Below are positions 1 through 64,000 of a stretch of 64,000 nt of DNA, piece after piece (the first letter of the stretch is position 1; every line of letters starts with the position of its first letter). Both the position numbers and the translations under genes were made by a program. The notes beneath the pieces are model-generated. The model was given only the letters and a program-made list of their open reading frames with translations, had not been told where the DNA came from and did no database searches. Source of the DNA: Candidatus Altiarchaeales archaeon (GTDB taxonomy: Archaea > Altiarchaeota > Altiarchaeia > IMC4 > SCGC-AAA252-I15); contig WJMO01000006.1 of assembly GCA_014727915.1 (NCBI GenBank), positions 130,137 to 194,136 on the forward strand, read 5' to 3'.

Positions 1-39
1 TTTCTGTTTTTTATTCGGTTTTTCGTATATCCTACAGCC

Positions 40-1104
40 ATGAGGATAGAGCGCAAGGACCTGCGACACGGACTGGTGAGAGTGCGAAGCGAGAACCTGG
101 ACGACCTATGGTACCTCAGCCAGGTGATCGCGGTCGGAGACGGGGCGAGGAGCAAGACCCAACGCAGGATCAAGGACAAGGAAGACAAAAGATCGTCGGG
201 GGGGGAGAGAAGGACCATAACCCTCTCTATCAAAGTCGATAGGAAGGAGTTCAAATCAGAGACCAAAGTCCTGCGCATAGGAGGAGAGATAACAGACGGT
301 CCGGAAGACCTGGTGAGCATCGGCAGCCACCACACCTTCAACATAGAACCGGGAGACACCATAAGCATAAGGAAGGAAAAATGGGGTAAGACAGACCTGG
401 ACAGGTTGGAAGACGCGGTGAAGAGCACCCACCGGCCGAAGATACTCGTGGTCTCACTGGACGAGGGCGACGCAGCCGTAGGGTTGGTGAGGGAATCCAG
501 GATAGACCACTACGAGCTGGGCGGAAACATAGGAGGAAAATACGACATCAAAGGCCGGGAAGCGAGGAAGCACGAGTTCTACAGGGAGCTGACCCAGATG
601 CTCAGGAACATTATGGAGAAGGAGAACGTCTCCCACATAATACTTTCAGGTCCAGGGTTCGAGAAGAACAACTACCAAAGATTCCTGAGGGAGAACTACG
701 GGGACATGCAGGGCAAATGCATCGTCGAAGACACCGGCAGCTCAGGAAGGAACGGAATACACGAGGTCCTGAAGAGAGAGGTCATACACAAGACATTGGA
801 GGAAGTGAATTCCGTCCAGGACCTCCGCCTTGTGGAAGACATACTGAAGAACATCGCCAAGGACACTGGACTGTCAGCCTACGGGTTCGGGGAAGTAGCC
901 GACGCGGTCAACGCGGGAGCCGTGGAAACACTGCTTGTCACGGACGGTCTCTTCTTCAGCAGAAGGGAGGAGACTGAGCCGCTGATGAGCTCCGTGAGAA
1001 AGGTGAGGGGGAGGGTGCACATAATAAACAGCGAAGGAGAAGCAGGGCAGAAGCTAGACTCTCTTGGCGGGGCAGCCGCCAAACTAAGATACGCTATCAG
1101 CTAG
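40..1104 (+). CDS. pelA: Pelota/Dom34-like mRNA surveillance factor (eRF1-fold)
   Basis: 354-aa ORF with eRF1-like three-domain composition typical of archaeal pelota; A/T-rich TATA-like box just upstream. Confidence 0.8.
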   Translation: MRIERKDLRHGLVRVRSENLDDLWYLSQVIAVGDGARSKTQRRIKDKEDKRSSGGERRTITLSIKVDRKEFKSETKVLRIGGEITDGPEDLVSIGSHHTFNIEPGDTISIRKEKWGKTDLDRLEDAVKSTHRPKILVVSLDEGDAAVGLVRESRIDHYELGGNIGGKYDIKGREARKHEFYRELTQMLRNIMEKENVSHIILSGPGFEKNNYQRFLRENYGDMQGKCIVEDTGSSGRNGIHEVLKREVIHKTLEEVNSVQDLRLVEDILKNIAKDTGLSAYGFGEVADAVNAGAVETLLVTDGLFFSRREETEPLMSSVRKVRGRVHIINSEGEAGQKLDSLGGAAAKLRYAIS

Positions 1105-1409
1105 CGCTTCCTGCGCTTGCCCTTTCCACTGTCGCTGTCCGCCCAGACCGCCGAGGCATCATGGCTGTCCACGTAATGCTGGCGCCTCATGCTCTCCCGC
1201 TGGTCCTCGTACTCGTCCTTTCCAGGCTGGGATATGTTCATGAACAACTCTTCCTCCTGGTCTTTGCGCCAGTTCATCCGGTCAGCGTGGCGGGACGCAT
1301 CCTTGGAGATGGTCCTCCTGCAACTGTCACATACCGACTGGCCAGGCTTGAAAACGGGCTTTCCGCATCTGCCACAGTTCATCTTAGACAAACAATAGTA
1401 AAGCAGCAA
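1101..1409 (-). CDS. Small zinc-ribbon protein (CxxC...CxxC), acidic/basic tail
   Basis: 102-aa ORF with CGRCG...CDSC motif; converges on pelota stop. Confidence 0.4.
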   Translation of the reverse strand: MLLYYCLSKMNCGRCGKPVFKPGQSVCDSCRRTISKDASRHADRMNWRKDQEEELFMNISQPGKDEYEDQRESMRRQHYVDSHDASAVWADSDSGKGKRRKR

Positions 1410-1424
1410 ATAAAAGACAGCCTC

Positions 1425-3365
1425 TCAGACTCCGGCCCCGGAGAAACCGCCAACCAACCTCCGGTAACGGCCTGAAACCGTTTCAAACAGGTCTTTTAGG
1501 AACGACTCGTGTATGAACCAGACTATCAAGGCGGCGAGGACCAGATTCCAGTAGGGCCCCTTACCGGGCGTCTGAAGGTTGAAGGTAGTGAACACCGTCA
1601 AAGCCAGGAAGAACGCTATCGGAACGCTGCTCCTCTTCCGGGTGAAGTAGTATATGAGTATGAAAGGCATGCACCAGGTCAGCTCCTGCTGGTAGATGGC
1701 AGGCATGACAAGCATGAAAGCGGAGAAGCTGAAGGCAAGGTAGGAGTACGCATCTGGGCGGAGAAAAAACCCGACAGCCAGGCAGGCTATCCCGAACAGC
1801 ACGAACATCAGGGGGACGATTACTTCGTGTTGCATTATTGAAAAGCCCAGAGTCTCTCGAATGCCATCCAGGTAAACATACCATGAGTGCTCGTAGAAAC
1901 GTATCCTAACATGGTTGACCACGGTGTTGCCAAAAAACCCGGAAGGGTTGGAGAGGATGAAGGGCGAAAGGACCAACGCGAGCAGGACCATAGATGCCAT
2001 TAGCTGCCTTGCCTTACGGTTCGTGAGCATCCAGGGAACGAGAACTAGCGGTGCGTGCTTGACACCCACCGAAATCACATAGTATAATGCGAATCGTTTC
2101 CTGCCGAGATTCCTCAAAGCGAGCAGCAAGAAGAAAAGGAACACGGAATCGAACTTGCCCACGACCGCCGAGTGCACTATTATGAACGGGTTAAAAACCC
2201 AGAGGCTTGAGGCCAATAGGGATTCCTTGCGGTTCCTAGTCATACTGTAAACCTGGTCCCATATGAGCAGCCCGACAAGCAGGTCAGCCACTATTGAGAC
2301 CATCTTGGACATGAAGACCGTTGCGAATTCCGTCTCGCCGAAGACCAGCAGGTTTATGATGAAGGGCACCACCAGAAGGGGGGGTTTGCCTATGTTATGC
2401 GTCTTCCAAGTGTGGAAGTTATACTTGTTACCTATGGTATCGCCGTTGAGGATGTTGCGGGCGAGGCCAACGTAGTCTCGTGTGTCGACGTCCAAGGACA
2501 TGTTAGCATGCTCGACCCGGACTAGCAGCCCCAACAACAACATTATTACTAGTATGCTGTTCTTCTGGAGGGAGATGTCCGACCATCCTATGAAGGACAT
2601 GACCTTCCTTCGGAACACCATTATGAAGGCGGAGAAAGCGAGGAATAGGAACAGGAGGGATAAAGGGGAAACCTGCAGGTTCGCCAACATTGAAGCGCCG
2701 ATAGTCTGGTGCCTGTTCAACCTGTCTGACAGTGACATGTAGGAGAGGAAGAGCAGGAAAACCATGAAGGCGAGCTCCAGCCTCCGGACGCCCGGGAGGA
2801 ACTCCAGCAGACCCAACACCAAAACCGTGACTATGGCGATGAAGACCAGGCTTTGAAGGTTCAAGACGCATCCGAGGGAGGAGGGGTTAACGCGCAATCC
2901 CATGGTGCCACCGCCGGAGTTGACCATCTTCAACGCCAGGAGGTAAGGTGGTTCCTCCTTTGAGGGGGGTATCTTTATCCTCAATCCCCCGCAGTGGGTG
3001 CATGATCCGCAGTTTTCCCTCCGGTATATGAGCTGCTCGTTGGAGTAAGCCGATGCTATGCAATCGTCCGCCCGGTCTATTATGAAGCTCATCTCAGGAA
3101 GCGAGTCAACCCACATCCTAATGTACCGTGTGTCGGTGCCCTCCCACTCGACAAGCCGGCACATCTCCTGGGGACTGTAGACCTCCCAGTCACGGTCGTC
3201 AAAGCCGAGCCTTTGCCAGCCGTCAGAGTATTCGGAGGATATCTTAACCGGGTAGTTGTTGCTGGATCCGGGAAGCAACACGTACATGTAAGCCAGAAGA
3301 CAGACTGCCGCGCCAAGGAAAACCAGCAAGTAAACGGAAGGCCTGCCCTTCTCAACCGAATCCAT
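1425..3365 (-). CDS. Large polytopic membrane protein, function unknown (possible GT-C-type glycosyltransferase)
   Basis: 646-aa ORF; N-terminal TM, soluble Cys-containing segment (CGSCTHCGG), then many hydrophobic helices. Confidence 0.55.
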   Translation of the reverse strand: MDSVEKGRPSVYLLVFLGAAVCLLAYMYVLLPGSSNNYPVKISSEYSDGWQRLGFDDRDWEVYSPQEMCRLVEWEGTDTRYIRMWVDSLPEMSFIIDRADDCIASAYSNEQLIYRRENCGSCTHCGGLRIKIPPSKEEPPYLLALKMVNSGGGTMGLRVNPSSLGCVLNLQSLVFIAIVTVLVLGLLEFLPGVRRLELAFMVFLLFLSYMSLSDRLNRHQTIGASMLANLQVSPLSLLFLFLAFSAFIMVFRRKVMSFIGWSDISLQKNSILVIMLLLGLLVRVEHANMSLDVDTRDYVGLARNILNGDTIGNKYNFHTWKTHNIGKPPLLVVPFIINLLVFGETEFATVFMSKMVSIVADLLVGLLIWDQVYSMTRNRKESLLASSLWVFNPFIIVHSAVVGKFDSVFLFFLLLALRNLGRKRFALYYVISVGVKHAPLVLVPWMLTNRKARQLMASMVLLALVLSPFILSNPSGFFGNTVVNHVRIRFYEHSWYVYLDGIRETLGFSIMQHEVIVPLMFVLFGIACLAVGFFLRPDAYSYLAFSFSAFMLVMPAIYQQELTWCMPFILIYYFTRKRSSVPIAFFLALTVFTTFNLQTPGKGPYWNLVLAALIVWFIHESFLKDLFETVSGRYRRLVGGFSGAGV

Positions 3366-3552
3366 CTTACACCCAAAAAAAACCTAGTCCCCCGTAAATT
3401 TCAAAGATATTACATAAAAACAGTTAAAAACACGGGAGGAGAATCTGGAGGCGCATGTAGGACTGGGAGAACTTGCGATAGTAGTTGCGTCTATTGCAAT
3501 AATATTTTCGGGGTAATCAGGAATAATTTAGGGCTGAGAGGAGTAGACCCCT

Positions 3553-3574
3553 GCGGTTTAGCCCCAGGCGAGAA
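3553..3574 (-). repeat. 22-bp near-duplicate of the tRNA-Thr 3' end (T-loop to acceptor plus 6 nt downstream)
   Basis: ATTCTCGCCTGgGGCTAAACcG versus ATTCTCGCCTGaGGCTAAACaG at 3640-3661; 2 mismatches, 87 bp apart. Confidence 0.5.
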
Positions 3575-3646
3575 TCCCGCTCGTCTACCGACTCGCTTAT
3601 CCTCGCTTGGCGGACGACCCACCAGCTTGTCGGACAGTGCCTGTTT

Positions 3647-3793
3647 AGCCTCAGGCGAGAATTGAACTCGCGACCTTTGCCTGTTTGGGACCTTACGGAT
3701 TTTATGCTTCTTTCTTTCCGTGGACGCTTTCTTTCTTCGCGAGAAAGAAAGGGCCCTACCAAGGCAACGCTCTACCGACTGAGCTACTGAGGC
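3647..3793 (-). tRNA. tRNA-Thr (anticodon GGU) with ~74-nt intron at canonical 37/38 position
   Basis: Minus strand reads GCCTCAG-TA-GCTC-AGTCGGTA-GAGC-G-TTGCC-TTGGTA[intron]A-GGCAA-AGGTC-GCGAG-TTCAATT-CTCGC-CTGAGGC-T; all four stems pair; intron contains perfect hairpin CTTTCTTTCTCGCGAAGAAAGAAAG. Confidence 0.65.
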
Positions 3794-3887
3794 ATGCGAC
3801 TTTTGTTTTTCATCCCATCTTTGCCAGATGTTCATTTTTGGTGGATTTTCCATATTTGTAGGGTTTTATCGTTTATATTTGGTTTTT

Positions 3888-4778
3888 TCAGGGGTGGGTG
3901 ATGAATTGTATGCTTATGCCCAGTAGGAAGGCCAATATGGAGAGTGTCATGGTGAACACTAGGATTCGCTGGTTCACGTTGGGTTCTGTCCGGAAGCTGG
4001 CGAGTATTATGAAGTCTGTTACGACTATGACTATCCCATACAACAGTTCGTTGAATCCTACTGTGGGCGATAGTATGGGGGTTAGGCTTAGTGCTACTGC
4101 CGTGGCGGCTGCCAGGAAGGCCGCTCCCTTAGCCTTTTTCACCCCGTATTTTATGGGAAGGGTGGTGCTGTATGCTTTTTTGTCGCCTTCCAGGTCTTCG
4201 ATGTCCTTCACCACTTCCCTGGAGAGAGTGAGTGCGAAAGCGCATGAAGCGAGTATGACCGCGAGTTTCACGCCGTCGGGGTTCACCCAAACCCCGGGGG
4301 TCTGGGCTGAGGCAGCACCGTATATGAAAACCGAAGCCACAAGATAGCTGATTATAAGGTTGGAGGCCAGCAGGAGTCTTTTGCTGTATACAGCGTAGAC
4401 TATCAAGACGGAAGTGTTGAAAAACGCTATTAGAAAGCATATTGTGTTTATGGACTTTGCAACGCCCAACCCGATTAGGAACATTGCGAACGCCAGCATT
4501 AGCGCGTCGCTCTTGCTTATCCTGTTGGAGGGTAGGGGACGCGAGGGTTTGTTAACCTTGTCTATATCATAGTCGAAGTAGTCGTTCAACGCGTTCCCAC
4601 CTCCCAGTATCAGGGCTGCGGACACCGCGGCTGCTAGGACGTTCCACTGAGGTATCGGAGCCCCCGAAGCGAATACCACCGCTCCCAGGTATACGCCCGA
4701 GAAAGCTATCACCGCGTTTCTGAGGCGTATGAGGTCTAAAAGAGTCTTCAGACGACCTAGGAATCCGTTCAGTTTCAC
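3888..4778 (-). CDS. UbiA-family prenyltransferase, probably digeranylgeranylglyceryl phosphate synthase
   Basis: 296 aa, multi-TM; NALNDYFDYDIDKVNKPSRPLP (NDxxDxxxD) motif. Confidence 0.7.
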   Translation of the reverse strand: MKLNGFLGRLKTLLDLIRLRNAVIAFSGVYLGAVVFASGAPIPQWNVLAAAVSAALILGGGNALNDYFDYDIDKVNKPSRPLPSNRISKSDALMLAFAMFLIGLGVAKSINTICFLIAFFNTSVLIVYAVYSKRLLLASNLIISYLVASVFIYGAASAQTPGVWVNPDGVKLAVILASCAFALTLSREVVKDIEDLEGDKKAYSTTLPIKYGVKKAKGAAFLAAATAVALSLTPILSPTVGFNELLYGIVIVVTDFIILASFRTEPNVNQRILVFTMTLSILAFLLGISIQFITHP

Positions 4779-4829
4779 AGCCGATCCTCCTCTTTATCTA
4801 TCTCATACGATAAATAAAAAAGGCCTTTT

Positions 4830-5420
4830 TCAGCGGTCTTCAGCCGCCTTTTTTATCTTTGCAGCAACCTCGGGTTTTATCCCTGGCACCTGGGCGAGTT
4901 CCTCCAAGTGCATCCTCCTTATCTCGTCCACGCCCCTGACGCCCGCATCCCATAGTGCCTTTGAATTCTTCTCGTCCAAGCCCATTTCACTGTACTGTCC
5001 TAAGACTTCCTCAAGGGTTTCGCCCTCTTTCCTGCCTGAGCGGTAGTTGGCTATGGCCTTGTGAAGGGCGTCCGCTGCCAGGTTGCTGCAGTGAACCTTG
5101 TTGGGTGGCAGGCCGTCCAATGCTTCCACAACAGAATCCCGGGATATTTTAAGCGCCTCGTCGAGGGTCTTTCCCTTGGCCAGTTCGGTTGTCATGCTGG
5201 AGGTGGCTATGGCGGCCGCACAACCCATGGTCTTGAACCCTATGTCAGATATGCGGTCTCCAGCCACCTTTAGGAATATCTCCATGACATCCCCGCAGAC
5301 GGGGTTCCCGACCCGGCCCACCGCGTCCGCGCCTTTCACAGCACCCATGTTCCGAGGGTTTGTGAAGTGGTCCATTACGGTTTCAGAATACATTTTAAGA
5401 GGGTGAAATATAGGGCACAT
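4830..5420 (-). CDS. iscU: IscU/NifU-like Fe-S scaffold with C-terminal helix-hairpin-helix extension
   Basis: IscU-type N-terminus (start may be the second ATG at 5393); C-terminal ~60 aa with HhH-like GIKPEVAAKI; TATA-like box ~30 nt upstream. Confidence 0.7.
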   Translation of the reverse strand: MCPIFHPLKMYSETVMDHFTNPRNMGAVKGADAVGRVGNPVCGDVMEIFLKVAGDRISDIGFKTMGCAAAIATSSMTTELAKGKTLDEALKISRDSVVEALDGLPPNKVHCSNLAADALHKAIANYRSGRKEGETLEEVLGQYSEMGLDEKNSKALWDAGVRGVDEIRRMHLEELAQVPGIKPEVAAKIKKAAEDR

Positions 5421-5488
5421 GTCATATATTAACTTAGCGGTCGTCGTGGGCGGCCAGTATAAAAACCGTGCGCGTCTAATATGGTAGT

Positions 5489-6349
5489 ATGAGGCGGGTG
5501 CCGTTCCTTGTGTTGTTGTTGGTTGCGGGTTCTGCTTCAGCCCAGCTTAACGGAAACTACAACATAGTCCTGGAGGAGAACGGCAACTCTCTCGTCACCC
5601 TTGTGATAAATGGGGTTGGCACCATAAACATCCCCCTGCCCTTGGATGTGCGAAGCCCCGCAGTCAGGGACGCTTTGTACGTGCGCGCGAGCAACGGAGT
5701 TGAGGTGAGCATAGACGCTGATGGCCAGTCCACTATCGTCTACAAGACCGCTCTGCTGACCTCAAGGGAGGGTGGCAGGTGGCGTTACATGATGGAACTG
5801 CCCCCATTGGAATCTGCCACGGTCGTTGTTTATGTGCCGGAGACCGCAGTCATAGCCGAGACCAGCCCGCCTGCGGCCATAAGCCATGTTGGGGAGTCCA
5901 AGAGCATGATCTGGAACCTCAAACCCGTTAATGACTCGGCCATAGTGGCCGAGTACTCGTTCTCCGGGTCCGCGGGACATATGACAGAAGAGGGTGGAGG
6001 CAGGGGGTTGGATCTGAAATATGTGCTGGCTGTGGTTTTAGCCCCCCTGGCCGCGACCGCTGTGATAATCTATCTTGTAAGGCGCAGGCAGAGGGGAGAG
6101 GGGTTGGTCCTAAGCGGTGGAAAGCAAAATGTGCTGAAGACGCTGACGGGGAACGAGATGAAGATAGTCAGCCTACTGCTCCAGAACATGGGGGGTATGC
6201 AGAGGAACAAGCTGGAGAAAACGTCGGGCATACCGAAGTCCAGCCTTGCCTCGTCCCTCTACAACCTCGAGCAGAGGAAGATCATAAGGGTCGACAAGAG
6301 TTATGCGGTCCACTATGTCGAGCTGACCGAGTGGTTCAAGAGCCTCTAA
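5489..6349 (+). CDS. Membrane-anchored winged-helix transcriptional regulator with extracytoplasmic domain
   Basis: Signal peptide, ~180-aa external domain, one TM, C-terminal wHTH (KSSLASSLYNLEQRKIIRVD); paralogs at 32398, 42876, 55295. Confidence 0.6.
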   Translation: MRRVPFLVLLLVAGSASAQLNGNYNIVLEENGNSLVTLVINGVGTINIPLPLDVRSPAVRDALYVRASNGVEVSIDADGQSTIVYKTALLTSREGGRWRYMMELPPLESATVVVYVPETAVIAETSPPAAISHVGESKSMIWNLKPVNDSAIVAEYSFSGSAGHMTEEGGGRGLDLKYVLAVVLAPLAATAVIIYLVRRRQRGEGLVLSGGKQNVLKTLTGNEMKIVSLLLQNMGGMQRNKLEKTSGIPKSSLASSLYNLEQRKIIRVDKSYAVHYVELTEWFKSL

Positions 6350-6842
6350 AAAAGGAAACGCCTGTTCCATACTGTTCGGTACTGTTCTATGCCGTCTTTA
6401 TAGCCTGTTCATGCGATTTAATCCTGTGCCAAACACCAGTCCATCACCAAAGGAGCCAACCACTCGGGGGGTGGTTGGGGACAGACTTTGGGGGGGTGAA
6501 GCAAAAAAGTCCGCACCTCCGATGAGAGGGGGTGCGGCAACCCTCAAAACCAAAAAAAAACTTGCGAGGTGAGGCAGATGAGCGCTTGCGTATCCAGCAT
6601 AGGACGCCAGTGGTATGTGGTGTCTGACGGGAGGGCGAAGGCCTTCAGGGACAGGTGGAATGCCATGTTCGAGGCTTGCATAATGAACAGGAGATGAAGG
6701 ACAGCATGAGATTGTGCGATTCCCTTTATAGGATGGGGGGCGGACGGGGAAGGCCGTGCAGGGGTGATAGGAATGCCGCGAGGATACAGGGGGAGATGCA
6801 CAGGATTATGTGCTCGATCATCTTCAAATCGTGATTTAATAG

Positions 6843-7919
6843 TTGAAGACGATTAGTGTTAAGATGCTTTACGGGATATCAACGGCGGTTAAGGCTTTGA
6901 AGTCTTCCTTTATCGTGTTGGCCGCGGCCGCGATCATGCTGGGTGTTCTGTGGGTGGCTTACCCAAACCTAAGGCCTGAGAGCCTGGATTTGAGGGTTAA
7001 CGAGGTTCTGACGGACCCTGGGAGCCTTGGGTGGGATGATGGTTTCATAGAGTTGCACAACACCGGAGATTCCAAGTTAAGCCTGGAGGGTTGGAGCGTG
7101 CGCACGGAGTCGGGTTCGATCAACCTCTTTGGGCATATCGAACCAGGAGGTTATAGGGCGGTCTATGGTGGTCTTTTCTCGGGGGATGTTGAGACTGTCT
7201 CTCTGGTGGACCCACGGGGCAGGGTGGCGGACAGGTACTCCCGTGTGGGGGGGTTGGAAGCTGTTTCAGTCGGCAGAAGCCCTGATGGTATGGGTTCGTG
7301 GACGGGTTTCGTCAACCCCACGCCAGGGGCTCCCAACACGGTGGTTGAGAAGACGCCGACCACGTTGGATACGCTTCCGAAGGTGGAGGTTCCCGATTGC
7401 ATGGAAGAGGAGTACGAGGCCGTCAGGGCTGACACGGCAGAGGAAGGTTTTGGGTCGGTTGATTTCTGCAGGGCATTCGAGGAGGAGATGAGTGATTTGA
7501 ACCCCTACGTCCTACGCAGGATAAACGAGATATCTGACGAGGAGATCAGGGAGGCTATTGCCTTAGGGGTGGCCGAACGGGCTGTCGCAAGAGAGCGGGA
7601 GGAAAGAATCGTGGGTTTGGTCGTGTCGGACGCCGAGCTCATGGACAGCATAAGAGGGCTGATAGGCGATGACCTCTACTCTCTGGGATTGGATGGGGAG
7701 CTCGCCAAGATGAACGGCAGGTTCAAGAGAATGCTGTTCGACATCATACTAAACGGTACCGGCGGCGAGAGAAGGGAGATGAGACTGCAGCTGAAGTACT
7801 ACCTTGAGTCCAGGGAGTCAGGAGGGAGAAAAACGCTGAAGTTCCGACCTGACGAGGTTAGGGTCATGTTATCCGATGGCAGGAGCCTGCAGGAGATTCT
7901 CGTCGAATTGGAGGTTTGA
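6843..7919 (+). CDS. Membrane-anchored lamin-tail-domain (LTD) protein
   Basis: N-terminal TM then LRVNEVLTDPG...GFIELHNTGDSKLSLEGWSV resembling the LTD signature; acidic C-terminal region. Confidence 0.5.
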   Translation: MKTISVKMLYGISTAVKALKSSFIVLAAAAIMLGVLWVAYPNLRPESLDLRVNEVLTDPGSLGWDDGFIELHNTGDSKLSLEGWSVRTESGSINLFGHIEPGGYRAVYGGLFSGDVETVSLVDPRGRVADRYSRVGGLEAVSVGRSPDGMGSWTGFVNPTPGAPNTVVEKTPTTLDTLPKVEVPDCMEEEYEAVRADTAEEGFGSVDFCRAFEEEMSDLNPYVLRRINEISDEEIREAIALGVAERAVAREREERIVGLVVSDAELMDSIRGLIGDDLYSLGLDGELAKMNGRFKRMLFDIILNGTGGERREMRLQLKYYLESRESGGRKTLKFRPDEVRVMLSDGRSLQEILVELEV

Positions 7920-7920
7920 T

Positions 7921-8172
7921 ATGAAGTCCGCTTTAGACTCTGCCGTTGTGACTGTCAAAGTGTTCGTTCTGTTATGCCTGTTCCCTGCGTTGTTGATGGT
8001 CAGGAAGGCATATCCTATGATTAGGTGGGATGTTGCGGTTCCCATGGTTTCGTACACACTACTCGTCTTCACAGTGATGGTCCTGTTCCTGCCGGCTGCG
8101 ATGCTGGCGTGCATGTACATTCTCTACGGTATCGGAAGGGAAAGCAAGCCCGTTAATAAAGTTGACGTGTAA
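7921..8172 (+). CDS. Small membrane protein (2 TM), hypothetical
   Basis: ATG at 7921 directly after upstream stop; hydrophobic helices; track ORF 7876 starts too early. Confidence 0.35.
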   Translation: MKSALDSAVVTVKVFVLLCLFPALLMVRKAYPMIRWDVAVPMVSYTLLVFTVMVLFLPAAMLACMYILYGIGRESKPVNKVDV

Positions 8173-8181
8173 TATTTCGCA

Positions 8182-8682
8182 ATGGAGATAAGCCAGGCCT
8201 CCGAGGAGGACAGGAGAGGAATCTACAGGCTGTATGAGCAGTTCAACCAGGACCGGGAGGAATCAGGGGCTGGGAGGCTTGGTTTCAAGTATTTGGACGG
8301 TGATTCGCCGTGGGCGGAGGAGCTCACAGACGACGAGTGCGTAACACTAGTGGCAAGGGAGAAGAACATCGTCTTAGGATTCATAACCATAAGGATACCC
8401 AGGTTCAACCCGTTCAGGAAGATAAAAAAGCTGGGGGAGGTCGACTTGATAGTGGTTGAGAGAAAGCTCAGGCGCAGGTCGATCGGGACCAACCTGTTCA
8501 AAAAGGCAGTCAAGTTACTGAAGGGAAAGCATGTCTCCCATGTGCTTTTGAACGTTAAGGTGGGGAACAAGGCCGCGCATTCTTTCTGGAAGAAGATGAA
8601 GTTCAAACCCATGACAGAGTCCATCTATGAGAGGAAGGACGGCGTCGAGGAGGGCCTGATATACATGATCAAGAAGATATAA
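8182..8682 (+). CDS. GNAT-family N-acetyltransferase
   Basis: 166 aa; acetyl-CoA-binding-like motif RRRSIGTNLFKKAV and GNAT-like layout. Confidence 0.65.
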   Translation: MEISQASEEDRRGIYRLYEQFNQDREESGAGRLGFKYLDGDSPWAEELTDDECVTLVAREKNIVLGFITIRIPRFNPFRKIKKLGEVDLIVVERKLRRRSIGTNLFKKAVKLLKGKHVSHVLLNVKVGNKAAHSFWKKMKFKPMTESIYERKDGVEEGLIYMIKKI

Positions 8683-8706
8683 AAAAAAGTGTTTTGGGGT
8701 GTTTTT

Positions 8707-8892
8707 TCAGGTTTCTTCCTTTTTTCGCGGCCTATGCAGTATTATCTTCCCGTTCACGGGTACTGCGTCGACTAGCACTGTTACGGTGCCGTTTCCGTCG
8801 AATGCCACCCCAATGTTCGTCCATCTGTCTTTTCCTGTTTCAGGGTCTGTCACAACCGTGCTAGCCCTCCAGTCAGGTGTCTGTCCTTTCAT
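8707..8892 (-). CDS. Hypothetical small protein
   Basis: 61-aa ORF with non-repetitive composition; could be co-transcribed with 8955..9254. Confidence 0.3.
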   Translation of the reverse strand: MKGQTPDWRASTVVTDPETGKDRWTNIGVAFDGNGTVTVLVDAVPVNGKIILHRPRKKEET

Positions 8893-8954
8893 TTTCTAAA
8901 AGACAATTCACTAGATGCGGAAAAAAAGAGGGGCCTAGAGCAGTGGAAAAGTTA

Positions 8955-9254
8955 TTAGTGGTGTTCTTCCCCTTGGTAGTCGGGATGGTGTTCTCCCCAG
9001 TATTCCTTCTCCCATTCCTCGTGTTCAGCCTCCCTTTGCTCCTTCTCCTCCACAGCCTTCTGAAAAGCCTCCGAGTCGGACAGGCCAGAAGTAAAGTCCA
9101 TGGCAGCACCGTGGAACACCAGCATCGCCACCAGCAAAACCAGGAATATCCCCGCGGCTATGGACAGTGATATCAAACCCAGCGCCAGCGCCAACATTAC
9201 CCCGACCGAAGTCGCCAAAACGGCCACGATAGAGACTCCAAGCTTGGATGCCAT
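8955..9254 (-). CDS. Small membrane protein with acidic His-rich tail
   Basis: 99 aa, two predicted TM helices, C-terminal EHEEWEKEYWGEHHPDYQGEEHH. Confidence 0.4.
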   Translation of the reverse strand: MASKLGVSIVAVLATSVGVMLALALGLISLSIAAGIFLVLLVAMLVFHGAAMDFTSGLSDSEAFQKAVEEKEQREAEHEEWEKEYWGEHHPDYQGEEHH

Positions 9255-9294
9255 GTAAGGATATTGTATTGAAGTAATAAGTAGGTTTTTAGTG

Positions 9295-10251
9295 TCATAT
9301 AAGGCCTAATAGCTTGCCCATGAAGAAAACATAGAAGAGGGTGAGCATCCACCCCTCCCACATCGTTACCTGCTTGTCCTGAACGATAAAGAAGGCGAGG
9401 ACTGTCGCTACCAGCATCAGGGGTATCCCCAACGCCAGCATCGACTCTGCAATAGCCAGGGTGCCGAACAAGCCGGACACCCCCATGACCAGGAACGAGT
9501 TGAATATGTTGCTCCCGAGTATGTTGCCCAAGGCCAGCTCTGCCTTTCCCTTCCGGGCCGCTGTGCAGGATACCGTAAGCTCGGGAAGACACGTGCCCAA
9601 TGCTATCGCACTCGCTGCCAGAACCCCCTTCCCTATGCCGAGGAACTCTGAGAGCACGACAACGGATTCGATTGTGTACTTCGCGCCCACGTAGATGAAC
9701 AACGCGCTCAACGCCAATGTCACCCACGTGAATTGCGTTATCCTGACCTTCTTGGCCTCCTTCTCCAGCTCCTTGACTTCGGGGCTCTTCTTCCTCTTCT
9801 CAACCGCGAAAGTATAGCCCACATATATCAAGGCACCTGCGAGGGACAGGAAAGCCTCCGGCCGGGTGAAGACCCCATCGTAGGACATCAACGCCAGGAG
9901 GAAGGCTGAGGCTGCGAATATTGGAAGGTCAACGTGTATCACCTCGAAGGTAACGTCCATCTTCTTCGCCAATATGGCGACTATGCCGAGTATTAGGAAT
10001 ATGTTCGCGATGTTGGAGCCGACCACCGTGCCGGAAACTATCTCCGAGCTGCCGTTTAGGACCGCTATCACGGATGATACCATCTCGGGCAGGGATGTGC
10101 CCACGCTGACTATCGTGACACCCACTATGAAGGCGGGAACACCGTAGAAAAGGCCTATCTTCTCGGCTGCGTCAGTGAAGTGCTCCGAAGATTTCACAAG
10201 AACGAAAAGGCTCGAAGCGAACACAACAACCCACAACAGCAGGTCTAGCAT
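9295..10251 (-). CDS. Na+/Ca2+ exchanger family (CaCA) antiporter
   Basis: 318 aa; two alpha-repeat signatures GTSLPEMVSSV and GTCLPELTVS. Confidence 0.8.
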   Translation of the reverse strand: MLDLLLWVVVFASSLFVLVKSSEHFTDAAEKIGLFYGVPAFIVGVTIVSVGTSLPEMVSSVIAVLNGSSEIVSGTVVGSNIANIFLILGIVAILAKKMDVTFEVIHVDLPIFAASAFLLALMSYDGVFTRPEAFLSLAGALIYVGYTFAVEKRKKSPEVKELEKEAKKVRITQFTWVTLALSALFIYVGAKYTIESVVVLSEFLGIGKGVLAASAIALGTCLPELTVSCTAARKGKAELALGNILGSNIFNSFLVMGVSGLFGTLAIAESMLALGIPLMLVATVLAFFIVQDKQVTMWEGWMLTLFYVFFMGKLLGLI

Positions 10252-10282
10252 GATTAATAATCGGGAGACAATAAAATATACG

Positions 10283-11380
10283 ATGGAAGAGGGCTCGGCA
10301 GCGGGTATTTTTCGCGTCTTCTATGATGTGATCCTGAGACCAGGGGAGACCTTGCGCCTGCAAAAGGGGCGTTCCACCTGGAAGAAGGGTTTAACCGCCC
10401 ACTTGGCCGCGGCTGCGGTGATGATATTCTTCCACCTGCACAGGCTGCTATATTTCGAGGATGGGCCCAGCGCATTGGTTGGGGTTTCAGCTTTCGCAAT
10501 GGCATATCTGGCATATTCCTTTTTGCAGCTTTCAGGGGTCTTGATAGCCCATCTTATCTCCAGATTGTTCGGGGGGCGGGGTAGACTTGTTGAGATGCTC
10601 TGGCTGACTGGAACCTATGCTGTGCCCTTGGCTTCCGCAGCCGTTGCCGTGGGAATGCTATCCAATATGTCACTATGGTTCATGGCCATAAACATACCTC
10701 TCCTGGCCTTCGCACTGTGCCTTGACATGATCGCCATAGAGGAAGCCCACGGTCTTTCAAGACCCAAGAGCGTTGGTGCTGTGTTATCTTCTTTCCTGAT
10801 GAAGTTCATAATATTCGCTATGGTAGCGTTCTCCGCGTACTCTGCCAGCCTTATGGCATTAAATTCGGGTTTCATGGGTTTGGACCGTGCGGTGAACGCC
10901 AACAACGTGGAGATATTGGATGTCGGTCAGGCATCGGATACGATAGAGTCTGGGGGATTGGCCTTCCACATGCCAGGGGGGTGGGTCGCGGATAGGGATT
11001 CCAAGGCCCTGAGACTGTTCGGTTACAGGTACTACGTGAAGGGCGATGCTGTTATTATGATTGCGGAGGGAGGCATCATCAGCGGGCTCCTTCCAAGTGA
11101 CGGTCAAGAGTACACTGGCGAATCCTGCAGGTCCATCGAGTTCGGCATGGCCTCGGAGCCGGGGGTGAAAGCAGCCGAGTACGTGGAATACGGGCTAGTT
11201 AGGGGTTGTGAGGCGAGGATGCCCGGGGGGGACGGCGGGGTGCAGATAATATTCCAGGGTGTTGTCTGCGAAGGCCATCCGATAACTTTGACAGTGGTAG
11301 CCCCGGACGACTCCAGCATTTCCAGCGAGGAGGCGGTGTCAGACTACCTGGATCTCATGGAGAGCATATCGTGCGTGTGA
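10283..11380 (+). CDS. Membrane protein with C-terminal soluble domain, hypothetical
   Basis: Track ORF starts at 10175 but overlaps the divergent CaCA start; ATG at 10283 or later is more plausible; several TM helices. Confidence 0.45.
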   Translation: MEEGSAAGIFRVFYDVILRPGETLRLQKGRSTWKKGLTAHLAAAAVMIFFHLHRLLYFEDGPSALVGVSAFAMAYLAYSFLQLSGVLIAHLISRLFGGRGRLVEMLWLTGTYAVPLASAAVAVGMLSNMSLWFMAINIPLLAFALCLDMIAIEEAHGLSRPKSVGAVLSSFLMKFIIFAMVAFSAYSASLMALNSGFMGLDRAVNANNVEILDVGQASDTIESGGLAFHMPGGWVADRDSKALRLFGYRYYVKGDAVIMIAEGGIISGLLPSDGQEYTGESCRSIEFGMASEPGVKAAEYVEYGLVRGCEARMPGGDGGVQIIFQGVVCEGHPITLTVVAPDDSSISSEEAVSDYLDLMESISCV

Positions 11381-11419
11381 AGGTCTGCTTTTAACCATTT
11401 CAACCAAATTATTACTAGG

Positions 11420-12214
11420 ATGGCAGTTGAAGGTCAAGGCCCCGGCGGAGGAGGCGGAGGTCAGGAGCCCATGGTAGAGAGATGCCCCACGGGGATAGAA
11501 GGGCTTGATGAGCTGATCGAAGGCGGACTGCCCAAAGGCAGGGTTGTGCTGTTAGCAGGGGACTGCGGGACGGGCAAGAGCATATTCTCCACACAATTCC
11601 TCTACAACGGGGCTGTGAATTACAACGAGCCGGGGATACTGTTGAGCCTTGAGCAGACTCCGGTAAACCTCAAAAAGGACGCCCTTAACATGGGCTTCGA
11701 CCTGGACGCGCTTGAGAGGCAGGGGAAGCTGGTAATAATCGATGCGAGCCTGTCGGGGCTTGCGTTCAGGAAGTTCAACCGAAAGTACACCATAAGCCCG
11801 CAGGAATTCAGCCTCGACAAGGTGATCGCCCTAATAAACGAGTCTGTCCAGCAGATAGGTGCCAAGAGGGCTGTGGTGGACAGCTTCAGCGCTTTGGAGA
11901 CCGTCTTGGAGGCCAGCTCCGCAAAGGGCGGTGACATACAGGAAGACCTGCGGAAGACCATCGTGGGCATAAACTACAAGCTCCAGAACATGAACCTCAC
12001 ATCATTGCTCATAGGGGATATGATAGGCGGCCAGATAAGCAGGTACAACATAGAGCAGTTCATGGTGGACGGTGTGATAACGCTCGACTATGTCACAGCC
12101 GGGGCTGACGCCGGCAGGCACCTTGTAATCCAGAAGATGCGGGGCACCAAACACAGCGAGAACATACACATGATAGACATAGAGCAGGGTAAGGGCGTCA
12201 TAGTCAAGGGCTGA
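11420..12214 (+). CDS. KaiC/RadA-like RecA-superfamily ATPase (single domain)
   Basis: PTGIEGLDELIEGGLPKGRVVLLAGDCGTGKS Walker A in KaiC-type context. Confidence 0.7.
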   Translation: MAVEGQGPGGGGGGQEPMVERCPTGIEGLDELIEGGLPKGRVVLLAGDCGTGKSIFSTQFLYNGAVNYNEPGILLSLEQTPVNLKKDALNMGFDLDALERQGKLVIIDASLSGLAFRKFNRKYTISPQEFSLDKVIALINESVQQIGAKRAVVDSFSALETVLEASSAKGGDIQEDLRKTIVGINYKLQNMNLTSLLIGDMIGGQISRYNIEQFMVDGVITLDYVTAGADAGRHLVIQKMRGTKHSENIHMIDIEQGKGVIVKG

Positions 12215-13391
12215 CGTCATCGGATAGTATCATGTTTACGTATGAAGCCCAGATGCCGTAGGCTACGAACAATACCGTGTAGTCGAACAGCCCCCCGAGA
12301 TATGATGCCAGGATTGACGGCGCCATCACCGTTGCTATGAGGAGGGGGACATAGTATCGGGTGTGCCTCATCTGCCGGAGGACATAGTAGGTGGGGGCTA
12401 TCAACAGTATGTAAGAGTAGTCTTTGAAACGTGGGACAGCAATCGCGTATACTAGGCATGACATTATTATGACCTGGAGCATTCGGTCTTCGCCGCCGCG
12501 TTCCATCAGGACCTCGCAGGCTCGGAAGGAGAAGCAGAGGACCGGGATTACCAGGAGGGAGTATATCGCCTCCGCAGGTATAGGCAGATGACCCAGTTTC
12601 GAGGAGACTTCTTTCGCGAAGGCATATGAGCTGGGGTTTATGGTGCCCCTCTCCCCGGGGGATGTGACGACAAACTCGGCGTTGTGCAGGTAGCCGCTGA
12701 AGGCCTGCGGAGCAATCACGTATGGTGCCAGTAAGTAGAGTGAGAAAGCAATGGCCGAAATCGCCAGGAGCTTCCAGTGGCGAGCGTCCCCCACGAAAAG
12801 TAGCAGAGCCAGGAATGCGAGTGGTGTGAGCTTGAAGGTGGACGCCAAAACCGTGAAAAACGAGAAGAGCGCGTATCTCTTCTGCAGGAGGAAGTAGAAT
12901 GCGGACCATAGAATCACCTGCTCGAACAATGATATGTTACCTGCGAAGACGTCCTTGAAGACCGCCTCATTGTAGGCCATCAGCCAGAACAGGTAGTAGA
13001 ATACGTCGACTTCACCGTGGAATATCCTCTTCCTCCATGAGAGGAACAGGAAGACCATTGCAGCGTATTTCAGAAGTAGATATAGTTCCTGTGCGAGACC
13101 CCAGTCTAAGACTGTGAATAGCCGGAAGAACATCAGGGTTGGAGGCGGGTAAACGTAGGGGTGGACCGTCTCCCCGGCCATTATCGCAAGCGTTTCTCCG
13201 TCATATGGGTCCAGGCCGTGGCTTTGGGCTTCCGCAGCCGCATAGTATCCTTTGAAGTCCCACTGGCTTATACCGCCCGAGAAGGAGAAGACAGTGAATG
13301 CGAGGAATACAAGGTAGAAGAGCAGGGCAGCCCTGGGCAGGTCCTTGTCGGATAATGGGTCATAAGAGTCCTCCAAAGCCAATGAAACCAC
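12204..13391 (-). CDS. Polytopic membrane protein, putative GT-C-like glycosyltransferase; paralog of 36641..37864
   Basis: 395 aa; shares long blocks with 36641..37864 (NISLFEQ, FKLTPLAFLALLLFVGD, PRFKDYSYILL). Confidence 0.55.
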   Translation of the reverse strand: MVSLALEDSYDPLSDKDLPRAALLFYLVFLAFTVFSFSGGISQWDFKGYYAAAEAQSHGLDPYDGETLAIMAGETVHPYVYPPPTLMFFRLFTVLDWGLAQELYLLLKYAAMVFLFLSWRKRIFHGEVDVFYYLFWLMAYNEAVFKDVFAGNISLFEQVILWSAFYFLLQKRYALFSFFTVLASTFKLTPLAFLALLLFVGDARHWKLLAISAIAFSLYLLAPYVIAPQAFSGYLHNAEFVVTSPGERGTINPSSYAFAKEVSSKLGHLPIPAEAIYSLLVIPVLCFSFRACEVLMERGGEDRMLQVIIMSCLVYAIAVPRFKDYSYILLIAPTYYVLRQMRHTRYYVPLLIATVMAPSILASYLGGLFDYTVLFVAYGIWASYVNMILSDDVSP

Positions 13392-13451
13392 CTTTGATGT
13401 GATGGTTCATCAATTGGGTCGGAATACTTAAATGCCATTAAAAAGGGCATA

Positions 13452-14576
13452 TTGCAATTATATACCATGCGGTGGTTGGTGGCGTCAGCTCTAGTTTTAT
13501 TCGTCTCGGGTTGCATATTCGAGGATCCGGTGATATCCGAGGCTGTTGAGAAGAAGGACCCGGGACTCTGCCTGACGCTCGAGGAATACAGGAGCAGGAG
13601 GGAGTGCTTCCACAAGGTCGCGGTGGCAGCCGGGGACCGGAGCATATGCGACGAATACAGCAAGGAACTCTACGGTGACGCCTGGCAGATGTGCCTTTCA
13701 TCGGTCGCAGTGGAAAATGACGACGTAAGCATCTGCGACAGCATCAACACAACCCTGCATAAGAGCGGGTGCAAGAGCGACATAGCGATAATGCGCAACT
13801 CGACAAGCCTCTGCGAACAAGCTGAGGAAGAACGTGATAGAGACGATTGCAGGTCGCAGATATCAATCAACACAAACAACGTAAGCCTATGCCATGAGGT
13901 AGAGAACGAGTTCACTAAAGACAATTGCATGGGAAAGCTGGCCAAGAAAAACAGCAATCCACAGTTATGCCAGCACATAGAAAGCCGGGTTATGCGGGAC
14001 GTATGCTATGATGAACTGGCGGTTGTTACAGACGATCCTGGGGTCTGCGATGGCATGAGCGAGGGCAATAGCATCGCATGCAAGGCAAAAGTCACCGGAG
14101 ACTCCGGCCTATGCGACAGCCTGGACCCCGGCAAGTTCAACGTCGACCAGTGCATATTGGACGCTGCCAGGAACTCCCTGAAGGAAAGCGACTGCGCTAG
14201 GATAGGGACCGAACACATGAGGCAGATATGCTACAATAACATCGGGGGGGCATCGGGCAGGCCTGAACTCTGCGACAAATCAGGAGACTTGAAGGGGTTC
14301 TGCCTGAAAGACGCCGCCATCTCAGCAGCTAATCCAGAGTACTGCAAGGGCATCAATGAGGTTGGACAGAGAGACAAGTGCATAACGGAAGCAACGGAAG
14401 CCTCCGACACCATGAAGGGATGCGACCTCATTGAAGACGACGAGCGTCGTGAGGACTGCATGAGCAACTGGGTGGAGGAACACCCGGAAGAGCAGGGGCC
14501 TATTTACCGGACGAAGGAAAGGATAAAGGAGAAGGTGGGGGAAGTGGTTGCCAACGCACTTTTGGGTGAGAACTAA
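13452..14576 (+). CDS. Lipoprotein built from ~28-aa cysteine-pair repeats
   Basis: Signal peptide with lipobox-like SGC; recurring spaced Cys pairs across ~300 aa; acidic. Confidence 0.55.
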   Translation: MQLYTMRWLVASALVLFVSGCIFEDPVISEAVEKKDPGLCLTLEEYRSRRECFHKVAVAAGDRSICDEYSKELYGDAWQMCLSSVAVENDDVSICDSINTTLHKSGCKSDIAIMRNSTSLCEQAEEERDRDDCRSQISINTNNVSLCHEVENEFTKDNCMGKLAKKNSNPQLCQHIESRVMRDVCYDELAVVTDDPGVCDGMSEGNSIACKAKVTGDSGLCDSLDPGKFNVDQCILDAARNSLKESDCARIGTEHMRQICYNNIGGASGRPELCDKSGDLKGFCLKDAAISAANPEYCKGINEVGQRDKCITEATEASDTMKGCDLIEDDERREDCMSNWVEEHPEEQGPIYRTKERIKEKVGEVVANALLGEN

Positions 14577-14869
14577 GCTTCGCCTTCGACTTTCTCTAGT
14601 GTCCCGTATTTTCCTGAAGAAATCTGCTTATCTCCCTTGTATTCCTTGCACCAGCCCTTGGTTATCTTTACAACGTCTCCCGGCTTGTAGCTGTCTATCT
14701 GGTCGTTCCACAGTGTCAAAACCGCGTTTCCCGTCTCGTCCTCGACCGTAACCTGCTGGACGAAGCCCACGCGGGTCTCATTAGGCTCCTTGACCTCCGT
14801 CACCTTGACTACGATCTCTTCCACTGGCGTCTTGTCTCTTAATTCCTGGATTTTCATTTTACTACACAT
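14573..14869 (-). CDS. OB-fold nucleic-acid-binding protein (SSB/RPA-like)
   Basis: 98 aa; beta-rich OB-like pattern (VTVEDETGNAVLTLWNDQ...GDVVKITKG). Confidence 0.55.
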   Translation of the reverse strand: MCSKMKIQELRDKTPVEEIVVKVTEVKEPNETRVGFVQQVTVEDETGNAVLTLWNDQIDSYKPGDVVKITKGWCKEYKGDKQISSGKYGTLEKVEGEA

Positions 14870-14923
14870 ATACTACTTCATCAAATAAAACCATTTATAT
14901 TGAACAATGACTAATTATGTTGC

Positions 14924-15109
14924 ATGGAAAGCTCTGAAAGCGGGAAAAAAGACAGATATAAGTGCAAAGTATGCGGTTACGTGTACGACCCAGAGAAGGG
15001 AGACCCTATTTCTAATATAAAGCCCGGAACAGCCTTCAAGGACATTCCAGAAGGGTGGACGTGCCCGGTTTGCGGCGTTGGAAAAGACCAGTTCGAGAAG
15101 ATAGAGTAG
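14924..15109 (+). CDS. rub: Rubredoxin
   Basis: [10 protein letters not shown]...W.CPVCG signature; TATA-like TTTATATT ~20 nt upstream. Confidence 0.85.
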
Positions 15110-15157
15110 GTTACTCAGGGCATACCAGCCAGTATTTATGCACAGACAACAATAGAT

Positions 15158-15176
15158 AGTTTACAAAAGTAACCAT
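15158..15176 (+). promoter_or_regulatory. Conserved promoter motif AGTTTACAAAAGTAACCAT (copy 1), upstream of Dx-like/FDP operon
   Basis: Identical 19-mer at 18123-18141; contains inverted repeat TTAC-N4-GTAA; 55 nt upstream of GTG 15231. Confidence 0.5.
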
Positions 15177-15230
15177 ATTTTGAGTGGGTGGTGTATTCAT
15201 CCAATTTCATAGCAGATGGAGGTGACCTAA

Positions 15231-15443
15231 GTGGCCAGACAAGGCGACAGACACAAGTGCGGAGTATGTGGCGTGGAGATCATATGCGTAGAAGGCTGCG
15301 GTTGCAGGAAACCCCGTCTGGTATGCTGCGGGAAGGCGATGAGGAAAAAGACAGGCCGGAAGACAGTGAAGAAGAAGGCCGAGAAAAGCGTTAAGAAGAC
15401 CGCTAAGGCCAAGATTAGGAAGGCGGACAATAAAAGGATATGA
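15231..15443 (+). CDS. Desulforedoxin-like (CxxCG...CC) protein with lysine-rich C-terminal tail
   Basis: GDRHKCGVCGVEI...LVCCGKAM matches desulforedoxin Fe(Cys)4 motif; ~30-aa K-rich tail; GGAGGTGA SD 7 nt upstream of GTG. Confidence 0.6.
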   Translation: MARQGDRHKCGVCGVEIICVEGCGCRKPRLVCCGKAMRKKTGRKTVKKKAEKSVKKTAKAKIRKADNKRI

Positions 15444-15449
15444 GGGCGT

Positions 15450-16640
15450 ATGATGGCATGGGAGATGAAAGACGGGATACATAATGTCGGAGCGGTGGAC
15501 TGGGACAGGAGATTGTTCGACGAGCTGATACCACTGCCCGACGGCACAAGCTACAACGCATACCTGGTGAGGGGAAGCGAGAAGACCGCGCTCATAGACA
15601 CGGTAGACCCAACAAAAGAGGATGAGCTGTTCGAGAACCTGGAGAGAACAGGAGTGGACCGGCTGGACTATGTTATACCCAACCACGCTGAACAGGACCA
15701 TTCGGGGACGATACCCAAGGTCCTGGAGAGATACCCAGAAGCAAAGGTAGTGACCAACGGAAAATGCAAGGAGTTCCTGATTGACCTGCTGCACATACAA
15801 GACGACAAGTTCCAGGTGGTGGAGGACGGCGAAACCCTCTCACTTGGGGACAGGACGCTTGAATTCATAATAGCACCGTGGGTCCACTGGCCCGAGACCA
15901 TGCTCACATACCTAAGAGAGGACAGGATACTCTTCTCATGCGACCTGTTCGGGTCCCACCTGGCAACCAGCGACAAGTATGTGAAAGACGAATCCAAGGT
16001 GTTGGAAGACGCCAAGAGATACTACGCGGAGATCATGATGCCCTTCAGAAAGCTGATCAACGGGCATCTGGAGAAGCTGAGGGGATACGACATCGAAGTC
16101 ATAGCAGCCAGCCACGGACCATTGTATGACAGGCCTGAATCCATAATGGAGGCATACAGGGATTGGACCTCAGACGACGTTAAAAACGAGGTGGTGATAG
16201 CGTACGTGTCGATGCACGGAAGCACCGAGAGGATGGTTGAACGCTTCGCCAACACCCTTATCGAGCGCGGCATCCGGGTAAGGCCGTTCAACCTGGCCGG
16301 GTCTGATGTGGGAGAGCTTGCTATGGCTCTTGTGGACGCTGCAACCCTGGTTGTCGGCACCCCAACGGTCCTGGCAGGACCGCACCCCGCAGCCGTTTAC
16401 GCGGCATATCTCGCGAACGCATTGAGGCCCAAGACACGGTATGCGACGGTCATAGGATCATACGGGTGGGGGGGAAGGACAGTGGACCAGGTCAAGAGCA
16501 TGCTGCAGAACCTTAGCGTCGAATTCCTCGAGCCGGTGATAGTCAAAGGGCTTCCGAGAGCGGATGACATGAGAGAACTCGACCGGCTGGCAGACAGCAT
16601 ACTTAAAAAGCACCAGGAACATAACATCATAGGTGAATAG
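15450..16640 (+). CDS. fprA: Flavodiiron protein (metallo-beta-lactamase + flavodoxin domains)
   Basis: 396 aa; diiron site HAEQDHSG; C-terminal flavodoxin-like domain. Confidence 0.85.
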   Translation: MMAWEMKDGIHNVGAVDWDRRLFDELIPLPDGTSYNAYLVRGSEKTALIDTVDPTKEDELFENLERTGVDRLDYVIPNHAEQDHSGTIPKVLERYPEAKVVTNGKCKEFLIDLLHIQDDKFQVVEDGETLSLGDRTLEFIIAPWVHWPETMLTYLREDRILFSCDLFGSHLATSDKYVKDESKVLEDAKRYYAEIMMPFRKLINGHLEKLRGYDIEVIAASHGPLYDRPESIMEAYRDWTSDDVKNEVVIAYVSMHGSTERMVERFANTLIERGIRVRPFNLAGSDVGELAMALVDAATLVVGTPTVLAGPHPAAVYAAYLANALRPKTRYATVIGSYGWGGRTVDQVKSMLQNLSVEFLEPVIVKGLPRADDMRELDRLADSILKKHQEHNIIGE

Positions 16641-17117
16641 GTGCCTGAAATGGAAGGGGAAGAACTGCGTAAGAGCATACAGGAGTACATCGAAGGGCAC
16701 AACGTCTGCACCATAGCGGTGACAGACGGCGAGAACCCCTCGGCCCATACCATGTACTACGTGAGCCACGGCATCCACATATACCTGGAATCAGACCCCA
16801 ACTCCCAGAAGATACACGTGCTAAATGCAAACCCCAGGATATCATTGACCATAGACGAGGACTACCAGGACTGGAGGCAGATAAAGGGCATACAGCTTTT
16901 CGGACGCGCCAACCTGACGGACGAAAGGCATGCCCCAAGGCTTCAGGAAGCCTTCTCGAGGAAGTTCCCCCACATAAACGACCTCGGAGGCATACCCAAT
17001 CATCACATCTTCATAGAGGTAATACCAGAGAAGATATACTACATGGACTTCACTGAAAAGTTCGGGCAGAGGAACATATACTACGTTGACGAGAAAAAAT
17101 CCGTTATAAACTGGTGA
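16641..17117 (+). CDS. Pyridoxamine 5'-phosphate oxidase-like FMN-binding split-barrel protein
   Basis: 158 aa; PNPOx-like pattern; ATG overlaps upstream stop. Confidence 0.6.
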   Translation: MPEMEGEELRKSIQEYIEGHNVCTIAVTDGENPSAHTMYYVSHGIHIYLESDPNSQKIHVLNANPRISLTIDEDYQDWRQIKGIQLFGRANLTDERHAPRLQEAFSRKFPHINDLGGIPNHHIFIEVIPEKIYYMDFTEKFGQRNIYYVDEKKSVINW

Positions 17118-17177
17118 CCCGTCAGTTACTTGACCGTAACCCTTGCATTTATACGCCTGTAAGACGGATAATGACCT

Positions 17178-17822
17178 GTGAAAGAGGGACTGCCGCTTCT
17201 CGCGTTGCTTGTCATATTCTCAGGGTGCCTTCAGACGCAGGTAATAGGGTTGGACGGGGTTGAAGTCCGGGACTACGAGGGCAAGGACCTGTCCTCCATA
17301 AACGACTTCAGGGAGAACTCCATCCGGGGGCCGCAGCAAATAAACGCAAGCACATACAGGTTGGAGGTCACTGGATTGGTCGACAACCCGGGGGAATACA
17401 CCTACGAGGACATCCTGAACCACCAGCGATACTCCAAGATAGTAACCCTATACTGTGTTGAAGGATGGGATGTCACCATACTATGGGAGGGAGTGCTCGT
17501 CAGGGACCTGTTGGAAGAAGCGGAAGTCATGCCGGAAGCCGACACCGTGATATTCCACGCCCAAGACGGTTACAGCACGTCACTGCCCCTCAGCTACTTC
17601 ACGGAAAACGACATAATACTCGCCTACAGCATGAACAACGTCACCCTCCCGGCGGAGCGGGGGTTCCCCTTCCAGCTTGTCGCAGAGGACAAGTGGGGAT
17701 ACAAGTGGGTGAAGTGGGTTACTGAAATCGAGGTTTCGGACGAGCCGGACTACAGAGGATACTGGGAGACCCGCGGATATAACCAGGACGGGTCCGTTGA
17801 CGGCCCCGTATTCGAGAGATGA
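17178..17822 (+). CDS. Molybdopterin-dependent oxidoreductase (sulfite oxidase/MsrP-YedY family), lipoprotein
   Basis: Signal peptide + SGC; Mo-ligand context LYCVEGWDV. Confidence 0.7.
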   Translation: MKEGLPLLALLVIFSGCLQTQVIGLDGVEVRDYEGKDLSSINDFRENSIRGPQQINASTYRLEVTGLVDNPGEYTYEDILNHQRYSKIVTLYCVEGWDVTILWEGVLVRDLLEEAEVMPEADTVIFHAQDGYSTSLPLSYFTENDIILAYSMNNVTLPAERGFPFQLVAEDKWGYKWVKWVTEIEVSDEPDYRGYWETRGYNQDGSVDGPVFER

Positions 17823-17852
17823 GCTTAAATAGACAGCATCACATTCAAGACT

Positions 17853-18062
17853 ATGGCAGTGGCTGAGATCGCATACGCGGAATTCGCGGGCGTTGCGTTG
17901 ATAGTCTGGTCCGGGATATCCTCGCTGGCCCTGGTGGTTCTGACCGCCCTAACGGGCAGGAACTTGCTGCCTGTGAAATACCACAGGAAGCTGGCTTTTG
18001 CTGCGATCTTCTTCGCATTTGGCCATGGCATCCTGGCTGCAGCCGCAAACCTTGGGCTCTGA
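17853..18062 (+). CDS. Small membrane protein (2 TM), hypothetical
   Basis: 69-aa hydrophobic ORF directly after the Mo-oxidoreductase gene. Confidence 0.35.
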   Translation: MAVAEIAYAEFAGVALIVWSGISSLALVVLTALTGRNLLPVKYHRKLAFAAIFFAFGHGILAAAANLGL

Positions 18063-18122
18063 ACAAGGTAACCAATAGGATACCCCAAGGTTTATATTGG
18101 ACAACAACCAAATAGAGAATGC

Positions 18123-18141
18123 AGTTTACAAAAGTAACCAT
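18123..18141 (+). promoter_or_regulatory. Conserved promoter motif AGTTTACAAAAGTAACCAT (copy 2), upstream of glutaredoxin/TrxB operon
   Basis: Identical to 15158-15176; extended similarity (acaacaa...tagag) on the 5' side; ~42 nt upstream of ATG 18183. Confidence 0.5.
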
Positions 18142-18182
18142 GTCTGGTTTTATATGTGTTAAAAGAAGTAGGTGATGCAAGT

Positions 18183-18419
18183 ATGGACAAGATAAAAGTG
18201 TACTCGACCCCGACATGCCCCTGGTGCAAGAAGCTGAAGGGATGGTTGGACGAGAAAGGAGTCAAATACGAGGACTTTGACGTCTCCTCAGACCACGAGG
18301 CAGCCCGTGAGATGATAGAGAAGAGCGGACAGATGGGAGTGCCCCAGACAGACATCGGAGGCAAGGTCATAGTGGGATTCGACCCGGACTCCATCGAGAA
18401 GGAATTAGAAGATGCATGA
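18183..18419 (+). CDS. Glutaredoxin/NrdH-like thiol-disulfide oxidoreductase
   Basis: CPWC active site; ATG 18183 preceded by GGTGA; track start 18156 is probably too early. Confidence 0.75.
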   Translation: MDKIKVYSTPTCPWCKKLKGWLDEKGVKYEDFDVSSDHEAAREMIEKSGQMGVPQTDIGGKVIVGFDPDSIEKELEDA

Positions 18420-19314
18420 TACAGTGATCGTGGGAGGGGGAATAGCAGGTTTGACCGCGGCACTGTACGCCTCAAGGAAGCGGATGGACTACCGCATAAT
18501 CTCCTCAGAGATGGGAGGCCAATTCTACGCCAGCGGGGAGATACTCAACTACCCCGGAGTCGTCGAAACCGACGGCGTTGAATTCCAGAAGACCATGGAA
18601 GAGCAGATGAGGAAAAACGACGTCGAAGTGGTCAGAGAGACAGTCGAGAAAGTGGAAAGGGCAGGAGAAGACTTCAACGTGATTACAGACAAGAGAGAAT
18701 ACGAGACGAAGACCGTAATATTAGCAACTGGAGCCCGCCCAAGGAAGCTTGGAGTCCCAGGGGAGGAGAAGCTCCTGAAGAAGGGCGTGACATACTGTAG
18801 CATATGCGACGGACCCCTCTTCAATGCCATGGACGTGGCAGTCATAGGCGGGGGAAACTCCGCACTGGAGGCGGTGGACTTCATAGGGGACATAGCATCC
18901 AAGATATACGTGCTGACGAACGAGGCGGAATTCAGAGCGCACGAATACCTCCAGGAAAAGGCAAAGGACAACCCAAAGGTGGAGGCAATGTTCAACGCAG
19001 ATATCAAGGAGATAGCAGGTGATGAGTTCGTCAATTCGTTGAAGTACGAGGCAGACGGCAGGGAGAGGACGATAGATGTGAAAGGCGTGATAATCGAGAT
19101 AGGCAGGACGCCGAACACTGAGAATTTCAAGGACCTGGTCGAAACAGACAATGAAGGCCACATAAAAGTTGACTGCCGCGCGCAGACCAGCACAGCCGGT
19201 GTGTTCGCAGCGGGAGACTGCACGGACGGGCACGAATACCAGTACGTGATAGCCGCAGGCCAGGGCTGCATGGCCCTTCTAAAGGCCGCACGCTACCTAG
19301 CGATGAACAGGTAA
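18412..19314 (+). CDS. trxB: Thioredoxin-disulfide reductase
   Basis: Two GxGxxG/A dinucleotide motifs and redox-active CSICDG. Confidence 0.85.
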   Translation: MHDTVIVGGGIAGLTAALYASRKRMDYRIISSEMGGQFYASGEILNYPGVVETDGVEFQKTMEEQMRKNDVEVVRETVEKVERAGEDFNVITDKREYETKTVILATGARPRKLGVPGEEKLLKKGVTYCSICDGPLFNAMDVAVIGGGNSALEAVDFIGDIASKIYVLTNEAEFRAHEYLQEKAKDNPKVEAMFNADIKEIAGDEFVNSLKYEADGRERTIDVKGVIIEIGRTPNTENFKDLVETDNEGHIKVDCRAQTSTAGVFAAGDCTDGHEYQYVIAAGQGCMALLKAARYLAMNR

Positions 19315-19335
19315 ATAACATATTAGGTGATGTAA

Positions 19336-19824
19336 ATGGGCACAAGAGGACGGGAAATCGTCGGTTTGGACGTTGAAAAGCTCATAGTAGAGCTGAACAG
19401 GGCATTGTCAGACGAATGGCTGGCATACTACCAGTACTGGATAGGGTCGAAAGTCGTTGTGGGCCCGATGAGGGACGCGGTCGTGGCGGAGCTGACAGAG
19501 CACGCTAACGACGAGCTAAGGCACGCCGGAATGCTCGCCGACAGGATAATGCAGTTGGAAGGCGCGCCAGTGCTGAAACCAGAGGAATGGTATGACATGT
19601 GCAACTGCGGATACGACAGCCCAGATGACCCAGCAGTCAGGAAGATACTAGACCAGAACATCAAAGGCGAGCAGTGCGCGATAGACGTGTACAACAAGAT
19701 CATGAAGATGACAGAGGGCAAAGACCCCATAACATACCAGATGGCCTTCGAAATCATGAGAGACGAGGTAGAGCACGAAGACGACCTGCAAGCCATCGCA
19801 GAGGATATCAAAGGAATCAAATGA
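19336..19824 (+). CDS. Ferritin-like/Dps-like diiron protein
   Basis: 162 aa; four-helix-bundle ferritin-like carboxylate/His pattern. Confidence 0.65.
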   Translation: MGTRGREIVGLDVEKLIVELNRALSDEWLAYYQYWIGSKVVVGPMRDAVVAELTEHANDELRHAGMLADRIMQLEGAPVLKPEEWYDMCNCGYDSPDDPAVRKILDQNIKGEQCAIDVYNKIMKMTEGKDPITYQMAFEIMRDEVEHEDDLQAIAEDIKGIK

Positions 19825-19835
19825 GGTGAAAAAGA

Positions 19836-20219
19836 ATGAGCACAAAAGAAAGGGGCGAAGTGTACAAGTGCAACGTCTGCGGCAACATCGTTGAGGTGCT
19901 GATCGTTGGCGGTGGAGAGCTAGTATGCTGCGAAAAGCCCATGGAACTTTTAGAGGAGAAGACAGAGGATGAGGGCAACGAAAAACACGTGCCAGTCATA
20001 GAGAAGACCGAGGACGGCGTTAAGGTGAAGGTCGGGAGCGTGCCACACCCCATGGAGGAAAAGCACCACATCCAATTTATCGAAGTGCACTCTGACGGGA
20101 TGATACACCGGAGATACCTGAAGGCAGGAGACAAGCCAGAAGCGGATTTCATACTGTCCTCGGAAGTGCAGAAGGCCCGGGAATACTGCAACATACACGG
20201 CCTCTGGGGTAGCGGATAA
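19836..20219 (+). CDS. dfx: Desulfoferrodoxin (2Fe superoxide reductase)
   Basis: N-terminal desulforedoxin motif CNVCGNIV...VCCEKPM; SOR domain KHVPVIE...HH...CNIHGLW. Confidence 0.85.
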
Positions 20220-20220
20220 G

Positions 20221-20367
20221 GTGACGGGAAAGAGGCACTGGCGTTGCAACGTCTGCAACGACATACACTACGGCAACGCAGGCCCCAAAGTCTGCCCTAC
20301 CTGCAACGTGGAGAACGCATACGTCGAGGTAGACACTGAAGAAGCCAGGAAAGTGATGGGACTATGA
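20221..20367 (+). CDS. Small rubredoxin-like zinc-ribbon protein (48 aa), not in ORF track
   Basis: GTG start 2 nt after dfx stop; WRCNVCNDIHYGNAGPKVCPTCN (CxxC-x16-CxxC); stop overlaps ATG of next gene (ATGA). Confidence 0.5.
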   Translation: MTGKRHWRCNVCNDIHYGNAGPKVCPTCNVENAYVEVDTEEARKVMGL

Positions 20368-20630
20368 ACAAGGAGGAACTGCTCGAGGCCTGGAAGAGGT
20401 TCACGGAAAAGAACGACTTCAGGCTGAACCCGGACAAGGAGCACGTGGACATGATACTGGACGGCGTTCTAGCTAACGAGAAGGAACACGGCCTGAAGCT
20501 CTGCCCCTGCAGGATCCGGGACGGCACCAGAGAAAGAGACCTTCAGCTCATCTGCCCCTGCAACTTCAAAACCCACGAAACATGGGCTGAGAAGGGACAA
20601 TGCTGGTGCGGGCTTTTCGTGAAAAGATGA
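20364..20630 (+). CDS. Ferredoxin:thioredoxin reductase catalytic-subunit-like protein
   Basis: CPC...CPC...CWC spacing characteristic of FTR catalytic subunit. Confidence 0.7.
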   Translation: MNKEELLEAWKRFTEKNDFRLNPDKEHVDMILDGVLANEKEHGLKLCPCRIRDGTRERDLQLICPCNFKTHETWAEKGQCWCGLFVKR

Positions 20631-20642
20631 GCCATGCACGCC

Positions 20643-21023
20643 CTAGGTTATGGCCATGTGGCATTGGGCCCTGACAGAAGGGTCCGATATCCTATCGCAT
20701 AGTTTACGGTTGCCAGTCGCCACCCCGACCCTGCCGATGCAAAGTTCCCTATGTTCCGGTACAGAGACCTTATCGCATATTTTAACGTCCATGAGCTCAG
20801 AGGCGGTGTTAATGTAACACAGGTCCTTGAGATTTCCCTCACGCCCCTCACACGCACCCGGGTCAGTGTACTCTGCAGTGGGCTCGCCCGCGTCATCTTC
20901 CGCCCGTGGGTCCTCTGGCATCATATTCGGCCTTGAAGGCACTGCAACGGCAGCCCCGCCAACACCCTCCCCTCCAATGCACCCGCATAAGAGCAGAATA
21001 GAGAGTACTGCGAAGAATCTCAT
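20643..21023 (-). CDS. Lipoprotein with cysteine-pair repeats (same family as 13452..14576)
   Basis: Signal peptide + CGC; DLCYINTAS...KICDKV...RELCIG...RKLCDRISDP...AQC. Confidence 0.5.
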   Translation of the reverse strand: MRFFAVLSILLLCGCIGGEGVGGAAVAVPSRPNMMPEDPRAEDDAGEPTAEYTDPGACEGREGNLKDLCYINTASELMDVKICDKVSVPEHRELCIGRVGVATGNRKLCDRISDPSVRAQCHMAIT

Positions 21024-21029
21024 AGCATA

Positions 21030-21587
21030 CTATTCGACATACCTGTTCTTATATGCGAACTCGCTGGCTTCCTTCCGGGGAGGCCTCTGCTTCTCCCCCA
21101 GTCTCTGCTTCTCGCTCAGATAGTCGGGGACGGACTCACTGTGCCTGCCCACAACCAACAAGGCTATGACCTCGTATTCGCCGGGTATGCCAAGAACCTC
21201 GCGCACCTTCTTGGGGCTGTAGCCCGCGATGGGATGGGCCACCAAACCTAGTTCGGTGGCTTGGAGGATCATGAAGGCCGTCGCCAAACCGACGTCGAAG
21301 TTGTTATAAACGCGATCCTTTATCACGCAGTCATCGTCTGGCTTGCTGAAGACAGCCACTATCAGCGAAGCCTCCCTAGCCCACCTATTGCCATCTGACA
21401 GGGCCCCATGAAGCTCGGACAACACCGCAGGATCGTATGCGAGCACGTAGCGCCAGGGCTGGTTGTTGTTGCAGGAGGGAGCGAGGCGGGCGGCAGACGC
21501 AAGATCATCGACCAACTCTTCCGTTACCTCGAACTTCTCCAGGGCACGGTAAGCCCTCCTCCCCTCAATGGCCTCGCGGACATCCAC
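21030..21587 (-). CDS. Nitroreductase-family protein
   Basis: 185 aa; nitroreductase-like FMN-binding pattern (RRAYRAL...PSCNNNQPW). Confidence 0.7.
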   Translation of the reverse strand: MDVREAIEGRRAYRALEKFEVTEELVDDLASAARLAPSCNNNQPWRYVLAYDPAVLSELHGALSDGNRWAREASLIVAVFSKPDDDCVIKDRVYNNFDVGLATAFMILQATELGLVAHPIAGYSPKKVREVLGIPGEYEVIALLVVGRHSESVPDYLSEKQRLGEKQRPPRKEASEFAYKNRYVE

Positions 21588-21588
21588 T

Positions 21589-22089
21589 TTACATCGTAAC
21601 GGTCTTGAAGTCGTGGAACTCCCCCGTTTCGGTCACGAACTCCGCCTCAGACTCGAGTATGGAACGGTGCTTCTCCTCCTCCTTGACCATCTTTTCGAAG
21701 AATATCTTGGACTCGTCGTCGGGGGCGTTCGCGGACATCCAATTGTAGAGGTCGATGCTGTTCTCCTCCGCCTTTATGGCGATGTTCAGCGCATCCAAGG
21801 CGTCAGCCATGTCGTCCAAGCTGCCGCCTGGAACTTTCTCCTCGAAGACGCCGCTAGGGTCGTATTCCTTCTTCGAATCCACGTACATGCAATACTGCTC
21901 GTCGTATAACCGCTTGTATACTTCAGCGATGTTGTTAAAATGCACCCGCTCCTCGGAGGCGAGATGCTCGAACATTGCACTACCGTCCTTGTTGTATGTC
22001 TTCTTCGCGCAGCCCAGGTAGAAAGCCTCACCCTCCAACTCCAGGTCCAACGCCCTGTTAAAACCCTCGCAAACGTCCTTCACATCCAT
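21589..22089 (-). CDS. Rubrerythrin-family ferritin-like diiron protein (no rubredoxin domain)
   Basis: E..E..H diiron pairs; ATG at 22089 preferred over TTG 22110; TATA-like box ~22 nt upstream. Confidence 0.65.
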   Translation of the reverse strand: MDVKDVCEGFNRALDLELEGEAFYLGCAKKTYNKDGSAMFEHLASEERVHFNNIAEVYKRLYDEQYCMYVDSKKEYDPSGVFEEKVPGGSLDDMADALDALNIAIKAEENSIDLYNWMSANAPDDESKIFFEKMVKEEEKHRSILESEAEFVTETGEFHDFKTVTM

Positions 22090-22244
22090 TTTGAAACCAC
22101 ATTTTTTCAAATTTTTTAAAATATTTCCGAATTATTTAGGAATTTCCCAAAACAATTTATAACCCGTAGGGTATATAAAAGACTTGGTATGCGCGGAGTT
22201 ACCTGGTTCTATTTTAAAAGAGAACCACATCTGATTAAAACACG

Positions 22245-22826
22245 ATGAAACAGGCCATGACCGTCCTTTTGATGTTTTCGCTGGTGTCCATGTCGTCCGC
22301 CCAGTGGAGCGACTGCCCCTTCGACATAGTGAACGACAGCTCGCCGGGACTCTGCGGCCGATACGTCGACACCGGAGGGGACAGCATATGCGACCGCAGC
22401 CAACCATACCCGGAAGAGACCACCCCCGACTCGGAGGATGGTGAAACCCGAGGAGACGAGGTTTTGAAGTCCCAGCTGATCCCTACGATAAGCAGGAACC
22501 AGAACGCCAGGAAAGTCTACAACATGATACCTTTGGTCATATTCCTAACAGTAGTATACCTGGTGACCCTGAGGGCGGCGGACAGGGGCACAATATCACT
22601 AAGAACCCACAGGAGGATATGGAACGTGATGCTGCTGATCTCGTTCCTAGTATCCGGCCTGCTGGGAGTCCTGCTGGTGCTCAGGATAAACTATGGGATA
22701 ATCATACAACCACCATTCAACATGCTATACTGGCATGTGGAAGCCGGGATAGCTATGGCTACCGTCTCCATCTTCCATATACTCTGGCACATCCAATACT
22801 TCAAGTCCATTCTGTCGAAACCCTAG
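22245..22826 (+). CDS. Membrane protein with N-terminal Cys-rich extracytoplasmic motif, hypothetical
   Basis: Signal peptide, CPFDIVNDSSPGLCGRYVDTGGDSICD, then TM helices. Confidence 0.45.
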   Translation: MKQAMTVLLMFSLVSMSSAQWSDCPFDIVNDSSPGLCGRYVDTGGDSICDRSQPYPEETTPDSEDGETRGDEVLKSQLIPTISRNQNARKVYNMIPLVIFLTVVYLVTLRAADRGTISLRTHRRIWNVMLLISFLVSGLLGVLLVLRINYGIIIQPPFNMLYWHVEAGIAMATVSIFHILWHIQYFKSILSKP

Positions 22827-22870
22827 CCATTTATAGTCTCGGCGCCAATGGGTTAAACGGGGTGTGAAGG

Positions 22871-23518
22871 TTGGGCGAAGTCATCGTTTTCACGAAGGTC
22901 CCCGAGAGGGGTTATGTGAAGACGAAACTGCAGAAGGAGCTACAATCCCATGTAGTCGAAGAGCTCTATACGGCATTGCTGAAAGACGCTTTGGAAAAGC
23001 TCGGGGATTACACCCCATATGTGGCCTACTATCCTGAGCGGAAGCAGCAGATGCTCTGGACCATACTAGGGGACAGGAACTACATAGTCCAAAGGGGTAA
23101 GGGCATGTGGGAGCGGATAGTCAACGTCTTCAACGACTTCTACAGGATGGGATTCGACTACGTGGCGGCTGTTAACTGCGACGCCCCGTCTCTGACGAAG
23201 GGGCATGTTGAAGAGGCTTTTGCCCTGATGAGGGACAACGACCTAGTGCTAGGACCCGCCTATGACGGAGGGTTCTATCTGATCGGCGGCAGGGGTTTGA
23301 AACAGGGTTTGTTCGAGGGAGCAGAGTGGAAATCGAGGAACGCATTGGAGACGATCGCAGAGAACGCCCGCAAACAGGGTTTGAATGTGGCCTACACCGA
23401 GAGATTGAGGGACATAGACACTCCGGAGGACGTTAAAGCCGTGTGGGAGAGCCAGAAACTTGACAAGAACGGGAAAACCTATGAGATACTTGCCAGGATA
23501 AACAAACAAATCGGTTGA
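22871..23518 (+). CDS. DUF2064-like nucleotidyltransferase-fold protein
   Basis: IVFTKVPERGYVKTKL N-terminus and DIDTPEDV near C-terminus. Confidence 0.5.
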   Translation: MGEVIVFTKVPERGYVKTKLQKELQSHVVEELYTALLKDALEKLGDYTPYVAYYPERKQQMLWTILGDRNYIVQRGKGMWERIVNVFNDFYRMGFDYVAAVNCDAPSLTKGHVEEAFALMRDNDLVLGPAYDGGFYLIGGRGLKQGLFEGAEWKSRNALETIAENARKQGLNVAYTERLRDIDTPEDVKAVWESQKLDKNGKTYEILARINKQIG

Positions 23519-23587
23519 ACACCCCCCCCCACGATAACCTCAAGGTTACTATCAAGTATTTTAAACGCTCCTGCCATATCTCAGTCT

Positions 23588-24067
23588 ATGGGCAGATTGC
23601 TGGCATTCCTCATCCTAGCTTCGCTCATTGCGAGCGGATGCCTTGATAGCACCAGCGAAAACAGAAGAGACGCGGTCGAGACGCCTGCAACCCACGGTAA
23701 AGAGCCCGCCACAAACACTGAAGTTATGATCCCTGAGATAGACGGTTCCAAACACTACACTGAAGTTGACGCCCGCCAGGCCAAGAGGATATACGATGAA
23801 GTCGAAGGCGTTGTTGTTGTTGACGTCAGGGGATGGCCGCTCTACGACGCGGGACACATACCAGGAGCCATAAACATTCCCGAGAAGGAGGTCGAAGGCC
23901 TGGGCTCACTGGACAAGGAAGCAACGTACCTGATATACTGCGGCGGGAACGGGCAGAGCATACGCGTAGGGGAGGAGATGGGCAGGAGAGGGTTCAAGAA
24001 CGTCTACAGGCTAGTGGACGGGTACGCCGCCTGGAGGAGGGAGGGATACCCGAAGGAGAAGACCTAA
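23588..24067 (+). CDS. Rhodanese-domain sulfurtransferase, lipoprotein
   Basis: Signal peptide + SGC; rhodanese fold with active-site loop YCGGNGQS. Confidence 0.65.
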   Translation: MGRLLAFLILASLIASGCLDSTSENRRDAVETPATHGKEPATNTEVMIPEIDGSKHYTEVDARQAKRIYDEVEGVVVVDVRGWPLYDAGHIPGAINIPEKEVEGLGSLDKEATYLIYCGGNGQSIRVGEEMGRRGFKNVYRLVDGYAAWRREGYPKEKT

Positions 24068-24079
24068 AAGACCGGTTGA

Positions 24080-25414
24080 TCACTTAGTATATCCCTTTCG
24101 TTTCTCTCTTGTTATCTGCTTGCTGCGTTCCACCTGCGGCTGGTCCACCGGGTTGACATCCCTAACTAGGGCGGGATACACACCGAAGGCATAGTGGCTG
24201 AAAGCTAGCAGGGAGCCAACCGTCTTCGCTGTCATCTCCTTGACCTCGACCGTCACATGAGATATACCACGTTCACCAGCCTCCTCTCGGGTGCCCTCGT
24301 ATTCGAACAGCAAGGCCTTCTCCAAGGGAACCCCATCACCTGCCTTCAAGCCGGTGGAGTCGGGCGCTTTAAGGGTGAAGAATAATACTGCCATGTCCTG
24401 CTTTCCGCCGAACAGCCTTTGGTTGGTGTGATGCTGGGACTCGGGAGCAGAAGCAGCCAGAATGGTCTGCCCAGCCCCGGACTTGCAGCTGCTCTCGTGC
24501 AATAGCTGAACGATAAGGTGGGCGAAGCCATCGAAACGGTGTGAGTACATGGGCGCGAACAACGTGTTCTTACCCTCCCCTTCAAGAGCGTACAATACAG
24601 CGGCAAGGAATAATGCGGGGTTATTGCCTGCAGCGACCTTCGGCCCGATTTTCTCGTATGCTTCGCAAGCGCCGGCGTCTATCTTCTCCAGATCCTCCAA
24701 GCCCAACCCCAGAAGGGCCAGGGGGAGCATCCCGGAGGGTGTTCGTCCACTGTACCGGCCGCCAATCGGCGGATGATCGAGCGAGACCCTGTCAGCCGCC
24801 CCGCCAGTGAAAGACTTTAGCATCTTATACAATGGCCTGCTCTCGTCTTTTGCCGTTACCGCAGCCAGGTTGTATGACTTGAACTGTGAGAACGCGTCCA
24901 ACACCCCCTGCGTAGACCCTGACTTGCTGACAGCCAATACTACGGTCTCGTCTTCGCTGCATGCCCCCTTCAGATATGATATGTAGTCGGGGTCCATTGT
25001 GTCCAGGATGTGAAGTCTGCCATAGCCCGTTGAGAACTTCATAAGCGCATCATATAGTGCATGGCATGTGCTGACGGAGCCGCCGTTACCCACTAGTATG
25101 AGATCGTGTACCGCGTCCATCGAGTAGGCGTCCTTTATGCGCTCGGAGGCTATGTATACGGCTTGCATGTCAGCCTCGTACCCGTGGAAGCGGAGAAGCC
25201 CATCCTCTATGAGGTGGTTGTCTATCACGTCCAGCCGCTCCTCCTGACCGGAGGATATGAGTTGTTTATCACTACGGAAAAGGTAGCCTGTCCTTAGCTG
25301 CTGGGGTATCCTGTCCAACTGCGGGGCTGCAATGTCAAGAGGGTCCCGACCCCCAAAATCCAAACCTTTGAAATCAAGCCTTAAGCCGTTCAAGACCCTG
25401 TTGCCTGCTGGCAT
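24080..25414 (-). CDS. pgi: Glucose-6-phosphate isomerase
   Basis: 444 aa; PGI signature-like IGGRYSGRTPSGMLPLA. Confidence 0.7.
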   Translation of the reverse strand: MPAGNRVLNGLRLDFKGLDFGGRDPLDIAAPQLDRIPQQLRTGYLFRSDKQLISSGQEERLDVIDNHLIEDGLLRFHGYEADMQAVYIASERIKDAYSMDAVHDLILVGNGGSVSTCHALYDALMKFSTGYGRLHILDTMDPDYISYLKGACSEDETVVLAVSKSGSTQGVLDAFSQFKSYNLAAVTAKDESRPLYKMLKSFTGGAADRVSLDHPPIGGRYSGRTPSGMLPLALLGLGLEDLEKIDAGACEAYEKIGPKVAAGNNPALFLAAVLYALEGEGKNTLFAPMYSHRFDGFAHLIVQLLHESSCKSGAGQTILAASAPESQHHTNQRLFGGKQDMAVLFFTLKAPDSTGLKAGDGVPLEKALLFEYEGTREEAGERGISHVTVEVKEMTAKTVGSLLAFSHYAFGVYPALVRDVNPVDQPQVERSKQITREKRKGYTK

Positions 25415-25470
25415 CGGGTTAGTAATGGTATGGGGTAGAAATAAATATCCGAAGGTGCTAGAGGTATGTT

Positions 25471-26097
25471 ATGAGAAAGCTGCTTAGGGAGATCGAATCC
25501 CTAAAGGCTTCGCCCGTCGGCGATAGCATACGTGAGAGGATGGGAGAGTTCGAATCCTGCGGCAGGGAAGACTGTTGCACCCTGTTCAAAGAGCTGTGCT
25601 TCTGCATACTCACGGCGAACTTCACGGCCGAACGGTCCATCAGGATACAAGAGGCAGTCGGCGACGGCTTCATCAATCTATCGGAGAAGAAGCTGGCCAA
25701 GAAGCTGAGGGAACTGGGTCACAGGTTCCCGAACGCCCGCGCAGGATACATCGTGTCGGCGAGGAAGCACAAGAAGCCACTAGAGAAGGCGTTGAAATCC
25801 TTCAAGGACGAAACTGACCTGAGGGATTGGCTGGCCGAGAACGTCAAAGGCCTGGGCTACAAGGAGGCTAGCCACTTCCTGAGGAACGTAGGGTTCAAGA
25901 ACGTGGCGATAATTGACTTCCACATAGTGGACCTGCTGGTTAAGCACGAGCTCATAGATAGGCCGAATACTATGACGAAGAGGAGATACCTTGAGGTGGA
26001 GGAGGTGTTGAAGAGGATAGCAGAGGAGGCAGGCGTGACCCTTGCCGAGCTGGACCTCTACCTATGGTACATGGAGACCGGCAGGATATTAAAGTGA
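25471..26097 (+). CDS. 8-oxoguanine DNA glycosylase/AP lyase, Ogg2-type (HhH-GPD)
   Basis: 208 aa; FCILTANFTAE block and HhH region. Confidence 0.65.
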   Translation: MRKLLREIESLKASPVGDSIRERMGEFESCGREDCCTLFKELCFCILTANFTAERSIRIQEAVGDGFINLSEKKLAKKLRELGHRFPNARAGYIVSARKHKKPLEKALKSFKDETDLRDWLAENVKGLGYKEASHFLRNVGFKNVAIIDFHIVDLLVKHELIDRPNTMTKRRYLEVEEVLKRIAEEAGVTLAELDLYLWYMETGRILK

Positions 26098-26115
26098 GAG
26101 AGGATAATCAATTAC

Positions 26116-26985
26116 ATGGTGGATGACAGTATCAGAGAAGACATCCTGAAAGCCCAGGAGAACGAGATAACGGAGTACCTCATCTACAGGAGACTTGCGG
26201 AAGCCACCAGCGACCGGAAAAACAGCGAATTGCTTAGGAGGATAGGCGAGGACGAGCTGGCCCACTATGAATTCTGGCGAGATCACAGCGGAGAGGACGT
26301 TAAACCCGACACGTTCAAGGTGTGGCGATACACCATGGCCGCTAAGCTGTTGGGTCTGACGTTCGCGGTGAAGCTGATGGAGCAGGGTGAGGAACGGGCG
26401 CAGATAGCATACGATGATATCTCAAAGCACATCCCAGAAGCTGCTAGGATAATCGAGGAGGAGGACGAGCATGAAGGGCAGCTGCTGGGCATGTTGGACG
26501 AGGAGAGGCTGAGGTACATGGGGTCTGTCGTGCTGGGACTGAACGACGCCCTCGTGGAGTTGACCGGCGCACTGGCAGGGTTCACACTCGCCTTCCAGGA
26601 CAGCAGACTAGTTGCTGTTACGGGTTTGATAATGGGTTTCGCGGCGTCGCTTTCCATGGCAGCCAGCGAGTACCTGGCAACCAAGTCGGAGGATGATGGC
26701 AAACACCCGGTTAAAGCCTCGGTGTACACCGGCTCCGCTTATGTGCTGACCGTGGCGCTTCTGATACTGCCCTACCTAGCATTAACCAACATCTACCTGA
26801 GCCTGGCGTTCACGTTGGTGAACGCAATCCTGGTGATCGCGTTCTTCACATTCTACATCTCAGTCGCGAAGGACCTAAGCTTCAGAGAGCGGTTCCTGGA
26901 GATGGCGGGCATCAGCATGGGAGTGGCCCTGCTCACCTTCATAATCGGGTACGCTGTAAGGTCCGTGTTCGGAGTCGACTTCTAA
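26116..26985 (+). CDS. VIT1/CCC1-family Fe/Mn transporter with N-terminal ferritin-like domain
   Basis: Ferritin-like (E...EDEHEGQ) N-terminus fused to VIT1-type TM domain. Confidence 0.7.
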
Positions 26986-29426
26986 AACTTTTTGATCTTC
27001 GCCCTCCGCAGCATGTTCGCGTTGGTCACCACCGTTATGGAGCTGGTCGCCATGGCAATCTCGGCTATCACCGGATGGGCCAAACCAAGCACCGCCGCCG
27101 GCAGGGCTATAAGGTTGTAGAAGAACGCCCAGAAGAGGTTCTGCTTGATCTTGGAGAACGTAGCCCGCGAAAGTTTAACTGCCGTGACAACCGACGACAG
27201 TTCCCCGCGTACGAGAGTCACGTCCGCTGCTTCGATCGCTATGTCCGTGCCGGTCCCGATGGCTATGCCGACGTCAGCTTGGGTAAGTGCTGGGGCGTCG
27301 TTTATGCCGTCGCCGACCATCGCTACAACACCGCTCTCCCTCTGCAACCTCTTTATCTCATCTACCTTGCCGTCTGGCAGGACCTCCGCCAGAACACGTT
27401 CTATGCCCGCCCTCTCAGCTATGGCCTCAGCGGTCCTCTGGTTGTCGCCGGTTATCATTGCAGGCTCCAGTCCGAGAGCCTTCAGCTCGGCTATGGCCTC
27501 CACCGAGTCCTCCTTCAATGTGTCGGCAACCGCGATAACACCAGCCAGTTCACCGTCCACCGCGACGAACATGGCGGTTTTAGCCTCTCCCTCGAGCCTC
27601 TGGACCTCTTCGACCGCAGGATAAACGTCAACGCCCGCATCGGACATGAGACGCCGGCTGCCAACGTGAACCACCTTCCCGCTGACCTCTGCCCGGACTC
27701 CCTTGCCGGACACGGACTCGAAGCCGGTGATGTCCCTGAGTTCCGCCGAATCCGCCCGGGCCTTCTCTACTATCGCCTCGCCCAGAGGATGCTCCGAGCC
27801 GGACTCGACACTGGCCGCAAGAGAAATCAAACCACCAGCCCCGCCGTTAAATGGTATCACATCGGTCACCTCGGGCTTTCCCTTGGTTATGGTGCCGGTC
27901 TTGTCGAATACTATGGATCTAACGTCCTTCAACGCCTGCATGGCAGCGCCATTCCTTATTAGTACTCCGTTCTCAGCCCCCATCCCACTGCCGACCATCA
28001 GCGCCGTGGGGGTCGCGAGGCCGAGCGCGCAAGGGCATGCGATCACAAAGACCGCCACAGTGGCGAATACCGCGAGAGAAACCGAATCGTGAGTCAAGTC
28101 AACCCAAGGAAGATAATCCTGGAGGAGGCCTGCGCCGACCTTCATTGTGCCGGGAAACAGCATCCAGGAGGAGAAAGTCAGCAACGCCACAACCACCACT
28201 ACCGGCACGAACACGCCAGTGACCCTGTCTGCGAACTCCTGTATCGGCACCTTCGTTCCCTGAGCCTCCTCGACCATGCGGATGACATTAGCAAGGAACG
28301 TGTCCTTACCCACCCTGGTGGCTCGGACCTTCAAAAGGCCGTTCTGGTTCACCGTCGAACCAATGACCTCATCGCCTGCGTTCTTGGCGACCGGCATGGA
28401 CTCTCCCGTGGCCATGCTCTCGTCCACGGAACTCGAACCGTCGAAGACCACCCCGTCAGTTGGTATCTTCTCCCCCGGGCGGACGACCATGACATCACCC
28501 ACAGCAACATCCTTCAGCTGAACCTCTTTTTCAACCCCGTCAACGATTACACGGGCCGTCTTAGCCTCCAGTTTCAATAGCTTCTTGATCGCCTGGGACG
28601 CCCTGCCCTTCGCCCTCGCCTCAATGTACCTGCCGGTGAGGTGGAAGCTCATTATCATCGCCGAAACACCAGCGTAGTTCAATATGGGAGTGAAAAGAAC
28701 CGCGACACCCGTGAGATACGAAGACAATGTCCCCATGGCTATGAGAACGTCCATGTTGCCGCTACCATGCCGGACCGAGTTCAAGGCGCTCTTGTAGGTG
28801 GAGGAGCCGGCCCACGCGAGGACGGGAGCCGCCAACACGACCATTCCAATGTTGAACACCCGCATGTTGGGCCATGCTACCCCAATGAACATCTCGGGGA
28901 TCATCCACACCATTATCGGGACCGTGAACGCCCATGCGATGAACGCCCTCCTCCGCGCCTCGGAGTATTCGCCATCCTCGTCCTCTTCGACTTCCTCGTC
29001 TTCCACTACCTCGAAGCCAGCCGCTTCAACAGCCGATTTAAGCTCATCATAGCCGACCTTGACAGGGTCATAGTTGACGGTCGCCCTTTCGCTCGCGAAG
29101 TTCACGACCGCATCCACACCATCCAGTTTTTTCAGAGCATCCTCGGTGTTCTTGGCGCAGCTAGCACAGTGCATCCCCTTGACCTTGAAGGTTAATTTTC
29201 GATTGTCAGCTTCCTCCACGTCGTAGCCCGCGTCTTCAACGCGCTTCCTGATATCTTCCCCTCCGACCTTGTCAGGGTCGAATTCGACATATGCCTTCTC
29301 AGAGGCGTAGTTGACATTGGCGGATGAGATGCCATCCAGCTTCTTCAACGCCTTCTCTATGTTAGCGGCGCAACCCGCACAGTGCATTCCCTTAACCTTG
29401 AACGACTTCTTCATCATCTTATCCAA
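26982..29426 (-). CDS. copA: Heavy-metal (copper-type) P1B-type ATPase with two N-terminal HMA domains
   Basis: GMHCAGCA and GMHCASCA metal-binding motifs, [22 protein letters not shown]. Confidence 0.9.
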
Positions 29427-29430
29427 CCCC

Positions 29431-30054
29431 TTAATAGAATCTGACCCCCTCTTTTAAATCGTCTTTCTCGATGGTCACGAAACCATCCTCCACAGCATGC
29501 GGAAGATATGCAGGCCAGCAACCTCCTCCACGGTTCATCCCGCCCAAATCGTCTATCCTGAAGTGCCTTCCGCAGTTCACGCATTTCACGTCGGAACCAA
29601 CTTGTGCGTATCCCTTGGATCCTCCGCAGACTTCGCAGGCGTCGAATGCGGTCCTAACCTCTCCGTCACTTCCCAAGACCACGAGATACCTTATCGTCTC
29701 GCCTCCGAAGTCAAAGCTGTATTTGCCGATCTGAGAGGATATCTCAGACAAGGGTATCCTGACCACACTATCATCAGAGCCGATAGCAGACTGGGAGTCA
29801 GACCCGGATACAACACTCCCAACAACATCAGAGACTGCATTTGACTCTTCCGCTCTAGGAGCGTCATTTCCCGACCCACCGGACAAAACCGCGAACGCGG
29901 CCGCCAGGACGACCAAGCCTAACAGCAGGTGTGCGCTGCCAAAACCTCCACCTCCATCAACCGATGCCTGCCCGCCGGATTCTTCTGACACTCTCACGCT
30001 ACCGCTCTTAGATGCTCGCCCTCTATTTTTCTCCCTTTTTCCCTTTCTTGCCAT
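29431..30054 (-). CDS. Membrane-anchored protein with CxxCG...CxxCG zinc-ribbon-like motif (DUF2318-like?)
   Basis: TM helix then DACEVCGG...CVNCGRHF; start probably ATG 30054. Confidence 0.45.
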
Positions 30055-30058
30055 TTTA

Positions 30059-30421
30059 TCATTCACCAGTAAACCCGGCACCTGGACCTATGCCACAGCT
30101 GCCCTCTTCGATGTCTCCCTTGCACTGGGGGCAGACTTCATCGAATCTTCTCTGGGCTATCATCTCATCGCACCTGCATATGCCGTCATCCCAAAGCCAA
30201 TGCCCCATGAAGCACATGTCACACACCGGGCTGATACAGCACTTGTACTCCCCGGACTCAACCTTCTCGGCTATCAGAGAGTTCACCTCATCCAAGGCAT
30301 TAGCCCGCCTAACCTGGTAGCTGTCAGGATAGGGCGGGTTCCCGCCTGAAGAGTATGCCAGAATGGATGATATGCCTATCACCGCCGCCAACGCGACAAG
30401 TCTCTTATCCACCGGCACCAC
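30059..30421 (-). CDS. Secreted/anchored Cys-rich putative metal-binding protein
   Basis: Signal/TM then CCISPVCDMC...CRCDE...CPQCKG...SCG (11 Cys in ~60 aa). Confidence 0.45.
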   Translation of the reverse strand: MVPVDKRLVALAAVIGISSILAYSSGGNPPYPDSYQVRRANALDEVNSLIAEKVESGEYKCCISPVCDMCFMGHWLWDDGICRCDEMIAQRRFDEVCPQCKGDIEEGSCGIGPGAGFTGE

Positions 30422-31073
30422 CCAGCTCTGAGCCTATCACTTCCCGGAATGCGCTCATCGGCTGGGCGCCGACTACCTTCTGCCCGCCTATGAAGAACGT
30501 CGGGGTCCCGGACACCCCCCGGCTCCTTCCTTCTGAGATATGGCTTTCCACCAGCGACTCCTTCGAGCTGGAGTCCAGGCACCTGTTGAACTGCAACCTA
30601 GCTAACCCAAGGTCAGAGGCTATGGACTTCAGGACATCCGAGTCTCCGACATCATAGCCTGAACCGTGCCTTTCGAAGAGCATGTCATGGTATTCCCAGA
30701 ACATGCCCTGGTCCCTGGCGCACTCAGCGGCCTCGGCAGCCTTGTCAGCGCCCCTGTGAAAGGAGAGGGGAAACTGCCTGAAAACAACCTCAATCCGGCC
30801 CTCATACTCTTCACGTATCTGGTTGACAGTGGTCGCAGCCCTCGCGCAGTAGGGGCATTTGAAGTCGCTGTAGACGACAACCTGCAAAAGACCCCCACCG
30901 CCTGAATCAGATGCAACCACGGCATTAGGGGGCGACTGAACGCCCTCAGCCGGGGGTGTTTCTGATGGCTGCAATAGCGCGTATGCAGCCACCGCGAACA
31001 ACACGGCGATGACGACGCTCAACGCCAGTATGTTATTCCCACCGCAGCAACCGTCTGATCCTTCCCGTTTCAT
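30405..31073 (-). CDS. DsbA-like thioredoxin-fold thiol:disulfide oxidoreductase, membrane-anchored
   Basis: CPYC active site; start probably ATG 31073 overlapping upstream stop. Confidence 0.7.
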   Translation of the reverse strand: MKREGSDGCCGGNNILALSVVIAVLFAVAAYALLQPSETPPAEGVQSPPNAVVASDSGGGGLLQVVVYSDFKCPYCARAATTVNQIREEYEGRIEVVFRQFPLSFHRGADKAAEAAECARDQGMFWEYHDMLFERHGSGYDVGDSDVLKSIASDLGLARLQFNRCLDSSSKESLVESHISEGRSRGVSGTPTFFIGGQKVVGAQPMSAFREVIGSELGGAGG

Positions 31074-32356
31074 CTTCCACCTCCGCATCCGCAACCGCAT
31101 CCGCCGCCACCGCATGAACCGCCACATGAGCCCCCACCTGGGACCTCGATGGTCTCAACCGCCTCTGCAACAGCAGCAGGGTCCTCGATGTTTATGTCTT
31201 CTTTTACCACGAAAACCCCGGGTATCATCCCCATCCAGCAGCTCCAGGGTATAGTACCAGAATCGTCTGGCGTGAACTCGATCGTCTGCAAACCGGGTTC
31301 TATGTCGAATTCCAAACCTAGCTTGGGCACCTGTATGGCGTTGTTACATCCGTTTATCTCCTTGCCGTCTATTACCCACTTGACTGGAACCCCCCTTTTC
31401 AGAACGAACTTGTCCGGCTTCCAACCGTACCGGTTCACCTCCATCTCTATTACCTGGTAGCCGCCTTCAAGCTCCAATGAGAGGTTGCCTGGGTCGTCTT
31501 CCATCGCCTGAGCCGACACAAGGATGGTGTTGAAGTCCGCTCCCGTGCCAGTCAACGCCAACCCCCGGTTCACCATAACCAGGCCCAACAGTATAACTAC
31601 TACCCCAGAGTAGCGAACTATCTTATGGGTCATCCTGGAGCTAACCACCGATGTCAAAACCCCGAAGCCGAGCAGGACAGGTAGTGTGCCCAACCCGAAC
31701 ACTGCAAGGTATAGAGCGCCGTGGACTGGACTGCCAGATGATGCTGCCAGTATGTACACCGCCTGCAGTGGGCCGCAGGCTATCATCAGCCCGTTCAACA
31801 ATCCGATAACCGCGGGGCTCCTGCTCTCATTCTCCTTTTCAGACCGCCACCTGTCTATGAACGAGGGCATTGTAAGCCTGAAGCGACGGAACCATTTCAT
31901 CATTCCCAGCATGTTGAACCCGAACAAAACCAGGAACAAACCCGCGAGTATGGCCGCCGCACCCCGCATGAACGGGGTGAAAGTGAAGAAAGACCCTATG
32001 AAACCGAATACGGCACCGAAGAACGCGTAGGACACTGTCTTGGACAATCCATACGTTAGGTGGGAGCCGTAGTTGATACGCCCGTCCGCGGCCTCCTTGG
32101 CAGAGTAGCTTACCACAAAACCCCCACACATGGCAACACAGTGGAAGCCGGTCAGCAGGCCTATTATGAACAGCAACATTATTGAAGTGTCACTGTCCAA
32201 TGAGGGCATGTACACGCCAAAGCTCTCATGAAGCATATAGTATCCCCCGGCGAGGATGGCCAACACACCCAAAACCACGGAGACGTTCTTCAAGTCCGCA
32301 GTTGAAAACGCTATCCTTCTGTTGATATTAGAATTTTTCATGTTTATCCAGAGCAA
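31070..32356 (-). CDS. DsbD_2/CcdA-like transmembrane domain fused to cupredoxin-like domain with Gly/Cys-rich tail
   Basis: TM Cys pair GFHCVAMCGGF; C-terminal beta-rich domain; tail GGGSCGGSCGGGGCGCGCGGGR. Confidence 0.55.
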   Translation of the reverse strand: MLWINMKNSNINRRIAFSTADLKNVSVVLGVLAILAGGYYMLHESFGVYMPSLDSDTSIMLLFIIGLLTGFHCVAMCGGFVVSYSAKEAADGRINYGSHLTYGLSKTVSYAFFGAVFGFIGSFFTFTPFMRGAAAILAGLFLVLFGFNMLGMMKWFRRFRLTMPSFIDRWRSEKENESRSPAVIGLLNGLMIACGPLQAVYILAASSGSPVHGALYLAVFGLGTLPVLLGFGVLTSVVSSRMTHKIVRYSGVVVILLGLVMVNRGLALTGTGADFNTILVSAQAMEDDPGNLSLELEGGYQVIEMEVNRYGWKPDKFVLKRGVPVKWVIDGKEINGCNNAIQVPKLGLEFDIEPGLQTIEFTPDDSGTIPWSCWMGMIPGVFVVKEDINIEDPAAVAEAVETIEVPGGGSCGGSCGGGGCGCGCGGGR

Positions 32357-32397
32357 CTAGGATGAAACAATATAAGCCAACATAGGTGAAACTGGTT

Positions 32398-32871
32398 TCA
32401 TTTAAGGACCACTATGTTTGTCAGGCCTCTCCTACGCCTCTCTAGCAGGTTCTTGGACTCCAGCCGGTCCAGGTTCCGGGTTACCTTAACCTTTGACAGC
32501 CCGGTCTTCTCGGATATCTCACTCTGGAAGATTGTGCCTCCAGAGTCTGAGATCAGCTGGTAGACTGTCTTCTCATCCCCATCCAGGCTTCCGAGGTTCT
32601 CCAGCCACTTCTCCCTGCCTGAAGGCTCCTGATCCAATCTGCCGCCCTTCAAAGCCAGGTATATGCCGATGAAGAACAGTATCACGACACCAGCCAATCC
32701 GCCATAGAAGACGGGAGGGACCTTGAAATGGATCATCTCGCAGCTTTCCCCGCAGGTGCAGGACTGGGTGCTCATATCGGCGAGAGTGTCTAGGAGAACT
32801 GACAATAACGCCACCAGAAAGACCGCCAATAGTATCAGCACAATCCCTACTTCCCGCAATCCGGCCCTCAT
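32398..32871 (-). CDS. Membrane-anchored wHTH regulator with CxCxxxC motif
   Basis: TM - STQSCTCGESCEM - TM - C-terminal wHTH (KTGLSKVKVTRNLDRLESKNLLERRR). Confidence 0.55.
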   Translation of the reverse strand: MRAGLREVGIVLILLAVFLVALLSVLLDTLADMSTQSCTCGESCEMIHFKVPPVFYGGLAGVVILFFIGIYLALKGGRLDQEPSGREKWLENLGSLDGDEKTVYQLISDSGGTIFQSEISEKTGLSKVKVTRNLDRLESKNLLERRRRGLTNIVVLK

Positions 32872-32877
32872 CTTAAG

Positions 32878-33726
32878 CTAAACCCATTCCTCCCTTAGCT
32901 TTTCTCCTTTTATGCTTATTACCGCCGATTTCACAGGCACCTTCCGCTGAGCCCTTTCAACAGCCTCTTTCGCCATCTGCAGCAGCCCAGTGCAGCATGG
33001 GACTTCCATTGTCACCACCGTGAGCGTGTTTATCCCGGCGTCATCAATGAGTGAAACGAGCTTCTCCACGTACGTCTGCTGTTCGCTGTCCAGTTTCGGG
33101 CAGGCTATCGCCAGCCGCCTTCCCTTCAAGTACTCACCGTGGAAGCGCCCGTAAGAGTATGCCGCACAATCAGCCGACAACAGCACGTCAGCGCCCTTGA
33201 AGTAAGGTGCCAAAGGCGATACCAGGTGCATTTGGACAGGCCACTGCCTCAGCTGCGAGGAAACCTCACCAACCACTTTACCCACTACCTCCGGGTCATG
33301 GGAGAAGTCCATAGTCCTGGCTCCCGGGCAGCCCCCCGCAGACCCTGAGCAAGGCGTCTCAGGTGCTGCGGTTTCCGGGACCTCCAAACCCTTATCCTTC
33401 AGGAATCCGACAGCCTCGTTGTAGTATCCCATCTCCCCATGATCTCTCAGATGTTCAAGGTGGGCTTTTATCGTGTTATAGCCCTGCTTGACGATGTTCT
33501 CCATGACCCTGCGCTCATCGTAGGGTTCCGCCTCCCGCTCGACTATGTCTATCGCGCCTTCGGGACAGTGTCCCATGCAGGCTCCGAGCCCGTCGCAGAA
33601 GAGGTCGCTGACCAGCCGGGCCTTGCCGTCTATCATCTGCAACGCTCCCTCGGGGCAGTTGGGTATGCACAAGCCGCACCCTGTGCACTTGTCCTCGTCT
33701 ATCTCGATTATGCTACGCTTTACCAT
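32878..33726 (-). CDS. 4Fe-4S dicluster-domain protein with additional Cys-rich C-terminal domain
   Basis: CTGCGLCIPNCP and CDGLGACMGHCP ferredoxin motifs; C-terminal CAAY...CPKL...PCCTG. Confidence 0.65.
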   Translation of the reverse strand: MVKRSIIEIDEDKCTGCGLCIPNCPEGALQMIDGKARLVSDLFCDGLGACMGHCPEGAIDIVEREAEPYDERRVMENIVKQGYNTIKAHLEHLRDHGEMGYYNEAVGFLKDKGLEVPETAAPETPCSGSAGGCPGARTMDFSHDPEVVGKVVGEVSSQLRQWPVQMHLVSPLAPYFKGADVLLSADCAAYSYGRFHGEYLKGRRLAIACPKLDSEQQTYVEKLVSLIDDAGINTLTVVTMEVPCCTGLLQMAKEAVERAQRKVPVKSAVISIKGEKLREEWV

Positions 33727-33737
33727 GTTGTATCCTC

Positions 33738-34085
33738 TCAGCCGAACACGAAGGCTGATAGTGTGGGCAGCAGCAGGTACAAGACCATCAACGTCAGAGA
33801 GACATAGGTGACTATGCTAACAGCCACCATCGTCCTATGGGCTTTGACGTCGTTCAAGGTGCATGTGCCGCCGCACTGCCTTTTGATCTTGAAGTAGAGG
33901 GACAAGAGCATGAAAACCGTGCCCGCCGCTATGAAGAAGAGCTTATACCTTGGAAGCTTCAATGCTGCGGTCATGCTCCCAGCCCCCAATGTCCCGAATA
34001 TCATGACCAGTATCAGGGGCAGCGTGCAGCAGCTCGACGCTATGATCGTGGCCTTCACCCCCGTCCAGAATCCCTTCAATCCCAT
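33738..34085 (-). CDS. MerT-like heavy-metal transport membrane protein
   Basis: 115 aa, 3 TM; vicinal Cys pair in TM1 (ASSCCTLPL) and loop Cys pair (CGGTC). Confidence 0.5.
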   Translation of the reverse strand: MGLKGFWTGVKATIIASSCCTLPLILVMIFGTLGAGSMTAALKLPRYKLFFIAAGTVFMLLSLYFKIKRQCGGTCTLNDVKAHRTMVAVSIVTYVSLTLMVLYLLLPTLSAFVFG

Positions 34086-34309
34086 CCTATCCTATCAACC
34101 TCGCCTTTGAAATCCTCTCCAACAGCCTCTGCTGCCGGTGGTTCTCTCGTGTTCGGTGATTTGGCCGGCCTGCGCCGAGCCTCCTTAACGCTCTCCAAAC
34201 CGTAGAATATTAGGGCAGCCAGCAAGACCACCACTAATATTATTATGAATATCCTGTTCTCGCTGACTCCCCCGCCGCCTTCCTTTTTGTTAAGCGTCTT
34301 CAGGCTCAT
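34076..34309 (-). CDS. Small single-TM membrane protein, hypothetical
   Basis: 77 aa; stop overlaps the MerT-like start. Confidence 0.4.
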   Translation of the reverse strand: MSLKTLNKKEGGGGVSENRIFIIILVVVLLAALIFYGLESVKEARRRPAKSPNTREPPAAEAVGEDFKGEVDRIGWD

Positions 34310-34348
34310 CTTTTGAAAGTAAAAAAAAATGATGTTATAGATACTGTC

Positions 34349-34375
34349 CTAGCAGCAACCGCATCCTGGACCCAT
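34349..34375 (-). other. Candidate 8-codon Cys-rich mini-ORF (MGPGCGCC) with strong Shine-Dalgarno
   Basis: GGAGGTGA 5 nt upstream of ATG; followed by a T9 run and then the ATG of 34076..34309. Confidence 0.3.
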
Positions 34376-34458
34376 AAAGCTCACCTCCAAAGATTATAGT
34401 TACTTTTTAACACTATATGTTGTGTTCTTTGAATAAATAGGTGTTGGTAACCGGATTG

Positions 34459-34998
34459 TTACCCTACGCCAAGGTCCAACTCCACCATTATCTTATGGGA
34501 TTGGTCAAGTGGCAGTATCAGGTTGGGGTATTCCCCGAAGAAGTCCCGCGCCTCAGAGGTTGTTAGCTGCTCCCGGAGCCTTTCCGCGTGTTCGAGTATC
34601 TCCTCCTTAGTCCTCTTCTCCAGGCTGGGACAGTACTCCAGGGAATCAAGTGTAAGGTAGGCCTTACCATCCTTTTTCATGACGAAGAAGGGCCATAGAC
34701 GACACCAGAAGGGCCCGACCTCGTATACCCTGCACTTCACTCCGTCTGTGAAGGGGCAGATATAGTGGCCGTTCTCCATGATCTTGAACGTGACCCTGTG
34801 GGTGTTCTCAGACTCCCTCTTGAACAGGCCCTCGGAGAAGCCCAACGCCAAGGCAGCCTCGTATTCCTCGTCTGTGAAGACCGGAAAGAACGAGGGGTAG
34901 TGGGGGCTGAACCTGCAACAGGGATCAGTGCAGGCGAAACAATCCTCGGAGGAAGTCAGCATATCAAGGTCTGGTATTTTCATCTTTTCAAACCTCAC
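34459..34998 (-). CDS. YkgJ-family CxxCxxCC putative Fe-S/zinc-binding protein
   Basis: CFACTDPCC motif near N-terminus; additional conserved Cys. Confidence 0.6.
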   Translation of the reverse strand: MRFEKMKIPDLDMLTSSEDCFACTDPCCRFSPHYPSFFPVFTDEEYEAALALGFSEGLFKRESENTHRVTFKIMENGHYICPFTDGVKCRVYEVGPFWCRLWPFFVMKKDGKAYLTLDSLEYCPSLEKRTKEEILEHAERLREQLTTSEARDFFGEYPNLILPLDQSHKIMVELDLGVG

Positions 34999-35989
34999 CG
35001 ATCAGATGGTCTATTATGAGCTCGCAGATGTTAGCGGAGTATTCGCCGGTCCGCCTTATGCTCTCGGCTATATGGTCGACAGAGTGAATCTTCTGGGGTT
35101 CGATGCCATAGGCTTCGGCGGATATCGAATTGCAGAGGGGGTCCAGGTCTGGCAGGGATTCGATTGTCCGGTTAGCATTGAGAACATCGTTGTTGAACCA
35201 TGAGTTCATGCTCTCATTGAATATACCCATGGCCGTGTCGTTGGCTGCCCTGATAGATTCCCGCACAGGCTTGTATTTTTTACTGGTCAGGGACGGTGCG
35301 TTCTTTGCGATGGTGACCGTGTGATCGGATATCCGTTCCATTATCATGCTCGCCAGATAATGGAATCTCGCTTCCTGAGGGAGAACGCCCATGTTCTTGG
35401 AGAGCAACGGGTTGTTGACTAACAGGTTATACTGGTGCGCTATAAGCCAGTGAAGTCGGTTAACCTCAACGTCCCTGGAAACCACGTCTTCTGCCAGCTT
35501 GATGCCTTTCTTGGAGAGGGTTGAAATGGCATCCTTTCGCATCGTGGTTATCAAGACGTGCATCCTATTGAGAGTATTGGCGAATGGCATCTCAACAGGG
35601 TTGAGTAAATCCCTTATCTGTATGAAGTTATCCGTCTCCTCCACAATCTCCGGGCCCACCGCCACCTGTATGAACTCTGTCACAGCCTCCCTCTTGTCGG
35701 TGCCCATGTGAGACTCCGACTCGACATCGATCAGAGTGTATCCCATAACATAGGCGCCGACGAGAAGCCTGAATAGGTATCTTGGGCTGAAGCTGTCCCC
35801 CACAGAGATCACCTTCTTACGCACTACGCTCTCGCCGGTCAGTTTTGGGACTATTGTCAGCGTGCCGTCTGGCTGCTGGAGAACGCCAACAGGCCTGTTC
35901 TTCGTAAGATTGTTATTGTCGACCCAATCCTTAGGCAGGGTTATCATGTAGGACGACCCACCCGTAACCTGTATTTTTCTCAGATCCAC
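34988..35989 (-). CDS. PhoU-like regulator with N-terminal AbrB/SpoVT DNA-binding domain
   Basis: VDLRKIQVTGGSSYMITLPKDWV swapped-hairpin motif then PhoU-like helical repeats; GTG 35989 preferred over track start 36139; A/T-rich promoter at 36000-36060. Confidence 0.65.
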   Translation of the reverse strand: MDLRKIQVTGGSSYMITLPKDWVDNNNLTKNRPVGVLQQPDGTLTIVPKLTGESVVRKKVISVGDSFSPRYLFRLLVGAYVMGYTLIDVESESHMGTDKREAVTEFIQVAVGPEIVEETDNFIQIRDLLNPVEMPFANTLNRMHVLITTMRKDAISTLSKKGIKLAEDVVSRDVEVNRLHWLIAHQYNLLVNNPLLSKNMGVLPQEARFHYLASMIMERISDHTVTIAKNAPSLTSKKYKPVRESIRAANDTAMGIFNESMNSWFNNDVLNANRTIESLPDLDPLCNSISAEAYGIEPQKIHSVDHIAESIRRTGEYSANICELIIDHLIGEV

Positions 35990-36080
35990 CAAAACAACCC
36001 CAAATACATAATATATATATTTTATGTCGGAAAGATATATAAATGATTCAACATATATATAATCGCTCCTGTGCATTAAA

Positions 36081-36266
36081 TTGGGAAGTCTAAAAGTGGG
36101 ACCGGAAAAAATTGTTGAAAACGCAAACGTGGGTGGCAATATGAATGGATACTGTTACATACCATACCAGTGCAAACATTTCGAAAAAAAGGACGGAAAA
36201 CGATGCGAGTGCAGACACTCCATATACGGAGACTGCTTCAACCCCCAGATGATGAAGGAGGACTGA
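36081..36266 (+). CDS. Small Cys-rich protein, hypothetical
   Basis: Likely real start at internal Met (MNGYCYIPYQC...CEC...C). Confidence 0.3.
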   Translation: MGSLKVGPEKIVENANVGGNMNGYCYIPYQCKHFEKKDGKRCECRHSIYGDCFNPQMMKED

Positions 36267-36270
36267 CAGC

Positions 36271-36579
36271 ATGGACGCCATAGTGCTATACGACCAGGAC
36301 GGAAAAAGAGCATCAGAAATCTCAACATACCTGGCAGAAAAAGACAAAAAACACACTATAGCGGAGACGATAGTCGAGTGCAAGGAAAGGATAAAAGGTC
36401 ATGGTAGGGGATTCCTGATGATCGGCGAATTCGACGGAGCAGAGGACATAAAAGGTCTTGCCGAGATCATACGGGAGGAGAACATCACGCCAGTGTTCTT
36501 CGACCTCTTCGACCCCGAAGAGAAAGACTACATGAACAGACTTCAAGAATATATCAACGTCAAGACACCCCAAGGGTAG
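36271..36579 (+). CDS. Hypothetical protein, weak receiver-domain-like pattern
   Basis: 102 aa, alternating beta/alpha pattern with acidic pocket-like residues; not a canonical response regulator. Confidence 0.35.
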   Translation: MDAIVLYDQDGKRASEISTYLAEKDKKHTIAETIVECKERIKGHGRGFLMIGEFDGAEDIKGLAEIIREENITPVFFDLFDPEEKDYMNRLQEYINVKTPQG

Positions 36580-36640
36580 GGAACCGATGTGGCTGCCCTG
36601 TTTTGAGGGTGGTCAGGCTTTTAGGGCAGCCACATCAAAA

Positions 36641-37864
36641 TCACCGATCACTGAATACGTCCTTCAGGTACATCACCCAGACGGCATATGCCATGAAGAG
36701 AGGATAGTATTCGAGTAAGGTGAAGGGATACTTCAGCCCGGAGCTGAAGATGGGTATGACGAAATACGTCGCCATCACCAGGAAGTTGTAGTGCCTAACA
36801 TACTTGGGTCGGCGGAGTATGAAATAAGTAGCCGGCAACAGGAGTATGTATGAGTAGTCCTTGAACCTTGGCATAACCAGCGCGAACGCAACCGTCGACA
36901 GGAAGAGAATCATTCTGCGCCAGTCAGAGGCAGAAGAAGACCTAAGCACCATAAAAGCCTTCAAGGTCAGCAAGAGCACCGTCAGAGAAGTGAGAAGATA
37001 GATGATCTGCCATAGGATGCCCGGAGTAAATATGCCATACTCGTATCTGAGGATGTCTGACAAGTCCCCCAGGAGCTCTGGCATGCAGGGGTTCAAAACC
37101 CCCCGCTCATTGGGTATCGACACAGACAGATTAGCGCTGTTGACGTATGAATCGAACTGGGAAGGGCTTGCAAGATAGGAAAAAACGAGATAGAGCGAGA
37201 AAACAAAGGCTGAACGCAGGAAGACACGGTATCTTGCATTATCGCCAACCAACAGAACCAAGCCCAAGAAGACTATCAGGTTCAGCTTGAAAGACGAAGC
37301 AGCCAGCACGAACAGAGAGAAAAGACTGTGCCTGCCCCTAAGGAGGAAGTAGAAGCCAGACCACAGGAAAGCCTGCTCAAAAACAGAGATATTGCCCCCT
37401 ATAAGGTCCCTTATGAGAGTCATGTTATAGGCAAGCAGGCAGGCCCCATAGTAGAAAACGTCCACATCCCGTTTAAGGAAGAAATCACGCCATGAAGAGA
37501 GGAGGACCCCGACGAGCAGCAGCTTAACACCTAGGAAGACATGCTGTGCCAAGCCATATTCAAAGAATGAGAATGGCTTGAAAAAATATACGGTCAGCGG
37601 AGGATAAACGTATGTGTTGATCGGATAAGGCGCGATTTCAAGTAGAGTCTCAGAATCGTAAAGCCCAACGCCCATCGAGTGCATCTTGGCTGTGTAGTAG
37701 TAGACAGGAAAATCCCACTGTAGGTCTGCAAGGCCCGAATACATAAAAAAAGACCATAGCAAGACCAGAAGTACGGGTATGAGGGCCACAGACTCCAAAC
37801 GACCATAGGGCAGATCCTGCCTTCGATTTTCCATGTTATAGCAGTTGGAACACGGGCCAGACAC
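36641..37864 (-). CDS. Polytopic membrane protein, putative GT-C-like glycosyltransferase; paralog of 12204..13391
   Basis: 407 aa; conserved blocks shared with 12204..13391. Confidence 0.55.
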   Translation of the reverse strand: MSGPCSNCYNMENRRQDLPYGRLESVALIPVLLVLLWSFFMYSGLADLQWDFPVYYYTAKMHSMGVGLYDSETLLEIAPYPINTYVYPPLTVYFFKPFSFFEYGLAQHVFLGVKLLLVGVLLSSWRDFFLKRDVDVFYYGACLLAYNMTLIRDLIGGNISVFEQAFLWSGFYFLLRGRHSLFSLFVLAASSFKLNLIVFLGLVLLVGDNARYRVFLRSAFVFSLYLVFSYLASPSQFDSYVNSANLSVSIPNERGVLNPCMPELLGDLSDILRYEYGIFTPGILWQIIYLLTSLTVLLLTLKAFMVLRSSSASDWRRMILFLSTVAFALVMPRFKDYSYILLLPATYFILRRPKYVRHYNFLVMATYFVIPIFSSGLKYPFTLLEYYPLFMAYAVWVMYLKDVFSDR

Positions 37865-37953
37865 CCATGAAAACCCGCTGTTAAGTATTTAAATACCATG
37901 ATAAAAAAAAATCAGGGTTTTTGAAGGTTCAGAGGGGTATCTAAAAGGTTACC

Positions 37954-38856
37954 ATGAGGCTTATATTGGTTACCTGCTTATTGTCTTCGATGGTGGATAG
38001 AATAGTATTGGCCGCGGGTCTACTGTTGCTGATAGTGTTCGCAGGCCTGGTCTTGGTGAACCTTAAGGACGAGCCCCGAACCATGTTCCCAACGACCACC
38101 ACTACCGTGCCGACCACTTCAACAACAGCGACTACTTCGACGACACAGACGTCAACAACCCTCCCAAAGCCCGATTCCACTACAACCACCTCGACCACCA
38201 CCTCGACGACTTTGAGGTATGTTGAAGTGAGGTGGAGCGACCTCAGCAAATGCCGGAGCACCTCCCTGGGCAGCATGAACACGCTGCTGGCGTGGGTGGG
38301 CGACGAGCTGGAGGGGAGTTGGGGGGAGAAGCCTGAGCCCAGGGCATATGTCACATGCGACAGCCCAGAGCTAATACCCGTGGACATAGTCACACTACGC
38401 GGCGGCAGGAGCATCGAACCCGTCAACGACGTCAACGGCACCTACAGGTTCATGGTGAAATGCGGACGCAACCAGCTGGCCGAAGACCTTAACGACTGCA
38501 GGGAGCTTAAAGCCTATTTCGACAGGAACACCATAACCGGCGAAGGTTCAGACTATACGGTAGTTGCCACGTCATCCTCAACCACCACAACCTTGAAGCG
38601 TAACCCTTACCTCGACAAGTTCCGGGGTAAGGGCTATCGCAAGGTTGACATGCACATATACTGGCTGTGCCCCAGCTGCGTGCCGGCAGTGAACAACCTG
38701 GTCATCGGCGAGCCGGGGGTGAAGAGCCGCAGCCTGGCCTACAAGCAGAACGTCAGCTACGTCATATACGACCCCACAGTCGTGGACCTGGAGAGGGTGC
38801 TGGAACTATCAGGCGCGGGGGGAGACGTAGAGGTATACCAGGACCTGGAAATCTGA
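37954..38856 (+). CDS. Membrane-anchored secreted protein with poly-Thr linker
   Basis: N-terminal TM; ~45-aa Thr/Ser-rich linker; Cys-containing globular domain. Confidence 0.5.
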   Translation: MRLILVTCLLSSMVDRIVLAAGLLLLIVFAGLVLVNLKDEPRTMFPTTTTTVPTTSTTATTSTTQTSTTLPKPDSTTTTSTTTSTTLRYVEVRWSDLSKCRSTSLGSMNTLLAWVGDELEGSWGEKPEPRAYVTCDSPELIPVDIVTLRGGRSIEPVNDVNGTYRFMVKCGRNQLAEDLNDCRELKAYFDRNTITGEGSDYTVVATSSSTTTTLKRNPYLDKFRGKGYRKVDMHIYWLCPSCVPAVNNLVIGEPGVKSRSLAYKQNVSYVIYDPTVVDLERVLELSGAGGDVEVYQDLEI

Positions 38857-38862
38857 ACATAG

Positions 38863-39627
38863 TCATCTGCTGTGCTTTCTCTTAAGTTGGCCTACCGTGT
38901 ATTCCGCGAGTTTCTCCAGGTTCACCGTGTCATCGCGGTTGTACTTCACCAGAAGGTCGAGTGCTTTCTCGCCCTTCACTTTTTTGCCTGCGACTTCCAC
39001 CGTTCGATCGTTCTCGTAGGCCTTCCACAGCCGCACAGCATCGTATCCCGTCACGCCGTCCGTGTCCCTTGACATGCCCAGCCGGGATTCGATCCTCTTA
39101 AGGCCGCCGCTGAAGCCGAGGGACCTCAGGGGATACATGAGATCAAGGTGAATCTGCTTGAAACTTATGTCCAATGCGTGGGTGAGGAATGGAAGGTCAA
39201 ACCTCATTCCGTTGAATGAGACTATGTATTTGAAATCCTGCAAGTCCTTCTTCAGCTCCCCCAGGTTATCCCCTGACACATAGCTTTTGGTCTCCCTGCC
39301 GCTGTGCACGCAGACGGTTGTCACCTCGTCATAGACAGGTGACAGTCCGGTTGTCTCGATGTCGATGTAGCAGGCGTGGTCCCTGAACGCGTTATACGCC
39401 CTCCACGTCAGAGGCTTGGGCAGGCGTTCCCTGAAGTAGTGGTGGTCGAGGGCGTCGAGGCGTGCGATGCTCTCCAGACAGGCTGCCCTGAGACGCTTGC
39501 AGATGGGCGCCGGCAGTTCAACCTCTTTTTTCGCCAGATGCCTCCAGCTTTTGACACCCCTCTCCCAGAGCATCCTCTCCGTCTTCTCCCCGACCCCGGG
39601 GATATGCTGGAATGTGGACTCGATCAT
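38863..39627 (-). CDS. RNase H-like (DEDD-type) predicted exonuclease
   Basis: N-terminal HhH-like region; YIDIETTGL exonuclease motif. Confidence 0.6.
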   Translation of the reverse strand: MIESTFQHIPGVGEKTERMLWERGVKSWRHLAKKEVELPAPICKRLRAACLESIARLDALDHHYFRERLPKPLTWRAYNAFRDHACYIDIETTGLSPVYDEVTTVCVHSGRETKSYVSGDNLGELKKDLQDFKYIVSFNGMRFDLPFLTHALDISFKQIHLDLMYPLRSLGFSGGLKRIESRLGMSRDTDGVTGYDAVRLWKAYENDRTVEVAGKKVKGEKALDLLVKYNRDDTVNLEKLAEYTVGQLKRKHSR

Positions 39628-39819
39628 TCAAGACAATTAGAATTGGCAATTATTAATTGGACCCTGGACGATGAGCGTGGTGGATCCGGGAGGAGTTTCG
39701 CATCATCCGGAGTCACGATAGGGATATCGGCGGTTTTGGCTCCGGCAGCCATCACCCCGCTCATGTAGTTACCAGATGGTTACCTCAACATTATAATCCA
39801 GGGGAATAATAGTATTAAT

Positions 39820-40182
39820 ATGAAGGACCTTAGGTATCTTACGGGCGTTTTAGCCATTCTGCTCTTGTCTGCCGCGTTCTTTGCGTTGAACACCGGAGCG
39901 GACGAGACACCGCAATTACCCCAGCAGGTGGATGAAAAAGCCCACGACTGCCTTGATTTCATCGACTCTGACGGCGACGGCGTATGCGACAAGGAAGGAA
40001 CGTGCCTGAAGCACAACAGTGAAGGGGGATGCGGCAACTGCGATAGGCACAAGTACGAAGGTTCTGAAGTTGGGTGCAGTTTCGGACGCAAAGAAGGCAA
40101 GGTCGGAGGATGCACTGGAGTATGCGGGAAGCACGCCGGCAAAGACCATCTGCCCTGCGGGCGAAAAAGCGTTTTCAGTTGA
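39820..40182 (+). CDS. Secreted Cys/Gly-rich small protein, hypothetical
   Basis: Signal peptide; DxDGDGVCD and many Cys/Gly/Lys. Confidence 0.4.
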   Translation: MKDLRYLTGVLAILLLSAAFFALNTGADETPQLPQQVDEKAHDCLDFIDSDGDGVCDKEGTCLKHNSEGGCGNCDRHKYEGSEVGCSFGRKEGKVGGCTGVCGKHAGKDHLPCGRKSVFS

Positions 40183-40332
40183 AGATGGGATTGTTCTGCG
40201 GTGAATGCGGTCTGACGGAGGCGATAACGCCCCTGCTGCTTACACTGTCCGTCATACTGCCAGTGGAACTGAAGTCCAGAGTTGAACGTTACCTCGCAAG
40301 CCGCAGATGCGAAGTCAAAGAGGAAGAGCCGG

Positions 40333-41496
40333 TTAAGTGAACATGCTCAGGCTCGTCTGTACGTTATGAAGGTTCTCCCTCAGGAGAAGAGACTCTCTCT
40401 CATAGGTCTCAATAGGCAGGGTCAGCTTTCCCAAAGCCTGGTCAAGCGCCTCTATGAGGGTGTTATGCTCTGTTGGCTTGCCTTTCACCGCCGCCCGGAC
40501 GTTCTCGCGCACATTGAAAACTCCCAGAGGGACGTAGCCGGGGTAGGCTTCCCTGAGTATTATCGCTCCTGCCTGGATCTTCTCTCTGTGCAGCTGCTCC
40601 AACACAGCCATCTTGCAGCTGTAGTAGCATCCGCCCACGCAACTGTATCCTCTCTTGCCGAGGTTGGTCTCATGGTCTCCGAAGGTGTGGGTCCTGCCGC
40701 CCAAGACTTTGATGAAGGACTCAGTCCACTCGTACTGCCATGCCGTAGGCAGCAGAATCACCTGGTAGCTGTTGTTGAGGCTCTGGTGCCCGTAGACCCG
40801 GTAGCAGTCTAGGATGTCATTTTGCCTGACCTCCTCAAGGAGGTGGTTTCCGATCGTCGAATCACATGCTGTTATCGACCACCTGGTGGGCACCATCCTC
40901 CGGTTCCTCTTCAACCCGAACGCGCCTACAGACAGCGCCTTCTGCATCTTGGAGAAATGCGTCTCACGCCTGTGAAGGTCCAGTATGGCTTCTTTCGCCT
41001 TCAAGTCCGTGTCATAGTATGCTTTCTCAAGGTCCCTGTCCCAGCTGCCCTCCTCTACCCTGTATTCTTCGAGGAACGCGCTGGGTCCGTGAGGTGTGTG
41101 CTCGTCGCTCAACCTCAATCCCCTGGGCTGGTTCCTGAACTTCACCTCTCCCATGCTTGAACGCTTTGAGAGTGCGGTCTCCTGGAGTTTCACCGCGAGC
41201 CTGTCCTCAACGTCCGTGACATCCAGCTCCCGCTTGCCCCTGACCAGGTTAACCCTGTAGTTTATTATCTCATCCTGCTCGTATCCGCCTGGCACCCACT
41301 CTTCCGGGCTGTCATATATTTCCGTCGCCTCATGTTCAGCTGCCATCATGGGACCGGCGTAGACTTTGGGATAGTTCCAGGAGCCGATGAACACCGAAGG
41401 GGGAGTGCTGCCCTCCATCTCCCTGCCGACGTCAACGCTCCTGATCCTGGTCTGAGCCGTAAGCTGCTTCAGAAAATAGCCCTTACCCTTCAGCAT
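40333..41496 (-). CDS. Hypothetical protein (possibly Nre-like DNA-repair-associated family)
   Basis: 387 aa; PSVFIGSWNYPKVYAGP block and later Cys cluster SCVGGCYYSC; family assignment is from memory only. Confidence 0.45.
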   Translation of the reverse strand: MLKGKGYFLKQLTAQTRIRSVDVGREMEGSTPPSVFIGSWNYPKVYAGPMMAAEHEATEIYDSPEEWVPGGYEQDEIINYRVNLVRGKRELDVTDVEDRLAVKLQETALSKRSSMGEVKFRNQPRGLRLSDEHTPHGPSAFLEEYRVEEGSWDRDLEKAYYDTDLKAKEAILDLHRRETHFSKMQKALSVGAFGLKRNRRMVPTRWSITACDSTIGNHLLEEVRQNDILDCYRVYGHQSLNNSYQVILLPTAWQYEWTESFIKVLGGRTHTFGDHETNLGKRGYSCVGGCYYSCKMAVLEQLHREKIQAGAIILREAYPGYVPLGVFNVRENVRAAVKGKPTEHNTLIEALDQALGKLTLPIETYERESLLLRENLHNVQTSLSMFT

Positions 41497-41569
41497 ATGA
41501 AGAACTTCGACACCCTAATAAAAACAATAGGGGTTAGAGCAGCGGAAAAATAAATGTTTGGGGGGATGT

Positions 41570-41797
41570 CTATAGCATCTCCCCTATCTCTATTGTGTCG
41601 TCTTCAGGTATGAACGGGGGCATAACCTCGTCCACGTCCACATCGTCCAATGACGTGTTATCTGCGACGGTGCCGGGCTGCACTCTCGTATCCCCCTGGG
41701 GGCTGGAGTCCTCCGACATGCCGGCGTCCGTATGCGTGGACTGCATGCATCCTATGGCAAACACCACCAGCACTGCGAGGGCGACTAATGCTCTCAT
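41570..41797 (-). CDS. Small acidic lipoprotein, hypothetical
   Basis: Signal peptide with GC lipobox; stop overlaps upstream gene start. Confidence 0.35.
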   Translation of the reverse strand: MRALVALAVLVVFAIGCMQSTHTDAGMSEDSSPQGDTRVQPGTVADNTSLDDVDVDEVMPPFIPEDDTIEIGEML

Positions 41798-42783
41798 TTT
41801 CCATTGCCTCCGCCGCCGTTATTGCCCTGTGCTCCTAAACCGTTATTGCCCGGTCCTCCACCGGCGGGGTTTTCCTGGCCTGGGCCTTTCTTATCCTGTT
41901 GTTTCTGGATTATCTCCTGGCGCTTTTCCATGCGGTCCTGGAGCTTGCCCATCTGGCGGTCGAGGTTCTCCACCCTCTTCTGCAGCCGCTCCTGCGCGCC
42001 ATCCGACAGGTTCATGGCCTGGGCCTTCTCCAACCTCTTCTCAAGCCTGGCGTTAGCTCTTTCCATCTGGTTCAACGCAACCCTGTCGGCCACAGCCTTC
42101 TTGAAGACGCTCCCCTTGACATGCTCTTCCTTCATCGCAGACCATGCGTTCCTCTTCTGGGTATTGTTCATTGCCTTAAATGCGTTCTTCAATGACTTTT
42201 GTACCTGGCTCTTGTTCGCTTCGCCGTTCTCCACATCCTCGATAAGGCCAGGGTCGTCTATGCCGGCCGCGTCCATCATGTTCTGCAGCTGCTCCGCATT
42301 ATACGCGTTCCGGGCATTCCGGAACCTCTGCTTCCACTCCTGCCCGGTGCCGTTCAACTCAGCCCTAAATGACTTCCTCAAAGCCGCCGCCTCAGGACCG
42401 GAGATCAAAGTCCTCGCGGATTCCCGGAACTCCTTGGTCAAAGCCACAGACTCCTGTTTCATGTCAACAAAAGCCTTAGCCGCCGCCTCCCCGACCGCGG
42501 GCTCCGTGGACCCGACCTCGTCCAATAGCACGTTCATCTCGGCCAGAATCGCCTCCAGGCCGGACGAGTCACTCCCGTTCGCCTCAACATACCCTATTAT
42601 CTCCTCACCCCATGCGATGTTCTTCTCAAGCGCCCGCTCAAGCTGGAGCAGACGCACCTCAGAACCCCAGGTGGACCTGAAAGCCAGTGTCTCATTCTCC
42701 ACCTCTCCACCAGCATCCTCTGCGAATACAGGGTTCGCGTAAGCCAACACCACCAACAAGCTCAAAATCAATGCTTTTTTCAT
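41794..42783 (-). CDS. Secreted coiled-coil protein with Gly/Asn-rich tail
   Basis: Signal peptide; long helical K/E/Q-rich region; C-terminal GPGNNGLGAQGNNGGGGNGK. Confidence 0.5.
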   Translation of the reverse strand: MKKALILSLLVVLAYANPVFAEDAGGEVENETLAFRSTWGSEVRLLQLERALEKNIAWGEEIIGYVEANGSDSSGLEAILAEMNVLLDEVGSTEPAVGEAAAKAFVDMKQESVALTKEFRESARTLISGPEAAALRKSFRAELNGTGQEWKQRFRNARNAYNAEQLQNMMDAAGIDDPGLIEDVENGEANKSQVQKSLKNAFKAMNNTQKRNAWSAMKEEHVKGSVFKKAVADRVALNQMERANARLEKRLEKAQAMNLSDGAQERLQKRVENLDRQMGKLQDRMEKRQEIIQKQQDKKGPGQENPAGGGPGNNGLGAQGNNGGGGNGK

Positions 42784-42875
42784 ATTCCATTCACCTCACA
42801 ACATTTGTTGGTTGCTTACATCTAAGGTGGAACAGCATAAGAGCCTACGCCGGAAAACGGCGGAAAACCGCGGAA

Positions 42876-43559
42876 CTAGTTCAACTTCACCATGGCGCTC
42901 ATCCCGACCCGCCTCTTCTCGACAACGCCCATGCCCTCGAGTGTGTCTATGTTCCGTGACACGCTGGACTTGGGCAGGTTCAGCTGCTCACATATCTCCG
43001 CCTGGTTCACGGGAGCATTCCTCTCCCTGAGGAACTCGACTATCATCCTCTGCCTGTCGGTGAGCATACGATCGTCAAAGCCAGCACCTGCCTTGGAAGG
43101 CCTCCACCATAGATACATCACCGCAGAGGCGGCAGCCAACAAGGCTATGACGGCAGCATACAGTGTGCTGTTGTCAGGTGAACTTTCACGGCCGATGGTG
43201 TACTGGACCAGGACATTGAAGGGCTCATCCTCCCCAACCCCCGACACCTTAACCCTCCCATCCTCGGAGGATATCCTGAAGCCCCGGGGGGACATGGCAT
43301 AGTTGACTTCCGCCCCTTCGGGCAGCTTGACAGAGTACACGTACTCGGTGAAATCACCGTCCAAGCTGATGTTAAGCAGCCAGTAGCCGCCGCGCTTGAA
43401 CGTGTACTGGTCGTAGACCCCGTCAGCCAGCAGGGGGTGGTTGCTGGTGCCAGATATTGTAGCGGCTCCAGACCCGCTGACATCAAATGATACGTCAGCG
43501 TAGTAGGCCTCGGCCGAGGCGAAACCAACCAATAAGATGAAAAGCAAAACCCGCTTCAT
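42876..43559 (-). CDS. Membrane-anchored wHTH regulator with extracytoplasmic domain (paralog family)
   Basis: Signal peptide (start probably MKRVLLF at 43559), external beta-rich domain, TM, C-terminal wHTH. Confidence 0.55.
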   Translation of the reverse strand: MKRVLLFILLVGFASAEAYYADVSFDVSGSGAATISGTSNHPLLADGVYDQYTFKRGGYWLLNISLDGDFTEYVYSVKLPEGAEVNYAMSPRGFRISSEDGRVKVSGVGEDEPFNVLVQYTIGRESSPDNSTLYAAVIALLAAASAVMYLWWRPSKAGAGFDDRMLTDRQRMIVEFLRERNAPVNQAEICEQLNLPKSSVSRNIDTLEGMGVVEKRRVGMSAMVKLN

Positions 43560-43719
43560 CGTGGAGAATATATATGCCAGACATCCTCTTAAAGGCATAA
43601 GCCACAACCGACAGTTAAAATTATTTATAATATTTTCAAAATAATTTAAAATTTTACATTAATACTTTGTCTTCCATGTTGGGCTGGCCGGTATTTTTAT
43701 TCCCTGTTCCCATGAGTTC

Positions 43720-46314
43720 ATGTTCAATATGCGGTGGTTGGTTTTATTCATAGTGTTGGCGCTATTATCAGGCTTCACGACTGGCAGGCAGGATCAGGGC
43801 ATGATGCCCGACCTGGGAAAGCAGAAGCCCGGCGCTGGCATCCCTGAGGTAGAGACCGGCCCCGGCAGCCAGCCGGCAGACCTGCCGGAGGTGCCCGGGG
43901 AGCGGGCGCTCATCTCCGGCGTGCCACACTATTATCAGGCGACCATGGAGGGGGAGATGTGCCCCAACCTCCTGCCCCTGCTCCTGGGAAGCCCCGTGCC
44001 CGCAGGCTACAAGGACTATAAGACCGGGTGCGGGCCGGTTGCTGCAGTGGCTGTTATGGGGTGGTGGGAGCGCCGGGGGGTAGACGGCCTGCTGCTGCAT
44101 ACGGTGGAGGGGGACGGCCTGCCCCAGGACACGATAATAGAGATAGGCCAGTACGAGTACTTGAGGAGGCTGCCGGACTGTGACAGCGGCCAGGCGGCGG
44201 TGACACCCTCAAGGTTCGAGACAGGATTCCAGAACTACCTGGACGACCACGGCAGCGTGGAATTCACGGTCACAAAATACAAGATAACCAAGGACAGCGA
44301 CTTCGACCAGATATGGGATATGGTCAAGGAGGAGATAGACAACGGCCGGCCCCTCGTATACCTGCTCAGGCATGACGGTCTGCGGCAGGACGCAGCCAAC
44401 GACCAGGACAACCACAAGCTCGCAGACCACTACATCGTCATAGTAGGATATGATACGGTGGACAACCAGCGTGTTCTGGTGGGCCAGTACAACTTCGGCT
44501 ACGTCGGCTACTACGACCACTACTTCACCCACTGGCTACCCCTCGAGGTCGGAGACTACACAACAGCCTATCCAAAGTACCACCTGTTCGCCATCCGGCC
44601 TGTCTCAGAGCCGGACTACATGGGAGAGTGCAGCGGGTGGCTGCTGAACACCACCAGGTTCCACGAGGCAGACCCCTACGACGGCGTCCAGTCGGAGTAC
44701 TTCAGGCCCTACCAGGCGGAGTTCACCAACGGCAGCACATGGAAGAAGACCAACGTGTTGGAGAAGCAGGACGGCATCTGCTTCGTGGCCAGGTGGATAG
44801 ACTCCGACGAGGACGGCATCTATGACGGGGAGGACAACTGCCCCGACATCTACAACCCAGGCCAGGAGAACGGCGACGGCGACGATTACGGGGACATATG
44901 CGACTACCCGGACATCGTGTTAGAATACGGTTACAGGGACTATTCCGAGGTGGAGTTGGGTGACGGGCGGGCGAGGATATCATTCACCATCGACACGAAC
45001 CTCACCAACCAGGGAACAGACCCCATTGTAGCCGGGACTTCACTGGTTGTGAAGTGGGTGCAGGAGGCAGTGACAACAGGGGGTGAGAAGGTAACAGCCG
45101 ATGAAGATGGCGAGATTGTGCCTTTGAAGATAACCCAGGCCAAAGGAAGTAAGAAGCTGATGATCATGGAGAACATCCCGGACGAGGATGAAGGCGGCAG
45201 CGGGCCTGAACTCATTTTGAACGTGGACGGCATGTTGGACATGCCGTTGGAACGCAGCCAGCAGGTGACTTTGTCTGCCGGGCTGTTGGAAGGCGGGTCT
45301 TATAGCCTGGACTCCCAGACGTTCTCGTTGATATTGGACGAGGGCGAATGCGCCACTGTCACCCACACGATATACACCATCGATTCGGTGGATGAGATGG
45401 ACGGCCATGAGGACAATGAAGTGGTTGAAGTCCCCTACAACAAGCTCAGCGACTGCTTCGGAGTCGCTGGAATAGACCCTGACGATGTTATAGACAGCAT
45501 ACTCGGGCCTCAAGCTTCCGTGGACGGCGCGGACACCCCTGAGTTGGACAAGGACATCGCCGAAGCCGGCATAGACCAGATAATAGGGATCCTGCAGACC
45601 ATAGGACCGGAGGGCGGTACGAACCTCTACCACGACCATTTGACCGTTGACTTCCCCGCGGGCGCTGTTGACAGGCAGCTGCCGTTGAAGGTGAAGATAT
45701 TCAGGGGTAGTATGGCGGGGTTCGATCCCGTGGGGGAAGTATATGACATCCAGTTCCCGCCGGGGCAGAGGCTTAACAAGCCCGTGACATTGTCCATAGG
45801 CTATGGGGGTGAAGACCTCGCCGGGGTTGAGGAGGGTTCCCTGGCTGTTCACACTTTCTCCCAGGGCAGGTGGACTGCCCTGCCATCCGAGGTTGACACG
45901 GCATATGATGTTGTGTCAACCCAGCTGAACCATTTCACCCTATACGCACTCGCACCATTAGGTCAGGGTTCTAAGACGCCGCCGAAGCCGTTCAACAAGT
46001 CGACGGCTAAGCCATTCGACAAGCCGGATCTTGGGAAGCCAAATAGATCAGAGATGCGCGGTTTCAAAGGCCCGGAGGGTAAAACGGGCGGAGAGAAGGC
46101 TTTGCTGTTCAAGCACATGAAATCCGGCGAGCAGCTTGTGAAGGTGAAGAACGTGACAAAGGACGGCCGCCCCGCCTACCAGGTGCAGAAAAAACGCAGA
46201 GCCAGGATACTAGGCATAGTTCCTGTTGATGTGAACGTGGAGACGACAGTCGACGCCAACAGCGGGGAGAAACTGGGGGAGAATAAGCCCTGGTGGAACT
46301 TCCTGGCATTCTAA
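43720..46314 (+). CDS. Large secreted protein: N-terminal C39-like papain-fold peptidase domain, thrombospondin type-3-like Ca-binding repeats, extended beta-rich region
   Basis: Signal peptide; catalytic-type Cys (YKTGCGPVAAVAVMGWW) and His (ADHYIVIVGYD); DSDEDGIYDGEDNCPDIYNPGQENGDGDDYGDICD. Confidence 0.65.
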   Translation: MFNMRWLVLFIVLALLSGFTTGRQDQGMMPDLGKQKPGAGIPEVETGPGSQPADLPEVPGERALISGVPHYYQATMEGEMCPNLLPLLLGSPVPAGYKDYKTGCGPVAAVAVMGWWERRGVDGLLLHTVEGDGLPQDTIIEIGQYEYLRRLPDCDSGQAAVTPSRFETGFQNYLDDHGSVEFTVTKYKITKDSDFDQIWDMVKEEIDNGRPLVYLLRHDGLRQDAANDQDNHKLADHYIVIVGYDTVDNQRVLVGQYNFGYVGYYDHYFTHWLPLEVGDYTTAYPKYHLFAIRPVSEPDYMGECSGWLLNTTRFHEADPYDGVQSEYFRPYQAEFTNGSTWKKTNVLEKQDGICFVARWIDSDEDGIYDGEDNCPDIYNPGQENGDGDDYGDICDYPDIVLEYGYRDYSEVELGDGRARISFTIDTNLTNQGTDPIVAGTSLVVKWVQEAVTTGGEKVTADEDGEIVPLKITQAKGSKKLMIMENIPDEDEGGSGPELILNVDGMLDMPLERSQQVTLSAGLLEGGSYSLDSQTFSLILDEGECATVTHTIYTIDSVDEMDGHEDNEVVEVPYNKLSDCFGVAGIDPDDVIDSILGPQASVDGADTPELDKDIAEAGIDQIIGILQTIGPEGGTNLYHDHLTVDFPAGAVDRQLPLKVKIFRGSMAGFDPVGEVYDIQFPPGQRLNKPVTLSIGYGGEDLAGVEEGSLAVHTFSQGRWTALPSEVDTAYDVVSTQLNHFTLYALAPLGQGSKTPPKPFNKSTAKPFDKPDLGKPNRSEMRGFKGPEGKTGGEKALLFKHMKSGEQLVKVKNVTKDGRPAYQVQKKRRARILGIVPVDVNVETTVDANSGEKLGENKPWWNFLAF

Positions 46315-46321
46315 AAAAAAT

Positions 46322-46759
46322 TTGAAGCTTTATTTGCATACTACCAAATATGGCATAATGGTCACTGGAACAGTCCCCAAGGAGGAGGTTCCCCGGCGTA
46401 TTGGCACTGACGGAGCTATTTTGAGGAAGGACGGTGTTCTGGTGGGGCCGCGGGAGTTCGTGCGACTAAGCAGGAGTGAACGGCAGCTGTTGGACAAGCT
46501 GCTAGTGGAGTGCTATGGGGACGTGAAAGACCCGTTGGACACCTGGGCCGAGACCCCGGTTGGCAGGATCTTCTCCCTACAAGAGCGTGACTCCATAATA
46601 AAAGGTGTGAAAGACGACCTGGACCCTGAGGACGCGGGTCTGTTGTTCGACCGGCTTGAGAAGCTCAAGCACGAGAAGGAAGTCCCCCACCCCCAGGAGC
46701 ACTTCCACACGCAACTAACGCACGCTGCCAAGTACGCAAGCCAACGGCAGAGAATCTGA
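46322..46759 (+). CDS. Hypothetical protein
   Basis: 145-aa ORF, no recognisable motif. Confidence 0.35.
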   Translation: MKLYLHTTKYGIMVTGTVPKEEVPRRIGTDGAILRKDGVLVGPREFVRLSRSERQLLDKLLVECYGDVKDPLDTWAETPVGRIFSLQERDSIIKGVKDDLDPEDAGLLFDRLEKLKHEKEVPHPQEHFHTQLTHAAKYASQRQRI

Positions 46760-47118
46760 AAAAGCAGGATATATTTTTCCATATCCTACCTAGTATTCTA
46801 CCATGGGCAAGTTTAGGATGGTCTTCGGCCATAGCATCCAGGGTATTGAGGCCCGTGAGGAGCTGCGGCACAGAATACAAGTCGGGATTGAAGTGCACCG
46901 ACACAGACCTCGGACAGCACTTCTACTTCCCAGGCACCACAACAGGAAAACGATACTCCGCCTCGACCTCTGTGGACACTGAGACCGACAGCTGCGAAGG
47001 CGAGTTCATACTCAACGAATACTACTACGTCGGCGACACCCGGTACATCACACAGTACAGGTGCCCCAACGGCTGCGAAGACGGAGCCTGCAAGAGCGGT
47101 TTGTAACGTCAAGCCCTT

Positions 47119-48516
47119 CTATTTCCGGCCGTTCCAGCAGTATAGGCAGAGTTTCTCCCTGGGCAGGCCGATCGCCTCTATCATGTCTTCGAGGCGCTGG
47201 TACATTAGGGACGTGGAGCCGAGGTCATTGTTTATCCACTCTACCATCTTGGCGTATTCGTCGGAGTCGGAATCCAGGTATTTGTCCACGTTCTTTTTTA
47301 TGTCTCCTTCCAGGCTTTTTATCGCCTTCCGGGCGGCCAGCTCCTCCAGGGTCTTCGTGGAAAGGTTGTACTTGCAGGGGAACATAAGCGGGGGACAGGC
47401 CACTCTGATGTGGATCTCCCTGGCTCCGCTGTTGTATAGTTTGTTGAGGGTGTAGTTCTTCAGCTGTGTGCCGCGGACGATGCTGTCCTCGCATATCACG
47501 ATGCTCTTGCCCTTTATGATCTTCTCGTTGGGTATGAGCTTCATCAAGGCTATCTGGTCCCTTGTCTCCTGGGAAGGGGGAGTGTAGCTGCGTCCATATC
47601 CGGGTGTGTACTTGACCATGGGGCGCCTGAAGGGAACTCCAGCGCCGATCGCGTAACCGATGGCATGCGCCACCCCGGAATCGGGTATGCCCGCGGCCAT
47701 ATCAGCCTTCACACTATCGCGTGCTGCCAGGGCCTTCCCGCACCGTTCCCTGACCTCCTCCGCGTTTATTCCCTCGTAGTCAGATGCCGGGAAGCCCGTG
47801 TATATCCACATGAAAGAGCATATCCGATTGTCTTCCCCCTCTTTTTTAACCGTCTTAACGCCCTTTTCAGTGAGCAGGACTATCTCGTCCGGTCCGACGT
47901 GCTTCTTCGCCTTCAAACCCAGGTTGGAGAAGGCGCATGACTCGGATGTGACCGCGTGGAATCCATCGCCTTCGCCGACTACGAGGGGAAACCTGCCTTT
48001 CCGGTCGCGGGCAGCGTATACTCCGTCCTTGTTCAGTAGCAGCAGTGTTATAGAGCCTTGGATCTGGTCGTACATCTTGCCTATGCCGTCGACGATGTCA
48101 TCGCCTTTGCTTATCATTGTTGCCACCAGCTCGGCCGGGTTCACTCCGTCCTTGGAGTACTCTGAGAATGTCTCCCCGTTCTCGATCAGCTCGCTGGCTA
48201 TTTCAGACTTGTTCTCTATGAGCCCGTTTGTGCAGAGGGCGTAGGTGCCGAACTTCGACTCGAATACGAGGGGCTGCTCGTTGCTGTCGCTTATGACGCC
48301 GATGCCCGCTTTGCCCTCTATGTCCTGGAGGTCCTGGTAGAACTTCCCCTTGAACTGGCTCTGCTGTATGTCGTGTATCTTCTTCGTTATCCTGTTCTCG
48401 CCGTTGAGGACTGCGAGGCCCCCGTACTGTGTTCCAAGGTGGCTGTGGTAGTCCACGCCCACGAATAGTTTGCTCGTGCAATCCGCCCCGCCTATGACTC
48501 CGAACAATCCACTCAT
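47119..48516 (-). CDS. Amidophosphoribosyltransferase-like protein (PurF family) with Ser in place of the N-terminal nucleophile Cys
   Basis: Ntn-amidotransferase + PRTase layout; PRPP motif SIVICEDSIVRGTQ; N-terminus MSGLFGVIG where PurF has MCG. Confidence 0.75.
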   Translation of the reverse strand: MSGLFGVIGGADCTSKLFVGVDYHSHLGTQYGGLAVLNGENRITKKIHDIQQSQFKGKFYQDLQDIEGKAGIGVISDSNEQPLVFESKFGTYALCTNGLIENKSEIASELIENGETFSEYSKDGVNPAELVATMISKGDDIVDGIGKMYDQIQGSITLLLLNKDGVYAARDRKGRFPLVVGEGDGFHAVTSESCAFSNLGLKAKKHVGPDEIVLLTEKGVKTVKKEGEDNRICSFMWIYTGFPASDYEGINAEEVRERCGKALAARDSVKADMAAGIPDSGVAHAIGYAIGAGVPFRRPMVKYTPGYGRSYTPPSQETRDQIALMKLIPNEKIIKGKSIVICEDSIVRGTQLKNYTLNKLYNSGAREIHIRVACPPLMFPCKYNLSTKTLEELAARKAIKSLEGDIKKNVDKYLDSDSDEYAKMVEWINNDLGSTSLMYQRLEDMIEAIGLPREKLCLYCWNGRK

Positions 48517-48590
48517 CCTAAAGGAGAAGCTATTGGACAGATAGTTTAAAAAGTAATGTAATAAACCCTGACGCATAATCTCTTCCCAAT

Positions 48591-49163
48591 ATGAGAATGT
48601 CCATTGTTTTGCTGGTTATTATGTCGGGTTGCCTCGGAGGCGGGCCCGACGTGGAGGCCGAGCCGACGACGACTACCATCACCCTGCCCGAGGACTGCGG
48701 TTTAGACGTTCCAGTCAGGCTGCAGATGGATGGGGACTGGTGCGGGGTGGCGGTATCCCAGATGATCCTGGAATACTATGGGTTATACGCGGACCAGAAG
48801 ACGCTCTCGGAGGAGATAGTCGGGGACCGTGGAGGCTCCTTAACGCATATGAAGGACGTGCTTGCAGGCTATGGGCTGGAGGTCGAGGAGAAGAACTATG
48901 GTTTGGAGGGTGTCAGCGAATTGGAGAAGGCAGTCTGCGGGGAGAGGTCGCCCGTAATCGTCTTGCAGAGGATGGGCTTCGAAAACCCGAACAGCCACTA
49001 CAGGATCGTCGCAGGCTTCGACAGGAGATACGCTTATGTAATCGACCCATACTATGGGCGGGTGAGATTCACCAGGAACGAGTTCAGGGAGCTGTGGGAG
49101 TTCAACGACCCGAACAGGGTGGACAACACCGCCTTGATAGTCAGGGGAGGGGTGAGGGTTTGA
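48591..49163 (+). CDS. C39-like papain-fold peptidase-domain lipoprotein (catalytic residues present)
   Basis: Lipobox SGC; Q-x5-C (LQMDGDWCGVAV) and His (SHYRIVAGFD). Confidence 0.6.
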   Translation: MRMSIVLLVIMSGCLGGGPDVEAEPTTTTITLPEDCGLDVPVRLQMDGDWCGVAVSQMILEYYGLYADQKTLSEEIVGDRGGSLTHMKDVLAGYGLEVEEKNYGLEGVSELEKAVCGERSPVIVLQRMGFENPNSHYRIVAGFDRRYAYVIDPYYGRVRFTRNEFRELWEFNDPNRVDNTALIVRGGVRV

Positions 49164-49672
49164 TGGAGTGTAGGGGGGCTCTGGTGTTGTTGATGGTTTT
49201 CAGCGGTTGCATCGGCGTAGAGGATGGGTTGCCGGAGGAATGCGGGTTGAAGATCGAATTCCATGGCGTGGGTGATGCCGCCTTCGCCCGGGCAGTGTTG
49301 GAATACTACGGGATAAACAGGAGCTTGGAGGTGTTGGAAGGAGACCTAGCCATGGAAGCTGGAACAGGCCGGTTAGACCGGATGAAGTCTCTGCTGAGGA
49401 TGCACGGACTCCACGTTGAAGAGGGTAAGGCCATGGACTGGGAGGAGTTGGGCGTTCACGTCTGCGAAGAGGGCAATACAGCCATATTATTTCACAGAGA
49501 GGGAGAGACTTTCATGGCTGTCCTGGGTTTCGAAGGCGGCAGAGTATACGCCGAAGACCAGAGGGAGGGTCTGGTCAGGTTCACCAGGGATGAGTTCATG
49601 CTTTCAACATTGCAGGATGGTAAGTTGGTCGTTCATGGTAGGCTCTTGGAGGGTAAGCCACTCTGCATCTGA
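49163..49672 (+). CDS. C39-like domain lipoprotein paralog lacking catalytic Cys and His (predicted inactive)
   Basis: ATG overlaps upstream stop (TGATG); lipobox SGC; Gly/Asp at Cys position, Thr at His position; conserved LVRFTRDEF tail. Confidence 0.5.
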   Translation: MECRGALVLLMVFSGCIGVEDGLPEECGLKIEFHGVGDAAFARAVLEYYGINRSLEVLEGDLAMEAGTGRLDRMKSLLRMHGLHVEEGKAMDWEELGVHVCEEGNTAILFHREGETFMAVLGFEGGRVYAEDQREGLVRFTRDEFMLSTLQDGKLVVHGRLLEGKPLCI

Positions 49673-49705
49673 TCAGCGCCCCTCAACCAAAATGGCCTTT
49701 CAGAT

Positions 49706-50971
49706 TCACATTTCAGCTAGATGTCGGTGGGGGTGAACGCCCTCCTTCAACGTATCGTCTACCAGCGGCCCTAGCCTATTCATGTTCTCTGCAACCTGCC
49801 TCTTGAAGAAATGGAGTGAGGTGAAGGTGGTTAACAACGCGACAGAGACTATGAGGGAGAACACGGACTCCCCCATCAGCCCCTGTTTCAACGCCACTAC
49901 CGCGATTATCAGCTCTATGCCCCCGCGACTGTTCATCCCGTAGCCGACTGCCCGGATGGTCCCCTCCTTCAGCTTCACCATCTTCCCAGCCAGGTAGACG
50001 CCAGCGTATTTGCCGACTGCACCCAAGACCGTCAATCCAATAAGCAAGGGCATGTTCCTGAAGATGTTCGCCAAGTCGAACCTCAACCCGACGGAGATGA
50101 AGAAGAAGGGTATTATGAAACCGAAGGTTATGGCGTCCAGGTTCCGTATTATCTCCCTGCCTTCCCTCCGCTTCTTCACGGTCTGGTTTATTATGAGACC
50201 TGCTATGAACGCGCCTATCAGCGAGCTCAACCCGAACACCTGGCTGAGGAAGGTGACGAGCAATCCGAATATGAGGGATAAGGTAAGCATCTGGTTCTCG
50301 CCCCGGCGCCGCCACACAAGGCTGGCAATGTATGGGTAAACCCACAAGCCCACTACAACAGCTATCAGGAAGAACGCTAGGTATTCTGCTGCGAGCTTCC
50401 CCGCGGCAGCGACCAGTGAGTCCACCGTCAGGTCGTCAACCTTCACAGCCACAAGTATAAGCGACAACGCTACCACACCGAGTATGTCGTCGACCATGCC
50501 CGCGCCCACAATGACAGCCCCGTCCCTGGACTGTAGGAGGCCGTATTCCATCAGGATCTCCACAGCGATGGCCGCGGCTGTGACTGACATGCACAATGCA
50601 ACGATCAGCGAGGTTGAAAAGCCCAGGCCGAACAGTGAGAGGAAAGTGAACGTCAGCGTCAGAGGGCATATGAAGGCTGAAAACCCCACTGCAAGGGAGG
50701 CGGTCGACATCTCCCTCAAACGCTCAAGGTCTATTTCGGTCCCGGCCAGCAGTATGAAGAACACTATGCCCACCTCTGATAGGAACTCGAGCAAGGGCAT
50801 GAAACCCTCAGGCAGCAGGAATGCGTTAACATATGGCAGGCCGATGAAGACTCCAGCGAGTATGTATCCGAGAACCCTGGGATACCTGAGCTTGTTGAAG
50901 AACTCGGAGAACAGGAATGATACCATCAGGCAGCCGGTGAAACCCACCAGCATCGGGCTCAAAGACTCCAC
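49706..50971 (-). CDS. Cation:proton antiporter (CPA/Kef-type Na+/H+ exchanger family)
   Basis: 421 aa, ~12 TM, CPA-like Gly/Asp-containing helices. Confidence 0.75.
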   Translation of the reverse strand: MESLSPMLVGFTGCLMVSFLFSEFFNKLRYPRVLGYILAGVFIGLPYVNAFLLPEGFMPLLEFLSEVGIVFFILLAGTEIDLERLREMSTASLAVGFSAFICPLTLTFTFLSLFGLGFSTSLIVALCMSVTAAAIAVEILMEYGLLQSRDGAVIVGAGMVDDILGVVALSLILVAVKVDDLTVDSLVAAAGKLAAEYLAFFLIAVVVGLWVYPYIASLVWRRRGENQMLTLSLIFGLLVTFLSQVFGLSSLIGAFIAGLIINQTVKKRREGREIIRNLDAITFGFIIPFFFISVGLRFDLANIFRNMPLLIGLTVLGAVGKYAGVYLAGKMVKLKEGTIRAVGYGMNSRGGIELIIAVVALKQGLMGESVFSLIVSVALLTTFTSLHFFKRQVAENMNRLGPLVDDTLKEGVHPHRHLAEM

Positions 50972-51007
50972 CTAAGAAAATCACAGGAGAAGAATAAAAG
51001 AGGAAGG

Positions 51008-51685
51008 TCAGACTATCTTCCCGTCGACTATCTGTATCTTCTGCCTGGCGTTCTTGGCTATCTTCGAGTCGTGGGTGACTATCACCAAGGTCTTGCCCTC
51101 TTCCTCGTTCAACCTCTTCAGCAGGCCCATGATTGTCTTCCCGGTATTCTGGTCCAGGTTCCCGGTGGGCTCGTCGGCGAGTATAATCTGGGGATCGTTA
51201 GCCAGGCTTCTAGCTACCGCGACCCTCTGCTGCTGTCCGCCGCTCAGCTCCGACGGCCTGTTGCCCGCCTTGTCGGAGAGGCCGACCAGCTCGATTATCT
51301 CCTCTACTTTACTATTCCGCACGGGTTTTGGTGTGCCCTTGAATCTCATGGGGAGTTCGATGTTCTCGGCTGCGCTCATCGTCGGGATGAGGTTGAACTG
51401 CTGGAAAACGAACCCCAGCTTCTCCCTCCTCAACCTGGCCTTCTGAACTCCGTTCAACCCGCTTATGCCAACGTCCTCGATGTAGACCTCCCCCCGTGTG
51501 GGGGTGTCCAGGCAGCTTATCAGATTCAGCAAGGTGGATTTGCCAGAGCCTGAAGGTCCGATTATGCTAGCGAACTCCCCCAACTCAATCGTCAAGTCCA
51601 CTCCGTTCAATGCCCTGCATTCGTTAGGCTCGCCCTCGTTGTATATCTTGAACAAACCCACACAGCGTATTTCCCCGTTACTCAT
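51008..51685 (-). CDS. ABC transporter ATP-binding protein (MacB/LolD-like)
   Basis: Walker A GPSGSGKST, signature LSGGQQQR, Walker B ILADEPTGNLD. Confidence 0.9.
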   Translation of the reverse strand: MSNGEIRCVGLFKIYNEGEPNECRALNGVDLTIELGEFASIIGPSGSGKSTLLNLISCLDTPTRGEVYIEDVGISGLNGVQKARLRREKLGFVFQQFNLIPTMSAAENIELPMRFKGTPKPVRNSKVEEIIELVGLSDKAGNRPSELSGGQQQRVAVARSLANDPQIILADEPTGNLDQNTGKTIMGLLKRLNEEEGKTLVIVTHDSKIAKNARQKIQIVDGKIV

Positions 51686-52847
51686 AGCGCAACACCTCTA
51701 TAGGATCGAGCCTCGAAGCAGCCCATGCAGGATATAAGCCTGCCCCCATCCCTAGTATGAGGGAGAATGCGAATCCTATGGCGATGAGCTCAGGGCTTAA
51801 TATGGGGGTGAATGACGTGTGGGATTTCACCAGTTCACTGGCTCCATATCCGAGCATGAACCCGATGAACCCGCCTATGAGGCTCAACACCGCGGACTCC
51901 TCCAATACCTGCATGAGTATGTTGGTTGTGGTGGCGCCGATGGCCTTCATCACCCCAATCTCCCGCCTGCGTTCCATGACGCTCATGATCATCGTGTTCA
52001 TTATGCCAATGCCACCCACGATAATGGACACAGCGCCGATGCCGTAGACTGCCATCGTTATGGTGCCCAACGTGCTCTCCAAGCTCCGGACCAACGTAAT
52101 AGCAGAGAAAGCCCGGACCGTGTCGAACATGTCGCTTATCTCCTGTTGGATAGGTTCTACATTCTCGACCTCGTCCACCTTCACCTTTAACTGGGTTATC
52201 TTGTCGTCGTCTTCCAAATCCTGCATGGTTGAAAGGGGGACGAAAGCCGCCTCGTCAATTGTTGAGTCCCCGGTCTCCTCCAGGATGCCCACGACTTCGA
52301 AGTGGAAGCTATCGGTGGTGTCGTTCTCGACCCGCTGGTACTCTATCTCGTCGCCGACGTTGTACAGTTGGTTGTAGGCGGTCGTGGATCCCAGGAGCAC
52401 CACATACTGGAAGTCGTCTGATACATCAAGTTTACGACCGTCATCTGCGACTATGTTCTCGCCTATCAGGTAGTCCTGGTCTTCAGGGTTCAAGGCCGTG
52501 AACTCCAGGGTGCTGGATGAGCCGCCCATCATCCGACCCATCATCCCCCCAAAGCCTCTGTGGCCCCCGCGGCTTATCCGGTATTCGCCGATTGCCACAA
52601 CGTCCGTTACGCCTGTTATGTCCCGTATGTCCTGTATCATGTCCTCGGTTATACCGTCCTCGCTCTCGAAGTCGCGGACGTCGATGACGGCCGCCATGTC
52701 ACCGAAGGAATCCTGTATCTGCTTGTTCAACCCCTCACCTATGGCTCCGAGGGTGAGTATCAAACCTATGCCCATGGCTATGCCCAGCATGGTCAATATG
52801 CTGCGGGACTTCTGCCTGAAGACGTTCTTAAACGCGATGTCAAGCAT
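51678..52847 (-). CDS. ABC transporter permease, FtsX/MacB-type
   Basis: N-terminal TM, large extracytoplasmic domain, C-terminal 3-TM FtsX-like bundle; start probably ATG 52847. Confidence 0.8.
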   Translation of the reverse strand: MLDIAFKNVFRQKSRSILTMLGIAMGIGLILTLGAIGEGLNKQIQDSFGDMAAVIDVRDFESEDGITEDMIQDIRDITGVTDVVAIGEYRISRGGHRGFGGMMGRMMGGSSSTLEFTALNPEDQDYLIGENIVADDGRKLDVSDDFQYVVLLGSTTAYNQLYNVGDEIEYQRVENDTTDSFHFEVVGILEETGDSTIDEAAFVPLSTMQDLEDDDKITQLKVKVDEVENVEPIQQEISDMFDTVRAFSAITLVRSLESTLGTITMAVYGIGAVSIIVGGIGIMNTMIMSVMERRREIGVMKAIGATTTNILMQVLEESAVLSLIGGFIGFMLGYGASELVKSHTSFTPILSPELIAIGFAFSLILGMGAGLYPAWAASRLDPIEVLRYE

Positions 52848-52848
52848 C

Positions 52849-54531
52849 TTACTTCTTCTTACGCCTCTTGTAGAGCTTGTAACCGCCAACAACCACAACC
52901 AAGACTATAACTGCCTTCATTAACAGGGCTGCCAGCCCAGAACCAGAATTCCTATTTGAAGAGCCCGTGAAAGAGGACATCGCAGTTGAAGAACCACCCC
53001 CAAGGTTGAAGGTTTCCACCTGGGTGACTCTCTCACCGTTCAATCCAGCATACTCCAACGTCAAAGTGAACGGGCCGGACACGGTAGTGTCGAAGGTGAA
53101 GGTCGTCTGCTTCGTAGGCTTGATGTCCGACTTGTAGGAGACAATCTCCTGGCTTCCGGTTTGAGCGTATGCGGAAGTCCCACTATCAGACGTTGATTGC
53201 CTGGCACCTCCGCTGGGCCGGACCATACCCCTGCCAGACAACATGGACACCGGATTAGACTGCCTCTGGCTCGCCCTGTTTTCCCAGGCCTCATCCGTGG
53301 ACTGGGTGCTACGGTCAAACGTCCGGTTACCCAGGTCCGACGTCTTTACAGTGGCCTTGACTCCCTCCGCAGCCCGGGTGCCAATGTTAGCGACTTCTAT
53401 GCGGAGCGAACCACGCTCCTGATCGACGTTTATCACCTCCAATATGACCTGCCCCGACACATCCAATCCGATGCTCTTCTCATCCGTGTACGAAGTGCCC
53501 CCGACCGTATAGTCTATCGTCAAGGGTATCGCATAGGTTTGAATCTCAGCATCCCATGAGATGGATATCTCAAACTCTGTCTGCACATCCTCGCCGGACT
53601 CGACCGTGCCTATGTGCTTCTCCGCAGTGTCAACTGGGACGAAAGGCTCGGACAGTGTCAGGCTTGCCGTGACATCATCAGCGGCCGCAGCCCCATAGTT
53701 CTTCAAACCCATCTTCAATTCTACCGTCTCTCCCGGACCTGTCGGCTCGTAGCTGACGTTCAAAACCTTGAAGTCAATGCCCGCACTCTCAACGTTCAAG
53801 CCGAAGGACATGTTTCTGGAGGCTGAAGTGCCGGACTCGTCCGTGTAGTCTATCTTCAAAGAGACCATGCACGCCCCCTCAGCAGAAGGCTTTATCTGGT
53901 AGCCCAATGTGAAATCATCGCCTTCCTCAATGTCTCCTATGTACTTTCTGGATGAGCCTATAACGGTGAGGCAGTCAGACGATAGCGTGGCTTCCAGGTC
54001 CTCCACCGAGGAGCGCAACGTACCTTCCAGGACCAGGTCTCCGAGCGTGTCCTTATAGTATGTGGTCTTCTCCGGGTTCAACTGGAAGAGTGGGTTACCG
54101 TATATCCGCAGGGGCACGTCCCATGTGGTGAGCAGGTTGTTCACCGAAGTCCCATCGTATTTGAAACCGTCATATGATATGCGAACGTTAATCGCTGTCA
54201 AACCCGTCTTCGCTCCCTCCTTTACCCTCACAACTACGGGCACGGTCTTGGACTGCTCCGGGTCGACCCTGCCTATGTAGAATTTCTTGTCGACACTCAC
54301 GACACCAGTGCTTGGAATGTATACTTCAACGTCGTCAGCGCGAAACCCGCCAGTGTTCTCAATGGCAAGGTTGAGTATGCCACTGTCACCAGGCCTGAGA
54401 TTAGAGTCATAGTATGTCGAGTCGAAGTCAACGACCACGTTAGTTGGTGAGGTCGTGCCTGCAGTAGCAGCCAAGACACCATCTGAAAAAATGCAAAGGA
54501 ACACCATCAACAACAAAATCCTTTTCACCAT
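52849..54531 (-). CDS. Secreted surface-layer-like beta-repeat protein with C-terminal TM anchor (partner of FtsX/ABC pair)
   Basis: Signal peptide; repeated beta-rich modules; C-terminal TM + KKRRKK stop-transfer. Confidence 0.65.
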   Translation of the reverse strand: MVKRILLLMVFLCIFSDGVLAATAGTTSPTNVVVDFDSTYYDSNLRPGDSGILNLAIENTGGFRADDVEVYIPSTGVVSVDKKFYIGRVDPEQSKTVPVVVRVKEGAKTGLTAINVRISYDGFKYDGTSVNNLLTTWDVPLRIYGNPLFQLNPEKTTYYKDTLGDLVLEGTLRSSVEDLEATLSSDCLTVIGSSRKYIGDIEEGDDFTLGYQIKPSAEGACMVSLKIDYTDESGTSASRNMSFGLNVESAGIDFKVLNVSYEPTGPGETVELKMGLKNYGAAAADDVTASLTLSEPFVPVDTAEKHIGTVESGEDVQTEFEISISWDAEIQTYAIPLTIDYTVGGTSYTDEKSIGLDVSGQVILEVINVDQERGSLRIEVANIGTRAAEGVKATVKTSDLGNRTFDRSTQSTDEAWENRASQRQSNPVSMLSGRGMVRPSGGARQSTSDSGTSAYAQTGSQEIVSYKSDIKPTKQTTFTFDTTVSGPFTLTLEYAGLNGERVTQVETFNLGGGSSTAMSSFTGSSNRNSGSGLAALLMKAVIVLVVVVGGYKLYKRRKKK

Positions 54532-54586
54532 ATTTTTTCACCTTATTATCCTGAATATCAAGAATACACATCCTTAAATATAATAC

Positions 54587-54636
54587 TGAAACAGGGGATA
54601 TCCCAGCGTGAAACACCTGTAGCAGAATGTGAAACA
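54587..54636 (+). promoter_or_regulatory. Triple TGAAACA direct-repeat array (R1), upstream of surface-protein/ABC operon
   Basis: TGAAACA at 54587, 54609, 54630 (spacing 22, 21); TATA-like ttaaatataat adjacent. Confidence 0.55.
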
Positions 54637-54701
54637 TGGGTTTGGGAGGCTTCCCGGGTCGGATTAGAGTGGGAAGCCTCCGTTGTGGTGGCTGCAGTGA
54701 G

Positions 54702-55211
54702 CTATTGTTTAGTTCCTGCCGGTTGGCCTTCTGCAAAAGGGCATCCACCGCCCCGCATACCCCTACCAGGAAATCCACCCCCCATCTTCCCGGGGCATTT
54801 ATCCGGGTTCTCCTGGCAGTAGGCATGGTGGGCCTCCATTATCTCCTCGTGTGTGGCGTCCTCGCCGAGGCCGAGCTTGGATAGCATCTCACTGTGCCTT
54901 TCCTCCATCTCCTGGTGGCGTTCCTCCATACGGGCCTTCACTGCAATATGGAACTCCCCTATCGTATCGTCCTCGGTCAGGCCGAGGTCGGATAGTCTCT
55001 TCTCCCACATGGCTTCTCTTATCTCTTCTCTCGTAGCATCTTCCGTAAGCCCGAGCTCCTCCAGGTTCACAGGCTCATGTCCTTTCATAAACCCGTGTCT
55101 GGAGAATCCCTTGCTTCCCCCTGCCGCTTCCGTTGCGTTGACGGCCACCACCAGTCCTAGGACCAGCAGTGCTGCCAAGCCAGCGGCAAACAGTTTGGTT
55201 TTACCATCCAC
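54702..55211 (-). CDS. Secreted protein with three LGLTED(A/D)T..EEI repeats and Gly-rich tail
   Basis: Signal peptide; GTG start preceded by GAGGTGA. Confidence 0.5.
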   Translation of the reverse strand: MDGKTKLFAAGLAALLVLGLVVAVNATEAAGGSKGFSRHGFMKGHEPVNLEELGLTEDATREEIREAMWEKRLSDLGLTEDDTIGEFHIAVKARMEERHQEMEERHSEMLSKLGLGEDATHEEIMEAHHAYCQENPDKCPGKMGGGFPGRGMRGGGCPFAEGQPAGTKQ

Positions 55212-55239
55212 TTTGGTTCACCTCGAAGGATTCATTGGA

Positions 55240-55289
55240 TGAAACAGGGCATAAGTTTGGATGAAACAGTTGTGGCAGAAGATGAAACA
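55240..55289 (+). promoter_or_regulatory. Triple TGAAACA direct-repeat array (R2)
   Basis: TGAAACA at 55240, 55262, 55283 (spacing 22, 21), 30-80 nt upstream of GTG 55211. Confidence 0.55.
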
Positions 55290-55294
55290 TGACT

Positions 55295-55705
55295 TTAAAG
55301 CTTCAGCTTGACGAGGTTGGTGTTTCCCAGGGGCTTCTTCTCAACGACACCCCGTTGCTCCAGCTTGGACAGGACCCTTGAGACCTTCACCTTGGATATT
55401 CCGGTCTCTGCAACGAGGTACATCTGCTCCATCTTGCCCTCCTTCAACAGCACCTCTATTATCTTCCGCTCCTCAGCGGGCAATACCTTCAGCATCGAGT
55501 AGGCCTGCCTCTGGGTCACCTTCCACTGGAACATTAGTATTATCAGAGCTCCAACACCCATGGAGACAGCTGTCACCCCGTAGACCACCACAGGCATGGA
55601 CGAGCCGGTGTCTTCAATGTAGGACCCGTTAAGTATGGACAGTAGTATCCCCAAGCCGAACACTGACGTTAATGCTATCGCTAACCGCTTCTCCGAGACT
55701 TCCAT
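55295..55705 (-). CDS. Two-TM membrane-anchored wHTH regulator (paralog family)
   Basis: Two TM helices then wHTH (ETGISKVKVSRVLSKLEQRGVVEKK). Confidence 0.55.
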   Translation of the reverse strand: MEVSEKRLAIALTSVFGLGILLSILNGSYIEDTGSSMPVVVYGVTAVSMGVGALIILMFQWKVTQRQAYSMLKVLPAEERKIIEVLLKEGKMEQMYLVAETGISKVKVSRVLSKLEQRGVVEKKPLGNTNLVKLKL

Positions 55706-55708
55706 CTT

Positions 55709-55987
55709 CTATCCGCCTATGTCCTCCTTCATCTCAAGGTATGTTTTCTTGTCTATCTCCCCTGACACATACCGTTTCTTCAGCACGTCCAATGGTGTTT
55801 CAACCCTGCGGGAGCCGCGTACAAGCCACCAGAATATGAGGGCAACGACCACCACTATGACGAGATTCCACACCATGAAGGTCGGAACCAATCCGAATAT
55901 GGGCTCACGACCCAGGAAAGGATGCGGCGCCCTGCATGTGGAGAACATTGCGGCCCTGCCGCCGAACTCGGCAAAAGTCTGGTTCAT
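55709..55987 (-). CDS. SHOCT-domain small membrane protein
   Basis: TM helix followed by LKKRYVSGEIDKKTYLEMKEDI; real start may be an internal Met. Confidence 0.45.
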   Translation of the reverse strand: MNQTFAEFGGRAAMFSTCRAPHPFLGREPIFGLVPTFMVWNLVIVVVVALIFWWLVRGSRRVETPLDVLKKRYVSGEIDKKTYLEMKEDIGG

Positions 55988-56023
55988 AAGAATATCACCT
56001 CAGTACTATACAACTAATAAGAA

Positions 56024-56073
56024 TAAAAAAGGGTGAAACAGGCGATATCCAGGGTTGAAACAGCCGTATCAAA
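56024..56073 (+). promoter_or_regulatory. Triple TGAAACA direct-repeat array (R3), divergent intergenic region
   Basis: TGAAACA at 56024, 56046, 56067 (spacing 22, 21); first unit plus GATATCC flank near-identical to R1. Confidence 0.55.
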
Positions 56074-56135
56074 AAATGAAACACTGATAGGTTTTTATAG
56101 ATTTGCAGTCAAATAAGAAGGCGTGGAGGTCACAT

Positions 56136-56924
56136 ATGGACTTCATAGTATTATCGGTTTCGGGTTTTTTGATAGGGGCTTTAGGCACGATAATAGGCTC
56201 GGGAGGGGGTTTTCTTGTAGTCCCACTGCTTCTCCTGCTAACCGACCTCTCACCCCAGGTTATCGCGGGGACCTCCTTGACAGTGGCTTTGTTCACATCC
56301 CTGTCGGGTTTTGTCGCATATCACAGGCAGAGGAAGATCGACTACCTTGTCGCGGGAGTATTTGTCCTAGCTCTGATACCGGCGACTTTCATCGGCGTGG
56401 AAGTAAACCAGAGGATAGAAGCGGACCAGTTCAGGATGATACTGGGGGTCCTGCTGGTGATGATCTCAACCCTGCTATTCAAGAGGGTCAACATCCGGAT
56501 ACCGCATTATATCCCCTACCCCATCCACTATGACCGGGAGAAGACGGACAGCCAGGGAGTCACATACAAGTATCACGTGAGCATGAGGAGGGGGGCGCTC
56601 ATGAGCTTCGTTATCGGGGTGGTCTCGCCGGTTGTGGGCATCGGCGGAGGAGTCCTCAGGACGCCTGCGATGGTCGTTTTGGAAGGCATGCCAGCCCGTA
56701 TCGCAGCGCCAACAAGCCAGGTAACGACGATATTCGGGGGTGCGATTGCAGTGGCGTTGTTCGCCATGAAATCCCAGATCAACATATCATATGCCATACC
56801 GCTTATAGTGGGGGTGATAGTGGGGGCGCAGGTTGGAGCCCTATTCTCAGAGAGATACGGGCTTATGGTCCGGAAGATTACCTCAGCCGCCCTTTTCATA
56901 ACTGGGCTCTGGCTGCTGCTGTAG
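56136..56924 (+). CDS. TauE/SafE-family (DUF81) anion exporter
   Basis: Two repeated halves each with Gly-rich motif; start probably ATG 56136. Confidence 0.7.
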   Translation: MDFIVLSVSGFLIGALGTIIGSGGGFLVVPLLLLLTDLSPQVIAGTSLTVALFTSLSGFVAYHRQRKIDYLVAGVFVLALIPATFIGVEVNQRIEADQFRMILGVLLVMISTLLFKRVNIRIPHYIPYPIHYDREKTDSQGVTYKYHVSMRRGALMSFVIGVVSPVVGIGGGVLRTPAMVVLEGMPARIAAPTSQVTTIFGGAIAVALFAMKSQINISYAIPLIVGVIVGAQVGALFSERYGLMVRKITSAALFITGLWLLL

Positions 56925-56966
56925 GCTAGTGCTTTTTTTCGTGGGGTTGCATAATTATCCTCCAAG

Positions 56967-57659
56967 ATGAAAGCCTATAGGATTTTTTATCTCTCGGTTT
57001 TGGCTGTGGTGTTAGCTGCTGCCCTGCCGTCAATATTTAACCATGCCCTGTGGCTCATGGGAGGGGAGGGCCTGCCGAACATAATAGCCGGCAGGTGGGA
57101 TCTGGTGGCTTTGAACGTGGCCTTCTTCACCTTCTTCCTCCTGCTCACAACCTACAAGAGGCATGTCAACTGGCGTTCCCGTAACATCTACACCGCCTTC
57201 ATAGTCGCGTTGTTCGCGGAGATGTACGGGTTCCCGTTGACCGCGTATTTCATCGCAAACCGGTTCGGGGTCGTGGACGTGGACTACCGACCCGCATACA
57301 ATCTGACCTTCGATTTCCTGGGCGTCTGGTTCACCTTGCCCACGATGATGATCGCCGGCGCTGCGGTCACCGTATTCGGCCTCGCATTGATAGCGGCGGG
57401 GTGGTATCAGGTGTACAAGAGCGGGGGCGGGGTAGTCACCACCGGCTTGTACAGGTACTCCCGGCACCCCCAGTATGTGGGCATACTATTGGTCACCTTC
57501 GGGTGGATAATACACTGGCCCACGATCCCGACACTTGCCATGTGGCCGGTGCTGGCGGTTGTCTACTACCGGCTGGCGAGGGAGGAGGAGGCGTGGGTCG
57601 AGAAACAAAACCCCAGAGAATTCAAGGAATACCGAGAAAAAACGCCCATGTTCATCTAG
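56967..57659 (+). CDS. ICMT/PEMT-family membrane methyltransferase
   Basis: Multi-TM with C-terminal GLYRYSRHPQYVG and EE..L motif. Confidence 0.7.
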   Translation: MKAYRIFYLSVLAVVLAAALPSIFNHALWLMGGEGLPNIIAGRWDLVALNVAFFTFFLLLTTYKRHVNWRSRNIYTAFIVALFAEMYGFPLTAYFIANRFGVVDVDYRPAYNLTFDFLGVWFTLPTMMIAGAAVTVFGLALIAAGWYQVYKSGGGVVTTGLYRYSRHPQYVGILLVTFGWIIHWPTIPTLAMWPVLAVVYYRLAREEEAWVEKQNPREFKEYREKTPMFI

Positions 57660-57920
57660 GCTATTTGATTTTGTGGATGCTGTTGTCGAGGGTGTATAGC
57701 TGGGCGAACCCGGGCTTCACATCCAACAACGCGATGCACGCGTTCTTCTGCTTTATGCCCTCCGCCCCCTCCAAGGGACAACCCTCCTAAAAGAGAAATA
57801 CACCGGATTCAGACTCTTCGCAGCAGCACTGATCACAACCGGAACAATCCTGATATCCATAGCCAACTAAAAAAAAAACAGAATAATTTGAACAAAAATA
57901 CAAACAATTTATAAAATTTA

Positions 57921-58007
57921 GCCCCCGGAGCAGCCACCAACCACAACCAACAATAAGAGCCAAATAGCATATGTGCTGGTTTTAGGCTAAAAAAGGCGTT
58001 AGGGACC
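57921..58007 (+). repeat. Direct repeat A flanking hicBA cassette
   Basis: gcccccggagcagccaccaaccacaaccaa...gagccaaatagca...gttagggacc; imperfect copy at 58749-58877. Confidence 0.6.
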
Positions 58008-58069
58008 AATAAATCAAAGGTTTAACATTCTTAAATAGTATTTAATTATCTTACATTCTTATATCTTTT

Positions 58070-58303
58070 ATGATGAAAAAAACTCAATTTCCCCTTGTTA
58101 TTGAAAAAGATGAGGATGGGTTCTATGTTGTAGAATGCCCAGTGTTGGAGGGGTGTTATTCTCAGGGTAAAACCTTGGATGAGGCGATGAAGAATATTCG
58201 GGAAGTCATTGAGATCTGTCTTGAGGAATCGTCCACTAAAGATTTTCTGAAAAACTATCACCCAGTAGAGTTTAGCTTCCATACTATTACTGTTGGTTCA
58301 TGA
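58070..58303 (+). CDS. hicB: HicB-family antitoxin (UPF0150-like)
   Basis: FPLVIEKDEDGFYVVECPVLEGCYSQGKTLDEAMKNIREVIE typical of HicB N-domain. Confidence 0.7.
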   Translation: MMKKTQFPLVIEKDEDGFYVVECPVLEGCYSQGKTLDEAMKNIREVIEICLEESSTKDFLKNYHPVEFSFHTITVGS

Positions 58304-58527
58304 TGGCATCGAAGCTGCCCATCGTTTCTGGCAAACAAGCAGTCAAAGCGTTCAACAAACTTGGTTATGCTGTTATTAGAAGGAGGAGTAGCCATATTCG
58401 CCTGGAACATGAAAGTAAGAAAAAGATAACAATCCCAGACCACAAAACACTAGGAAAAGGAATACTAAGAAAACTAATCCGCGATGCTGAGATAACAATA
58501 GAAGAATTCAACAAATTACTAAAGTAA
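58300..58527 (+). CDS. hicA: HicA-family toxin (YcfA-like)
   Basis: 75 aa; SGKQAVKAFNKLGYAVIRRRSSHIRLEH pattern; start overlaps hicB stop. Confidence 0.7.
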   Translation: MMASKLPIVSGKQAVKAFNKLGYAVIRRRSSHIRLEHESKKKITIPDHKTLGKGILRKLIRDAEITIEEFNKLLK

Positions 58528-58748
58528 AATTTTCACCCCAATTCTTTAAAGGAGTTCAACACCCCCCAAATCAACGAATCCTCATCCGACTCAATGAAGC
58601 TCTCGAAGCGATCGAAAAGGAAGCCAACAAATTCTTCGTGCAATTGTCCAAGAACAAGCAGTTCAGAACTTGGCTGGAGAAGACGTTCACAGCCCCGAAG
58701 ATCGAGGCGGGGTTGAGTTTGCCCTTTTTTTCGGTTGCCGGTTTCGAA

Positions 58749-58877
58749 GCCCCAGGAGCAACCACCAACCCACAACCAAGAAAAAGAGCCAAATAGCAAA
58801 TCAGCTAGAATTAAGCTAAACCCGTCGAAACTACCAACACACAACCAAGAACAGAAGCCAACAGCGTGTTAGGGTCC
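58749..58877 (+). repeat. Direct repeat B flanking hicBA cassette (with internal partial duplication)
   Basis: gccccaggagcaaccaccaacccacaaccaag...gagccaaatagca...gttagggtcc. Confidence 0.6.
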
Positions 58878-58885
58878 TTTTTCTG

Positions 58886-59722
58886 CTATGTTTTTTTGAA
58901 TTTAAGGTGTATTATCTCTGGTTGGGCGAAGAATCTTATAGGTAGTCCTGTCACTCCTACTCCATTTGTTATTATGACTTTTGTGTGTTCTGTTTCCACG
59001 ATGCCACTTATGTATTTTTCACCGTAGTCGCTTGTCTTGTAGGGGGTCCATAAACCGAAGAAAGTGACCTGTCCACCGTGTGTGTGCCCTGCTAACATAA
59101 GGTCTATTTTGTCTGTTTTAATCTCTTCTGCGTAGTCTGGATTGTGTGAGATAAGGATTACAAAGTCCTCTTCTGAAACATTCTCTATTGTTGGTTGTAT
59201 GTCCTGTGTGTCTTCCCATATGTCTCCGACGCCACCTACCCTAATCTTGTTCCCATTATCTGTAATCCATTCACCCTGGTTGTCGACGAGCGTTATATCG
59301 GCCTCCTCTAGGGCTTTCCTTGCTTGTTCTGCATCAGCCCAATGTTCATGATTGCCTAACACACCATAGACTCCCAGAGGTGCATGGAGGTCTTTTAATT
59401 CTCCTATGCAGGGGTCAATGTATTTTATGTCATCGTAGATGTAGTCGCCACCCAACAAAATAATATCTGGTTCGAGGTCGTTAATCATCCCTATTATGTC
59501 TCTTGTCCTCTCAACTGACAACAGGGGACCGCAGTGTATGTCAGCCACGAAAACAGCAGTCTTACCATTAAACGAACTGGGAACATCCTCGTCAACAATA
59601 TCTATCTCATTAACTCGAATAAGATATGCCTCAATGAACGAATAGGCAAAACATAAAAGAAACACCATTCCCATACCGACTAGTATCCTTTTCCACCGCA
59701 TCTCAAACCATATAACCCCCAA
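58886..59722 (-). CDS. Calcineurin-like metallophosphoesterase
   Basis: N-terminal TM; motifs GDYIYDD, GNHEHW, GHTHGGQ. Confidence 0.75.
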   Translation of the reverse strand: MGVIWFEMRWKRILVGMGMVFLLCFAYSFIEAYLIRVNEIDIVDEDVPSSFNGKTAVFVADIHCGPLLSVERTRDIIGMINDLEPDIILLGGDYIYDDIKYIDPCIGELKDLHAPLGVYGVLGNHEHWADAEQARKALEEADITLVDNQGEWITDNGNKIRVGGVGDIWEDTQDIQPTIENVSEEDFVILISHNPDYAEEIKTDKIDLMLAGHTHGGQVTFFGLWTPYKTSDYGEKYISGIVETEHTKVIITNGVGVTGLPIRFFAQPEIIHLKFKKT

Positions 59723-59953
59723 TCAATAAATATTTCTGGATTTCACTCTAACAACAAACAGATATATGGCTCTAAAGGTCCATCTCCCCATCAAAAGGCT
59801 ATATTGCACCAGAACAAACAGGTGAGCTACAAGAACAAACAGGGTAGGGTGTTGTCTTGTCTTGTGAAGTCTCCTTGGCCTGTTTGGGCTGAATATTGGT
59901 TTTTATCCTGTCTTGTATGCTAGGATGATGGTTCCTTGATCCTTGCCTGTATT

Positions 59954-60415
59954 TTAAGGAATAATCTCGTTGTGGATGTAACTATGAGCAGCTAAGGAAT
60001 ATGCCCCACTAATGGCATGGACCATTACACAAGCTATCAGTGAGACTAATGAAAAGATAAAATTGAAAATAAAAACTGGGATTATTATTCGGTTACGTCT
60101 TGAATTAACTTTTTTCTCTAGATAGACATGTATGCTGGAAAAACCAATCCCATAACAGATCGGGTTAATTATCAGAAAAATTTGTTCAATCATTCCCTGC
60201 ATTAAATTCATGTTCTGTGCATCTGAGAGTAGATTGAATACTGGTTTGGTAAATGTAAGGATGATATTTCCAGCTGAGAATATGCTCTGTCCTGCAATAA
60301 TAAAAATTAGTAGATAGAACATAATCTGCAAGACAATAATAAAAAAAGCAATTAGGGCCGACTTTATCCATTTGTTTTCTTGTGAAAAAATCTTGCGCCT
60401 TAAGTTACCTAGCAT
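59954..60415 (-). CDS. Membrane protein, hypothetical (AT-rich gene)
   Basis: 153 aa, 4 predicted TM helices; low GC. Confidence 0.4.
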   Translation of the reverse strand: MLGNLRRKIFSQENKWIKSALIAFFIIVLQIMFYLLIFIIAGQSIFSAGNIILTFTKPVFNLLSDAQNMNLMQGMIEQIFLIINPICYGIGFSSIHVYLEKKVNSRRNRIIIPVFIFNFIFSLVSLIACVMVHAISGAYSLAAHSYIHNEIIP

Positions 60416-60439
60416 TTTAGCCTATATCGAGTTCCTTTT

Positions 60440-63400
60440 TTATTCGAAGTTTAGTACTCCGTCCCGCAATTTGAATGTTCCGTTGTCTAGTTCTATTTTG
60501 GAGTCTGCGATTGATACTGTCAGTTCCCTTGCAGTGAATGTTGATTCTATCACTCTCATTGTGCCGTTGACGTAGATGTCGTCTACTGTACAAGTGTTGT
60601 CTGAGGTAACATTCCAGTCTCCGTATTCGGGGCATGATTCTCCACTGCATCCTGCTTCGAGTTGGATGGTTATGTTGATTGCTTCGCTGGTTGAGTATAT
60701 GCCCTCTGTTGTCTCTATTTCTATAGTGAATTCGTAGCTGTTGCCGGATGTCCCTGTTGCGTTGACACTCCAGCTGGGACTGCATGATTGCCCGTATGTC
60801 AGTGGTCCACAGTCGTAGGGGTTTTGGCTGGTTGTGTAGAATGGTGTTCCACTATTCATCGGGATTGCTCCTTTTCCTATGGTGACCGCTGTGCTGTTTA
60901 CTGCGGTCCCGTTCATGTATTCGTCTCCTGGCGTGATTTCGCATATTATGCCATCTCCTATTGTGTAGTTGGAGTATTCCAGCGTATTGCTTGTTTCATC
61001 GCTTATCACTTCACCGTTTTTGAACCAGCGGTAATGGGCAGTTGGCGTGTCATCGTCATCCCCTAGTCCCAGGTGGTTGCATTCCAGGTTCTCGCTGTAC
61101 GGTGGCGAGGAGGGCAGTATGTATGCAAGAGTGACATAGGGTTTGCATCCTCCTCCGCTAACGCAAGATGATGTGCAGGTCACTTCTGTGTCGTTCCATG
61201 TTCCATCCCCTCCCCCTATGCATGTCCTGTAGCTTTGTCCGTCGCAGTAACGGTAGTTTTGGCTGTACTGGCTGCCGTCGTGTACGCACCCGTCTGATAG
61301 GCTTGAGCAGAATTCCCCGCTGTCGTCATAGTCGTCCGGGTAGCAGTAACCTCCACTACAGACATCATCTGGGTCGCTGCCTTCCTGTTCCTTGTCTTCA
61401 CAGTCTCCGCCATCAGATACTTGTGTTAGGCAGTCTCCGTCTTTGTTGCAGTATTCTCCTGCTGAACAGTTACTGTGCATTACACACCCGATCGTGTATT
61501 CAAGATAAATGTCTTCTGGAAGCCATTGCACTTCGTTCAGTTTAGGATCTGGCTCCCCTGGTGGTCCATCACAGTCTGTTTCTGATTCGACGTCTAGATG
61601 CAGCTTAAATCCTATTATACTCTTGTTTTCGTTTAAGTAACTGTCTTGCACTTCTGTTAGTATGTCTTCGTCAAGGCTGCAGTCACAATCATGCCATGAT
61701 CCGTCATCCCAGCTCATATCACAGATGGTCGCTATTTCAGTTGAGCCTATGCCTTTATCGTCGCATGATAGGCCTCCAAAATCTTCATCTAGAATGTTTA
61801 TTGTTAGTTCGTCTCCACTATTGCCTGAACCTATTGCAGAGCAGTCTCCACTGGAACTTCCTTTTAGCCTCATTGTTTTGACGTCTAAGGTGGCGTTTTC
61901 GATGATCTCTGAGATGTTGTATGTCCACCATCCCATGGAAAAATCCCCGTATTCCAGTGCGCTGCCTGTTGCTCTTATAAGATTGTCTCTTAAGTCGCTT
62001 CCACTGCAGTTGTTTTTATCGCAGCTTTGGAAATCTAGTTCTTCTACATCGTTGTATTCTTGAAGGGGTTTAATAGTCGGGTCTATGATGATGGGATATT
62101 CTGCTTCCAATAGCCATTTTTTCGGGAGATTCAATCGTAGGATCGTATCTCCCAACTCTTTGTAGATTGTATATGATGTGTCGAGTTTTTCACTGTGGTT
62201 GTCTGTGATGAACGGCCTCTGTATTGTGAAATACGATAATTCCACTGGTATTCTGCCTTGTTGTTTCTTTAGTTTGAATGGAATATCTTCTTCAACGAGT
62301 TTTTCACTGCCATCCCAGTTTATACCATTGACAATCGGGGTTAAGTGCTCTGGATAATCAAGGATATATGTTATTTCAAAGTCCTGTGTTGAAGATGCAA
62401 AGAGATTTGAAGAGTCTACAATGATGGATTCCTTTAGCAAATCGTCTGTTAGTTCATACTTGATGTCAACACCTTCACCAAGAATATTCGCATAAAATGG
62501 TTCGTCGTTAAACATGGATAAGCTGTTTGAATCATAGAATAATTTTTGATTAGTGGTTGGCTTTATTTTAAAGGATAGTGTTGTGTCTAATGCTGTGAAA
62601 TCAACGGTCTTATCCATGTGGAATACTGCACTATAGTGTTTTTTCTCGTATTTAATGTCCTCTTCGGCTGAAACCAGGGTGGTTGTGGTTGTTGAGGTGT
62701 CCATTGTTGTAGTGGTTAGTTCAATTAGGGTGGTGGTTGTAGTTTCAATTGTCGTGGTTGTGGTCTCTGCTGGGAGGGTTGTAGTGGTTGAGGATGGTTG
62801 GAGTGTGATAGTTGTTGTGGTATCTAATAATGGAATGGTGGTGGTTGTCTCACTCGTGGAGGTAGTTGAGGATGTGCTTGTTGTGCTTACCAGGATTTTG
62901 CTTTCATCCTGTGTTGATGAGGCCAGATCTGGATCCAGGATTACGGTAACATTACCACAGTCGTCTACCAGGCATGTCACGTTCACGGTAAAATCAAAGA
63001 ACTGATTTTGGTAAACTATTTCAGAAGATACCAAAGGATCAAGAATAGATATATCTACTTTTGGAAGTGCAAGGACCGTGTAATTGAATACTGCTACGTT
63101 GTTGGTTTCGTCCAGTTCTTCGACAGAGTCTTTGCTGTCTGCTATCACGTATACATGGTTGGTTCCTGTGTTGTTTGTGACGTTCCATGTTAAATCAACA
63201 AGATAATCTTCTCCAACGTCAAGCAGGCCCATTGATGAATTATATATTTCTTCTGCTCCGGTGGGTGTTGCTACTATAATGCTTATTTCCGCGCTTGAGG
63301 TAGTTGATGCTAGTGTCCCGTCATTTGTGACCGATGCGTTTATAGTGATGATCTGGTTTTCATAGAGGTTCTGTGGCGTGACATTCAAGGTTGAGTTGAA

Positions 63401-64000
63401 GTCGGGCATATCCGCACCGATTGCCGTGAAAATTGTGTTATGATCAATGAGCGCCCATACGTATTTATTGATGGTATCGACTCCAGTTATTGCTTCTTCA
63501 AGCCATTCTGAAGCGGTTTCATTCCACCAGTGAATTTTTAGAGTTTCTTCTGGAACGGTTAATGCACTGGAATTATAGGGGATTTTCAACAAGAAATAAT
63601 TGAATGATCCACTGATCTCAACATTCACATATTTACCTATGCTACTGTTATCACCGCCAGTTGGAGCAGAGATTATATCAAATCCTGAGAAATATGCAAG
63701 GGAATCCAAACTGTTTAGGATTCCAAGTATGCCCTCTGTTTCGTTAGTTGGTGGTTCTGGTTTTACTAGTATTGTTGCATAAGCCTGGTTATTTGCTTCA
63801 TCAGTTTCTTCAATATCATCTTGGGAGTCTATTTCTACAAATATTGTATGGTTATTTGCATCGGGGATATTCCATGATACGCCAACTTGTTTACTTCCTC
63901 CTGCTTCGACAACATCCGCAATGCTTGAACCTATGTATACTCCTCCATCACTTATGTTACCATCATAAAAACTAACATTAACGTCATATGCATTGCTACT
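60440..64000 (-). CDS. Giant surface protein (partial, N-terminus beyond window): CARDB-like repeats, ~90-aa poly-Thr linker, Cys-rich C-terminal domains
   Basis: Reading frame stays open upstream of track start (TTG 63709) to the window edge; DETNN-type motifs (ELDETNNVAVFNYTV; ETDEANNQAYATILV). Confidence 0.65.
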   Translation of the reverse strand, partial: SSNAYDVNVSFYDGNISDGGVYIGSSIADVVEAGGSKQVGVSWNIPDANNHTIFVEIDSQDDIEETDEANNQAYATILVKPEPPTNETEGILGILNSLDSLAYFSGFDIISAPTGGDNSSIGKYVNVEISGSFNYFLLKIPYNSSALTVPEETLKIHWWNETASEWLEEAITGVDTINKYVWALIDHNTIFTAIGADMPDFNSTLNVTPQNLYENQIITINASVTNDGTLASTTSSAEISIIVATPTGAEEIYNSSMGLLDVGEDYLVDLTWNVTNNTGTNHVYVIADSKDSVEELDETNNVAVFNYTVLALPKVDISILDPLVSSEIVYQNQFFDFTVNVTCLVDDCGNVTVILDPDLASSTQDESKILVSTTSTSSTTSTSETTTTIPLLDTTTTITLQPSSTTTTLPAETTTTTIETTTTTLIELTTTTMDTSTTTTTLVSAEEDIKYEKKHYSAVFHMDKTVDFTALDTTLSFKIKPTTNQKLFYDSNSLSMFNDEPFYANILGEGVDIKYELTDDLLKESIIVDSSNLFASSTQDFEITYILDYPEHLTPIVNGINWDGSEKLVEEDIPFKLKKQQGRIPVELSYFTIQRPFITDNHSEKLDTSYTIYKELGDTILRLNLPKKWLLEAEYPIIIDPTIKPLQEYNDVEELDFQSCDKNNCSGSDLRDNLIRATGSALEYGDFSMGWWTYNISEIIENATLDVKTMRLKGSSSGDCSAIGSGNSGDELTINILDEDFGGLSCDDKGIGSTEIATICDMSWDDGSWHDCDCSLDEDILTEVQDSYLNENKSIIGFKLHLDVESETDCDGPPGEPDPKLNEVQWLPEDIYLEYTIGCVMHSNCSAGEYCNKDGDCLTQVSDGGDCEDKEQEGSDPDDVCSGGYCYPDDYDDSGEFCSSLSDGCVHDGSQYSQNYRYCDGQSYRTCIGGGDGTWNDTEVTCTSSCVSGGGCKPYVTLAYILPSSPPYSENLECNHLGLGDDDDTPTAHYRWFKNGEVISDETSNTLEYSNYTIGDGIICEITPGDEYMNGTAVNSTAVTIGKGAIPMNSGTPFYTTSQNPYDCGPLTYGQSCSPSWSVNATGTSGNSYEFTIEIETTEGIYSTSEAINITIQLEAGCSGESCPEYGDWNVTSDNTCTVDDIYVNGTMRVIESTFTARELTVSIADSKIELDNGTFKLRDGVLNFE

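What the first reader, a model, noticed from the sequence alone, without database searches (positions are those of the whole stretch)
57660..64000. AT-rich island with giant CARDB-type surface protein continuing past the window edge
From about 57.7 kb the sequence is visibly more AT-rich than the rest of the window. It holds hicBA, a metallophosphoesterase, a membrane protein and a surface protein of more than 1180 aa with a ~90-aa poly-Thr linker. The composition shift suggests horizontal acquisition.
Basis: partly seen in the sequence, partly recalled or inferred. Interest (0 to 1): 0.5.

Follow-up and report, generated by a model that had tools for sequence, protein, structure and literature searches.

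The report
Low-GC surface-protein island in an Altiarchaeales genome
The last 6 kb of this archaeal (Altiarchaeales) window really is much more AT-rich than the rest and carries a toxin-antitoxin pair plus a giant, probably sugar-binding surface protein; it is most likely foreign DNA, which makes it an ordinary kind of variable cell-surface island rather than a new type of system.

Summary
GC falls from 0.538 (1-57660) to 0.421 (57661-64000). All five island genes have GC3 of 0.35-0.43, against 0.70 +/- 0.04 for 49 core genes.

The gene list is correct: hicB/hicA, a membrane-anchored metallophosphoesterase, an orphan membrane protein, and a surface-protein ORF still open after 1186 codons. CARDB covers only about 15% of that protein. 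It is a mosaic of CARDB x2, a Thr-rich stalk of about 75 aa, a galactose-mutarotase-like supersandwich, a DNRLRE/CBM96-like domain, a domain with about 14 conserved Cys, and an Ig-like domain.

The host is a GC-rich Candidatus Altiarchaeales MAG. Relatives of the giant protein's modules lie on 37-49% GC contigs, one of them from another Altiarchaeales MAG. The nearest relatives of the phosphoesterase are GC-rich housekeeping-context genes.

Foreign origin is the best explanation (about 0.6). It is not proven: the window holds no integrase, no adjacent tRNA and no right border, no donor was identified, and an assembly chimera is not excluded. This is a new member of a known kind, of modest interest.

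The parts
57660..57919 (.). Transition spacer after the last GC-rich gene (PEMT/ICMT-like, 56967-57659). The maximum-likelihood GC change point is at 57787 (support 57766-57871). No credible ORF.
57920..58012 (+). Left copy of a direct repeat that brackets hicBA. The 73-nt core, 57920-57991, is about 83% identical to the right copy.
58070..58303 (+). hicB antitoxin, 77 aa. Contains the HicB_lk_antitox / UPF0150 fold only; no DNA-binding domain was detected. GC3 0.397. Identical to NCBI MBD3388381.1 / MBD3416445.1.
58300..58527 (+). hicA toxin, 75 aa from 58300 (NCBI start 58303, 74 aa). Overlaps the hicB stop codon. GC3 0.368. Identical to MBD3388382.1 / MBD3416446.1.
58528..58747 (.). 220-nt stretch between hicA and the right repeat, with no start-to-stop gene. 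Possibly a gene remnant.
58748..58880 (+). Right copy of the direct repeat, with an internal partial re-duplication at 58829-58861. It ends 6 nt before the phosphoesterase stop codon.
58886..59722 (-). Metallophosphoesterase with an N-terminal hydrophobic segment (read from the translation), YaeI/LpxG-like. 278 aa from the TTG start; the NCBI start at 59701 gives 271 aa. GC3 0.434.
59954..60415 (-). Orphan 153-aa polytopic membrane protein, starting 24 nt downstream of the giant ORF's stop. GC3 0.351. No family match and no relatives found.
60440..64000 (-). 3' part (1186 codons plus stop) of the giant surface-protein gene. The N-terminus lies beyond the window. 31 N-x-S/T sequons, acidic composition, and no C-terminal TM or PGF-CTERM anchor.
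63731..64000 (-). aa 1-90: CARDB domain, cut by the window edge.
63086..63406 (-). aa 199-305: second CARDB domain (the best Pfam stretch).
62678..62905 (-). aa ~366-441: Thr/Ser-rich linker, a presumed O-glycosylated stalk. It causes the local GC-skew peak.
62066..62659 (-). aa 448-645: galactose-mutarotase-like beta-supersandwich ending in the invariant YPxxIDPT motif.
61556..62053 (-). aa ~650-815: DNRLRE/CBM96-like beta-sandwich. Remote similarity only, and the AF2 model has low confidence here.
61136..61498 (-). aa 835-955: Cys-rich domain with about 14 cysteines invariant across the family.
60866..61138 (-). aa 955-1045: Ig-like domain. The same unit is repeated up to about 30 times in giant bacterial surface proteins.

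Best explanation
The window is chromosome of a GC-rich (about 54%) Candidatus Altiarchaeales archaeon. From about 57.8 kb to the window edge it carries the first 6.2 kb of a low-GC (about 42%) variable cell-surface segment. That segment most likely entered by lateral transfer or recombination from a lower-GC archaeon, plausibly another member of the Altiarchaeota, whose published genomes span 32-48% GC.

The cargo has three parts:
- A very large secreted, heavily glycosylated mosaic protein. CARDB domains and a Thr-rich stalk hold out a supersandwich + DNRLRE/CBM96-like + Cys-rich + Ig-like head. I infer that this head binds polysaccharide or glycan ligands and acts as an adhesin or decoy-type surface protein. 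No catalytic domain was found.
- A small membrane protein, tightly linked and probably co-transcribed, followed by a membrane-anchored YaeI/LpxG-like phosphodiesterase.
- A HicB-HicA toxin-antitoxin pair at the edge, bracketed by direct repeats. I infer that it acts as an addiction or stabilising module.

Shown: the compositional break, the gene content, the domain homologies and the host identity. Inferred: the transfer itself, the donor, glycan binding, co-transcription and any anti-virus or adhesion role.
For: Composition.
- GC is 0.421 against 0.538, with a change point at 57787.
- GC3 is 0.35-0.43 in all five genes against 0.702 +/- 0.040 in the core (z -6.6 to -8.7). Signature distance is 0.067 against at most 0.049 within the core.
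- The native CARDB/NPCBM_assoc surface protein at 52849-54531 has GC3 0.654, so low GC is not a general property of surface-protein genes here.

Host.
- The PEMT-like, HicB, HicA and phosphoesterase proteins are 100% identical to proteins of a 'Candidatus Altiarchaeales archaeon' MAG on a 536,761-nt contig.
- Other core genes are archaeal: Nre and eRF1/Pelota-type.

Affinities of the cargo.
- The nearest phosphoesterase homologues (64% identity) lie next to ribosomal protein L37ae and Pcc1 on 60% GC contigs, with GC3 0.77. Two Altiarchaeota copies (53-54%) have GC3 0.59-0.76.
- Relatives of the giant protein's modules lie on a 43.5% GC contig (L007) and on a 37-49% GC contig of Altiarchaeales RBin_358 (L008 = P0340).
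- There are no paralogues of island proteins in the 57.6 kb of core.

Neighbourhood.
- The genes around PEMT are not conserved in relatives.
- Published Altiarchaeales genomes span 32-48% GC (PMC4975002).

Function of the giant protein.
- CARDB scores 55 bits against a cutoff of 22.7.
- Its central module (aa 448-955, 'module M' in the full report) belongs to a conserved family.
- hhalign gives 98.5% and 95.8% probability to proteins carrying Disaggr_repeat and CBM96 domains.
Against: - The window contains no integrase, transposase, conjugation or viral hallmark gene. The only tRNA is at 3647-3793.
- The direct repeats bracket only hicBA, not the island.
- The right border and the protein's N-terminus are outside the window, and the source contig could not be retrieved.
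- No close donor sequence was found. The giant protein's best matches are 27-35% identical, and the membrane protein is an orphan.
- The island shares the core's unusual preference for ATA (Ile) and AGR (Arg) codons. That fits a related donor, but it equally fits a native origin.
- The DNRLRE/CBM96 assignment fails direct HMM tests on the window protein, and the AF2 model is of low confidence in that sub-domain.
Confidence: 0.6

Rival explanations
1. Assembly or binning chimera. The contig joins a GC-rich Altiarchaeales population to DNA of a co-occurring lower-GC organism (possibly another Altiarchaeales) at about 57.8 kb. The 'island' would then be an artefact of MAG reconstruction.
For: - The source is a MAG.
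- GC never returns to core level inside the window.
- The junction lies in non-coding DNA with no mobility gene or att-like border.
- Relatives of the giant protein occur in a low-GC Altiarchaeales MAG whose locus-tag prefix (GF334) is close to this MAG's (GF416), suggesting the same submission batch.
Against: - Two NCBI accession series (MBD3388375-383 and MBD3416439-448) carry identical proteins in the same consecutive order across the junction, PEMT -> HicB -> HicA -> phosphoesterase. The number of CDS between HicA and the phosphoesterase differs between them, which hints at two separately annotated records. Their independence is unknown.
- The contig is 536 kb long.
- The island shares the core's ATA-Ile and AGR-Arg preferences.
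Confidence: 0.15
2. Native region with locally deviant composition. The genes are vertically inherited and AT-rich for another reason, such as the amino-acid bias of surface proteins, low expression, or fast evolution under diversifying selection.
For: - The giant protein is rich in Thr, Ser, Asn, Ile and Asp.
- The island keeps the host-like ATA-Ile and AGR-Arg usage.
- Several Altiarchaeota genomes encode phosphoesterases of this family and giant CARDB proteins.
Against: - The shift is at third codon positions (0.42 against 0.70) and is equally strong in hicB, hicA, the phosphoesterase and the membrane protein.
- The native CARDB protein has GC3 0.654.
- A giant CARDB protein in another GC-rich archaeal genome (L006) has GC3 0.707, matching its neighbours.
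- The phosphoesterase's orthologue-like relatives have GC3 0.59-0.77.
Confidence: 0.1
3. Remnant of an integrated virus or plasmid. This is a special case of horizontal acquisition, in which hicBA and the giant protein are accessory or host-recognition genes of a mobile element.
For: - HicA and HicB match PHROG 'moron' families.
- The N-terminal supersandwich of module M has 13 relatives on IMG/VR contigs. One is in an ORF whose C-terminal part matches a tail-terminator PHROG, and another is fused to RHS repeats.
- Viruses of Altiarchaeum are known (PMC8324899, listed).
Against: - There is no capsid, terminase, portal, integrase or replication gene in the 6.3 kb seen.
- The giant protein and the membrane protein have no PHROG match.
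- The repeat is absent from IMG/VR.
- IMG/VR contigs often include host DNA, so those matches are weak evidence.
Confidence: 0.1

Closest known systems
Cell-wall-associated / 'metagenomic' flexible genomic islands (for example GI1 of Haloquadratum walsbyi, PMC4535781; Salinibacter ruber islands, PMC2800850)
   Same: A chromosomal segment of atypical composition. It is dominated by very large, Thr-rich, glycosylated cell-surface proteins and envelope genes, is poorly conserved between relatives, and has mobile-element-type passengers at its edges.
   Different: Population-level variability (under-recruitment of metagenome reads) was not tested. Only one edge and 6 kb are visible. The GC3 gap here is about 0.28. 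No S-layer or glycosyltransferase genes are seen in the part inside the window.
HicAB type II toxin-antitoxin systems
   Same: Both Pfam domains score above their cutoffs. The genes are adjacent and overlap by 1-4 nt. Both proteins are small (75-77 aa).
   Different: The gene order is antitoxin first. HicB is only 77 aa and has no recognisable RHH/HTH DNA-binding domain. The pair is bracketed by about 73-95-nt direct repeats.
CARDB-domain archaeal surface proteins
   Same: Two CARDB domains, an acidic Asn/Thr/Ser-rich composition with many N-glycosylation sequons, and a Thr-rich stalk.
   Different: Most of the protein is not CARDB. It has no PGF-CTERM or other C-terminal anchor, and its other modules are unannotated families.
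DNRLRE / CBM96 carbohydrate-binding modules and the supersandwich domains of polysaccharide lyases and glycosidases (PMC9971899; PDB 8wab, 9o3q)
   Same: Fold-level and profile-level similarity in module M, and the same order of domains as in proteins that carry Pfam CBM96 or Disaggr_repeat.
   Different: There is no direct HMM match, and no lyase or hydrolase catalytic domain is attached. The module is followed by a domain of about 120 aa with about 14 conserved Cys that has no named family.
Hamus (grappling-hook) subunit of Ca. Altiarchaeum hamiconexum (PMC4460559)
   Same: A large, beta-rich, glycosylated surface protein from the same archaeal order.
   Different: The hamus subunit is about 97 kDa with an S_layer_N-type N-terminus and no CARDB domain. 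No sequence relation was detected here, and the N-terminus of this protein is unseen.

Membership tests
Horizontally acquired genomic island | Composition and codon usage deviate significantly from the host core | tested here: met
   GC 0.421 against 0.538. GC3 z = -6.6 to -8.7. Signature distance 0.067 against a within-core maximum of 0.049.
Horizontally acquired genomic island | Mobility genes present (integrase, transposase, conjugation or viral genes) | tested here: not met
   None found in 57660-64000 by Pfam, NCBIfam or PHROGs. The rest of the island is outside the window.
Horizontally acquired genomic island | Insertion next to a tRNA/tmRNA gene, with flanking direct repeats | tested here: not met
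   The only tRNA is at 3647-3793. The direct repeats bracket hicBA only. The right border was not seen.
Horizontally acquired genomic island | Absent from the syntenic site in close relatives | tested here: inconclusive
   In two relatives (PEMT 69-74% identical) the genes downstream of PEMT are unrelated to the island. However, the genes on both sides of PEMT also differ between relatives, so there is no clean empty site.
HicAB type II toxin-antitoxin | HicA toxin domain and HicB antitoxin domain encoded by adjacent genes | tested here: met
   HicA_toxin 54.9 bits (cutoff 27). HicB_lk_antitox 44.8 bits (cutoff 27). The genes overlap at 58300-58303.
HicAB type II toxin-antitoxin | HicB carries a C-terminal DNA-binding domain for autoregulation | tested here: not met
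   HicB is 77 aa and matches only profile positions 1-50 of 123. No RHH/HTH hit.
CARDB-domain surface protein | Pfam CARDB (PF07705) above the gathering score | tested here: met
   55.4 bits against 22.7, two stretches, the best at aa 199-303.
PGF-CTERM / archaeosortase-anchored surface protein | C-terminal PGF motif plus a hydrophobic helix | tested here: not met
   The protein ends ...FKLRDGVLNFE* with no hydrophobic tail. No NCBIfam match.
DNRLRE / CBM96 carbohydrate-binding module | Match to the family HMM (PF24517 / NF033679) | tested here: not met
   No hit for the window protein. 1 of 15 family members hits NF033679, at E = 0.0016.
DNRLRE / CBM96 carbohydrate-binding module | Same fold and same position in the domain architecture | tested here: inconclusive
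Hamus subunit (Altiarchaeum grappling hook) | S_layer_N-like N-terminal region and about 97 kDa size (PMC4460559) | not testable with these tools
   The N-terminus is beyond the window. No S_layer_N match in the 1186 aa seen.
YaeI / LpxG phosphodiesterase equivalogs | Score above the NCBIfam equivalog cutoff | tested here: not met
   PRK11340 scores 114.5 bits against 188, and LpxG 100.3 against 350. The Pfam Metallophos domain is met, 50.2 against 21.5.

The most novel reading that the evidence does not exclude
The segment could be one allele of an exchangeable cell-surface cassette that moves between Altiarchaeales lineages of very different GC content. Its giant protein would then be the founding example of an uncharacterised archaeal adhesin class: CARDB stalk, then mutarotase-like supersandwich, DNRLRE-like lectin domain and a domain with about 14 conserved Cys. 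Such a protein could mediate attachment, biofilm formation or virus/symbiont recognition in GC-rich Altiarchaeales relatives for which no hami (grappling-hook appendages) have been reported. The repeat-bracketed hicBA would be a separately mobile mini-cassette.
Probability: 0.15. Interest if true: 0.55.

Novelty: new member of a known kind. Interest (0 to 1): 0.3.

Why it matters
Altiarchaeales are abundant subsurface carbon fixers with an unusual double membrane and unique surface appendages, and they are targeted by viruses and by episymbionts. Variable surface-protein islands are where such interactions are decided. A documented foreign, low-GC surface cassette in a GC-rich member would show that envelope genes are exchanged across lineages with very different base composition. 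It would also give a concrete candidate, module M, for glycan-binding tests. On its own, though, this is the expected kind of flexible island and changes no current view.

Tried and rejected
**Retrieving the source contig.** I wanted to see beyond 64000. Exact-protein look-ups of the membrane protein, PEMT, HicA and P0007 found nothing on record. Exact 44-mer scans of genome contigs and metagenome contigs found nothing.

**Truncated native gene at the junction.** The 57661-57900 minus-strand translation has no similarity to the CBS-domain gene that follows PEMT in relative L001.

**The repeat as an RNA or a mobile-element end.** It shows no significant fold on either strand. It has no further copies in the window, in fetched loci or in IMG/VR. 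Rfam finds nothing in the island.

**Conserved 'giant protein - membrane protein - phosphoesterase' module.** The membrane protein has no relatives in JGI metagenome contigs. The phosphoesterase's relatives sit in unrelated contexts.

**A native phosphoesterase paralogue in the core.** I looked near the Cu-ATPase cluster, as in relative L003. None exists in the window.

**Other checks.**
- There are no tandem repeats in the gene.
- The first attempt at search for related loci with the 15-sequence alignment failed for lack of a conserved stretch.
- The hamus link could not be tested, because the N-terminus is outside the window and no hamus sequence was available; no supporting evidence was found.


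Full report
**1. The observation**

- A 1-kb GC profile of the window stays at 0.46-0.60 up to 58 kb, then drops to 0.40-0.48 for the last six bins.
- Overall GC is 0.5377 for 1-57660 and 0.4205 for 57661-64000. None of the 6.34-kb windows inside the core falls below 0.506.
- A single-change-point likelihood fit puts the break after 57787, with support 57766-57871 and 2*deltaLL = 325.
- The shift sits at synonymous sites. 49 core ORFs have GC3 = 0.702 +/- 0.040. The five island genes have 0.35-0.43 (z -6.6 to -8.7).
- The symmetrised dinucleotide signature of the island is 0.067 from the core. Equal-sized core chunks are 0.027 +/- 0.008 from it, with a maximum of 0.049.
- Island codons end preferentially in A. 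The island still shares the host's unusual preference for ATA (Ile) and AGA/AGG (Arg).

**2. Gene content**

| Gene | Coordinates | Notes |
|---|---|---|
| hicB | 58070-58303 (+) | HicB_lk_antitox, 44.8 bits |
| hicA | 58300-58527 (+) | HicA_toxin, 54.9 bits; overlaps the hicB stop |
| Metallophosphoesterase | 58886-59722 (-) | Pfam Metallophos; YaeI/LpxG-like but below the equivalog cutoffs; hydrophobic N-terminal segment (read from the translation) |
| Membrane protein | 59954-60415 (-) | 153 aa, no family |
| Giant ORF | 60440-64000 (-) | 1186 codons, open to the window edge |

- The membrane-protein gene starts 24 nt after the giant ORF's stop, so the two are probably co-transcribed (inference).
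- The Thr/Ser-rich linker is about 75 aa (aa 366-441), not about 90 aa.
- The giant protein has 31 N-x-S/T sequons and no C-terminal anchor.

**3. Host**

- The PEMT/ICMT-like protein just left of the break, and HicB, HicA and the phosphoesterase to its right, are 100% identical to proteins of a 'Candidatus Altiarchaeales archaeon' MAG on a 536,761-nt contig.
- The rest of the window is ordinary archaeal chromosome: Nre, an eRF1/Pelota-type protein, a Cu-ATPase, DsbD and ABC transporters.
- The contig itself could not be retrieved. The right border of the AT-rich segment and the N-terminus of the giant protein therefore remain unseen.

**4. What the giant protein is**

- The word-indexed search found only six relatives.
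- The exhaustive search found 1327 at E <= 1e-3. These resolve into separate modules:
  - aa 1-360: CARDB, a roughly 100-aa middle domain, CARDB, and a small beta domain. This block recurs in other proteins (for example P0001, 28% identity). In P0296 it is fused to a type I phosphodiesterase.
  - aa 448-955, which I call 'module M'. It defines a family of 560-740-aa secreted proteins with an invariant YPxxIDPT motif and about 14 invariant cysteines (A2). One member, P0340, comes from another Altiarchaeales MAG, RBin_358.
  - aa 955-1100: one copy of an Ig-like unit that giant bacterial proteins repeat up to about 30 times (Myxococcota 'MopE-related protein', Rhodobacterales). AlphaFold gives pLDDT above 90 for the Ig-like part, and Foldseek returns generic Ig/FnIII/PKD folds.
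- The AlphaFold model of module M has pLDDT 72.8. It is high for aa 1-200 and 380-515 of the module and low in between.
- Profile comparison supports the same reading. The family's N-domain matches, at 98.5% probability, a protein on an IMG/VR contig in which a Disaggr_repeat domain follows. It matches at 95.8% probability a protein in which the aligned downstream part is Pfam CBM96.
- Direct HMM tests for CBM96/DNRLRE fail on the window protein. Only 1 of 15 family members hits, at E = 0.0016. I treat the lectin-like assignment as probable but unproven.
- No catalytic domain was found.
- The most likely function is a stalked, glycosylated, glycan-binding surface or secreted adhesin (inference). 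CBM96 is described as an alginate-specific CBM (PMC9971899).

**5. Is it foreign?**

Evidence for a foreign origin:
- The synonymous-site shift affects five functionally unrelated genes.
- A native CARDB/NPCBM_assoc surface protein 3 kb upstream has normal GC3, 0.654. A giant CARDB protein in another GC-rich archaeal genome (L006) likewise matches its neighbours, at 0.707. Low GC is therefore not inherent to such genes.
- The closest phosphoesterase homologues (64% identity) sit beside ribosomal protein L37ae and Pcc1 on 60% GC contigs with GC3 0.77. Two Altiarchaeota copies (53-54% identity) have GC3 0.59 and 0.76. The copy here has evidently spent a long time in an AT-rich genome.
- The module relatives whose DNA I could read lie on 43.5% GC (L007) and 37-49% GC (L008, Altiarchaeales) contigs. 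Published Altiarchaeales genomes span 32-48% GC (PMC4975002). A lower-GC relative is therefore a plausible donor.
- There are no paralogues of island genes in the core.
- The genes around PEMT are not conserved in relatives.
- A toxin-antitoxin pair sits at the edge.

Evidence against, or missing:
- No integrase, transposase or viral gene, and no adjacent tRNA.
- The repeats bracket only hicBA.
- No donor was identified.
- The right border is unseen.

**6. Rival explanations**

- **Assembly chimera (about 0.15).** This is the main alternative, because the source is a MAG and GC never returns to core level in the window.
  - Partly against it, two NCBI accession series carry identical proteins in the same consecutive order across the junction: MBD3388375-377, 380-383 and MBD3416439-441, 444-446, 448.
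  - There is one extra CDS between HicA and the phosphoesterase in the second series.
  - Reading consecutive accession numbers as gene adjacency rests on my knowledge of how NCBI numbers proteins along a record. Whether the two records are independent assemblies is unknown.
- **Native but compositionally deviant region (about 0.1).** The GC3 evidence and the internal controls contradict it.
- **Virus or plasmid remnant (about 0.1).** This is a sub-case of transfer. Its only support is the PHROG 'moron' matches of HicAB and the relatives of module M's N-domain on IMG/VR contigs.

**7. Comparison with what is known**

- The closest described phenomenon is the cell-wall-associated flexible or 'metagenomic' island. 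An example is GI1 of Haloquadratum walsbyi, with its variable, Thr-rich, glycosylated surface proteins and mobile-element passengers (PMC4535781; PMC2800850).
- What is the same: atypical composition, giant glycosylated surface proteins, poor conservation between relatives, and mobile-type passengers at the edge.
- What is untested: population-level variability.
- The hamus (grappling-hook) subunit of Ca. Altiarchaeum hamiconexum is a 97-kDa protein with an S_layer_N-like N-terminus and no CARDB domain (PMC4460559; PMC4975002). Nothing links it to this protein, although the N-terminus here is missing.

**8. Verdict**

- The interpretation of horizontal acquisition is the best-supported reading (about 0.6), but it rests on composition plus indirect affinities.
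- The feature is a new member of a known kind and of modest interest (0.3).
- The most novel reading not excluded is an exchangeable surface cassette encoding a new archaeal glycan-binding adhesin class. I give it about 0.15.

Noticed in passing
window 57920-58012 and 58748-58880: A direct repeat of about 73-95 nt (83% identical over the core) brackets the hicBA pair plus 220 nt of non-coding DNA. The right copy contains a partial internal re-duplication (58829-58861) and ends 6 nt before the phosphoesterase stop codon. The repeat is unique in the window, has no predicted RNA structure, and is not found in IMG/VR. It may mark hicBA as a separately inserted mini-cassette.
   Followed up: partly
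window 52849-59722 (protein accessions): Every protein checked across the GC junction carries two NCBI accessions, in two parallel consecutive series (MBD3388375-383 and MBD3416439-448; locus tags GF416_04800 onward). The second series has one extra CDS between HicA and the phosphoesterase. The same gene order therefore exists in two deposited records. Whether these are independent assemblies is unknown.
   Followed up: partly
window 34988-37864: A milder AT-rich patch (GC 0.46-0.47, GC3 about 0.62) holds a PhoU/MazE-domain protein and a GT87-family glycosyltransferase. It may be an older, partly ameliorated acquisition or simply local variation.
   Followed up: no
window 3647-3793 (-): Rfam finds a full-length tRNA match (58.4 bits) spread over 147 nt. 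That implies an intron of about 75 nt. ARAGORN reported no tRNA anywhere in the window.
   Followed up: no
window 38863-39627 vs 56967-57659; L001; contig of P0008: In two Altiarchaeota relatives the RNase_H_2-family gene lies immediately upstream of the PEMT/ICMT-like gene. In the window the two genes are 17 kb apart, and the genes downstream of PEMT differ in every genome examined. This neighbourhood is a rearrangement hot spot.
   Followed up: partly
L009, L011, L015, L017 (IMG/VR contigs): The supersandwich domain that ends in YPxxIDPT also heads large proteins on putative viral contigs. There it is fused to Disaggr_repeat, CBM96, F5/8 type C or RHS-repeat regions, and in one ORF to a C-terminal part matching a tail-terminator PHROG. 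It looks like a widespread, unnamed N-terminal module of glycan-targeting proteins.
   Followed up: partly
L004 / L005: The closest homologues of the island phosphoesterase (64% identity) lie directly downstream of ribosomal protein L37ae and Pcc1 (KEOPS) on 60% GC archaeal contigs. That is a housekeeping context quite unlike the one in the window.
   Followed up: partly
window 57796-57870 (+): A short reading frame ends in ...KYTGFRLFAAALITTGTILISIAN*, which resembles a C-terminal membrane-anchor or sorting tail. No gene lies upstream of it. It may be a remnant of a disrupted surface-protein gene at the junction, or chance.
   Followed up: no

What the first reader, a model, noticed from the sequence alone, without database searches (positions are those of the whole stretch)
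57921..58877. hicBA toxin-antitoxin cassette flanked by imperfect ~85-130-bp direct repeats
Repeats at 57921-58007 and 58749-58877 bracket the HicB/HicA pair; repeat B has an internal partial duplication. Between hicA and repeat B an open frame encodes ...LNEALEAIEKEANKFFVQLSKNKQFRTWLEKTF... without a start codon, which looks like a gene remnant. This is consistent with a small inserted cassette.
Basis: seen in the sequence. Interest (0 to 1): 0.55.

Follow-up and report, generated by a model that had tools for sequence, protein, structure and literature searches.

The report
hicBA toxin-antitoxin between conserved CA-rich repeats
An ordinary, intact hicBA toxin-antitoxin pair sits at the edge of a foreign-looking low-GC block in an uncultured Altiarchaeales genome, and the "repeats" around it are copies of a small conserved non-coding element that also occurs next to unrelated genes in other metagenomes, not footprints of the pair's own insertion.

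Summary
Repeat A (57920-58007) and repeat B (58748-58877) share 73 nt at 84% identity plus a common tail GTTAGGG(A/T)CC. B holds two tandem cores. hicB (58070-58303) and hicA (58303-58527) are intact.

- hicBA is not a small island in host DNA. It is the first gene pair of a block of at least 6 kb with GC3 of 0.35-0.44, against 0.65-0.77 upstream.
- The repeats belong to a family: a core of about 48 nt, rich in C and A and poor in T. Two further copies (87-90% identical) lie in unrelated metagenome contigs beside unrelated genes.
- A stretch of about 30 nt in the core is almost invariant. The adjoining extension is only 72% identical between A and B. So the repeats are old paralogues under constraint, not a target-site duplication.
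- The "gene remnant" is unsupported. It has no homologues, and shuffled sequence gives equally long open frames 57% of the time.
- attC, DGR, CRISPR, structured-RNA and MITE readings were tested and not met. No recombinase lies nearby.

Most likely the element marks recombination junctions in a variable region that hicBA helps to stabilise. The element's function remains unknown, and interest is modest.

The parts
57920..58007 (+). Repeat A. It consists of the CA-rich core (57920-57966), an extension (57967-57991), a linker, and the tail GCGTTAGGGACC (57996-58007). It lies at the left edge of the low-GC3 block.
   Evidence: nhmmer E = 3.8e-10
58025..58069 (+). Putative hicBA promoter. A TATA-like TTTAATTA (58041-58048) lies 22-29 nt before the ATG, which suggests a leaderless mRNA. 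It is flanked by two 12-nt direct repeats ACATTCTTA(A/T)AT (58025-58036 and 58053-58064).
   Evidence: Sequence reading; repeat family D11. The promoter role is inference from archaeal promoter geometry.
58070..58303 (+). hicB antitoxin, 77 aa. It has the HicB N-terminal fold only and no DNA-binding domain.
   Evidence: PF15919 E = 1.7e-11. Annotated as a HicB family antitoxin in the MAG, and a singleton at 90% identity.
58303..58527 (+). hicA toxin, 74 aa (75 aa if read from 58300). Its start overlaps the hicB stop codon (ATGA).
   Evidence: PF07927 E = 9.4e-15; PDB 1WHZ E = 4e-4; singleton at 90% identity
58528..58747 (+). T-poor spacer carrying the open frame 'X'. The MAG annotates a 50-aa ORF at 58644-58796. 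A terminator-like hairpin followed by T7 lies at 58706-58731. It is probably a non-coding 3' region of the hicBA transcript.
58748..58877 (+). Repeat B. It consists of core B1 (58748-58795), an extension (58796-58820), core B2 (58815-58862 by profile) and the tail GCGTGTTAGGGTCC (58864-58877).
   Evidence: nhmmer E = 5.9e-10 and 2e-9
58886..59701 (-). Metallophosphoesterase (MPE) gene with low GC3. It lies between repeat B and motif 2, whereas in contig L014 these two non-coding motifs are only 40 nt apart.
   Evidence: PF00149
59782..59844 (+). Motif 2, a second conserved CA-rich non-coding element. It is 79% identical over 62 nt to L014 895-956. It includes a tandem AACAAACAGG and is followed by an imperfect palindrome at 59829-59865.

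Best explanation
Shown:
- hicB-hicA is an intact type II toxin-antitoxin operon. HicA is an RNase-type toxin that HicB neutralises by binding.
- It is the first operon of a block of at least 6 kb with foreign composition, in a Candidatus Altiarchaeales MAG.
- The two flanking repeats are paralogous copies of one composite non-coding unit. The basic unit is a core of about 48 nt, rich in C and A and poor in T, followed by the tail GTTAGGGNCC. B is a partial unit plus a full unit. A is the same composite with the second core deleted.
- The unit belongs to a small family that also occurs in other uncultured organisms beside unrelated genes. Its central ~30 nt are almost invariant.

Inferred:
- The repeats pre-date hicBA or travelled with it. 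They are not a duplication made by its insertion.
- The hicBA segment came to lie between two copies through recombination at the element. This could have been Campbell-type insertion of DNA carrying one copy into a resident copy, or unequal exchange. It can be lost the same way.
- The element therefore marks junctions at which accessory genes are exchanged in this variable region.
- The toxin-antitoxin pair acts as an addiction module that stabilises the adjacent acquired block.
For: hicBA:
- Pfam matches, the 4-nt overlap of the two genes, and a TATA-like box 22-29 nt upstream of the start.

Foreign block:
- GC falls from about 54% to about 40% near 57.8-57.9 kb.
- GC3 is 0.65-0.77 for ten upstream genes and 0.35-0.44 for hicB, hicA, MPE, the 153-aa gene and the 1089-aa gene.

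Family:
- A metagenome scan followed by blastn and nhmmer found full-length cores only in A, B1, B2, L013 and L014.
- L014 shares a second motif with the window at 59782-59844, which independently shows relatedness.
- The neighbours differ. In L014 they are CorA and a 167-aa ORF. In L013 they are a methyltransferase and a convergent Fic/Doc-like gene.

Constraint and age:
- The alignment has a run of nearly invariant columns across the core.
- The A-B1 core is about 90% identical and the extension is 72% identical (18 of 25 positions, read).
- Core identity within the window (85-90%) is no higher than between genomes (87-90%).

Composite homology of A and B.

Variable region:
- The closest PEMT orthologues (69-74% aa identity) have different neighbouring genes in every relative.

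Literature:
- hicAB/hicBA operons in ANME-1 archaea lie in structurally variable hotspots and stabilise plasmids when expressed in E. coli (PMC13385816).
Against: - No integrase, transposase or reverse transcriptase lies among the ORFs scanned at 47-64 kb.
- No empty site or alternative occupant of this exact locus could be found, because the nearest relatives are only about 70% identical in protein sequence and are not syntenic.
- Only five copies of the element are known, and none lies elsewhere in the 64-kb window. The copy number across the whole genome is unknown.
- The rest of the source contig (536,761 bp) could not be retrieved.
- The sharp compositional break could be a chimeric assembly join.
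- The recombination step is an inference from the arrangement alone.
Confidence: 0.42

Rival explanations
1. The CA-rich element is a transcript-level or regulatory signal of the low-GC donor lineage. It could be a 3'-UTR or termination or processing element, or a protein-binding site. On this view the element has nothing to do with gene mobility, and hicBA merely lies between two intergenic copies.
For: - In all four loci the CA-rich strand lies downstream of, and in the same direction as, a gene. In two loci a convergent gene ends 8-60 nt from it.
- The near-invariant core next to a decayed extension indicates selection on the sequence.
- Oligo-T tracts and a hairpin followed by T7 lie next to B.
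- No recombinase is nearby.
Against: - No conserved promoter is present. There is no conserved RNA structure on the + strand and only a weak invariant stem on the - strand. No Rfam family matches.
- Only three copies lie in 64 kb that contain dozens of genes, so it is not a general terminator.
- It does not explain why A and B share a composite architecture, or why the MPE gene separates motifs that are adjacent in L014.
Confidence: 0.22
2. The element is a small selfish dispersed repeat (MITE-like or REP-like) of the lineage. A, B1 and B2 are independent or locally duplicated insertions near hicBA.
For: - The left boundary is sharp (AGCCCC) and the right boundary is a common tail.
- It occurs in different organisms next to unrelated genes.
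- B contains a tandem partial duplication.
Against: - It has no terminal inverted repeats, no target-site duplications and no palindromic structure.
- No other copy lies in the 64-kb window or in about 90 kb of related Altiarchaeota loci.
- Only 2 true hits came from 241 million metagenome records with an 18-base core pattern.
- The uneven conservation of core and extension is not what neutral mobile copies would show.
Confidence: 0.12
3. A hicBA cassette of about 0.8 kb was inserted into host DNA, and this duplicated the target sequence (the 3' end of a now-decayed gene X) as flanking direct repeats.
For: - Direct repeats flank the pair, and hicBA has low GC.
- Both A and B contain an in-register ...RAK-stop codon string in one frame, once a 1-nt frameshift in A is allowed for.
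Against: - The low-GC3 block extends at least 5 kb beyond B.
- The repeats are 84% identical, and their cores are as similar to copies in other metagenomes as to each other.
- X has no homologues, and its open frame is expected by chance.
- No ORF runs through the core in L013 or L014.
- A duplication of 73-130 bp is far longer than any transposase-made target-site duplication (established knowledge).
Confidence: 0.05
4. The arrangement is an integron-like cassette array. The repeats would be attC-type sites with the tail GTTAGGG as the R' box, and hicBA and MPE would be cassettes.
For: - The tail resembles GTTRRRY.
- Both the hicBA segment (from 58008) and the MPE segment (from 58878) begin immediately after a tail.
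- TA cassettes are common in integrons, and integrons or CALINs exist in archaeal MAGs (PMC9668308).
Against: - Neither strand of A or B folds into a hairpin as single-stranded DNA (z-scores from +0.9 to -1.2).
- No R''/L'' arm complements the tail. The seventh base is G, not Y.
- No integrase was found among the ORFs examined.
- Only 2-3 sites are present.
Confidence: 0.04
5. The compositional break is an assembly chimera. The MAG contig would join Altiarchaeales DNA (54% GC) to DNA of a different, lower-GC organism near 57.8-57.9 kb, so that 'island edge' is an artefact. The repeats and hicBA would then simply belong to that other genome.
For: - GC3 steps abruptly by about 30 points and does not return within the window.
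- The motif-bearing contigs L013 and L014 have 46-47% GC, like the block.
Against: - Identical HicB and HicA proteins carry two separate GenBank accessions each, which suggests a second MAG record.
- The nearest MPE homologues are archaeal genes in an L37ae-Pcc1-prefoldin context, so the block is at least archaeal.
- No repeat at the junction is long or similar enough to cause a mis-join.
Confidence: 0.1

Closest known systems
HicAB/HicBA type II toxin-antitoxin modules (Makarova, Grishin and Koonin 2006; reviewed in PMC11594946; archaeal examples in variable hotspots in PMC13385816)
   Same: It has a HicA_toxin domain and a HicB N-terminal domain. The two genes are small and overlap in one operon in the hicB-then-hicA order also reported in ANME-1. 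It lies in a variable, compositionally foreign region.
   Different: HicB is the short form (77 aa) with no DNA-binding domain. Nothing else is unusual. Toxicity and neutralisation were not tested.
att-site direct repeats of integrated elements, and tandem accretion of islands at one att site
   Same: Imperfect direct repeats bracket acquired DNA. One copy lies at the compositional boundary. An identical block of 15 nt (AAGAGCCAAATAGCA) lies within more diverged flanks, as in attL/attR hybrids.
   Different: No integrase is present, and no tRNA or gene serves as a target. The bracketed segment is only about 740 bp. The right end of the large block was not seen. The 'att' sequence has no dyad symmetry.
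Integron gene cassettes with attC sites, including sedentary chromosomal arrays that carry TA cassettes (PMC9668308)
   Same: The unit is a cassette-sized gene followed by a repeat of 90-130 nt. The tail resembles the R' box. A TA module with its own promoter sits among accessory genes.
   Different: The repeats are not imperfect palindromes and do not fold as single-stranded DNA. No IntI is present. The orientation of the neighbouring gene (MPE) is inverted.
Bacterial REP/BIME and MITE-type intergenic repeats
   Same: It is a short conserved non-coding unit found in intergenic regions, locally duplicated in tandem, and present beside unrelated genes.
   Different: It has no palindrome, TIR or TSD. 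Copy number in the sequence available is very low. The core is strongly strand-asymmetric (C+A rich, with about 7-13% T).

Membership tests
HicAB type II toxin-antitoxin | Toxin with a HicA (dsRBD-like) domain | tested here: met
   PF07927 E = 9.4e-15, covering profile positions 1-58 of 58. Aligns to PDB 1WHZ.
HicAB type II toxin-antitoxin | Adjacent antitoxin with a HicB (RNase H-like partial fold) domain | tested here: met
   PF15919 E = 1.7e-11 above the gathering score; PF21748 just below its cut-off.
HicAB type II toxin-antitoxin | Two small genes in one operon, intact reading frames | tested here: met
   The stop and start codons overlap by 4 nt (ATGA at 58300-58303), and both ORFs are complete.
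HicAB type II toxin-antitoxin | HicA toxicity (RNA cleavage) neutralised by HicB | not testable with these tools
   Needs expression of hicA with and without hicB in a host.
Integron cassette / attC site | Imperfect inverted repeats (R''-L''...L'-R') that fold into a hairpin as single-stranded DNA | tested here: not met
   ssDNA folds of A and B on both strands gave MFE from -6.6 to -12.6 kcal/mol and z-scores from +0.86 to -1.24 against shuffles, with no long stem.
Integron cassette / attC site | R' box GTTRRRY at the 3' end | tested here: inconclusive
   GTTAGGG in A and B2, and GTTAAAG in L014. The first six bases fit, but the seventh is G rather than Y.
Integron cassette / attC site | Integron integrase (IntI) near the array | tested here: not met
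   No recombinase domain in the ORFs of 47-64 kb. The rest of the window was not scanned by Pfam.
Transposon or IS insertion with target-site duplication | Short, (near-)identical direct repeats directly abutting the element ends, with a transposase or TIRs | tested here: not met
   The repeats are 73-130 nt long and 84% identical. There are no TIRs and no transposase.
Integrase-mediated integrated element (attL/attR) | Tyrosine or serine integrase gene at one end | tested here: not met
   None between A and the window end. The right end of the block lies outside the window.
Integrase-mediated integrated element (attL/attR) | Identical core shared by the two flanking sites | tested here: inconclusive
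   The longest identical blocks are 15 nt and 10 nt within 84% overall identity.
Diversity-generating retroelement (TR/VR pair) | Reverse transcriptase nearby, and the VR inside the 3' end of a target ORF | tested here: not met
   No RT-like ORF in the window by Y[AVILMC]DD scan. Copy A is not in an ORF.
Diversity-generating retroelement (TR/VR pair) | Mismatches confined to adenines of one copy | tested here: inconclusive
   9 of 11 substitutions have A in copy B, but B is 48% A. My rough binomial estimate is p of about 0.015.
MITE- or REP-type dispersed repeat | Many dispersed copies per genome | tested here: inconclusive
   No other copy lies in the 64-kb window or in the related loci. The whole genome was not available.
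Structured non-coding RNA | Conserved secondary structure or a match to a known family | tested here: not met
   RNAalifold found 0 pairs on the + strand and -4.7 kcal/mol with no informative covariation on the - strand. Rfam at E <= 10 returned nothing relevant.

The most novel reading that the evidence does not exclude
The CA-rich core plus GTTAGGGNCC tail is the recombination site of an undescribed gene-cassette exchange system in Altiarchaeales-like archaea. This system would not depend on a hairpin. hicBA (58008-58747) and the MPE gene (58878 to about 59740) would be cassettes inserted directly 3' of a tail. L014 would show the unoccupied state, with motif 1 and motif 2 adjacent. The recombinase would be encoded elsewhere.
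Probability: 0.08. Interest if true: 0.75.

Novelty: new member of a known kind. Interest (0 to 1): 0.3.

Why it matters
The toxin-antitoxin pair is routine. The useful correction is that the flanking repeats are not an insertion scar. They are copies of a conserved non-coding element, strongly strand-asymmetric, that is shared between uncultured archaeal genomes and sits at gene-content breakpoints.

If the element proves to be a recombination junction, it would give a handle on how accessory genes are exchanged in Altiarchaeota and DPANN-type archaea, for which almost no mobile-element biology is known. If it is a transcript-end signal, it would be a lineage-specific regulatory motif. Either way, the present evidence (five copies) is thin.

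Tried and rejected
1. attC or integron reading. The tail looked like an R' box, but single-stranded DNA folding shows no hairpin and no IntI is present. Rejected.
2. DGR TR/VR reading. The mismatches are biased towards adenine in copy B, but no RT is present and copy A is not in an ORF. Rejected.
3. Structured RNA. Single-sequence folds, alignment folds and Rfam were all negative.
4. Coding readings of the core, on either strand:
   - + strand: 'PPTHNQEQEP...stop'.
   - - strand: 'LALVLGCVLVV...' (signal-peptide-like) and 'WLLFLVVCWWFR...' (TM anchor plus basic tail).
   - No frame is open beyond 16-73 codons consistently across the five copies. Rejected.
5. CRISPR mini-array. B1 and B2 are spaced 69 nt apart, but there is no CRISPR-DR match at the motif, copies elsewhere are single, and the GAAAC end is on the wrong side. 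Rejected.
6. Archaeal origin ORB box. There is a loose resemblance of GGTGGTTTCGNCNGGGG to ORB consensus sequences recalled from memory. However, copies elsewhere are single, no orc1/cdc6 was seen nearby, and there is no skew switch at 58 kb. Not pursued.
7. Gene remnant X. No homologues, and the open frame is expected by chance.
8. An EamA-like C-terminal remnant at 57700-57870, which I suspected from the peptide ...FAAALITTGTILISIAN*. No Pfam hit even at E <= 10. Dropped.
9. Empty-site comparison. PEMT orthologues in 7 related loci have non-syntenic neighbours and no motif. MPE orthologues sit in a ribosomal/Pcc1/prefoldin cluster without motifs. Uninformative.
10. Retrieval of the source contig or genome failed. 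Four exact-protein look-ups found no record, and the genome-contig scan found only two chance Pirellula hits.
11. Viral, plasmid and phage collections gave no relative of hicA, of the motifs or of the region.
12. The weak similarity of the L003 intergenic region downstream of PEMT to the extension is not significant (z of about 1.5).
Full report

Yes.
- Window 57920-57991 and 58748-58820 align over 73 nt at 83.6% identity with a single 1-nt indel (blastn E = 6e-15 against the 64-kb window; repeat families D1, D2 and D4).
- Both copies end in a shared tail: GCGTTAGGGACC at 57996-58007 and GCGTGTTAGGGTCC at 58864-58877.
- Repeat B contains a second, partial copy. 58829-58861 is 85% identical to 58760-58792.
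- No other copy exists in the window.
- Between the repeats lie hicB (58070-58303; PF15919, E = 1.7e-11) and hicA (58303-58527; PF07927, E = 9.4e-15). Their reading frames overlap by 4 nt. HicA aligns to the HicA-like PDB chain 1WHZ.
- A TATA-like TTTAATTA lies 22-29 nt before the hicB ATG. It is flanked by two 12-nt direct repeats. By inference from archaeal promoter geometry, this suggests a leaderless transcript with its own promoter.

**2. Where is this?**

- The only database match to the open frame downstream of hicA is a 50-aa hypothetical protein of a Candidatus Altiarchaeales MAG, on a contig of 536,761 bp. The flanking PEMT-like protein and the metallophosphoesterase (MPE) match the same MAG at 100%.
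- An intron-containing tRNA at 3647-3793 fits an archaeon.
- GC content falls from about 54% to about 40% near 57.8-57.9 kb and stays low to the window end.
- GC3 makes the break sharper. Ten genes between 43.7 and 57.7 kb have GC3 of 0.53-0.77, and nine of them 0.65-0.77. By contrast hicB is 0.40, hicA 0.36, MPE 0.43, the 153-aa membrane gene 0.35 and the 1089-aa CARDB surface protein 0.44.
- hicBA is therefore not a small foreign insert in host DNA. It is the first operon of a compositionally foreign block of at least 6 kb. Repeat A lies at the block's left edge and repeat B inside it.

**3. What are the repeats?**

- A scan of metagenome contigs used an 18-base pattern common to the three window copies and gave 114 candidate stretches. 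blastn and an nhmmer profile showed that only two are genuine full-length copies. All other candidates match only the pattern itself.
  - L014 799-845 is 89% identical to B1 and 87.5% to A.
  - L013 359-313 is 90% identical to B2.
- L014 is independently related to the window. Its positions 895-956 match window 59782-59844 (62 nt at 79% identity, E = 7e-8). I call this second element 'motif 2'.
- The neighbouring genes are unrelated to those in the window.
  - In L014 they are a CorA C-terminus and a 167-aa ORF.
  - In L013 they are a methyltransferase and a convergent Fic/Doc-like gene.
- The five copies define a core of about 48 nt: AGCCCCNGGNGNAACCACCAACNCACAACCAANAANANGAGCCAA. A stretch of about 30 nt within it is almost invariant.
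- The core is followed, after about 5 nt, by a tail: GTTAGGG(A/T)CC in the window and GTTAAAGCC in L014.
- Architecture, from reading:
  - B is a partial unit (B1 plus a 25-nt extension) followed by a full unit (B2 plus tail).
  - A is the same composite with the second core deleted.
  - A and B are therefore paralogues of one composite.
- They are old paralogues. The core is about 90% identical between A and B1, but the extension is only 72% identical (18 of 25 positions).
- Core identity within the window (85-90%) is no higher than between the window and the foreign contigs (87-90%).
- This pattern means constraint on the core, or spread of a conserved sequence. It is not a duplication created when hicBA arrived.

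**4. What the element is not**

- *Not coding.* No frame on either strand stays open across the five copies.
- *Not a structured RNA.*
  - Single-sequence folds are unremarkable.
  - RNAalifold predicts no pairs on the CA-rich strand. On the other strand it predicts only a weak stem without covariation.
  - Rfam finds nothing at E <= 10.
- *Not an attC site.* The tail resembles GTTRRRY, but neither strand of A or B forms a hairpin as single-stranded DNA (z-scores +0.9 to -1.2), and there is no complementary left arm.
- *Not a DGR template/variable pair.* 9 of 11 substitutions have adenine in copy B. However, there is no reverse transcriptase in the window, and copy A is not in an ORF.
- *No TIRs or TSDs.*
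- *No recombinase.* No integrase or transposase was found among the ORFs of 47-64 kb.
- *Not found in mobile-element collections.* Plasmid, phage and viral collections hold nothing similar.

**5. The 'gene remnant'**

- The open frame from about 58491 to 58796 is real, but the region is T-poor. Four of its six frames are open for at least 70 codons.
- Dinucleotide-preserving shuffles give an open stretch of at least 89 codons in 57% of cases.
- The peptide has no Pfam match even at E <= 10.
- It has no homologue in the 5.8 billion-protein search other than the MAG's own ORF call.
- The exhaustive HMMER scan of 1.84 billion representatives added only two spurious hits, to repeat-rich MATH and FN3 proteins.
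- The frame also contains a hairpin followed by T7 that looks like a terminator (58706-58731).
- The region is best read as the non-coding 3' part of the hicBA transcription unit. A decayed orphan gene cannot be excluded.

**6. Comparison with relatives**

- The closest PEMT orthologues are only 69-74% identical. Their neighbourhoods differ from the window and from each other on both sides. None carries the motif, hicBA or X. No empty site can therefore be defined, but the region is clearly variable in this lineage.
- The closest MPE homologues (63-64% identity) lie in a conserved L37ae / small ORF / Pcc1 / MPE / prefoldin cluster at 56-60% GC, without motifs. The window's low-GC3 MPE therefore looks like an acquired copy.
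- In L014, motif 1 and motif 2 are 40 nt apart. In the window they are separated by 58878 to about 59740, which is essentially just the MPE gene.
- Both the hicBA segment (from 58008) and the MPE segment (from 58878) start directly after a GTTAGGGNCC tail.
- With one comparator this is suggestive only. It is what one would see if the element marks points where genes are inserted or exchanged.

**7. Best explanation and rivals**

*Shown:*
- An intact hicBA module.
- A compositional boundary at repeat A.
- A conserved family of non-coding elements.
- A composite paralogy between A and B.

*Inferred (confidence about 0.4):*
- hicBA came to lie between two copies by recombination at the element. 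This could be Campbell-type insertion of DNA carrying one copy, or unequal exchange. It could be lost the same way.
- The TA pair stabilises the neighbouring acquired block. This agrees with hicAB/hicBA operons lying in structurally variable hotspots of ANME-1 archaea and stabilising plasmids experimentally (PMC13385816).

*Rivals:*

| Rival | Confidence |
|---|---|
| Transcript-end or regulatory element unrelated to mobility | 0.22 |
| Selfish dispersed repeat | 0.12 |
| Chimeric assembly join explaining the boundary | 0.10 |
| Integron-like array | 0.04 |

Each rival is refutable by the whole-genome copy census, by read mapping and by 3'-end mapping, as listed under next steps.

**8. Novelty and verdict**

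- The TA module is a new member of a well-known kind.
- The flanking repeats are real, but they are not an insertion scar.
- The CA-rich element and motif 2 appear to be undescribed conserved non-coding sequences of an uncultured archaeal lineage. With five copies and no mechanism, they are a lead rather than a finding.
- Interest is 0.3.
- The most novel reading not excluded is a cassette-exchange site that does not depend on a hairpin. I give it about 8% probability.

Noticed in passing
window 57800-64000: Every gene from hicB to the window end has GC3 of 0.35-0.44, against 0.65-0.77 for nine of ten genes upstream. This is a foreign block of at least 6 kb or a chimeric join, and its right end lies outside the window.
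   Followed up: partly
window 59782-59844; L014 895-956: A second conserved CA-rich non-coding element ('motif 2', 79% identity over 62 nt). It has a tandem AACAAACAGG and is followed by an imperfect palindrome at 59829-59865. It lies 40 nt from motif 1 in L014 but is separated from it by the MPE gene in the window.
   Followed up: partly
window 58025-58064: Two 12-nt direct repeats ACATTCTTA(A/T)AT flank the TATA-like box upstream of hicB. They could be an operator, although this HicB lacks a DNA-binding domain.
   Followed up: no
window 57920-57991 vs 58748-58820: 9 of the 11 substitutions between repeats A and B have adenine in copy B. The bias resembles a DGR, but there is no reverse transcriptase and no target ORF. 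It remains unexplained.
   Followed up: partly
window 58886-59701 (-); L126-L131: The metallophosphoesterase here is isolated and has low GC3. Its closest homologues (63-64% aa identity) sit in a conserved L37ae / Pcc1 / MPE / prefoldin cluster at 56-60% GC. This suggests that the window copy is an acquired xenologue.
   Followed up: partly
L013 74-253 (+): A Fic/Doc-like gene end (...MMNFILHRKGYP...) converges on the motif copy in L013. This is a second toxin-type gene next to the element. The identification comes from reading the motif and was not tested with a profile.
   Followed up: no
window 3647-3793 (-): Rfam finds a 147-nt tRNA (58 bits), presumably containing an intron, that ARAGORN misses entirely.
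   Followed up: no
window 58706-58731 (+): A hairpin GGCGGGGTTGAGTTTGCC followed by T7 lies inside the annotated 50-aa hypothetical ORF. It is probably the hicBA terminator.
   Followed up: partly
window 36000-38000: A second low-GC patch (0.46-0.47) lies within the otherwise 51-59% GC part of the window. It was not examined.
   Followed up: no
L003 10735-10790: The intergenic DNA just downstream of the PEMT orthologue in a relative contains GCGTTAGCTGAATGAAGCTAAAAGATACCCCCA. This loosely resembles the extension of repeat B and the sequence upstream of the L014 core. The similarity is not significant against shuffles (z of about 1.5).
   Followed up: yes
window 60440-63709 (-) and beyond: A surface protein of 1089 aa or more has one CARDB domain and long Thr-rich linkers. 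Together with a 153-aa membrane protein it forms the bulk of the low-GC3 block.
   Followed up: no
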